DNA of 24,000 nucleotides from Pseudochrobactrum asaccharolyticum (GTDB lineage Bacteria; Pseudomonadota; Alphaproteobacteria; Rhizobiales; Rhizobiaceae), in the NCBI RefSeq assembly GCF_003314995.1, contig NZ_QNRH01000001.1, forward strand, positions 659,436 through 683,435, read 5' to 3'. Both the position numbers and the translations under genes were made by a program. Positions 1 through 24,000 of this stretch are shown here, in pieces. Each line of letters begins with the position of its first letter. Positions within the stretch are counted from its first letter, which is position 1. The notes under the pieces are model-generated. The model had not been told where the DNA came from, ran no database searches, and saw nothing but the letters and a program-made list of their open reading frames with translations.

Positions 1-540
1 AACCGGAATATTCATCTTGGCACGAAGCTGTTCTTCAACTTCGAAGCACTCAGGAGCCTTGATATCTTCCAGATTGATGCCGCCAAAGGTTGGTTCCAGT
101 GCGGAGATGACATCAACCATACGCTCGACTTTAAGTGAGTCGATTTCAATGTCGAAAACATCAATATCAGCAAACTTTTTGAACAGAACGGCTTTGCCTT
201 CCATCACCGGCTTGGAAGCCAGCGGGCCGATATTGCCAAGGCCGAGAACGGCTGTACCGTTGGAGATCACTGCGACCAGATTGGCTCGTGCAGTGTAATC
301 GGCAGCCAGTGCCGGATCATCCTGAATGGCAAGGCAAGGCGCGGCAACGCCCGGGGAATAGGCAAGAGCCAGATCGCGCTGGTTGCCAAGCGTTTTTGTC
401 GGCTGAATTTCCAGCTTACCCGGCTTTGGTGAGCGGTGATAAAACAGCGCCGCTTCTTCGAAATCAGAAAATTTTCTCTCTGTACCGGCACCCTGTGCGG
501 TACCGGTTTTGTTTGTGTCGTTGGATGAATTTTTTGTCAT
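1..540 (-). CDS. maeB: NAD(P)-dependent malic enzyme, N-terminal 180 codons (partial; continues past the left edge)
   Basis: Absent from the ORF track because it is open at the window edge. My reverse-strand translation from the ATG (complement of 538-540) reads [120 protein letters not shown]... The YSPGVA and [19 protein letters not shown] blocks are hallmark malic-enzyme N-terminal motifs. 540 nt is exactly 180 codons with no stop. NAD versus NADP specificity cannot be decided from this fragment. Confidence 0.9.
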
Positions 541-859
541 GTAATAATTGTCCAGTCAGACGATTGGGGCAGCCATCCCCGTGACAGCTAAGCAATTTCA
601 AGAACGCTAAATCGTTGGAGCGGCGAAATCAGTTGCATAGGCTGATTTTGTAGTCCGCTGCGATCCGTCCGAAACCGCATTATACCAAAACACTTTGGCA
701 CATTTGTCACAAAGGGAGGCTCTTCGGACAAGCTGTACCATTTAGATGGAATAAGGTCGTATATGGGATAATTGAGCAAGTTACAAATCACAGACTGCTC
801 ATTCATCGGGGTAAAAATCAAAAAAAATACGGTTTTGCGGGTTATGGCAGGAAAAGGTC

Positions 860-892
860 GCGCGATTATGTCTCACTTTGACAAAATCGCGC
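860..892 (-). terminator. Weak terminator-like hairpin downstream of the epimerase gene
   Basis: 8-bp inverted repeat GCGCGATT (860-867) / AATCGCGC (885-892) with a 17-nt loop. On the minus strand it is followed by GACCTTTTCC, only a short T run. It lies 16 nt after the stop at 908. Confidence 0.3.
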
Positions 893-907
893 TTAACCGA
901 ATGTCAG

Positions 908-1900
908 TTAACCCCACAATTCAGGGAGTGGCGGGGATACAGTTGTGCCGTCATAATGCAATGCCGGTTCACGGTCTTTTGCCAATAATAGTGGGCCGTC
1001 GAGGTCAACAAAATCAGCATCCTGCGCCACCATCAGGGCAGGTGCCATGGCGAGTGACGAGCCGACCATGCAGCCCACCATCACCTGAAGGCCAAGTGAA
1101 CGGGCTTTGTCACGCATGATCAGGGCTTCAGTCAGGCCGCCGGTCTTATCCAGCTTGATATTGACTGCATCATAGCGGTCTTTCAGCTTTTCCAGACCTT
1201 CGGATGTATGGGCGCTTTCATCGGCACAAACCGGAACAGGGCGGTTGGCCTGCAGCAGATAGCTGTCATCAGATGATGGCAAAGGCTGTTCAATCAGGCC
1301 GATTTTACATTCTGCCGCAACGCCGATATTTTCCGCAAAGTTGTCCGGATTCCAGCCTTCATTGGCATCCAGAATGATCTGCGCGTTTGGTGCGGCACTA
1401 CGCACGGCACGAATGCGGTCTGCATCATTCTCGCCGCCGATTTTGACTTTGATCAGCGGGTGGTGCGCGAGCTTCGCAGTGGCTGCGGCCATTGCTTCCG
1501 GCGTATCTATAGAAACGGTGATGGCGGTAATCAGCGGGCGCGGGGTCAGATTGAGCAGTGCCGCAGCTGTGGTGCCGGATTGCTTGGCCTGCAAATCCCA
1601 CAAGGCGCAGTCAACGGCATTACGTGCGGCACCTGCCGGCATTGCAGTCTGCAATTTGAGACGCAGGGATTCTGCCGAGCCGCCTGCTTTCAGCAAAGGC
1701 TCAACGGCGCGGATCTGATCGCTGACTGATTCTATGCTTTCGCCATAGCGTGCATAGGGCACACATTCACCGTGCCCCCTGTGAATACCGTCACTCAATT
1801 CACACACTACGATAACAGCTTCGGTTTTGGAGCCGCGCGAGATTGTAAATTTGCCTGCAATCGGGTAGCGCTCAATAAGCAGATTAAGATTATATTGCAT
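908..1900 (-). CDS. ycjG: Enolase-superfamily dipeptide epimerase (L-Ala-D/L-Glu epimerase, YcjG-like; the same family as N-acetyl-D-Glu racemase DgcA)
   Basis: 330-aa ORF. It is collinear with my recollection of E. coli YcjG in three blocks: FTISRGSKTEAVIVVCEL..GHGECVPYARYGES, MPAGAARNAVDCALWDL and VNIKLDKTGGLTEAL. The catalytic and metal-ligand pattern of the MLE subgroup is present: KVKIG (KxK), DANEGW, IEQP, ADES, KLDK. Confidence 0.88.
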   Translation of the reverse strand: MQYNLNLLIERYPIAGKFTISRGSKTEAVIVVCELSDGIHRGHGECVPYARYGESIESVSDQIRAVEPLLKAGGSAESLRLKLQTAMPAGAARNAVDCALWDLQAKQSGTTAAALLNLTPRPLITAITVSIDTPEAMAAATAKLAHHPLIKVKIGGENDADRIRAVRSAAPNAQIILDANEGWNPDNFAENIGVAAECKIGLIEQPLPSSDDSYLLQANRPVPVCADESAHTSEGLEKLKDRYDAVNIKLDKTGGLTEALIMRDKARSLGLQVMVGCMVGSSLAMAPALMVAQDADFVDLDGPLLLAKDREPALHYDGTTVSPPLPELWG

Positions 1901-2079
1901 TGGTACTGTCCGTAATTATAGAATTTTACGTCTGTAATGATGCATTTAGACTAAATGATACAGACGTTCGGGTTTATCAGAGGCCTGATAGATGTGAATA
2001 TGTTGCCCTAAGAGATGGAAATAGTCCGGCATAGTACTGAGCCGGTTATCACCATACAGACTCAAGTTTTGGATAATGC

Positions 2080-3267
2080 ATGTTGACCGATAAAAAGGGT
2101 AAAACAAGTAGTAACCCAGCCTCCGCACCGGAAATAAATGTGGTGCCGGATGATGCGGGAACTATTGTCACTTTATCCGGTCACTGGACATCGCTGACAG
2201 TTGCGCGCGTTGATAATCAGATGCGCAAGCTGGAAAGCGGTCTGGCTGAAAAACTGCCGTCAAAGATTGTAAAACTGGATATGGGCAGCATATCCGGCCT
2301 TGATACAGCCGGTGCATGGTTGATTGAGCGCCTGCGTGTGGCGCTGAGCAAGCAGCAGGTCAGCGTGCATATTGAGAATATACGCCCGAGCTGGTCGCCG
2401 TTGCTCCAAGAGGTTGGCGCCGCCGTTGAACGCTATCAGGTGCCGGAAAAGCCGCAGCGTCCGTTTTTTGTGATTTCGCTGCTCGATAAGCTTGGCCGTT
2501 TAATGTATGCGGCGCGTGACGATTTTCTGATGTCGATGCATATTCTCGGCGCGACAATCCGTGGCTCGCAGATGAAGTCCGGTCGTGGCAACGGCATTGG
2601 TTATGCGGCGATTGTCAATCAGATTGACCGGATGGGCGTTGGTGCGATTCCGGTCGTGCTGCTGATGTCCACGATTATCGGTGCGATTATTGCCCAGCAG
2701 GGCGCATTTCAGTTGCGCTATTTCGGCGCGGAAATCTTCGTGGTCGATCTGGTCGGTATTCTGGTGCTGCGTGAAATCGGGGTGCTGTTGACCGCAATTA
2801 TGATTGCGGGGCGTTCCGGCAGTGCGATTACTGCTGAAATTGGTTCGATGAAAATGCGCGAGGAAACCGATGCGCTGACCGTCATTGGGCTTAATCCTGT
2901 CGGTGTTCTGGTGTTTCCGCGTTTGGTGGCGCTGGTGATTATCCTGCCGATGCTGACCATTATTGCTGATTTGGCAGCGCTGGCCGGTGCCGGTTTCATT
3001 GCATGGACCTATTCGGGCATTCCGCCGGAAGCGTTTATGAGTCGCCTGCGTGACGCGATTGTGACCTCAACCTATCTTGCAGGTCTGATTAAAGCGCCGT
3101 TTATGGCGATGATTATCGGTATTATGGCCTCGGTTGAAGGCATGAAGGTGAAAGGCAGTGCGGAATCACTGGGGCGGCGAGTGACGTCATCAGTGGTGAA
3201 ATCTATTTTCGTGGTAATTGTCGTGGATGGTATGTTTGCGATTTTCTACGCGGCAATTGATTTTTAA
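2080..3267 (+). CDS. MlaE-family ABC transporter permease with an N-terminal STAS (MlaB-like) domain
   Basis: 395-aa ORF. The C-terminal ~260 aa form a multi-pass membrane domain with MlaE-type blocks: REIGVLLTAIMIAGRSGSAITAEIGSMKMREETDAL and GSAESLGRRVTSSVVKSI. The N-terminal ~120 aa look like a STAS fold: TLSGHWTSLTVARVDNQMRKL...KLDMGSISGLDTAGAWLIERL. It is first in a four-gene co-directional cluster. Confidence 0.88.
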   Translation: MLTDKKGKTSSNPASAPEINVVPDDAGTIVTLSGHWTSLTVARVDNQMRKLESGLAEKLPSKIVKLDMGSISGLDTAGAWLIERLRVALSKQQVSVHIENIRPSWSPLLQEVGAAVERYQVPEKPQRPFFVISLLDKLGRLMYAARDDFLMSMHILGATIRGSQMKSGRGNGIGYAAIVNQIDRMGVGAIPVVLLMSTIIGAIIAQQGAFQLRYFGAEIFVVDLVGILVLREIGVLLTAIMIAGRSGSAITAEIGSMKMREETDALTVIGLNPVGVLVFPRLVALVIILPMLTIIADLAALAGAGFIAWTYSGIPPEAFMSRLRDAIVTSTYLAGLIKAPFMAMIIGIMASVEGMKVKGSAESLGRRVTSSVVKSIFVVIVVDGMFAIFYAAIDF

Positions 3268-3284
3268 AATCAGAACGATAACGG

Positions 3285-4223
3285 ATGAATATGAATTCTC
3301 AGAATAACCGTCAGACATTACAGCAGGAGAATACGGACGCGGCATCAGATGCCGTGATTTCCGTGCGTGATGTCACGGTTGCGTTCGGCCGCAATGTGAT
3401 TTTGGACAAGTTGGATCTGGATATCCGGCGCGGTGAAGTGCTGGGTTTTATTGGTCCGTCCGGCTCCGGTAAATCTGTTCTGATGCGTACCATTCTGGGG
3501 CTGACCCAAAAGAAATCCGGCCTGATTGATATTTTCGGGCAGGATGTCGATAAGGTCAATGAACGCCAGCGCATGGCCATTGATATGCGTATGGGCGTGC
3601 TGTTCCAGCAGGGGGCTTTGTTTTCTTCGCTGACGGTGCTGGAAAATATTCAGGTGCCGATGCGGGAATATCTCGATCTGCCGCCAAAACTGATGAATGA
3701 GCTGGCACGCCTGAAAATCGATCTGGTCGGTTTGAAGCCGGATACAGCAGAGAAATATCCGTCGGAACTCTCCGGCGGGATGATCAAACGTGCCGCACTG
3801 GCACGCGCACTGGCGCTTGATCCTGAAGTTGTGTTTCTGGATGAGCCGACATCGGGGCTTGATCCTATCGGCGCGGCGGATTTTGACGATCTGATCGCTA
3901 ACTTACGTGATACGATGGGGCTAACCGTCTATATGGTAACCCATGATCTTGATAGCCTTTTTGCAATTTGTGACCGAATTGCTGTATTAGGACAAAAGAA
4001 AGTACTGGTAGACGGTACAGTTGAAGAATTGCTGAAATGCGACGATCCTTGGGTGCAGACCTATTTCAATGGCAAGCGTGCGCGGCAGATTGACAAAAAT
4101 GCGGCTAATCGCCGGAAAACGGGCTCACCCCCACCGGATAAGGCAGCAGAAGCTGGCATGACTGAAACGAAAGGTTCCTCTGCGGACCAAGGCACAAAAC
4201 AAGATACGGAAACGAAACAGTAA
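3285..4223 (+). CDS. MlaF-like ABC transporter ATP-binding protein with a low-complexity C-terminal tail
   Basis: 312-aa ORF with Walker A GPSGSGKS, ABC signature LSGGMIKR, Walker B VVFLDEPTSGLD and H-loop VTHDL. The last ~55 aa are K/T/E/P-rich and probably disordered. The start could be ATG 3285 or ATG 3291. Confidence 0.9.
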   Translation: MNMNSQNNRQTLQQENTDAASDAVISVRDVTVAFGRNVILDKLDLDIRRGEVLGFIGPSGSGKSVLMRTILGLTQKKSGLIDIFGQDVDKVNERQRMAIDMRMGVLFQQGALFSSLTVLENIQVPMREYLDLPPKLMNELARLKIDLVGLKPDTAEKYPSELSGGMIKRAALARALALDPEVVFLDEPTSGLDPIGAADFDDLIANLRDTMGLTVYMVTHDLDSLFAICDRIAVLGQKKVLVDGTVEELLKCDDPWVQTYFNGKRARQIDKNAANRRKTGSPPPDKAAEAGMTETKGSSADQGTKQDTETKQ

Positions 4224-5218
4224 TGGAAACAAAAGCCAATTATGTTCTGGTCGGTATTTTCACACTGGTTGTGACGATTGCCGCCTTTGGTTTTGTGTAT
4301 TGGGCTGCCCGTTTCGGTGATAATAGCGATACGCTGCCTCTCGAAATCCGTATTCCGGGCTCGGTAACCGGTCTGTCCAAGGGCAGTCAGGTGCTGTTCA
4401 ACGGTATTAAGGTTGGTGACGTCCGTCAGATGTTCCTTGATCCGCTCAATCCGAATATGGTGATTGTGCAATCTGAGGTAAACCGCACCACACCGATCAC
4501 CCGTTCGACCAAAGCTGAATTGTCGTCGCAGGGTTTGACCGGTATCAGTTTTATTGAGCTCAAGGGCGGTAGCCTGATGGAGCCGAACCTGATGGAAGAA
4601 GCGGATAAAGGCGGCTATGTTGCGCGTATCAATGCTGATCCATCAATTTTCACTGATCTGATGGCGACCGCGAAAGATATTTTCGGCCGCACAGAGCGTG
4701 TGCTTGGCGGTTTGGAAGGCTTCGTCAATGATGCTCGTGGTCCGCTGACCGATACAGTCAATAATGCCAAGACCTTTACGGATGCATTGGCTAAGAACGC
4801 TGATGTGATCAGTGCTATCGGTGATAATGCGGCTGACGTACAAAAAACCATTCAGGAAGCACGCGAAATGATGGAACGCCTGAACGCGGCTTCCAAGCGT
4901 GTGGATGGCATTATGGCTAAGGTCGATAAGATGCTGTCACCTGAGGATCGTGACGGTGTTGTTGCACAGGCAAGGGCGACGCTCGCATCTATTCAGAAAA
5001 CATCGGATAATCTGGACAAGCGTCTGGCACCGATTGCCGAAAACCTGTCGCGTTTCTCAGGCAAGGGTTTGAGCGATGTACAGTCGGTTGTTGTCGATAG
5101 CCGTCGCTCATTGCAGCGCATTGAGCAGGCCATTACAGATCTTGAACGTGATCCGCAGCGCATAATCTTTGGCGGTTCAGGTACCGTACCGCAATATGAC
5201 GGAAGGAAGCGCCACTAA
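4223..5218 (+). CDS. MlaD/MCE-family substrate-binding protein (membrane-anchored, long helical C-terminus)
   Basis: 331-aa ORF. It has an N-terminal TM helix (ANYVLVGIFTLVVTIAAFGFVYWAA) followed by an MCE domain (GLSKGSQVLFNGIKVGDVRQM...AELSSQGLTGISFIELKGG). The start overlaps the upstream stop by 1 nt (TAATG at 4221-4225). Confidence 0.88.
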   Translation: METKANYVLVGIFTLVVTIAAFGFVYWAARFGDNSDTLPLEIRIPGSVTGLSKGSQVLFNGIKVGDVRQMFLDPLNPNMVIVQSEVNRTTPITRSTKAELSSQGLTGISFIELKGGSLMEPNLMEEADKGGYVARINADPSIFTDLMATAKDIFGRTERVLGGLEGFVNDARGPLTDTVNNAKTFTDALAKNADVISAIGDNAADVQKTIQEAREMMERLNAASKRVDGIMAKVDKMLSPEDRDGVVAQARATLASIQKTSDNLDKRLAPIAENLSRFSGKGLSDVQSVVVDSRRSLQRIEQAITDLERDPQRIIFGGSGTVPQYDGRKRH

Positions 5219-5811
5219 TGCTGAAATCTATTCTGAATTACAGACTGGCTGTTCTCGGCGCTACAGCATTGCTGGCCGGTTGTGCTTCAAGCACACCGCT
5301 GGATACATTCAGCCTCAGTACCACACAGGTACAGGTGGCGCAGAAGCGTAAGAATGTGCAGATTTTGGTGCCGACACCGGCAGCACTTAAAGCGCTGGAT
5401 AGCGAGAATATCGTTATTCATGATGCGCCGGGCTCAATCACCTATCTCAAAGGCGCCCAATGGGGCGACCGTCTGACCAATCTGGTACAGGCGCGTCTGG
5501 TGCAAGCTTTTGAAAACAGCAATGCAGTAGGTGGTGTCGGCCGTCCGGGTGATGGTCTGGCGATTAATTATCAGGTTCAGGCAGATTTGCGTGATTTTGG
5601 TATTACGGCATCGTCGTCGCCGCAAACTGCCCGTATTGAGCTGGCCGTGCGCGTGTTGAATGACAAAACCGGTGAAGTTCGCGCAACACGTGTCTTTACT
5701 TCAACGGCACCGGTGAGTGGCGCAGGCAACAAAGCCTATATCCGTGCGCTGGATGCCGGTTTCAATGATGTGACCCGTCAGATCGTGGCATGGGTTGTTT
5801 CTGTTATTTAA
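5218..5811 (+). CDS. ABC-type transport auxiliary lipoprotein (DUF330 / ABC_trans_aux family)
   Basis: 197-aa ORF with a signal peptide and lipobox LLAGC|ASS. Its size and its position directly after an MCE gene are typical of the DUF330 lipoprotein partner. The start overlaps the upstream stop by 1 nt (TAATG at 5216-5220). Confidence 0.75.
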   Translation: MLKSILNYRLAVLGATALLAGCASSTPLDTFSLSTTQVQVAQKRKNVQILVPTPAALKALDSENIVIHDAPGSITYLKGAQWGDRLTNLVQARLVQAFENSNAVGGVGRPGDGLAINYQVQADLRDFGITASSSPQTARIELAVRVLNDKTGEVRATRVFTSTAPVSGAGNKAYIRALDAGFNDVTRQIVAWVVSVI

Positions 5812-5880
5812 TAAAGGCGGAACCTGAAGCGATATTGAAGCGTTGGGTAATCGGAATTTTATTCTCATCATTGTTTTAAT

Positions 5881-5910
5881 AAAGGCGGCTTTGATGCCGC
5901 CTTTTTTCTT
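5881..5910 (+). terminator. Rho-independent terminator of the Mla/MCE-type operon
   Basis: Stem AAAGGCGGC (5881-5889) / GCCGCCTTT (5896-5904), loop TTTGAT, followed by a T-rich run (TTTTTTCTTCTT). Confidence 0.8.
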
Positions 5911-6025
5911 CTTAATTCGATGAAAGAAAAATATTCTGTCTGCTGTATAAAATGCAGCAGTAAGCAGATGCGATTCTCTGGATACAGCTTAGGCTGACAG
6001 GGATTAACAGGGGGGAACAGGCCGT

Positions 6026-7798
6026 ATGACCTTGCAACAGATACTGGCGCTGGCGGTTATCGCTGTGATGATGGCGGTCTTTATCTGGGGGCGTTTCCGC
6101 TACGATGTTGTCGCCCTGTGTTTTCTGCTGATTGCTGTCGCGCTCGGGCTGGTGCCTTATGATCATGCCTTTACCGGTTTTGCCGATGATATTGTGATCA
6201 TTGTCGGGAGTGCGCTGGTCGTGAGTGCAGGTGTTGCGCGTTCCGGCCTGATGGAAGCAGCCGTGCAGCGCTTCGTGCCCCACCTCAATGCGATACGGAT
6301 ACAAATGCTGTTGTTGGTTACAGTAGTGACCGTGCTGTCTGCGTTCGTTAAAAATGTCGGTGCGCTGGCGATTATGATTCCGGTGGCGATGCAGTTTGCC
6401 CGCCGTTCCAATGTCTCTCCGTCGGTGTTTCTGATGCCGATGGCCTTTGGTGCGCTCCTGGGCGGGTTGATGACACAGGTCGGTACCTCTCCGAATATTG
6501 TGGTTTCCCGCGTGCGTGCGGAGATGGTGGGCGAGAGCTTCACCATGTTTGATTTTACGCCGGTTGGTGCCACGCTTGCTGTGGTCGGTATTATCTATCT
6601 GACTCTGTTCTATAAGCTGGTGCCGCAGCGCAAACGCGAGAATGTCAGTGTCGATGAGGCGATTGAAATCCGCAATTATGTCTCGGAGGCACGGGTGCCG
6701 AAAGGTGCGCCGATCATTGGCAAAAAAGTCACCGATCTGATGAAACCTGCCGAAGGCAGCGCGATGGTTACATCCATCCTGCGTGACGTGAAACGTGTCG
6801 CGCCACTGCCGGATACGGTGATTGCCGAGGGGGATATCATTCTGCTGGAGGGTGACCCGAAAGCGCTTGATGCAATTGTCAGTAATGCCAAACTTAAATT
6901 GACAGAAGACCGTGTGCCTTCGGAAAATGCCGGTTCGGCTGAGATTGAAGCGGTTGAAGCGGTGATCGGCAAGAATTCGGCGCTGATCGGCACCTCTGCG
7001 CGTAGCCTTAATCTCTATGAAAATTATGATGTGAACCTGCTCGCCGTGAGTCGTCAGGGAGAGCGTATCAGCGAGCGTCTGCGAGAGGTCGTGCTGCATC
7101 AGGGCGATGTTGTCGTGTTGCAGGGGCGGCAGGGTATTTTGCCGCCATTGCTACGCGAGCTGGGATGTCTGCCACTGGCACGCCGCACCATTCTGCTGGG
7201 CAGTGTGCGCCGTGGTCTGATACCGCTGTCGATCCTGCTGGTGGCCATTGTCGCAACTGCACTCGGGCTGGTTCCGGTTTCTATTGCGTTTTTTGCGGCA
7301 GCGGTGGCGATGGTGGTATTTCGCGCTATTCCTGTCAGCGAGGTCTATTCCGCAGTGGACGGGCCAATTCTTGTAATGCTGGCTGCGCTTATACCGGTCA
7401 GTGATGCGCTGCGTACCACTGGGGCGACCGATGTGATTGCTCAATGGCTGACGATTTTTGCTCAACAAATGCCACCGGCAGGGGCATTGGCGCTGATATT
7501 GATTACGGCGATGGCAGTAACACCATTTCTCAATAATGCCGCGACGGTGCTGGTTATGGCGCCGATTGCCACCAGTTTTGCTGCTGGTCTTGGTTTCAGA
7601 CCAGAAGCTTTTCTGATGGCCGTGGCGATTGGTGCCGGTTGCGATTTCCTCTCACCGATCGGGCATCAGTGTAACACGCTGGTTATGGGCCCGGGCGGAT
7701 ATCGCTTCGGCGATTTTCCGCGCCTTGGCCTGCCACTGTCCTTTATCATCATTCTGGTGGCAGTGCCGGTGCTGATGTTCTGGTGGCCGTTGCAGTAA
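6026..7798 (+). CDS. SLC13/DASS-family anion permease with two central TrkA-C (RCK_C) domains
   Basis: 590-aa ORF with multi-pass hydrophobic N- and C-terminal halves. The C-terminal half carries the typical NNAATVLVMAPIA and CDFLSPIGHQCNTLVMGPGGY blocks. Two soluble repeats between them look like TrkA-C: ARVPKGAPIIGKKVTDL...IAEGDIILLEGD and AVIGKNSALIGTSARSL...LHQGDVVVLQG. An RBS GGGGGAA lies 8-9 nt upstream of the ATG. Confidence 0.88.
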   Translation: MTLQQILALAVIAVMMAVFIWGRFRYDVVALCFLLIAVALGLVPYDHAFTGFADDIVIIVGSALVVSAGVARSGLMEAAVQRFVPHLNAIRIQMLLLVTVVTVLSAFVKNVGALAIMIPVAMQFARRSNVSPSVFLMPMAFGALLGGLMTQVGTSPNIVVSRVRAEMVGESFTMFDFTPVGATLAVVGIIYLTLFYKLVPQRKRENVSVDEAIEIRNYVSEARVPKGAPIIGKKVTDLMKPAEGSAMVTSILRDVKRVAPLPDTVIAEGDIILLEGDPKALDAIVSNAKLKLTEDRVPSENAGSAEIEAVEAVIGKNSALIGTSARSLNLYENYDVNLLAVSRQGERISERLREVVLHQGDVVVLQGRQGILPPLLRELGCLPLARRTILLGSVRRGLIPLSILLVAIVATALGLVPVSIAFFAAAVAMVVFRAIPVSEVYSAVDGPILVMLAALIPVSDALRTTGATDVIAQWLTIFAQQMPPAGALALILITAMAVTPFLNNAATVLVMAPIATSFAAGLGFRPEAFLMAVAIGAGCDFLSPIGHQCNTLVMGPGGYRFGDFPRLGLPLSFIIILVAVPVLMFWWPLQ

Positions 7799-7800
7799 TA

Positions 7801-7835
7801 CCAAAGACTAATGAGCATGACTCATTGGTCTTTGG
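7801..7835 (+). terminator. Terminator-like hairpin between convergent genes (SLC13 permease / SIP)
   Basis: 15-bp stem CCAAAGACTAATGAG (7801-7815) / CTCATTGGTCTTTGG (7821-7835), loop CATGA. There is one G-U wobble on the plus-strand RNA and an A-C mismatch on the minus-strand RNA. No clear U-tract follows (TTAAG). Confidence 0.5.
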
Positions 7836-7910
7836 TTAAGCCCGAGTGGCGATTGAACATTTCAAGGCGTGATGCGTTAGCATCTTGAGCCGCCTTGGTA
7901 TAAGTGACGA

Positions 7911-8996
7911 TCAACCGGCCATAAAGCCGGTTAAATCTTTCTGCCAATATCCGGCAACGAGAGTCTGATCGCGCGATTTATCGAGCTGTTTGCGCCAATA
8001 GTCGCGCATGATTTTTGCATGGTCGGCTTCAGCGGCAAACCAGCCGAAACTGTCATTACCTTCCGGCCAGGGCAGGGCGCACAATCTGTCCGTCAGTTCT
8101 GTTGCGGCTGCCTGCTGATCAGAATTTATGATCCAGTCAATCGTCACACCTTCCGGATGTGCCAGTGGCTGAATATCGGCTTGGCTATCGACTGCAATCA
8201 GCGCATGGCCGGTAACATCCGGTGCAAATTCTTCCAGCATCCGCCCCACAGCGGGCAGGCCGGTCATATCAGCGCCGATCAGATATTGTTTTGCCTGTCG
8301 CAATGGACGACCCACAGGTCCCATCAGGCCGATTTTATCACCGGATTTGGCCTGCTTTGCCCATTGGCAGGCCAGCCCTTCGGTTTCATGAATATAGAAA
8401 TCAATCTCCATCCAGCCTTCGATAATATTGAGATTGCGGATGGTATAGGCGCGGGCGGCAGGACGGTTTTCTTCATCCGGCCAGAATGGCAGGCCATTCG
8501 GCCCCATAATCGGCCAGACGGGTTGTGGCACATCCTCTGTCGGCAAGAGCAGGCGGACATGCATGGCACCAAACAGGGAGAAGCGTGTGAGATCTTCACC
8601 GTTGAAACGGATGCGCAGCATATGCGGGGTGTAATAATGCGCTGAGACTACTGTCATCTGCCGGAATTGCGGCAGCGGCTGCTCACCAGCCTGATCACCT
8701 TCCCAGAGAATTTCCGGTGCTTCTTCTTTGGTGTAAAGTTTAATGGCGACGGCGGCGAGATCTTTCAGGCGGCTTAAACCGACATTTTCGGAAGCGCGGA
8801 GTGTTACCAGATAGCCGTCTGTGTTCGATTTCAGTTCGATATGTCCGAAACTATAATGAAACGCATGTTGCTCTTCGTGCAGATCATAATGTGCTTCATA
8901 GGAATTCAAACGGTCAATGATCGGTGGCAGATAAGCGGAACCATTATTGAGCCGGATATGGGCATAGCTGTGCAAAGTGGTTGAATGTTGTGACAC
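7911..8996 (-). CDS. Siderophore-interacting protein (SIP/ViuB-type FAD-dependent ferric reductase) with an extra ~110-aa N-terminal domain
   Basis: 361-aa ORF with a GTG start. Residues ~115-361 match the SIP architecture: a FAD-binding beta-barrel (MTVVSAHYYTPHMLRIRFNG..., RAYTIR motif) and an NAD(P)-binding part (YLIGADMTGLPAVGRMLE, FGWFAAEADHAKIMRDYW). Residues 1-110 are an additional domain; see findings. Confidence 0.85.
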   Translation of the reverse strand: MSQHSTTLHSYAHIRLNNGSAYLPPIIDRLNSYEAHYDLHEEQHAFHYSFGHIELKSNTDGYLVTLRASENVGLSRLKDLAAVAIKLYTKEEAPEILWEGDQAGEQPLPQFRQMTVVSAHYYTPHMLRIRFNGEDLTRFSLFGAMHVRLLLPTEDVPQPVWPIMGPNGLPFWPDEENRPAARAYTIRNLNIIEGWMEIDFYIHETEGLACQWAKQAKSGDKIGLMGPVGRPLRQAKQYLIGADMTGLPAVGRMLEEFAPDVTGHALIAVDSQADIQPLAHPEGVTIDWIINSDQQAAATELTDRLCALPWPEGNDSFGWFAAEADHAKIMRDYWRKQLDKSRDQTLVAGYWQKDLTGFMAG

Positions 8997-9024
8997 GGTG
9001 TTCTCGATTTCAGAAACGGAGCTA

Positions 9025-9059
9025 AAACAGAAAAAAGACAGGCAGCACTCTGCTGCCTG
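9025..9059 (-). terminator. Rho-independent terminator of the haem-receptor gene
   Basis: 9-bp GC-rich stem CAGGCAGCA (9039-9047) / TGCTGCCTG (9051-9059), loop CTC. On the minus strand it is followed by TCTTTTTTCTGTTTT. Confidence 0.85.
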
Positions 9060-9082
9060 CCAGACTGGAGAGAGTTGGCGTA

Positions 9083-11200
9083 TTAGCCGCCGAAACGTCC
9101 GGTAATTGCGACCTTGAAAGTACGTCCCTTACCTTGCTCAATATCTGAGGTGGTTGCCCAGCCGGTCTGTGCATCTGTATAGGCTTTGTTGAAAATGTTA
9201 TCGACGCCGAAGTCGAGTTTAACATTGTCTGTGACCTGCCAGTTGGCAAAGAGATTAACCAGATCGGTGCGTGGATAAACGGTCACACCATTGCTGATCG
9301 CACGGGTAACCTTGCCGACGCTTTGATATTCAACGCCATAAACCAGTCGGTCATCCAGTGCTTTCAAACCGAGCGCAGCGCTGAAATTATGCAGCGGTGT
9401 GTTGCTCAGGGATTCGCCTTTGTAGATGCCGTCTTTCATTTCCGCATCGGTGTAGGAGGCGGCGAGGTTCACATAGCCCCACCATGTGTCATAGGTGCCT
9501 TCCAGCTCCACACCACGCAGACGGGCTGTGCCGACATTCTCGGATGTTGTGTACTTGTCGATTTTAACGGTGTTGATGTAGTCCTTCACATCCGTATGGA
9601 AGATATTCAGCTTGCTGCGCAGCTGATCACCGGCCTCAATCAGATTTTCCTGTCGCAGATTGATGCCAATTTCATAGGTGGTAGCGACTTCCGGTTTCAG
9701 GAACAGGTTCGGCTCATAACCGGAGCCATGTGAACCGTTTTGACGGAACACATCCTGCATATGCGGCACGCGGTAGCCTTGTGCATAAAGACCGTAGAAC
9801 TGGATGCCTTCGATTGGTGTGATGCCGACACTCAGGCGCGGTGACACACGATTGCCGTCAAGGCTGACATCCTGAGAAGGATTGGTTGGTGTGGCTTTGC
9901 TGGTGCCGTCGAGCTTATAGCCGTCATAGCGCACGGCACTGATGACCTCGAGCCATTTCTGATATTCGCCCTGCCATTGCACAAAGCCGCCATAAGCCTG
10001 CTGCTCACCATTGCCGAAATTATCGGTATCGGAGCGACCGCGCAGCTTATAATAATCCAAGCCGTAAGTGACTGTATGTTTCAGCGCTTCTGTTTCAAAA
10101 CGCGAGCTGTTATGTGCACGGAAACCGGATGTTGAAACATCGTAATAACGGGTTGTGCCAAGGTTTTTCAGCGGCCAGACCTGATACTGATCATTCTCTG
10201 TGGCGGCATGATAGGCATTGACCGAGAGATCCCAGAACGGATTATCATCCGGCCGGTAGGTATAGCTGCCGGTATAGGTGCTGACGATAGTATCGGCATC
10301 ATAACGCGACAGGGTTGCGGAAGAGGAACCGCTGCTGCCGGTGATAATGTCTTCATATTTCTGGCGGGAGATACCGAATTTCAGCTCATGGCCTTCTGCC
10401 GGACGCATGGTGACTTTACCCATGCCGCTGATTGCTTTTTCACCCGTCCAGCGCACATAATCGCCGTCACCGTTTTTATATTCGTCACTGTCGCGGTAGT
10501 TCAGATTACCGATAATGTCGATATTCTCATTGAAGCGGTAAGCACCGGTGGTGCTGGTGAGAAAGCCTTTGCCATTGCTCTCATAGCGCAGCTTTTCGCT
10601 CAAAGCCCATGTTTCACCGTCATTCAGGAAATCGCGGGCATCTTTGGTTTCAAAGGCAACCACGCCGCCAATCGCACCGGAACCATAGATGTTGGAAACG
10701 GGGCCACGGATGACAGTCACCTGCTTGAGCAGTTCCGGTTCGATATAGAACGAGCCGGATCCGTGCCCGACACGCCAGTAGTCCTGTCTCGCGCCGTCAA
10801 GTGTCACTGCCACACGGCCATATTGCTGAAGACCGCGAATATTAATCGAGGTTGCCGGATCATCACCGTTCAGTGAGGCATGAACACCCGGCGTGAAGCG
10901 GAAAATATCCGCAGACGTCACCGGCTGAATACGGTCGATCTGCTGGCGGGAGATCAGACTGGTCGAGGCAATCGCGTCAATCACAGCTTGATCATTGCTG
11001 AGCGGGGAAATGGTAATGGTATCAAGTTCCAGCACCTGTTGTTTGGTTTTCTCTGCGCTGGTTTGTGTTGCTGCCTGCTGCTCTGTCTTGACAGGTTTGG
11101 TTTGTGCCTGAACCGGAGAGGCGGCCAAGGCCAGCAGTCCTAAGGTGCTGAGCACTGTCGTACTCATCAAACGGAAAGCAGATTTTTGCGAGATATTCAT
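9083..11200 (-). CDS. TonB-dependent haem/haemoglobin outer-membrane receptor
   Basis: 705-aa ORF. It has a signal peptide (...LLALAASPVQA|Q), a TonB-box-like LDTITIS, a plug domain (RGLQQYGRVAVTLDGARQ, IEPELLKQVTVIRGPVSNIYGSGAIGGVVAF) and a long beta-barrel. The haem-receptor FRAP/NPNL region is recognisable as YRVPHMQDVFRQNGSHGSGYEPNLFLKPE, with the His between the two boxes. Confidence 0.88.
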   Translation of the reverse strand: MNISQKSAFRLMSTTVLSTLGLLALAASPVQAQTKPVKTEQQAATQTSAEKTKQQVLELDTITISPLSNDQAVIDAIASTSLISRQQIDRIQPVTSADIFRFTPGVHASLNGDDPATSINIRGLQQYGRVAVTLDGARQDYWRVGHGSGSFYIEPELLKQVTVIRGPVSNIYGSGAIGGVVAFETKDARDFLNDGETWALSEKLRYESNGKGFLTSTTGAYRFNENIDIIGNLNYRDSDEYKNGDGDYVRWTGEKAISGMGKVTMRPAEGHELKFGISRQKYEDIITGSSGSSSATLSRYDADTIVSTYTGSYTYRPDDNPFWDLSVNAYHAATENDQYQVWPLKNLGTTRYYDVSTSGFRAHNSSRFETEALKHTVTYGLDYYKLRGRSDTDNFGNGEQQAYGGFVQWQGEYQKWLEVISAVRYDGYKLDGTSKATPTNPSQDVSLDGNRVSPRLSVGITPIEGIQFYGLYAQGYRVPHMQDVFRQNGSHGSGYEPNLFLKPEVATTYEIGINLRQENLIEAGDQLRSKLNIFHTDVKDYINTVKIDKYTTSENVGTARLRGVELEGTYDTWWGYVNLAASYTDAEMKDGIYKGESLSNTPLHNFSAALGLKALDDRLVYGVEYQSVGKVTRAISNGVTVYPRTDLVNLFANWQVTDNVKLDFGVDNIFNKAYTDAQTGWATTSDIEQGKGRTFKVAITGRFGG

Positions 11201-11262
11201 ATGACCCCCGATTATGCGGCCGGTACGCAGCGGGAGAAAATTTCATGCTGCAGGCTTGCATT

Positions 11263-11324
11263 AAGTTGACTCGTTAGCTCATGTTTAATAGGGCTATATA
11301 AATCATGATAAATAGAGTCAACTT
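11263..11324. promoter_or_regulatory. Divergent promoter region with a 10-bp inverted repeat that embeds two TGA-N9-TCA (RirA/IRO-like) motifs
   Basis: AAGTTGACTC (11263-11272) is the exact reverse complement of GAGTCAACTT (11315-11324). TGA-N9-TCA occurs twice, at 11267-11281 (TGACTCGTTAGCTCA) and 11306-11320 (TGATAAATAGAGTCA). The region lies between the divergent haem receptor (start 11200) and the hmuT-like gene (start 11330 or later). Confidence 0.45.
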
Positions 11325-11329
11325 TAATT

Positions 11330-12241
11330 ATGCGGAACAGACATTTGTGCACAAAGGTGGAAAATCATCCCTGTAAACGGCCGTTTGGCGTAAAAATCTT
11401 GCTTAAAAATGCGCTGCTTATTTTGCTGCTTGGCTTTTGCTATAATGCTCAGGCACAGGAGCAGGGAACAGCACAGCGTATTATAACGCTGGGGCCGGAT
11501 GTGACCGAGATTGTTTATGCGCTTGGCAGTAGCGACAAAATTGTAGCTCTTGACCGCAGCAGCAAATATCCGGCGGATACAGCGAATAAAACCAATGTCG
11601 GCTACCGGCGCAGTTTATCAGCCGAAGGCGTGCTGGCACTGCATCCTGATCTTATCATTGCATCAGAGGATATCGGCCCGCCGGAAGTGGCGGATGTGCT
11701 TAACCAGTCCGGTGTGCCCGTGCTGTATATTCCGGCGATCAACAGTCGTGAGGGGCTGATTACCAAGGTGAGCATGATTGCTGAACGTCTGAACCTGCAA
11801 GCGCAGGGAGAGGTGCTGACAAAGCAGATCATTGCGGATTTTGATGCAGCCATGGTGCATGTGCGTAAAGTCTCGGAAGGGCGCGGCAAGAAGGTGGTAT
11901 TTTTCCATGGTCTGACCAAACTGAGCGGTGCAGGCAGTGACACGGCGGCAGATGCTTTTATCCGTCATGCGGGCGGGGTTAATCCGCTGTCCGTCTATAA
12001 AGGTTATAAAGCCGTCTCCGAGGAATGGTTGCTGGAGGCTGAACCGGATGTGGTGCTGATGCTCTCTGACGGTGCCGGTGGCCCCAAGCCGGAGGATGTG
12101 TTTTCTGTTAAAGCGCTGCAAACCACGCCTGCGGCCAAAAGCAAATCACTGATTGTACTGGACGGGCCTTATATGCTTGGCTTCGGCCCTCGCACGGCGG
12201 AAGCTGTACGCATTCTGGCTGATGCGCTTTACGGGCAGTAA
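11330..12241 (+). CDS. hmuT: Haem/haemin ABC transporter periplasmic substrate-binding protein (HmuT-like)
   Basis: 303-aa ORF. The blocks RIITLGPDVTEIVYALGSSDKIVALD, VGYRRSLSAEGVLALHPDLIIASEDIGPPEV and VPVLYIP are collinear with HmuT/ChuT-type class III binding proteins as I recall them. The signal peptide is ...ALLILLLGFCYNAQA|QEQ. The start is uncertain: ATG 11330 gives a long N-region, and TTG 11399 would give a compact signal peptide (MLKNALLILLLGFCYNAQA). Confidence 0.82.
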   Translation: MRNRHLCTKVENHPCKRPFGVKILLKNALLILLLGFCYNAQAQEQGTAQRIITLGPDVTEIVYALGSSDKIVALDRSSKYPADTANKTNVGYRRSLSAEGVLALHPDLIIASEDIGPPEVADVLNQSGVPVLYIPAINSREGLITKVSMIAERLNLQAQGEVLTKQIIADFDAAMVHVRKVSEGRGKKVVFFHGLTKLSGAGSDTAADAFIRHAGGVNPLSVYKGYKAVSEEWLLEAEPDVVLMLSDGAGGPKPEDVFSVKALQTTPAAKSKSLIVLDGPYMLGFGPRTAEAVRILADALYGQ

Positions 12242-12247
12242 TTACAT

Positions 12248-12823
12248 TCAATCATCAATTTTCTTCGGCAGCAGTTTTTCAATATCGCGGAAAATCTGCT
12301 GCCATTCATCTTCATTCAGATCAAAAAGCTGAAAACTGCGCAGCAGAAACGCACCCTCATTGGCTATAAAAGCTAAGCGGGCATTGCGCCCTTGTTCTGT
12401 TGATACATCCAGTTCGCTCAGTTGCTGACGATACCATTGACGGGTATCTGCCAGATGCTCGGAATTGGGGATCAGTGCAGCCAGCATTGCGGCAAAGCGT
12501 GAGTCACCGAGCGGATCACTATCGCGCGTTACCCGTATATGCGCGGCAATATGGGACAGCATGTCGGTTTTACCGTTTTTCTCGGTTGTAACCTTCTTGT
12601 CAAATTTATTGCCCCAACGGGTGAGCATGGCATCAACCAACCCGTCTTTGGTGCCGAAACAATATTGCACTCCGCCTTTGGTGATACCTGCTGCTTTAGC
12701 CAGCGCATCAATCGTCAAAGCAGTGGCACCATGCTCGACGACAATTTTCTCCGCCAGATCCAGCAAGTGATTGCGGTCGATTGTGCGGGGGCGGCCGATT
12801 TTTGTGTGTTTTTTACTTTCCAT
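12248..12823 (-). CDS. TetR/AcrR-family transcriptional regulator
   Basis: 191-aa ORF with an N-terminal TetR HTH (GRPRTIDRNHLLDLAEKIVVEHGATALTIDALAKAAGITKGGVQYCFGTKDGL). It is divergent from an MFS efflux-type gene. Confidence 0.9.
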   Translation of the reverse strand: MESKKHTKIGRPRTIDRNHLLDLAEKIVVEHGATALTIDALAKAAGITKGGVQYCFGTKDGLVDAMLTRWGNKFDKKVTTEKNGKTDMLSHIAAHIRVTRDSDPLGDSRFAAMLAALIPNSEHLADTRQWYRQQLSELDVSTEQGRNARLAFIANEGAFLLRSFQLFDLNEDEWQQIFRDIEKLLPKKIDD

Positions 12824-12831
12824 ACGTATGG
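12820..12831. promoter_or_regulatory. Perfect 12-bp palindrome overlapping the TetR start codon (candidate operator)
   Basis: CCATACGTATGG at 12820-12831 is self-complementary. The TetR ATG is the complement of 12821-12823. Beside it, GATTTAAA (12831-12838) recurs at 12903-12910. Confidence 0.35.
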
Positions 12832-12911
12832 ATTTAAATTATCGACCTTCGGGTTTCAAGTGTTTATTGCAACGATCAGCTCCCGGATACGTTGCAGACT
12901 TTGATTTAAAC

Positions 12912-12928
12912 GTGCTGAAAAACAGCAC
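12912..12928. promoter_or_regulatory. Inverted repeat GTGCTG-N5-CAGCAC just upstream of the MFS RBS (candidate TetR operator)
   Basis: GTGCTG (12912-12917) / CAGCAC (12923-12928) with spacer AAAAA. It lies 20 nt upstream of the MFS ATG at 12948. Confidence 0.35.
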
Positions 12929-12947
12929 AACAGAAGTGGATTTTACA

Positions 12948-14447
12948 ATGGCATTACAAAACCGCTGGCTGGTTCTGGCCATCGTTTCGAGTGCATTATT
13001 TTTAATCGTTATTGATATGACAGTGCTTTACACAGCTCTGCCGCGCCTTACCCATGATCTTGCGGCAAGTGCTTCTGAAAAGCTCTGGATCATCAATGCC
13101 TATCCGCTGGTCGTTGCGGGCTTGCTGCCGGGTGTCGGCAGTCTTGGTGACCGCCTTGGCCATAAACGCATGTTCACATCAGGTCTCGTCGTTTTCGGAC
13201 TTGCATCGCTGACTGCCGCCTATGCACCGACAGCTGAAGTGCTGATTGCAGCGCGTGTATTGCTTGCCGTTGGTGCGGCGATGATGATGCCTGCAACCCT
13301 CTCGATCATTCGACTGACGTTTGAGGATGAGCATGAACGCTCTTTCGCAATTGGTATCTGGGCGGCAGTTGCCTCCGGCGGTGCTGCATTCGGTCCTGTG
13401 GTTGGCGGTGTGCTGCTCGAATACTTTTGGTGGGGCTCTGTTTTCCTCATCAATGTACCGGTTGTCGTGATCGCGCTGCTCTTTGCCCTGTTTGTACTGG
13501 AAAGCCGCCCCGGTAATAAAAACCGCAAATGGGACCTGATCGGTTCCATTCAGGTGATGATCGGTCTGGTTGGCGTGACTTTTGCGCTGAAAGAACTGGC
13601 AAAGCGTGACGGTTCTCTGGTGTTGTTTGCCGTCGCACTGGTTGTTGGTCTGACCGCGCTGGTTGTGTTCTATCGCAGGCAGCGGGCAACCAACGGCATG
13701 CTGATTGATTTCTCGCTGTTTAGTAACCGCAAATTCTCGTCCGGCGTCATGGCAGCTTCGGTCTCTGCAGCGGCTTTGATTGGTGTGGAGCTGGTTTTCA
13801 GCCAGCGCTTGCAGCTGGTCGCCGGTTATTCGCCGCTCGAGGCCGGTTTGCTCATTCTGCCAATTCCGCTGGCTGCCTTTGTAGCAGGGCCTCTGGTCGG
13901 CTGGGGCTTGCCTAAAATCGGTGCTGCGCGGGTACTGTGGGGCGGGATGATGATTACAGGTCTCGGCTGTACGCTGTATTTGCTGAGCTTCCAGCTACAG
14001 CCACATGTCTGGCTGATCGGGCTGATGATTATGGGCTTTGGTGTCGGTGCGTCAATGACCGGTGCTTCCACGGCTATTATGGGCAATGCACCGCAGGAAA
14101 AGGCCGGTATGGCTGCCTCTGTAGAGGAGGTGTCCTTTGAACTCGGCGGTGCAACCGGCGTTACGATTTTCGGTAGTCTGATGACTGCGATCTACACGGC
14201 TTTCATGGTGATACCAGCAGGTTCAGGCTTTACTGATACCATTCGTGACAGTCTGGATGAGGCATTGTTATTTGCGGAAACGTTGCCTGCGGATCAGGCA
14301 CAGCACTTGCGTGAAATCGGATTCATTGCCTTTGATCAGGCCTTTATGTGGGTGATTGGCACAGCAGTCCTGCTGATCTTTTCAACGGCTTTGCTGATTT
14401 TCCGGATGAACCGGAAATCCTGTGAGGCAGCTTTGAAAAAAGCATAA
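12948..14447 (+). CDS. MFS transporter, DHA2 (EmrB/QacA-type, 14-TMS) drug:H+ antiporter family
   Basis: The track ORF starts at 12771, but that N-terminus overlaps the TetR gene and is not hydrophobic. ATG 12948 (MALQNRWLVLAIVSSALFLIVIDMTVLYTALP...) follows a GAAGTGGA RBS and matches the usual DHA2 N-terminus. The predicted 499-aa protein carries motif A-like GSLGDRLGHKRM. Confidence 0.88.
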   Translation: MALQNRWLVLAIVSSALFLIVIDMTVLYTALPRLTHDLAASASEKLWIINAYPLVVAGLLPGVGSLGDRLGHKRMFTSGLVVFGLASLTAAYAPTAEVLIAARVLLAVGAAMMMPATLSIIRLTFEDEHERSFAIGIWAAVASGGAAFGPVVGGVLLEYFWWGSVFLINVPVVVIALLFALFVLESRPGNKNRKWDLIGSIQVMIGLVGVTFALKELAKRDGSLVLFAVALVVGLTALVVFYRRQRATNGMLIDFSLFSNRKFSSGVMAASVSAAALIGVELVFSQRLQLVAGYSPLEAGLLILPIPLAAFVAGPLVGWGLPKIGAARVLWGGMMITGLGCTLYLLSFQLQPHVWLIGLMIMGFGVGASMTGASTAIMGNAPQEKAGMAASVEEVSFELGGATGVTIFGSLMTAIYTAFMVIPAGSGFTDTIRDSLDEALLFAETLPADQAQHLREIGFIAFDQAFMWVIGTAVLLIFSTALLIFRMNRKSCEAALKKA

Positions 14448-14486
14448 AAAAAACCGGCTCATTCAGGCAGAATGAGCCGGTTTTTC
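14445..14486. terminator. Bidirectional rho-independent terminator between convergent MFS and BASS genes
   Basis: Stem ACCGGCTCAT (14453-14462) / ATGAGCCGGT (14472-14481). It is flanked by an A8 run upstream and a T5 run downstream, so a U-tract follows the hairpin on either strand. Confidence 0.85.
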
Positions 14487-14517
14487 GTTGGGTAATGCGT
14501 AAAATTACAGCAGATGA

Positions 14518-15450
14518 TTATTTATCATCTTTCATACGGGCGAAATAATTCGCCAGCAGCGCACCGGAAATATTGTGCCATACGCTGAAGATCGCGCTTG
14601 GTACCGCGGCCAGCGGTGAGAAATGCGCATTGGCAAGGGCTGCACCCAGACCGCTGTTCTGCATGCCGACTTCAATCGCAATCGCTTTACGTTTGGCCAG
14701 CGACATGCCGGTGAGTTTGGCAGCGGTAAAGCCAAGCAGATAGCCGATGCCATTGTGTAGCACCACAACAACAAAGATCAGCAGGCCGGATGTTGCAATC
14801 GCGCCTTTGCTGCCAGCCACAACGGCGGCGACGATCAGTACAATACCGGTTACGCTCACCAATGGCAGAGCAGGTACGGCAGCTTTAACGACACCCGGAA
14901 TAAGCTTCTGCGCGAGAACGCCGAGCGCCAGCGGTACGAGAATGACTTTAACAATGCTCATAAACATTGCCCATGCATCCACCGGCAGGAACTGACTGGC
15001 AAAGAACCAGACGAGGAATGGCGTTACCAGTGGTGCCGCCAGTGTGGTTACACTGGTGCAGGCAACGGACAATGCCACATCACCTTTGCCGAGATAGGTC
15101 ATCACATTGCTCGATGTACCGCCCGGGCAGCAACCGACGAGAATGACACCGGCTGCAACTTCAGGAGACATCGGAATAATCTTGGTCAGCAGCACGGCAA
15201 GCAGCGGCATGATCAGGAACTGGGATGCAACACCGATACCCACATCAACCGGACGACGCACCACTTCACGGAAATCATCGACGGAGAGGGTAAGACCCAT
15301 GCCGAACATAATGATACCGAGCAGGGTAACAATATAAGGGCCGAAGAATTTAAAGGTCTCAGGGAATACAAAACCGAGAACGGCGAACAGCAGAACCCAG
15401 ACCGCAAAGGTCTTGCCTACGAAGGCCGAAAAGCTTGCAAGTGCTTTCAT
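14518..15450 (-). CDS. Bile acid:sodium symporter (BASS/SBF) family transporter
   Basis: 310-aa polytopic ORF with BASS-type blocks: GIIMFGMGLTLSVDDF, LILVGCCPGGTSSNVMTYLGKGDVALSV and AIEVGMQNSGLGAALA. An RBS AAGGA lies ~10 nt upstream of the ATG. Confidence 0.88.
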   Translation of the reverse strand: MKALASFSAFVGKTFAVWVLLFAVLGFVFPETFKFFGPYIVTLLGIIMFGMGLTLSVDDFREVVRRPVDVGIGVASQFLIMPLLAVLLTKIIPMSPEVAAGVILVGCCPGGTSSNVMTYLGKGDVALSVACTSVTTLAAPLVTPFLVWFFASQFLPVDAWAMFMSIVKVILVPLALGVLAQKLIPGVVKAAVPALPLVSVTGIVLIVAAVVAGSKGAIATSGLLIFVVVVLHNGIGYLLGFTAAKLTGMSLAKRKAIAIEVGMQNSGLGAALANAHFSPLAAVPSAIFSVWHNISGALLANYFARMKDDK

Positions 15451-15599
15451 TACAGATAGTCCTTATTCAATAACAGACCCCGATCTAATTTTTATGAGGC
15501 GGCATAGCAAGTTATTAATGAAATAAAAAAGGTCTTATACGGGTAATAAAATGAGTCTGAGCTGATGGCCTATAGGTCTAAAGTTTCATGGGGCACATG

Positions 15600-15636
15600 A
15601 AAAACACCCGCCGTGAGACAGCTCTCACGACGGGTG
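15600..15636 (-). terminator. Rho-independent terminator of the MHS transporter gene
   Basis: On the minus-strand RNA there is a 14-bp stem (CACCCGUCGUGAGA / UCUCACGGCGGGUG, one G-U wobble), loop GCUG, followed by UUUUUCAUG. Confidence 0.85.
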
Positions 15637-15662
15637 CAGTGAATGTGTGACTGACAGAACTG

Positions 15663-16976
15663 TCAGGCTGTCTTTTTATTATCGCTCATTTTGAAAATCG
15701 CGAACAATGCGATGACAGCTGCGATACTGACATACCATGCCGGTGCGCTGTAGCCGAGCGAGGTTGTGCCGAGCCATGTCAGTGCTGCCGGAGCAAAACC
15801 ACCGAAAATTGTGGTGGAGATGTTATAGGCAAGCGACATACCGGTTGAACGGATATGGGTCGGGAAGACTTCGGACAGAGCGGAAGGTGCAACGCCAACC
15901 ACACCGGCAACCATAACACAGAAGCAGCTCTGAACAGTGATCAGGGTGCTGAGTGTTGGTGAGTGATGCAGCCACCACAGCAGCGGATGAATAGCAATCA
16001 GCAGCACGGTTGTGGTGATCGCCAGTGTCAAACGACGGCCGATCTTGTCGGAAACAGCACCGGCAACGATACAACCGACAGCCATAAGACTATTTCCGAT
16101 CAGGGCAGCAATGAATGCCTGTGAACCGGTGAAACCGAATGCACGCTGTACATAGATCGGCATATAGATGATCATGACATAGACGCTGGCTGCCCATAAT
16201 ACGGAGAAGGCTGTACCTTTGAGCAATGCACCGCCATAATTGACGAATACTTCTTTCAGAGGGGCATGTTCTGCAGTTTTGCCTTGTTTATCAAATTCAG
16301 CTTTGAAAACAGGCGTTTCATCCAGTGAACGGCGCATCCACAGACCAACAGGTGCAATCAGCAGGCCGAGGATGAACGGAATACGCCAGCCCCAGTCACC
16401 AACCTGATCTTCAGTGAGAAGTGAGGTGACAGCGAGAGCAACAAAGGCACCAATAATATTGGAAAATGCCATACTGGCCTGCAGCCATGCAGCATATTTA
16501 CCTTTTTGACCTTCCGGCGCATGCTCCACCAGAAAGGCTGCGGCACTGCCGACTTCACCACCGGCTGAGAAGCCCTGCAGCACACGGCCGGCAAGAATAA
16601 TCATCGGAGCGCCGATACCGATCGCGGCATAGGTTGGTGCAATAGCGATCAGCAGCGTACCGGCTGCCATGATCATGATTGTCAGAAACAATGCCGCTTT
16701 ACGACCGGCTTTGTCGGCATAAACGCCGAGGACAACCGCGCCCAGCGGACGGATCAGAAAGCCAAGACCAAAGGCCAGAAAGGACTTGATCAGCTCGACA
16801 GTGTCATTTCCGCCAGGGAAAAAATTCTTGGCGATGTAAACGGCAAACAAAGCGTAGATTGTAAAATCATACCATTCCAGCGCATTACCGATAGAAGCGG
16901 CAGCGACAGCCTTTTTGGCATTGGAATTCGGCTTTGCGTCCGATTTGATAGTTTGATTATGTGTAACGTCCGTCAT
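15663..16976 (-). CDS. MFS transporter, metabolite:H+ symporter (MHS) family (ProP/KgtP/ShiA-like)
   Basis: 437-aa ORF. The blocks AAASIGNALEWYDFTIYALFAVYIAKNFFPGG, FLIRPLGAVVLGVYADKAGRK and WGWRIPFILG are collinear with E. coli ProP/KgtP as I recall them. It lacks the ProP C-terminal coiled coil. An RBS GGGGGA lies ~10 nt upstream. Confidence 0.88.
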   Translation of the reverse strand: MTDVTHNQTIKSDAKPNSNAKKAVAAASIGNALEWYDFTIYALFAVYIAKNFFPGGNDTVELIKSFLAFGLGFLIRPLGAVVLGVYADKAGRKAALFLTIMIMAAGTLLIAIAPTYAAIGIGAPMIILAGRVLQGFSAGGEVGSAAAFLVEHAPEGQKGKYAAWLQASMAFSNIIGAFVALAVTSLLTEDQVGDWGWRIPFILGLLIAPVGLWMRRSLDETPVFKAEFDKQGKTAEHAPLKEVFVNYGGALLKGTAFSVLWAASVYVMIIYMPIYVQRAFGFTGSQAFIAALIGNSLMAVGCIVAGAVSDKIGRRLTLAITTTVLLIAIHPLLWWLHHSPTLSTLITVQSCFCVMVAGVVGVAPSALSEVFPTHIRSTGMSLAYNISTTIFGGFAPAALTWLGTTSLGYSAPAWYVSIAAVIALFAIFKMSDNKKTA

Positions 16977-17104
16977 ATGACAGAATCCCCCAAATATTCC
17001 GGCTGTGGTCTTTTATGTCTCATCTCCCACCAGCAATACGAGACAGTAACAATTTAACTTTGTGTCGGCAGTTGACAAAAAATGAATGTCTCCATAGCGA
17101 AAAA

Positions 17105-17119
17105 CGAAATAGTATTTCG
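17105..17119. promoter_or_regulatory. Perfect 15-bp palindrome in the MHS / LysR divergent promoter region (candidate LTTR operator)
   Basis: CGAAATAGTATTTCG at 17105-17119 has 7-bp arms around a central G. It lies 77 nt upstream of the LysR ATG (17196) and 129 nt upstream of the MHS start (16976). Confidence 0.4.
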
Positions 17120-17195
17120 GCGGAACAATATTTTTGTATTTATGGCATATTGGATTGATATTCCTGATAAAAATCACTGATGAAGGTCTGTGCCT

Positions 17196-19007
17196 ATGAT
17201 CGAGCTGCGGCAGCTTTCTTACTTTGTGGCGGCCTGCCATCAAACCAGCTTCAGCAAGGCGGCTGAAGTTCTGGATATTGCGCTGTCAACTTTGAGTGTT
17301 GCGCTGCAGAATCTGGAAGAGGAAGTCGGCGCGCAACTGTTCCGCCGCGTACCGGCCGGGCTGACGCCGACTGTGGCAGGTCGCTGGCTCTATCGCGCTG
17401 CAATACCACTTTTGCAAGCCGAAGCTTTCACCCGACAGGCCACAATGCGGGAGTGTAACGGGCAATGCGAATTCAGCCATTTGGTGGTTGAAGTGCAGCT
17501 GATGTTCTCACTTGGTAATGTCTCCAAGGCCATAAGCTCGGCTTTGGTCGGCCTGCAAAAAGACTATCCGGAAGTGTTTATCGAGCCACATTGGGGCAGT
17601 TCGGACGGGGAGCCGCCTTTGCCGCTGACCGAGAGTACTGAGAGTAACCGGATAATCTTCAGCTATGAGAAAAAGGGTGTCGCCATTCACGATGATCCGT
17701 GGGTGCTGGCGCGTAGTCTGCCGGTTCAATCCGGTGAGGCTCCTGCCTTGCAGGATATGCTTGCAGGTCCGGTGATTGTTCCGGCACTGCCCGAGCCGCT
17801 CTTGCAGGATTTGTCGGGCTATTTGCAGCAGCATCCGATTAAGAATATCCGTTTTACACAGGATCATCCGGGCACTCTGGCACGCCTGAGTGGCGAGAAC
17901 CCGGATACCGCTTTTCTGGTGCCGCAAAGCACACTAGCCAACCGCATGGGGTTGCATCGCCTGAAACTGGTGCCGCTTGATCCACCGCTTATCAGTCAGG
18001 TGCGGGTGCATATTGCCGATCCGCATCCGGTGGCGGAAGAGACTGTACGCCGTATCCGTGCGGCACTGGCATCCGGAGAGCCTTCAGCACTCTATCAACC
18101 GCAACTGACCAGACGGCAATTCAGCTATTTCCGGCTGATTGACAATAACCGCAATCTGACTGCCGCTGCCCGTGTGGCTAAAGTTGCCCAACCGGCGATT
18201 ACCGGCCAGCTGCGTAAGATGGAGCAGGTGATTGGCAAACAATTATTTGAGCGCCGCCGCGATGGTCTGGTGCCGACTGAGGCAGGGCGCATCTTCCGCA
18301 TTGGTAGTGAACTGATCGAAGCACGTTTGCAATCCATGGCCGTGCATAGTGCGGGATCACTGGGGCGCAACCGGTCGCGTTTACGGATTGGTGTTCTGCC
18401 TTCGGTCAGTCAGGAAAGCACTCTGCTGGCAGGTATGACCGATGCGGTGCTGCGCTGGCGCAAAAGTCACCCGCAGATTGACCTGCAAATTCTCGAAGCG
18501 CCAACCAGTGTTTTGCAGGATTGGGTACAGGCGGGTGTGATCAGCCTTGCCGTGCTGGAAACCGATATGCCGCACATGGCGCGTTTCAGACTCAATGTTG
18601 AGGAACCGCTGTCGCTGATCTGCCATCCCGATCTGGCAGCAGAGCTCTCTCAGGGTACAGGCGTTGATCTGGAAACACTGCGTCAGGTGCCGCTGGTGCT
18701 GCCGACTATGACCTTTGGCATCCGGCAATTGCTGGAAACACAATTGAACGAGCAAAACCTGTCGCTGGAGCCGGTGATTGAAATTAACTCACTGCCGATG
18801 ATGATCGCGATGATCCGGCGCGAAAAGCTTGCAACCTTGCTGCCGGTCTCAGCCGTGCGTCGCGATCTGGAACAGGGCACATTGGTGAACCTTGAACTCA
18901 AGCCGCATATTTTGCGCAGATTGTTTGTGATCTATTCCAATGCCCGCACTCTGACGGTTGCCGAAAGAGAGCTGGTGCGCGAATTGCGCGAGGCACTCAC
19001 ACAATGA
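17196..19007 (+). CDS. Tandem (duplicated) LysR-type transcriptional regulator: two complete HTH + effector-binding modules in one polypeptide
   Basis: The track ORF starts at GTG 17190. ATG 17196 is better placed after the TGAAGG RBS. Module 1 has HTH IELRQLSYFVAACHQTSFSKAAEVLDIALSTLSVALQNLEEEVGAQLFRR plus ~210 aa. Module 2 starts near nt 18105 with HTH LTRRQFSYFRLIDNNRNLTAAARVAKVAQPAITGQLRKMEQVIGKQLFERR, followed by a canonical LysR substrate-binding domain (LRIGVLPSVS...). There is no stop or frameshift at the junction. Confidence 0.85.
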   Translation: MIELRQLSYFVAACHQTSFSKAAEVLDIALSTLSVALQNLEEEVGAQLFRRVPAGLTPTVAGRWLYRAAIPLLQAEAFTRQATMRECNGQCEFSHLVVEVQLMFSLGNVSKAISSALVGLQKDYPEVFIEPHWGSSDGEPPLPLTESTESNRIIFSYEKKGVAIHDDPWVLARSLPVQSGEAPALQDMLAGPVIVPALPEPLLQDLSGYLQQHPIKNIRFTQDHPGTLARLSGENPDTAFLVPQSTLANRMGLHRLKLVPLDPPLISQVRVHIADPHPVAEETVRRIRAALASGEPSALYQPQLTRRQFSYFRLIDNNRNLTAAARVAKVAQPAITGQLRKMEQVIGKQLFERRRDGLVPTEAGRIFRIGSELIEARLQSMAVHSAGSLGRNRSRLRIGVLPSVSQESTLLAGMTDAVLRWRKSHPQIDLQILEAPTSVLQDWVQAGVISLAVLETDMPHMARFRLNVEEPLSLICHPDLAAELSQGTGVDLETLRQVPLVLPTMTFGIRQLLETQLNEQNLSLEPVIEINSLPMMIAMIRREKLATLLPVSAVRRDLEQGTLVNLELKPHILRRLFVIYSNARTLTVAERELVRELREALTQ

Positions 19008-19016
19008 GTGGAAATG

Positions 19017-19050
19017 AAAACAGGCGAAACCGGAGTTTCGCCTGTTCTCT
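19017..19050. terminator. Hairpin terminator shared by the convergent LysR and urocanase-paralogue genes
   Basis: Stem AACAGGCGAAAC (19019-19030) / GTTTCGCCTGTT (19035-19046), loop CGGA. T-rich sequence follows on both strands (plus: CTCTTTACG; minus: TTCATTTCC). Confidence 0.7.
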
Positions 19051-19075
19051 TTACGGGGGGAGGATTTTTTAGCTT

Positions 19076-20722
19076 TTATGCCAGATTGAAGTGGCGGATG
19101 TTTTTCTTTTCCGCTTCGTCCAGCGCTTCTTCATAACCGGCATCGGCATAACGCATCACGCCGAGCGATGTGTCATTGGTCAATGACAGTTCAATGCGGA
19201 CATCCGCATCATCGGTACCATCGGCCACCACAGTCACACCCGCGCTGGTCATATAGCCGGAATAACCGCCGCCGCCGGAATGAATAGCGACAAGATCAGC
19301 TTGCGAGGAGCACATAGCCAGACCATTGATCAGCGGCCAGTCGGCAATCGCATCAGAACCATCACGCATATTCTCAGTCATGATATTCGGATGCGCCATG
19401 GCACCGGCATCAAGATGATCGCGGGTAAAGGCAACAGGGCCGGACAGCGTACCGTCACGCACCATGCTATTCACAGCGAGTGCCAGCTGAGTGCGTTCGC
19501 CATGGCCAAGCCATGCGATACGCGCTGGCAGACCTTCAAACGGCACATTCTCACCGGCGAGATGGATCCAGTTGGTGACAATGCGGTTATCGGCAAATGC
19601 CTTGAGGATGTAATTGTCGATAATGCGGATATCTTCCTGATTATTCGACAGAGCAATCCAGCGGAACGGGCCAATCGCACGGCAGAACAACGGACGCAGG
19701 AAGGCTTCGGTGAAGACCGGAATATTGAACGCATCTGCCACGCCGCCGTCTTTGGCATGGGTGCGGATCAGGTTACCATTGTCAAACACCACTGAACCGG
19801 CTTTCTGGAAACCGAGCATGGCTGTGACGTGACGAACGATGGAAGCGCGGCTTTCATTCATCAGGGTCTGCGGATCGCTCTTACGCATGGCACGGGCTTC
19901 ATCCAGCGAACGGGTTGCCGGTACATAGCCGTAAACCAGATCATGGGCGGAGGTTTGGTCAGTTACGATATCCGGAATGATATTGCGTTCCAGAATCTGC
20001 TCATAAAGATCAGCGGCATTGCCGTGAACGCCGATGGAAACAGCGCGTTTCTCGGCCATCGCTGTTTTGACCTGCGCCAGCGCATCGTCCAGATCTTTGG
20101 CAATCACATCAAGGAAGCCGATATCCTTGCGCTTCTGAATGCGTTCCTGATCGATTTCAACGCAGAGCGTAACCGCACCGGCCATACGGCCTGCCAGTGG
20201 CTGCGCGCCGCCCATGCCGCCAAGACCGGCGGTGAGGATCAGACGACCGGCCAGATTATTATTGAAGCTCTGTTCGGCAATACGCATGAAGATTTCATAG
20301 GTGCCCTGAATAACACCCTGCGAGCCGATATACTGCCAGTCACCGGCAGTAAGACCACCCCAGCAGATCAGGTTCTGCTTTTCCCATTCGTAGAAATTTT
20401 CAGCCTTCGCCCACTGACCAACCATATTACAGTTGGCCATAATCACGACTGGTGCCTGTTTATGGGTTTTCAGAATGCCGATCGGCTTGCCGGATTGTAC
20501 GACGAGCGTTTCGTCTTCTTCAATCTTGTGCAGGCTTTCAACGATTTTGTCATGAGACGGCCAGTCGCGTGCGGCTTTACCAAGTGCGGCATAGACCACC
20601 AGATTGTCAGGGTCTTCACCCACAGCCAGTACGTTTTCCATCAAACGCAGCAGGCCTTCAGCGCGCCAGTTCTTACAGCGCAACTCAGTGCCGGATGTGA
20701 CGTTAAATTGTTTCTTGGACAT
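19076..20722 (-). CDS. hutU: Urocanate hydratase (urocanase) family protein; a divergent paralogue and candidate thiourocanate/modified-urocanate hydratase
   Basis: 548-aa ORF, collinear over its full length with urocanases. Shared blocks are ETLVVQSGKPIG, YIGSQGVIQGTYE, NAD-binding LTAGLGGMGGAQPLAG, VTDQTSAHD, RPLFCRAIGPFRW and MRDGSDAIADWP. Several canonical urocanase motifs are altered; see findings. It is the last gene of a four-gene operon. Confidence 0.9.
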   Translation of the reverse strand: MSKKQFNVTSGTELRCKNWRAEGLLRLMENVLAVGEDPDNLVVYAALGKAARDWPSHDKIVESLHKIEEDETLVVQSGKPIGILKTHKQAPVVIMANCNMVGQWAKAENFYEWEKQNLICWGGLTAGDWQYIGSQGVIQGTYEIFMRIAEQSFNNNLAGRLILTAGLGGMGGAQPLAGRMAGAVTLCVEIDQERIQKRKDIGFLDVIAKDLDDALAQVKTAMAEKRAVSIGVHGNAADLYEQILERNIIPDIVTDQTSAHDLVYGYVPATRSLDEARAMRKSDPQTLMNESRASIVRHVTAMLGFQKAGSVVFDNGNLIRTHAKDGGVADAFNIPVFTEAFLRPLFCRAIGPFRWIALSNNQEDIRIIDNYILKAFADNRIVTNWIHLAGENVPFEGLPARIAWLGHGERTQLALAVNSMVRDGTLSGPVAFTRDHLDAGAMAHPNIMTENMRDGSDAIADWPLINGLAMCSSQADLVAIHSGGGGYSGYMTSAGVTVVADGTDDADVRIELSLTNDTSLGVMRYADAGYEEALDEAEKKNIRHFNLA

Positions 20723-20746
20723 AATAGTACTTTCTATACCGCTAAA

Positions 20747-21835
20747 TCAGGCCAGTGCGTAATCGGCAAGGGAAATGCCGAGTGCCTTTTCGACAATCGG
20801 ATAAACGCTCGGGTCTTTGACCGAGGCGCTGAGCGGAATTTCTGTCTTGTTGATGTGGAACACCAGAATTTCCATACCTTCATGGACATTGCCGACACTG
20901 ACAGGGCTGCCATTTGTATCGAGCGTGGTGATCACATCAGGGAAGGTGGCAAGACGCTGACCGTCACCATCATCCACGGCCATATATTCGTTCATCACAT
21001 GCAGGATCACATCGCGGTTGCCGTCACGCACGGTGATGGTGCCGATGTCGAAAGCTTCCTGCGTGTAGTGCACATTCTTGGCGGTGACTTTGCCCTGTGC
21101 GAGAATGCTGCCATTGGTGGTTTTGCAGATTGCATCAATCACCGCAGTTGCGCCTTTGCTCTGGGCTGCGCGGATGGCTTCGCCAAGGGTCAGAGCACGG
21201 GAGATACCGCCGAGCGCTGCATTCCTGCGCACATAGGAAGCACGCAGCGGATTGCGGCAGCTGGCGATGAAACCACCGGACATATCAGAGGCTTTGCGCA
21301 GGATCGGCGAGATTTTGGCTGTCGCGCCGCGTGTGACCAGCTCGATATAGGAGTTGGAATCACGGTGACCGCCAACGGCTGTCTGGATCATCTGCTCAGG
21401 GCTGTTGGCCATGCCGATGGAGCCCATGTCGCCAGTCGGATGCGCGCGGATATCGCCCACAGCATCAATCACTTTGGTGCCGAGAACAGCGGAAGGCAGC
21501 CAGGCATTCATGGTGCTGGACATGCCGTTCTGGCCGATCATCAGGCCATAGACTTCATCGCCCAACTCATATTGCAGCAGTTCAACGGCTTTCACATAGT
21601 CGATGCCGAGCATTTCCCACTGGGTGGTGCTGGCCGGTGCGCCGATAGCAGCGGCTGTGGCAATCCATGCATCGTCGGATACTTCTTCCATATCCACCAG
21701 TTCAGGCCGGCCAATGGTGACCGCAGTGGTGCCCAGCATACGGCCGTGCTCAACCCAGCCGCCGCCACCGGCTGCAAAGACCGAACCGCCTGCAATTGCG
21801 GATTCCACGTCATCCAATGTTAAAATACGCCCCAT
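20747..21835 (-). CDS. DUF917-family protein (PF06032; hydantoinase-associated; candidate thiohydantoin desulfurase)
   Basis: 362-aa ORF. The N-terminus ILTLDDVESAIAGGSVFAAGGGGWVEHG shows the G-rich motif I associate with DUF917. Its size and its placement among hydantoinase and carbamoylase genes are typical of the family. A strong RBS GAGGAGG sits in the 12-nt gap upstream. Confidence 0.75.
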   Translation of the reverse strand: MGRILTLDDVESAIAGGSVFAAGGGGWVEHGRMLGTTAVTIGRPELVDMEEVSDDAWIATAAAIGAPASTTQWEMLGIDYVKAVELLQYELGDEVYGLMIGQNGMSSTMNAWLPSAVLGTKVIDAVGDIRAHPTGDMGSIGMANSPEQMIQTAVGGHRDSNSYIELVTRGATAKISPILRKASDMSGGFIASCRNPLRASYVRRNAALGGISRALTLGEAIRAAQSKGATAVIDAICKTTNGSILAQGKVTAKNVHYTQEAFDIGTITVRDGNRDVILHVMNEYMAVDDGDGQRLATFPDVITTLDTNGSPVSVGNVHEGMEILVFHINKTEIPLSASVKDPSVYPIVEKALGISLADYALA

Positions 21836-21847
21836 AATGGCCTCCTC

Positions 21848-23134
21848 TTAAATGCTGTTATGTGTTTGATTGGTAACCGGAGTGCGCTCGTCAAAGCGGC
21901 GCACTGCCGCAAACATTGCTGCAGCACCTGCTGCAAGGTCGTGTTTTTCTGCCCATTCTTCCGGTGTATGGCTGCGTCCGCCAAGGCATGGCACAAAGAC
22001 CATGGCGGCCGGTGCCAGCTGGCCGATAAAGGCCGCATCATGCCCCGCACCGCTGGCGAGTTGCAGATGGCTATGGCCGAGTGCATCGGCGCTTTTTGCC
22101 AGATCATCCAGCAGGCCTAAGTCACAATCCATCGGCATGGTGTCGGAAAGGGTCTTGAAGTGGCTGCGCTCCACATTGGCTTTCGCGGCAGCAAGTTGTG
22201 TTGCCGCATCAATGCTTTCCAGAAAACGCAGCGTTTTCTCGCGTTTACCGGTGCGGATGTCGACAATCACCTTGGCCTGTTCCGGCACCACATTGGCACC
22301 GCCCGGCTCAAGGGTGAGAATGCCGACAGTGGCAACAAAATAGCCGTCCGGCTCGGATGCCAAAGCTTCGGCCTGTTCACGGATTGCAGTGACGGCTTGC
22401 GCTGCCGCATAAAGCGCATCGCGGCGCATATGCATTGGCGTGGTGCCCGCATGGTCAGCGGCACCCTGAAAGGCAATTTCCAGACGGGTGATGCCGACAA
22501 TGCCGGTCACCAGACCCAAATCCGTCTTGCTCTGTTCCAGTACAGGGCCTTGCTCAATATGCAGTTCCAGATAGGCGGCAATATCCTTGCGCACAGCCTC
22601 TGAAAGTTTGGCCGGATTGCCGCCGACACGGATCAGCGCATCGCCGAGGCGCTCATCCTGCGGGCCCGTAAAGTCGAGCATAGCATTGGTCAGCTGACCG
22701 CTCATGCCACGGCTACCGACACAGGACAGACCGTATTCACTAGGTTCCTCTGCGAGAAAATCCACCACTTCCAGATTGTGCTGCAACTCAATACCGGCAT
22801 CGCGCAGGGCGCGGGCAACTTCGAGTGCTGCCACCACACCGGCAATGCCGTCAAAGCGTCCGCCGGAAGGCACAGTATCACTATGCGAAGCCATCATAAT
22901 GGTTTTGGCGTGCGGCTTGGCACCGGTACGGCGGCCGATCAGATTGCCTGCGGTATCAATGCGCACCTCAAGACCGGCGGCTTTGAATTGCTCAATCAGA
23001 TAGGCGCGGCCAGCCAGAAAACGCGGCGTAAAAGAACGGCGCGTGTAAGGCTTGCCCGGCTCGGTAATATCGGCCAGCGCCATAATATCCTGCCAGAGCC
23101 GGTCGCCGTCTACGAGCGTGTTGGAGGCCGCCAT
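21848..23134 (-). CDS. M20-family Zn-dependent amidohydrolase (N-carbamoyl-L-amino-acid hydrolase / allantoate amidohydrolase type)
   Basis: 428-aa ORF. The blocks DRLWQDIMALADI, AGLEVRIDTAGNLIGRRTG, IMMASHSDTVPSGGRFDGIAGVVAALE and HTPEE near the C-terminus are characteristic of the AmaB/HyuC/AllC carbamoylase clade. Its start overlaps the upstream stop by 1 nt (TAATG). Confidence 0.88.
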   Translation of the reverse strand: MAASNTLVDGDRLWQDIMALADITEPGKPYTRRSFTPRFLAGRAYLIEQFKAAGLEVRIDTAGNLIGRRTGAKPHAKTIMMASHSDTVPSGGRFDGIAGVVAALEVARALRDAGIELQHNLEVVDFLAEEPSEYGLSCVGSRGMSGQLTNAMLDFTGPQDERLGDALIRVGGNPAKLSEAVRKDIAAYLELHIEQGPVLEQSKTDLGLVTGIVGITRLEIAFQGAADHAGTTPMHMRRDALYAAAQAVTAIREQAEALASEPDGYFVATVGILTLEPGGANVVPEQAKVIVDIRTGKREKTLRFLESIDAATQLAAAKANVERSHFKTLSDTMPMDCDLGLLDDLAKSADALGHSHLQLASGAGHDAAFIGQLAPAAMVFVPCLGGRSHTPEEWAEKHDLAAGAAAMFAAVRRFDERTPVTNQTHNSI

Positions 23135-24000
23135 TACGCGGCTCCTTTACGCAGAGCAGGGCGTACAAAGCGACCGGAACCCGGTTCAGCTGTGACCACA
23201 CCTTCAGCCATGGCGCATTCACCGCGCACAAATGTATGGGTGATGCGGAACGGCAGTGTGATGCCGTCATAAGGGCTCCAGCCGACGATGTTATTGCCGC
23301 TTTCTGCCGCCTTGTAAGTGTATGGATCACGGCGTGCCAGCACGATATCCGCATCAAGACCGGCACCGAGCGCACCTTTGGTCTGACCGAGGCGGAACAG
23401 ATTGGCCGGATTATGTGCCAGCAGACGGGCGGCATGGCTGAGCGACAAACCGCGCTCATCCAGACCTTTGAGCAGCAGCGCATAGAGCGCCTCCAGCCCC
23501 GGAACACCGGATGCGTTTTTCAGCATGTTTTCATCGTTTTTGCGATCAAGCGACCAGCTCACATGATCGGTGGAAACAATGCTCACGTTACCGGCGGCCA
23601 GTTGCTGCCAGATGGCTTCACGCTCGGCGCGGTTGCGTACCGGCGGGTTGATCTTAGCGCGGCCGATCAGACGGCTGACATCATCTTCTTCACACAAGGT
23701 CAGATAGTGGATGCAGGCTTCAACTGTTGCGGCATAGCCCTGTGCACGGTAGCCTGCTGCCAGTTCATAGCCACGGCCAACGGAGCAATGCACCACATGG
23801 GTGGCGCAACCGCTCATGGCGCCGATCTCATAGACTTCTGCCATCGCCAGCGTTTCAGTTACCGGCGGGCGGCTCATGCTATGGGTCAGATAATCGGTGC
23901 GGCCGCTTTTCTCGACCTGATCGATGTAATAGCGCACCATTTCATCATTTTCATTATGAATACCGGCAATCAGACCATGACGGGCAATGGCCGAGAAGCA
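23134..24000 (-). CDS. Cyclic amidohydrolase (allantoinase / dihydropyrimidinase / hydantoinase family), C-terminal ~288 codons (partial; continues past the right edge)
   Basis: The track lists 23134-23940 from an internal Met, but the frame stays open to nt 24000. My translation upstream of that Met reads CFSAIARHGLIAGIHNENDE-MVRYY... The blocks IHNEND, THVVHCS, HYLTL, STDHVSW (metal-binding Asp region) and GADADIV match the allantoinase/hydantoinase fold. Confidence 0.85.
   Translation of the reverse strand, partial: CFSAIARHGLIAGIHNENDEMVRYYIDQVEKSGRTDYLTHSMSRPPVTETLAMAEVYEIGAMSGCATHVVHCSVGRGYELAAGYRAQGYAATVEACIHYLTLCEEDDVSRLIGRAKINPPVRNRAEREAIWQQLAAGNVSIVSTDHVSWSLDRKNDENMLKNASGVPGLEALYALLLKGLDERGLSLSHAARLLAHNPANLFRLGQTKGALGAGLDADIVLARRDPYTYKAAESGNNIVGWSPYDGITLPFRITHTFVRGECAMAEGVVTAEPGSGRFVRPALRKGAA

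Follow-up and report, generated by a model that had tools for sequence, protein, structure and literature searches.

Does a single reading frame of 603 amino acids in Pseudochrobactrum asaccharolyticum encode two LysR-type regulators (LTTRs) in one chain and, if so, what would such a protein control? Among bacterial transcription factors, no family is larger than the LTTRs. Ordinary members are about 300 aa long, carry one module per chain and act as tetramers (dimers of dimers), and the mechanism described for the family rests on an asymmetric tetramer of identical subunits. The frame in question lies on the plus strand at positions 17196-19007 of the window, by which is meant the whole 24-kb stretch of DNA that was analysed.

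Domain layout of the fused regulator

The coding sequence (603 aa plus stop) begins with an ATG at 17196, with a GTG at 17190 as an alternative, and runs without internal stop or frameshift. It encodes two complete LTTR modules fused in frame, each made up of an HTH and an effector-type domain, which confirms what the first-pass annotation had proposed for this gene. From the N terminus, HTH1 is followed by the diverged effector-type domain, a short linker, HTH2 and the canonical effector domain. Instead of the single module of ~300 aa per polypeptide by which LTTRs are usually recognised, two modules are found in one chain. At Pfam cut-offs of 26.6 bits (PF00126) and 28 bits (PF03466), HTH1 (aa 4-63; 17205-17384, plus strand) was matched as an HTH_1 winged HTH (PF00126, E=7.8e-17, 61.4 bits), HTH2 (aa 306-365, with the Pfam match at aa 307-365; 18111-18290, plus strand) was matched by the same family (E=8.4e-15, 54.9 bits), and EBD2 (aa 391-601; 18366-18998, plus strand) was matched by LysR_substrate (PF03466, E~3e-29, 102 bits). 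Two matches to each family had been predicted; both were obtained for PF00126, while PF03466 was matched once, at the second effector domain, which had rightly been described as canonical. The inter-module junction (aa 294-305; 18075-18110, plus strand) is short, poorly conserved and devoid of a start codon, and at nt 18105 ALYQPQ is directly followed by LTRRQFSYF with no Met, stop or frameshift, exactly as had been claimed. The two HTHs share 33% identity (hhalign E=2.9e-19). The recognition helix of HTH1 is non-canonical yet invariant, with the pattern A-x-S-T-L-S (ALSTLS; A29, S31, T32, L33 and S34), and that of HTH2 is canonical, Q-P-A-[IL]-[ST] (AQPA[IL][ST]), with Q332, P333 and A334 invariant. 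A full-length model of the chain reached a pTM of 0.64, and Foldseek aligned the whole chain to full-length LTTR structures with E~1e-18, the aligned module being unspecified.

The first effector-type domain, CTD1 (aa ~91-295; 17466-18080, plus strand), was assigned a highly diverged LTTR-type effector-binding-domain fold with AF2 and Foldseek. A Pfam search of aa 74-303 alone at E<=10 returned no family, and the CTD1 family profile had no match among all PDB sequences at E<=10. An hhalign comparison of CTD1 with EBD2 was collinear and not significant (E=0.07), so that the homology of CTD1 rests on its predicted fold only. The AF2 model of the aa 74-303 segment (pLDDT 82.6, pTM 0.78) was related by Foldseek to the LTTR effector-binding domains of CcpE, BenM, CynR, CbnR and OxyR (E~1e-8, TM 0.5-0.65). 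As modelled, CTD1 is a domain that has diverged beyond HMM detection and kept the LTTR effector-domain fold. Its earlier description as degenerate does not hold: besides this predicted fold, it has 15 invariant residues of its own in a 15-sequence domain alignment (A2), invariant aromatic residues at F104, W133 and W169, and a dN/dS of 0.058, where the canonical domain has 0.044, none of which points to decay. The insertion noted within it (aa ~134-150; 17595-17645, plus strand) is a variable loop of low confidence (pLDDT 53-67), length-variable in the family alignment and shorter here than in most relatives, and it replaces the helix that follows strand 2 of the canonical domain. When 1.84 billion (1.84e9) proteins were searched with CTD1, only 58 clusters were recovered, nearly all of 600-640 aa, and as far as such searches can tell the domain is essentially confined to fused proteins.

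Conservation of the fusion

About 50 bacterial species have kept the fused architecture. Full-length homologues fall into 24 protein clusters with 38-95% identity, and 56 loci were found in species genomes, with unbroken ORFs of 601-677 aa in about 47 of the 53 full-length loci; these locus counts do not represent independent events, since many of the loci come from related Bradyrhizobium/Xanthobacteraceae genomes. The host groups comprise Pseudochrobactrum, Bradyrhizobium, Xanthobacteraceae, Sphingomonas and Steroidobacterales. Retention of the fusion in 24 clusters and 56 loci lies far beyond what chance or assembly error would produce. The question of one fused gene versus two adjacent ones was answered in favour of the fusion, no split two-gene version having been seen among the orthologous loci. 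A stand-alone module 1 was likewise absent among the 1.84 billion proteins; the sole candidate of ~300 aa, P0081 (322 aa), is a fused protein cut short in the second HTH.

Within the family the junction is 19-33% identical, and potential start codons occur there in 7 of 50 cases, the junction codons being CAA-CTG here and ATC, CTG or GTC in most relatives. An internal translation start for module 2 was ruled out, as no start codon is conserved at the junction. On this sequence evidence, the protein is shown to be translated as a single chain. Values of dN/dS between 0.016 and 0.077 over all segments indicate that every domain is under purifying selection, with HTH1 (0.016, with 70% mean family identity) under the strongest constraint. 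The idea that the fusion is an artefact, caused by an assembly or sequencing error or by a recent mutation that removed the stop codon between two adjacent LTTR genes, has a negligible probability, for although the frame is interrupted in a few MAG loci (L008, L049, L050 and L055), the same in-frame junction recurs in about 47 independent species genomes and in the 24 clusters at identities down to 35%, split and stand-alone forms are lacking, and selection acts on all domains.

Genomic neighbourhood and predicted operator

On one side the regulator is transcribed divergently from a gene for an MHS-family MFS metabolite/H+ symporter (15663-16976, minus strand), and divergent transcription from a putative target, a common LTTR trait, is accordingly present. 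This symporter may import ergothioneine or a betaine related to it, and it is co-located with the regulator in loci L001, L004, L012 and L033. On the other side, all on the minus strand, are the genes for thiourocanate hydratase (ErtB, 19076-20722; NF058530, 1016 bits, cut-off 930), thiohydantoin desulfurase (ErtC, 20747-21835; NF058529, 626 bits, cut-off 440), N-carbamyl-L-glutamate amidohydrolase (ErtE, 21848-23134; NF058540, 588 bits, cut-off 520) and the 3' part of hydantoin-5-propionate amidohydrolase (ErtD, 23134-24000; NF058538 profile positions 186-446), a gene that exceeds the window. What had been read as a hydantoin/urocanase-type operon is thus the correct neighbour and, by its matches to NCBIfam equivalogs, specifically the ergothioneine catabolic (ert) operon. 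Loci L005-L011, which are 92-98% identical, and locus L001 contain full-length ErtD as well as the ergothionase ErtA, the latter located beyond the window here; the ErtA proteins of orthologous loci matched HAL-family models only, below cut-off, and no curated ergothionase model. Linkage between the regulator and ert genes is conserved at 35-65% identity and across orders, and in Bradyrhizobium-type loci the regulator is divergent from a UbiD-ABC-ErtC/B-like operon.

In 39 loci the regulator is preceded, on its own strand, by a 16-nt box, CATAGGCAAAATCGAA, whose position relative to the ATG ranges from -39 to -159. The window holds a 3-mismatch variant (15.8-16.8 bits), whose core CATAGCGAAAAACGAA at 17093-17108 lies in an operator box predicted at 17085-17110 (plus strand) from a PWM and the orthologous loci; this is the only PWM match of at least 10 bits in the 24-kb window. 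The ertA promoter lies beyond the window, and the ertA-upstream region of a Pseudochrobactrum strain contains the box as AAACCGGCAATAACAAAAAGCTAAAT. The canonical LTTR site is ATAC-N7-GTAT, with T-N11-A spacing. The box core, ATAG-N7-CGAA, has the same 15-bp geometry (T-AGGCAAAATCG-A) with other half-sites, ATAG and CGAA, which are not reverse complements of each other; a box with LTTR spacing but without dyad symmetry fits two different HTHs reading one site. Where 0.25 matches to the box pattern were expected, 41 were obtained, 39 lying upstream of the regulator; these counts come from the same upstream regions from which the pattern had been derived, so that only the second-site result is independent. 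For the latter, a PWM trained only on regulator-upstream sites recovered 34 further sites, located 67-154 nt upstream of the ert operon (ErtD or ErtA) in 34 loci. All box matches together amount to 86, against 3.1 expected, and within the 20-kb loci the box is essentially found only at regulator and ert promoters. Its orientation is tied to the target gene, and in one locus (L020) the ert-upstream box flips strand along with the gene. In the Sphingomonas-type clade, neither the box nor ErtB-E was found within 10 kb. Both the ert linkage kept across the family and the conserved upstream boxes support the earlier suggestion that the gene plausibly regulates its neighbours.

A palindrome that had been singled out at 17105-17119 (CGAAATAGTATTTCG, with arms CGAAATA and TATTTCG around a central G) is present, and its left arm, which forms the 3' end of the box, is the only part conserved in orthologues. 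As an operator the palindrome was rejected: its right arm varies among Pseudochrobactrum species (TTTCG, TTTCC, TTTTC, TTTCA) and no dyad is seen in distant loci. To judge by conservation, the operator is likely the non-palindromic box that overlaps this left arm. Relative to a sigma-70-like promoter candidate of the divergent transporter gene, TTGTCA-N16-TAAATT (17051-17078, minus strand; consensus match only), the core of the box would lie at about -49 to -64, just upstream of the -35/-10-like pair. In Bradyrhizobium-type intergenic regions a second conserved element, GATC[AC]TATCGGCC, occurs about 45 nt from the main box.

It might be argued that a global LTTR, for example a general nitrogen-assimilation (NAC-like) regulator, has come to lie beside the ert genes by chance, given that several homologues have been named 'nitrogen assimilation regulatory protein' by JGI and that NAC and CynR are the top NCBIfam matches of module 2. 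These nearest named equivalogs for aa 306-598 are matched far below their cut-offs (NAC, NF008410, 125.6 bits against 309; CynR, NF008416, 137 bits against 277), and their context and architecture differ from those of the fused regulator, for which NCBIfam has no specific model. With the ert linkage holding across orders and the box restricted essentially to regulator and ert promoters in the 20-kb loci, a global regulator is very improbable.

Candidate mechanism and relation to known regulators

The reading that we favour, with a probability of about 0.6 for the whole including its mechanism, is that of a natural single-chain tandem LTTR acting as a pathway-specific regulator of ergothioneine uptake and catabolism; the conserved fusion is the likely switch for the ergothioneine breakdown pathway. 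The effector, oligomeric state, HTH pairing and sign of regulation that we infer are as follows. Two chains would form the equivalent of an LTTR tetramer, in which each DNA-binding unit would be an HTH1/HTH2 heteropair on the non-symmetric 15-bp core. Binding at about -50 to -65 of target promoters would then lead to activation once an inducer, perhaps ergothioneine itself or one of the early intermediates, for instance thiourocanate, occupies EBD2. CTD1 may serve either as a fixed, non-equivalent partner in the effector-domain dimer or as the sensor of a second signal.

Module 1 could instead be a relic, in which case DNA and effector would be bound by module 2 alone and the first 300 residues would form a passive appendage or oligomerisation scaffold. 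The failure of Pfam and PDB sequence profiles to detect CTD1, its non-significant alignment to EBD2, the disordered loop in place of a helix and the lack of the canonical QPA motif in HTH1 are all compatible with this. A relic would nonetheless be hard to reconcile with an HTH1 that is recognised by Pfam at 61 bits, carries an invariant recognition helix and is more constrained than any other part of the chain, or with the invariant residues and low dN/dS of CTD1, and a non-palindromic operator is not explained by an HTH2 homodimer alone; we consider this reading unlikely. Homotypic pairing, HTH1 with HTH1 and HTH2 with HTH2, would yield two DNA-binding units on two sites, for example for recognition and activation. 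The geometry of LTTR tetramers permits such pairs of DNA-binding domains between chains (CbnR, BenM), and the second element of the Bradyrhizobium-type regions could provide the other site. It is a doubtful arrangement all the same: a homotypic pair would be expected to bind a dyad, whereas the element with the best conservation lacks dyad symmetry, and the boxes in front of the ert operon share its asymmetric type.

The tandem-regulator reading can be extended, tentatively, to a single-chain LTTR heterodimer in which the two HTHs read two half-sites and the two effector-type domains integrate two signals. Ergothioneine might, for instance, be bound in an aromatic-rich CTD1 pocket (F104, W133, W169), with an intermediate or nutrient-status signal perceived through EBD2. 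If true, the protein would be the first transcription factor dedicated to responding to ergothioneine, and it would hard-wire the compact/extended asymmetry between subunits, which ordinary LTTR tetramers adopt only for a time.

The protein resembles canonical LTTRs (CbnR, BenM, CysB, OxyR, CcmR) in its HTH_1 domain, long linker helix, two-lobed periplasmic-binding-protein-like effector domain and divergent gene layout, and also in the 15-bp T-N11-A spacing of the predicted operator and its place immediately before the target promoter. The linker helices correspond to aa 60-84 in module 1 and aa 362-388 in module 2. Unlike the canonical LTTRs, the protein has two covalently joined modules whose HTHs differ in their recognition helices, one effector domain diverged past sequence recognition, and predicted operator half-sites that are not reverse complements. 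Engineered single-chain dimers, such as single-chain TetR, place two DNA-binding subunits on one polypeptide and allow non-identical halves and asymmetric operators. Those constructs are laboratory-made and belong to another family, whereas the fused LTTR is natural, ancient and conserved. A search of the literature on fused, tandem or duplicated LysR proteins found no such protein, in agreement with the first-pass annotation, although most subscription journals lay outside the search and absence is not proof. The fused protein is an uncharacterised variant of the LTTR family.

The ert pathway enzymes (ergothionase, thiourocanate hydratase, thiohydantoin desulfurase and two amidohydrolases) have been described, and the adjacent operon matches their equivalogs; neither the searchable literature nor NCBIfam yielded a regulator for the pathway. 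The fused protein would fill this gap: it is the first candidate for a regulator of ergothioneine catabolism in bacteria, and both an operator and a regulon are predicted for it. The LTTR tetramer is hard to dissect because every mutation affects all four subunits. A natural tandem with non-identical modules and an apparently non-symmetric operator would make subunit roles separable genetically, and could serve to test models of DNA bending and activation. Possible applications include an ergothioneine- or thiourocanate-responsive biosensor and the use of regulator plus box as a genomic marker for ergothioneine-degrading bacteria and their transporters.

More distant fused LTTRs of 618-621 aa, present in RefSeq on Agrobacterium, Rhizobium and Ensifer plasmids, share the two-module architecture, aligning over 96-97% of the length with 25-33% identity. 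They adjoin UbiD/UbiX-ABC or PrpD-hydantoinase-ABC clusters, not ert genes, lack a matching box and carry other recognition-helix residues. The evidence for covariation between recognition helix and operator type is suggestive only.

Architecture and conservation of the fused regulator

The fused regulator is encoded on the forward strand by an uninterrupted ORF (17190/17196-19007), with 603 aa when counted from the ATG at 17196. The first-pass annotation had read it as two LysR-type regulator (LTTR) modules joined in frame, which is essentially right: the junction (...ALYQPQ/LTRRQFSYF...) lies at nt 18105, exactly as had been claimed, and the fusion is conserved end to end in homologues. Both expected LysR-family HTH domains were recovered by Pfam HTH_1, HTH1 at aa 4-63 (E=7.8e-17) and HTH2 at aa 307-365 (E=8.4e-15), but LysR_substrate (PF03466), which had been anticipated twice, was detected once, as the second effector domain, EBD2 (aa 391-601, E=3e-29). 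Profile-profile comparison shows HTH1 and HTH2 to be homologous (E=2.9e-19, 33% identity), and AlphaFold2, run on the family alignment, models the whole chain with confidence (mean pLDDT 84, pTM 0.64). Both its fold and its HTH place each module among the LTTRs.

Among 5.8 billion protein clusters searched, 24 full-length homologues were found, 601-705 aa long (38-95% identity) and each spanning 99-100% of the query; the 25 sequences together can be aligned over their whole length, junction included. Scanning one genome per GTDB species revealed 56 loci, seven of them in Pseudochrobactrum (92-98% identical) and the remainder, 31-42% identical to the fused regulator, in Bradyrhizobium, Afipia, Nitrobacter, Rhodopseudomonas, Xanthobacteraceae, Roseiarcus, Reyranella, Sphingomonas/Sphingobium and the gammaproteobacterial Steroidobacterales. 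Of the 53 full-length loci, about 47 have a frame that is unbroken over 601-677 aa, the exceptions being a few MAG contigs. At the family junctions, codons equivalent to Q303 are mostly GTC, CAA or GCC and those equivalent to L304 mostly ATC, CTG or GTC; since a potential start codon occurs at the latter position in only 7 of 50 (the window has CAA-CTG), translation of module 2 on its own is not characteristic of the family. That the fusion arose as an assembly artefact is excluded for practical purposes, and the finding is real: this is a natural, conserved single-chain double LTTR. The interrupted or shortened frames in MAG contigs L008, L049, L050 and L055 (228 aa, 568 aa, fragmentary and 563 aa, respectively) are possibly pseudogenes or assembly errors. 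A contig labelled 'Bacillus subtilis strain SK6B4' (JAHREI010000002.1, 266882-288690) is 97% identical to the window locus, entire ert operon included, and its assembly is almost certainly contaminated or mislabelled.

The first effector-type domain

As the second PF03466 match failed at the sequence level, the nature of the first effector-type domain, CTD1, required another kind of test. The region between the HTH domains (aa ~74-303) has no Pfam match even at E<=10, nor did its 15-sequence family profile retrieve anything at E<=10 from all PDB sequences. Profile-profile comparison aligns CTD1 (aa 88-303) collinearly with EBD2 (aa 388-603), a match that is not significant alone (E=0.07). In the whole-chain model, the strand and helix order of CTD1 is that of EBD2, save for one helix, that following strand 2 (H437-446 in EBD2), whose CTD1 counterpart is a low-confidence loop, aa 134-150. 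The isolated CTD1 model (pLDDT 82.6, pTM 0.78) resembles the effector-binding domains of the LTTRs CcpE, BenM, CatM, CynR, CbnR, OxyR, NtcB and HinK in the PDB (E~1e-8, probability 1.0, TM 0.5-0.65, 10-16% identity), which indicates that CTD1, as modelled, is a highly diverged LTTR-type effector domain.

This domain had been described as degenerate and as carrying an insertion. Its sequence is indeed divergent, but it is not decaying: across the seven Pseudochrobactrum orthologues dN/dS is 0.058 for CTD1, 0.044 for EBD2, 0.016 for HTH1 and 0.021 for HTH2, and the family alignment contains invariant residues specific to CTD1 (F104, G107, W133, D167, W169, P196 and others). The supposed insertion, the loop aa 134-150, is variable in length but shorter here than in most relatives. 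Searched exhaustively by phmmer with CTD1 alone as query, 1.84 billion representatives gave only 58 proteins at E<=1e-3, none of them an ordinary LTTR; nearly all are 600-640 aa long with the domain at residues ~75-310, and CTD1 is essentially restricted to the fused architecture. The sole match of ~300 aa, P0081, was considered as a stand-alone module 1 and rejected; it ends '...QPHMTLRQVKHFLTLCADLN', the start of a second HTH, and its sequence marks it as a truncated fused protein.

Gene neighbourhood and relation to known regulators

Divergent from the fused regulator lies an MHS-family MFS metabolite/H+ symporter (15663-16976, - strand). The convergent operon, earlier described as hydantoin/urocanase-type, is by its NCBIfam equivalogs the ergothioneine catabolic cluster: thiourocanate hydratase (ErtB) scores 1016 bits (cut-off 930), thiohydantoin desulfurase (ErtC) 626 (cut-off 440) and N-carbamyl-L-glutamate amidohydrolase (ErtE) 588 (cut-off 520), while the gene for hydantoin-5-propionate amidohydrolase (ErtD) crosses the window end, leaving its 3' part inside. 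The operon of L001, a 65%-identical locus, extends further, to full-length ErtD and then an aromatic-lyase-family gene assigned as ergothionase ErtA; the Pseudochrobactrum loci likewise include full-length ErtD and ErtA. An ORF of 664 aa antisense over ertB and ertC (19829-21823, + strand) was rejected as a gene, being a shadow ORF without family evidence.

By tblastn over all loci, ErtB, ErtC, ErtD or ErtE lies within 10 kb in the great majority of those with sufficient flank, and the linkage extends to the distant relatives P0006 (43%) and P0024 (38%), each of which lies in a cluster with urocanase-like and S-Me-THD-type genes. Two layouts occur, in which the regulator converges on ertB (the arrangement in the window) or, in many Bradyrhizobium-type loci, on ertE-ertD. 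The divergent operon of the second layout holds another ErtB-like (~51%)/ErtC-like (~35%) pair accompanied by GST, a UbiD-family decarboxylase and a branched-chain-type ABC transporter (L003, 444-9768; also L016, L021, L022 and other such loci, ~500-9800), a gene set suggestive of a variant pathway that acts on a related thio-imidazole substrate. In the Sphingomonas-type clade (~35% identity) ErtB-E are absent within 10 kb of the regulator. Downstream of it come a TonB-dependent receptor and one or two HAL-like lyases, whose scores, like that of ErtA, lie far below the true HutH cut-off; a relative of this clade, L004, has ErtB and ErtC. The neighbourhood of the regulator in the clade also includes a peptide-type ABC transporter.

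The nearest named equivalogs are NAC and CynR, and the fused regulator falls below the cut-offs of both; the JGI 'nitrogen assimilation' naming of homologues is therefore unsupported. Plasmids of Agrobacterium, Rhizobium and Ensifer, among them A. vitis pRvVAR031a (L061, 8986-10842) and A. fabrum pAtAG67 (L062, 8986-10851), carry more distant fused relatives (618-621 aa, 25-33% identity over 96-97% of length) that have no annotation beyond 'LysR family transcriptional regulator'. Unlike the ert-linked regulator, these relatives adjoin UbiD/UbiX-ABC-PEP-mutase or PrpD-hydantoinase A/B-amino-acid-ABC clusters. The double-LTTR architecture thus extends beyond ergothioneine clusters and already has entries in public databases. 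The fused regulator does not represent a new class of system. In full-text literature, mostly outside subscription journals, neither a tandem or fused LTTR nor a regulator of ergothioneine catabolism was found described, in agreement with the earlier statement that no characterised example is known. The protein would be notable for LTTR specialists and useful for ergothioneine biology. What is shown is its architecture, its conservation and the cis-element statistics; regulation of ergothioneine uptake and catabolism is its predicted role, and its predicted operator is asymmetric.

Predicted operator, proposed mode of action and the remaining window

A box, CATAGGCAAAATCGAA with variants, is common to regulator upstream regions from Bradyrhizobium to Steroidobacterales. 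The pattern [CT]ATA[GA]GNNAANN[CT]GAA occurs 41 times in 2.3 Mb on both strands (0.25 in shuffles), a count that is circular because the pattern was derived from those same regions; 39 of the 41 are on the regulator strand, one per locus, 39-159 nt (mostly 68-79 nt) upstream of the ATG. Independent of this is a second class of sites (consensus AAGCnGCCGATAGGAAAAAnnnAA, 34 loci) retrieved with a 26-nt PWM trained on regulator-proximal sites only. These lie 67-154 nt upstream of the ErtD 5' end (Bradyrhizobium/Xanthobacteraceae types) or of ErtA (L001, Pseudochrobactrum), and their strand tracks the target gene, gene and site both being flipped in L020; stray matches elsewhere number only about four. 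In total, 86 matches of >=11 bits were found in 1.13 Mb (3.1 +/- 1.9 expected).

The window variant, CATAGCGAAAAACGAA at 17093-17108, is the only PWM match of >=10 bits in the entire 24 kb. It overlaps the left arm of the palindrome 17105-17119 previously flagged for binding; that arm forms the 3' end of the conserved box, but the right arm is unconserved even within the genus. On the - strand, a sigma-70-like pair (TTGTCA-N16-TAAATT) comes shortly downstream of the box, which places the box at roughly -49 to -64 of a putative transporter promoter, where LTTR recognition sites usually lie. Classical sites of this kind, ATAC-N7-GTAT, have a 15-bp T-N11-A geometry; the box core, ATAG-N7-CGAA, shares it with half-sites that are not reverse complements.

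Within the family neither recognition helix varies, but the two are unlike each other (A-L-S-T-L-S in HTH1; the canonical A-Q-P-A-[IL]-[ST] in HTH2). With two different conserved readers and a non-symmetric, likewise conserved site of LTTR geometry, these sequences are most simply fitted by an HTH1/HTH2 heteropair on each box. Two chains would then supply both DNA-binding units of a normal LTTR tetramer, with EBD2, whose canonical loops are intact, as the likely inducer sensor, while CTD1 may act either as a partner that stays fixed or as a second sensor. Homotypic pairing is an alternative that fits helices and site less simply. Module 1 could instead be passive, against which the strong constraint on HTH1 speaks. 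The ATAG-N7-CGAA box is absent upstream of the regulator in Sphingomonas-type L004, L041, L042, L045, L054 and L060, and both recognition helices differ in these box-less clades, an association that is suggestive only. Their upstream regions carry a TGCGcTGCAGcGCA-like palindrome beside a TTGACA hexamer. Bradyrhizobium-type loci have a second conserved element, GATC[AC]TATCGGCC, some 45 nt upstream of the main box (at ~9880 in L047, for example); this element contains CCTAT, the reverse complement of the box ATAGG, and may be an activation site or second binding site; a promoter-like pair, TGACGC-N17-CTATGCT, lies downstream of the box.

Elsewhere in the window, an iron/haem uptake block (7911-12241) comprises a siderophore-interacting FAD-binding protein (7911-8996, -), a TonB-dependent haem/haemoglobin receptor (9083-11200, -) and a periplasmic binding protein (11330-12241, +). 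A TetR-family repressor (12248-12823, -) is divergent from an SmvA/QacA-like DHA2 efflux MFS transporter (pair, 12248-14447), whose true start is probably downstream of the listed TTG at 12771, since this overlaps the TetR gene by 53 nt. An Mla-like ABC system (2080-5811) consists of a permease, an ATPase, an MlaD-domain protein and an auxiliary lipoprotein, the fusion of a STAS domain to MlaE in the permease being a noteworthy feature.

Follow-up and report, generated by a model that had tools for sequence, protein, structure and literature searches.

Bacterial breakdown of the antioxidant ergothioneine reportedly follows the five-step catabolic pathway of Beliaeva, Leisinger and Seebeck (2021, ACS Chem Biol 16:397), and Muramatsu et al. 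are said to have described ergothioneine utilisation in Burkholderia sp. HME13. In the scheme established for these enzyme families, ErtA (ergothionase) would take trimethylamine off ergothioneine to give thiourocanate, and ErtB, with bound NAD+, would hydrate thiourocanate to 3-(5-oxo-2-thioxoimidazolidin-4-yl)propionate. ErtC would then strip the sulfur as H2S to give hydantoin-5-propionate, ErtD would open the ring to N-carbamoyl-L-glutamate, and ErtE would yield L-glutamate, NH3 and CO2. PMC9732360 (ref. 63) and PMC13405746 (refs 40-43) cite work on the five-step pathway and on characterised ergothionases, and NCBIfam models of the pathway are available (NF058529, NF058530, NF058538, and NF058540). 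The first two steps are chemically parallel to those of classical histidine utilisation (hut), which likewise begins with a PF00221 lyase and continues with an NAD+-binding hydratase of the urocanase fold.

The window, the whole stretch of 24,000 nucleotides analysed here, very probably carries at positions 19076-24000, on the minus strand of Pseudochrobactrum asaccharolyticum, the last four genes of an ertA-ertD-ertE-ertC-ertB operon that converts ergothioneine to L-glutamate. The locus shares all five enzyme families with the described pathway, every enzyme for which a model exists exceeds the equivalog cut-off, and the host differs in being Pseudochrobactrum (Brucellaceae). Four co-directional minus-strand open reading frames were found as the first-pass annotation had claimed:

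19076-20722, minus strand: ertB, predicted thiourocanate hydratase (urocanase paralogue), 548 aa (NF058530, Pfam, PDB 7ned)
20747-21835, minus strand: ertC, predicted thiohydantoin desulfurase (DUF917/S-Me-THD-like fold), 362 aa (NF058529, PF06032, PF20906)
21841-21847, minus strand: Shine-Dalgarno sequence GAGGAGG inside the ertE-ertC spacer, read directly from the sequence
21848-23134, minus strand: ertE, predicted N-carbamoyl-L-glutamate amidohydrolase (M20 family), 428 aa (NF058540, Peptidase_M20, M20_dimer)
23134-24000, minus strand: ertD, C-terminal 288 of 453 residues of a predicted hydantoin-5-propionate amidohydrolase (NF058538, Amidohydro_1), continuing past the window edge

The frame that runs from 23134 stays open to base 24000 with no upstream stop inside the window; thus, the gene first described as hydantoinase-like is cut by the window edge. 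ertD and ertE meet at GCGTAATGG, where base 23134 belongs both to the TAA stop of the first gene and to the ATG start of the second. The ertE-ertC spacer is 12 nt long (GAGGAGGCCATT, 21836-21847), and the ertC-ertB spacer is 24 nt long (TTTAGCGGTATAGAAAGTACTATT, 20723-20746); no strong Shine-Dalgarno sequence was found in the latter. All three junctions agree with their earlier description, including the GAGGAGG in the 12-nt gap. The closeness of the junctions suggests that the ert genes would be read as a single transcript ending at the following hairpin:

19016-19049, no strand assigned: hairpin terminator between the convergent ertB and LysR genes, with a 15-bp stem, a 4-nt loop and T-rich tails on both strands

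This hairpin folds at -25.9 kcal/mol (z = -6.6), and none of 200 shuffled sequences folded as well. The terminator previously placed at 19019-19046 is thus real and stronger than claimed. The consensus terminator scan did not pick it up, probably because the stem runs into the T-run. The LysR gene, convergent with ertB, ends at 19007; as the hairpin lies between the two genes, it can serve both.

ErtB scored 1016 bits against the thiourocanate hydratase equivalog NF058530 (cut-off 930), 738 against the S-methyl sister model NF058531 (cut-off 880) and 692 against hutU (cut-off 375). Its best match in the PDB was 7ned with 786 bits, while other urocanase entries of bacterial length gave 556-608 bits. 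The urocanase domains PF17391, PF01175, and PF17392 are all present end to end, and the translation contains GLGGMGGAQPLAG, which we take to be the glycine-rich NAD+ site of urocanases. The equivalog score and the complete urocanase architecture support the assignment of ErtB as a thiourocanate hydratase. ErtC scored 626 bits against NF058529 (cut-off 440) and 287 against the S-methyl variant NF058532 (cut-off 450). It matches PF06032 (55.9 bits) and PF20906 (85.6 bits); Pfam now names both families S-Me-THD-like, which bears out the earlier assignment of the desulfurase step to DUF917/PF06032. Relatives of ErtC occur in >575 species-level genomes, and by sequence its one relative in the PDB is 2o3i, a hypothetical protein.

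The lyase of the first step had been predicted to lie upstream, past nt 24000. It was found on a contig (L002) that is 100% identical to window positions 15115-24000 and carries, beyond nt 24000, the remainder of ertD and the gene of a 560-aa PF00221 protein. Since NCBIfam has no ErtA model, this protein was assigned from sequence similarity and from two diagnostic positions. Among solved proteins it comes closest to the ergothionase of Treponema denticola (6s7j, 297 bits), whereas histidine ammonia-lyases gave 141-145 bits. At the first position, where HAL enzymes have the Ala-Ser-Gly motif that forms MIO, ErtA has GSVGEADIT (GEAD), and the Ala-Ser-Gly motif was absent from all of the 34 ert-linked lyases that align at this site. 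At the second, K445 of ErtA (FGAMQK) aligns with the lysine of 'IQK' in 6s7j and is present in every ert-linked lyase of the alignment; it is taken to be the equivalent of the thiolate-binding Lys384 of T. denticola, with a numbering uncertainty of one residue. Lys384 binds the thiolate and is reported to be lost in lyases of sulfur-free histidine betaines; in SO_3299, the lyase of a sulfur-free betaine, it is replaced by Gln. These data support the view that ErtA is an ergothionase.

The first-pass annotation had named another modified histidine as an alternative substrate, and candidates are S-methyl-ergothioneine, hercynine (histidine betaine), N-methylhistidine betaine, and ergothioneine sulfonate. 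Such substrates have precedents: NCBIfam has models for an S-methyl thiourocanate hydratase and an S-methyl thiohydantoin desulfurase, lyases are described for histidine-betaine and N(pi)-methyl-histidine-betaine, and PMC13405746 (ref. 43) cites a pathway for ergothioneine sulfonate in Agrobacterium radiobacter. However, ErtB and ErtC miss the S-methyl models by 142 and 163 bits while passing the ergothioneine models, the lyase retains the Lys aligned with the residue that is Gln in SO_3299, and hercynine as a substrate would make the desulfurase pointless. The ert-linked lyases of Rhizobium, Shinella, and Pararhizobium, which are 28-30% identical to ErtA, also count against it. Another modified histidine is therefore an improbable substrate, less strictly so in the case of ergothioneine sulfonate, and ergothioneine is preferred.

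ErtE scored 588 bits against NF058540 (cut-off 520). The ErtD fragment in the window reached 461 bits over 281 residues, profile positions 166-446 of NF058538, below the cut-off of 600 because the gene is cut by the window edge. The full-length ErtD, taken from a contig (L001) that is 99.7% identical to the window and in which ErtD is 100% identical (tblastn), scored 742 bits. With ErtB, ErtC, ErtE, and full-length ErtD all passing curated equivalogs, the earlier proposal that the four genes correspond one-to-one to pathway steps 2-5 holds. It is very unlikely that ertD and ertE belong to a general module for the degradation of hydantoin, allantoin or pyrimidines and only happen to adjoin the urocanase gene. 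ErtD and ErtE do give secondary matches to allantoinase, dihydropyrimidinase, and allantoate amidohydrolase models, but these fall below their cut-offs whereas the Ert-specific equivalogs are passed; the exceptions are NF009531, an unnamed 'Zn-dependent hydrolase' model that ErtE passes, and TIGR01879, a broad hydantoinase/carbamoylase subfamily. The tight packing of the four ert genes and the conservation of the order ertD-E-C-B across dozens of alphaproteobacterial genomes also argue against a chance neighbourhood.

Pfam and NCBIfam scans of all likely genes, the larger open reading frames of the window, found no hutH, hutI, hutG, or hutF, as had been noted before, and no HutI, HutG, HutF, or MIO-containing HutH was found in ~6 kb upstream of the operon. 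A classical or paralogous hut operon, with the urocanase acting on urocanate and the lyase on histidine, would agree with the public names (urocanate hydratase, histidine/HAL-family ammonia-lyase) and with ErtB exceeding the hutU cut-off, but it is contradicted by the model scores (the thiourocanate hydratase model gives ErtB 324 bits more than hutU does, and the lyase reaches 253 bits on hutH against a cut-off of 539), by the absent MIO motif and the missing hut genes, and by partner genes that encode ErtC, ErtD, and ErtE, so that this reading is very improbable. In contrast to classical hut, the locus has a desulfurase, a cyclic amidohydrolase, and a carbamoylase in place of imidazolonepropionase and formimino-/formylglutamate hydrolase.

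Less ordinary than the pathway itself are the Sec-type leader of ErtA, the occurrence of the MHS transporter with leader-bearing lyases, and the tandem LysR protein. The features next to the ergothioneine operon are as follows:

15604-15637, minus strand: terminator-like hairpin after the transporter gene, with a 15-bp stem and 9 G-C pairs, then TTTTTCATGTG
15663-16976, minus strand: predicted metabolite:H+ symporter of the MHS family (MFS), 437 aa, which may import thiourocanate or ergothioneine
16977-17189, no strand assigned: divergent promoter region of the transporter and LysR genes, with a perfect dyad CGAAATAGTATTTCG at 17105-17119
17196-19007, plus strand: LysR-type regulator of tandem form, with two complete LTTR units joined in a single chain, 603 aa from ATG 17196 (the open reading frame opens at GTG 17190)

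Judged by simple rules, the N-terminus of ErtA, MKKLNHLSKLSILTLALLSSSAAYA before QA, is a Sec-type leader; this extension of 25-26 residues stops where the leaderless T. denticola enzyme starts. The leader suggests that the first step probably takes place in the periplasm and that thiourocanate would then be carried in by the MHS transporter. The scores of the transporter (TIGR00883 380 against a cut-off of 443, TcuC 354, ProP 267) are all below cut-offs, and its nearest named relatives include carboxylate carriers as well as betaine carriers. In other genera, ert clusters contain homologues with 48-82% identity. Wherever a locus combines a lyase with this MHS transporter, the lyase bears a leader, whereas leaderless lyases have OpuAC-type betaine ABC importers alongside or no MHS gene. 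In Vibrio, Reinekea, Martelella, and Devosia, OpuAC-type genes adjoin ert genes with a leaderless lyase, which resembles EgtUV, the ergothioneine-specific ABC importer (PMC9732360); the window has the MHS-family secondary transporter instead of such an ABC system. SO_3057 of Shewanella oneidensis is a periplasmic ergothionase whose activity is linked to a flavocytochrome c in the same compartment and supplies anaerobic respiration (bioRxiv 10.64898/2026.04.22.720169). Like ErtA, it has an N-terminal leader peptide just ahead of the point where the conserved catalytic domain begins. However, ErtA stands at the head of an assimilatory pathway in the cytoplasm, and the ert locus of the window has no flavocytochrome gene nearby.

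Pfam assigned two HTH_1 domains and one LysR_substrate domain to the tandem LysR protein. No Pfam effector domain was found in its N-terminal half, and the model of this half aligns end to end with full-length LTTRs. An ordinary LTTR has one wHTH and one effector-binding domain in ~300 residues, an architecture from which the 603-aa protein departs; it is LTTR-like in its predicted working and tandem in architecture. Among the loci examined, tandem LysR proteins (603-605 aa) occur only beside ert genes. The protein is a candidate for regulating both the ert genes and the transporter gene, the dyad at 17105-17119 is a putative operator, and this protein and the MHS transporter are probably parts of one system with the ert operon.

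Paraburkholderia fungorum, a relative of the genus in which ergothionase was first characterised, stands here for the Burkholderia-type cluster. Its ErtB, ErtC, ErtD, and ErtE (locus L038) pass the same four models, its lyase is 44% identical to ErtA, lacks the MIO motif, and has a leader-like N-terminus, and its cluster includes an MHS transporter 62% identical to that of the window. Its ErtD and ErtE are 39-43% identical to those of the window. The arrangement differs: an ordinary LysR gene (296 aa) separates ertE-ertD from ertC-ertB-MFS-ertA, and these two groups lie on opposite strands, whereas P. asaccharolyticum has one ertA-D-E-C-B operon, a LysR gene of the tandem type (603 aa), and a transporter gene that is transcribed on its own.

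Public records list the ert genes as urocanate hydratase, DUF917, Zn-hydrolase, and HAL/PAL/TAL lyase. The suggestion of a partly undescribed variant was not sustained. As the pathway is already covered by dedicated NCBIfam models, the present result is a re-annotation and no discovery: the ert locus of Pseudochrobactrum is an ordinary member of the pathway described in 2013-2021.

ORF calls gave four co-directional genes on the minus strand, as the first-pass annotation had read them.

19076–20722, minus strand: ertB ORF, 548 aa
20747–21835, minus strand: ertC ORF, 362 aa
21848–23134, minus strand: ertE ORF, 428 aa
23134 onward, minus strand: ertD ORF, hydantoinase-like, open to base 24000

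The fourth ORF stayed in frame up to base 24000 with no upstream stop in the window, which indicates that the hydantoinase-like gene is cut by the window edge. The junctions were found as claimed: one base is common to the stop and start at 23134 (TAATG), the 12-nt spacer between ertE and ertC reads GAGGAGGCCATT, and the 24-nt spacer between ertC and ertB carries no strong Shine-Dalgarno sequence. The claimed hairpin terminator is also real, with a 15-bp stem and a 4-nt loop at 19016–19049; folding of the region gave -25.9 kcal/mol (z = -6.6). It was absent from the output of the consensus terminator scan, probably because the stem runs into the T-run. Family membership, gene order, junctions and terminator are shown by the sequence, and the ert genes are presumably co-transcribed. 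A 664-aa ORF at 19829–21823 (plus strand) was rejected as a shadow ORF because it lies opposite well-supported genes and has no family match; a 395-aa ORF at 5912–7099 (minus strand), antisense to well-supported genes and with no family hits, was likewise set aside. Scans for Rfam families and tRNAs gave no hits in the window or its extension, and base composition gave no clear signal of horizontal transfer (GC 0.54–0.58 in the ert genes vs 0.49–0.56 in their neighbours).

The Pfam scan assigned three urocanase domains, PF06032 with PF20906 (current name S-Me-THD-like), Peptidase_M20 and Amidohydro_1. The NCBIfam matches, listed here, are decisive for the identities predicted from these model scores.

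548-aa ORF: NF058530 thiourocanate hydratase, 1016 bits (cut-off 930)
548-aa ORF: NF058531 S-methyl thiourocanate hydratase, 738 bits (cut-off 880)
548-aa ORF: TIGR01228 urocanate hydratase (HutU), 692 bits (cut-off 375)
362-aa ORF: NF058529 thiohydantoin desulfurase, 626 bits (cut-off 440)
362-aa ORF: NF058532 S-methyl thiohydantoin desulfurase, 287 bits (cut-off 450)
428-aa ORF: NF058540 ErtE, 588 bits (cut-off 520)
truncated ORF, 281 residues matched: NF058538 ErtD, 461 bits (cut-off 600)

Full-length ErtD (453 aa), scanned from L001, a contig 99.7% identical to the window, scored 742 bits on NF058538. The nearest PDB entry to ErtB by sequence was 7ned (786 bits, with 556–608 bits for other bacterial-length urocanase entries), which is labelled only 'urocanate hydratase' and which we take to be the deposited thiourocanate hydratase. 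The PDB sequence search found no informative solved relative of ErtC. With the Ert models matched, the initial reading of the four genes as ergothioneine catabolism is supported. In this pathway, the ErtA family (ergothionase) cleaves ergothioneine to thiourocanate and trimethylamine, the ErtB family adds water to thiourocanate to give thiohydantoin propionate, the ErtC family removes the sulfur as H2S to leave hydantoin-5-propionate, the ErtD family opens the ring to N-carbamoyl-L-glutamate, and the ErtE family converts the latter to glutamate, NH3 and CO2. The reaction sequence is established for these families and is cited in PMC9732360 (ref. 63) and PMC13405746 (refs 40–43).

A HAL-like lyase had been predicted beyond nt 24000. 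Contigs with the same ErtB were obtained by exact-protein look-up, and one of them (L002), 100% identical to window positions 15115–24000, runs 4.3 kb further. It supplies the rest of ErtD, 453 aa in total, and, separated from ertD by a 66-nt gap, the gene of the expected lyase, a 560-aa PF00221 protein, which comes first in the operon. The operon order is ertA-ertD-ertE-ertC-ertB. ErtA reached only 253 bits on the hutH model (cut-off 539). Its best solved relative was the Treponema denticola ergothionase 6s7j (297 bits), with histidine ammonia-lyases at 141–145 bits, and it has GSVGEADIT at the site of the Ala-Ser-Gly of MIO enzymes. K445 of ErtA aligns with the lysine of 'IQK' in the T. denticola enzyme; we take this T. 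denticola residue to be the thiolate-binding Lys384, allowing a one-residue numbering offset. The thiolate-binding role of that Lys is described in bioRxiv 10.64898/2026.04.22.720169. Upstream of ertA, L002 also carries a divergent gene for a 531-aa M20 amidohydrolase (26–1621, minus strand; TIGR01891, 171 bits), next to which L001 has a SufR-like regulator gene (1635–2312, plus strand); neither is conserved outside the Pseudochrobactrum group.

Among other routes, an ergothioneine sulfonate route, cited for Agrobacterium, is an unlikely candidate, and the low identity of Rhizobium-type ert-linked lyases to Pseudochrobactrum ErtA (only 28–30%) speaks against it. A hercynine route is argued against by the conserved Lys and by the desulfurase, which would be pointless there. 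The lyase features rule out a hut operon, and so do the missing partner genes: scans of the larger ORFs of the window found none of hutH, hutI, hutG and hutF, as had been stated. The S-methyl pathway was rejected because its models fell below their own cut-offs (738 vs 880; 287 vs 450). Ergothioneine is therefore retained as the predicted substrate of the Pseudochrobactrum operon.

Elsewhere in the window, an iron or haem uptake group occupies 7911–12241:

7911–8996: siderophore-interacting FAD reductase
9083–11200: TonB-dependent haem/haemoglobin receptor (TIGR01785, 451 bits)
11330–12241: periplasmic binding protein

At 2080–5811 (plus strand) lies an Mla/Mce-like ABC system: first an MlaE permease with an N-terminal STAS domain, then an ATPase, an MlaD-domain protein and an auxiliary lipoprotein. 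The N-acetyl-D-glutamate racemase DgcA is encoded at 908–1900 (minus strand; NF042940, 463 bits, cut-off 400). At 12248–14447 a TetR repressor gene adjoins a divergent SmvA/QacA-like MFS efflux gene. The latter was called at 499 aa in L001, so the listed 558-aa ORF, which starts at TTG and overlaps the TetR ORF, is probably too long.

Descriptions of the ergothioneine pathway date from 2013 to 2021, and curated models now exist. The Pseudochrobactrum operon is an ordinary, correctly recognised member of it, and it is the public names that are out of date: the exactly matching P. asaccharolyticum records (RBO99022–RBO99028) are called urocanate hydratase, DUF917 family protein, Zn-dependent hydrolase, HAL/PAL/TAL family ammonia-lyase, MFS transporter and LysR family regulator, and plasmid-borne ErtC homologues are labelled only DUF917 or hypothetical proteins. 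The cluster of Paraburkholderia fungorum, our stand-in for the genus of the first characterised ergothionase, passes the same four NCBIfam models but differs in gene arrangement, and its LysR gene, of 296 aa, is an ordinary one. The order ertD-E-C-B was kept in most alphaproteobacterial loci compared. Scanning one genome for each species gave more than 575 stretches with ErtC relatives, of which the best 80 were 69–100% identical and came from Alpha-, Beta- and Gammaproteobacteria. This distribution of homologues runs against the recent statement in PMC13405746 that only a few genera have ergothionase-dependent catabolism. One locus (L007, JAHREI010000002.1), labelled Bacillus subtilis SK6B4, encodes proteins 96–99% identical to those of the Pseudochrobactrum locus over the genes compared, and this assembly is probably mislabelled or contaminated. 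The practical value of the result is annotation, because genes with hut-like public labels actually encode the breakdown of ergothioneine, with release of trimethylamine and sulfide.

Less ordinary are three features of the locus, namely a leader on ErtA and the products of two neighbouring genes, whose transport and regulatory roles we infer from sequence and gene context.

15663–16976, minus strand: MHS-family MFS symporter gene, divergent from the tandem LysR gene
17196–19007 (ORF from 17190), plus strand: tandem LysR gene, convergent with ertB, 603–605 aa

The N-terminus of ErtA, MKKLNHLSKLSILTLALLSSSAAYA followed by QALQLNG (L002:2032–2109, ~2.3 kb past window base 24000), resembles a Sec-type leader of 25–26 residues, with three Lys in residues 1–9, an A-x-A site and a hydrophobic core whose Kyte-Doolittle values average 2.30. 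The extension stops exactly at the start of the leaderless T. denticola enzyme, and inspection of the N-termini of ErtB, ErtC and ErtE found none like it. By the same heuristic call, ert-linked lyases of Paraburkholderia, Comamonas and Polaromonas bear similar leaders, and those of Vibrio, Reinekea and Rhizobium type lack them. According to a 2026 preprint (bioRxiv 10.64898/2026.04.22.720169), ergothionases of aerobic pathways are typically cytoplasmic, and a leader-bearing one was described only in an anaerobic-respiration operon.

Homologues of the MHS symporter, 48–82% identical, lie in or adjoin ert clusters of Paraburkholderia, Caballeronia, Trinickia, Comamonas, Polaromonas, Janthinobacterium, Herbaspirillum, Bordetella, Acinetobacter and others. 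Wherever transporter and lyase shared one of the loci examined, the lyase was of the leader type; the transporter never occurred with the leaderless lyases of Vibrio, Reinekea, Martelella, Devosia and Rhizobium type, four of which lineages have an OpuAC-type betaine ABC importer instead. About half of the ertD-E-C-B clusters (L005–L084; e.g. L010, L012, L015, L019, L023, L085) had no PF00221 lyase within 8 kb, several of them with the MHS transporter present. Such clusters may be thiourocanate-scavenging systems, or their lyase may be encoded elsewhere. The co-occurrence of leader and transporter, together with the lyase-less transporter clusters, suggests periplasmic cleavage followed by thiourocanate import, for lineages that are not independent and a leader call that is heuristic, and makes the MHS symporter a candidate thiourocanate importer.

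The tandem LysR protein has two LysR HTH domains by Pfam, and its halves are alike only in the HTH region. Pfam did not find an effector domain in the first half, where this domain is too divergent for it. Modelled alone, the first half (pLDDT 83, pTM 0.79) aligned over ~302–329 columns with full-length LysR-type transcriptional regulators (LTTRs) such as BenM, CbnR and OxyR, and the model thus indicates that the 603-aa protein joins two complete LTTR units into a single chain. In 24 of 88 loci, homologues of ~600–653 aa adjoin ert genes, and among the loci examined they were seen only beside ert-type genes. The association rests on loci, since LysR candidates saturate the word index of the protein search, which yielded at least seven homologues among the matches listed. 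Three homologues retrieved on sequence alone, with 65%, 47% and 38% identity, each adjoin ert-type genes, one being divergent from an MFS-ertD-E-C-B operon. In L019 (12807–15421), L088 (5153–7937) and ~25 other Xanthobacteraceae-type loci, genes for a UbiD-family decarboxylase and a LivK-type ABC transporter adjoin the tandem LysR gene, and those of L088 share an operon with ErtC-like and urocanase-like genes. The tandem LysR also occurs in clusters without the lyase, from which we infer that its effector is more likely to be thiourocanate or a later intermediate than ergothioneine. The 213-bp transporter-LysR intergenic region has a perfect dyad at 17105–17119. Comparison of this region with that upstream of ertA for a shared operator gave only short imperfect matches (e.g. 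AATAGTATTTCGG vs AATAGTTTTTCGG), whose number and length we judged not to go beyond chance and which we treat as a lead, not a finding. A full-text literature search returned nothing relevant on LysR or DUF917 with ergothioneine, or on thiourocanate hydratase or thiohydantoin desulfurase.

Taken together, in ert loci of this type the pathway may be split across the inner membrane, a reading that we hold tentatively and place slightly on the doubtful side of even. A Sec-exported ergothionase without the MIO motif would cleave ergothioneine in the periplasm, the MHS-family symporter would bring in thiourocanate rather than ergothioneine, and the tandem LysR would sense thiourocanate or a later intermediate. 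This arrangement would also account for the numerous ertDECB clusters in which a transporter is present and no lyase lies within 8 kb. If it is true, the lyase-less clusters would be scavengers of thiourocanate set free by other bacteria, and the periplasmic first step, the candidate thiourocanate importer and the dedicated tandem LysR would give testable handles on uptake, regulation and cross-feeding.
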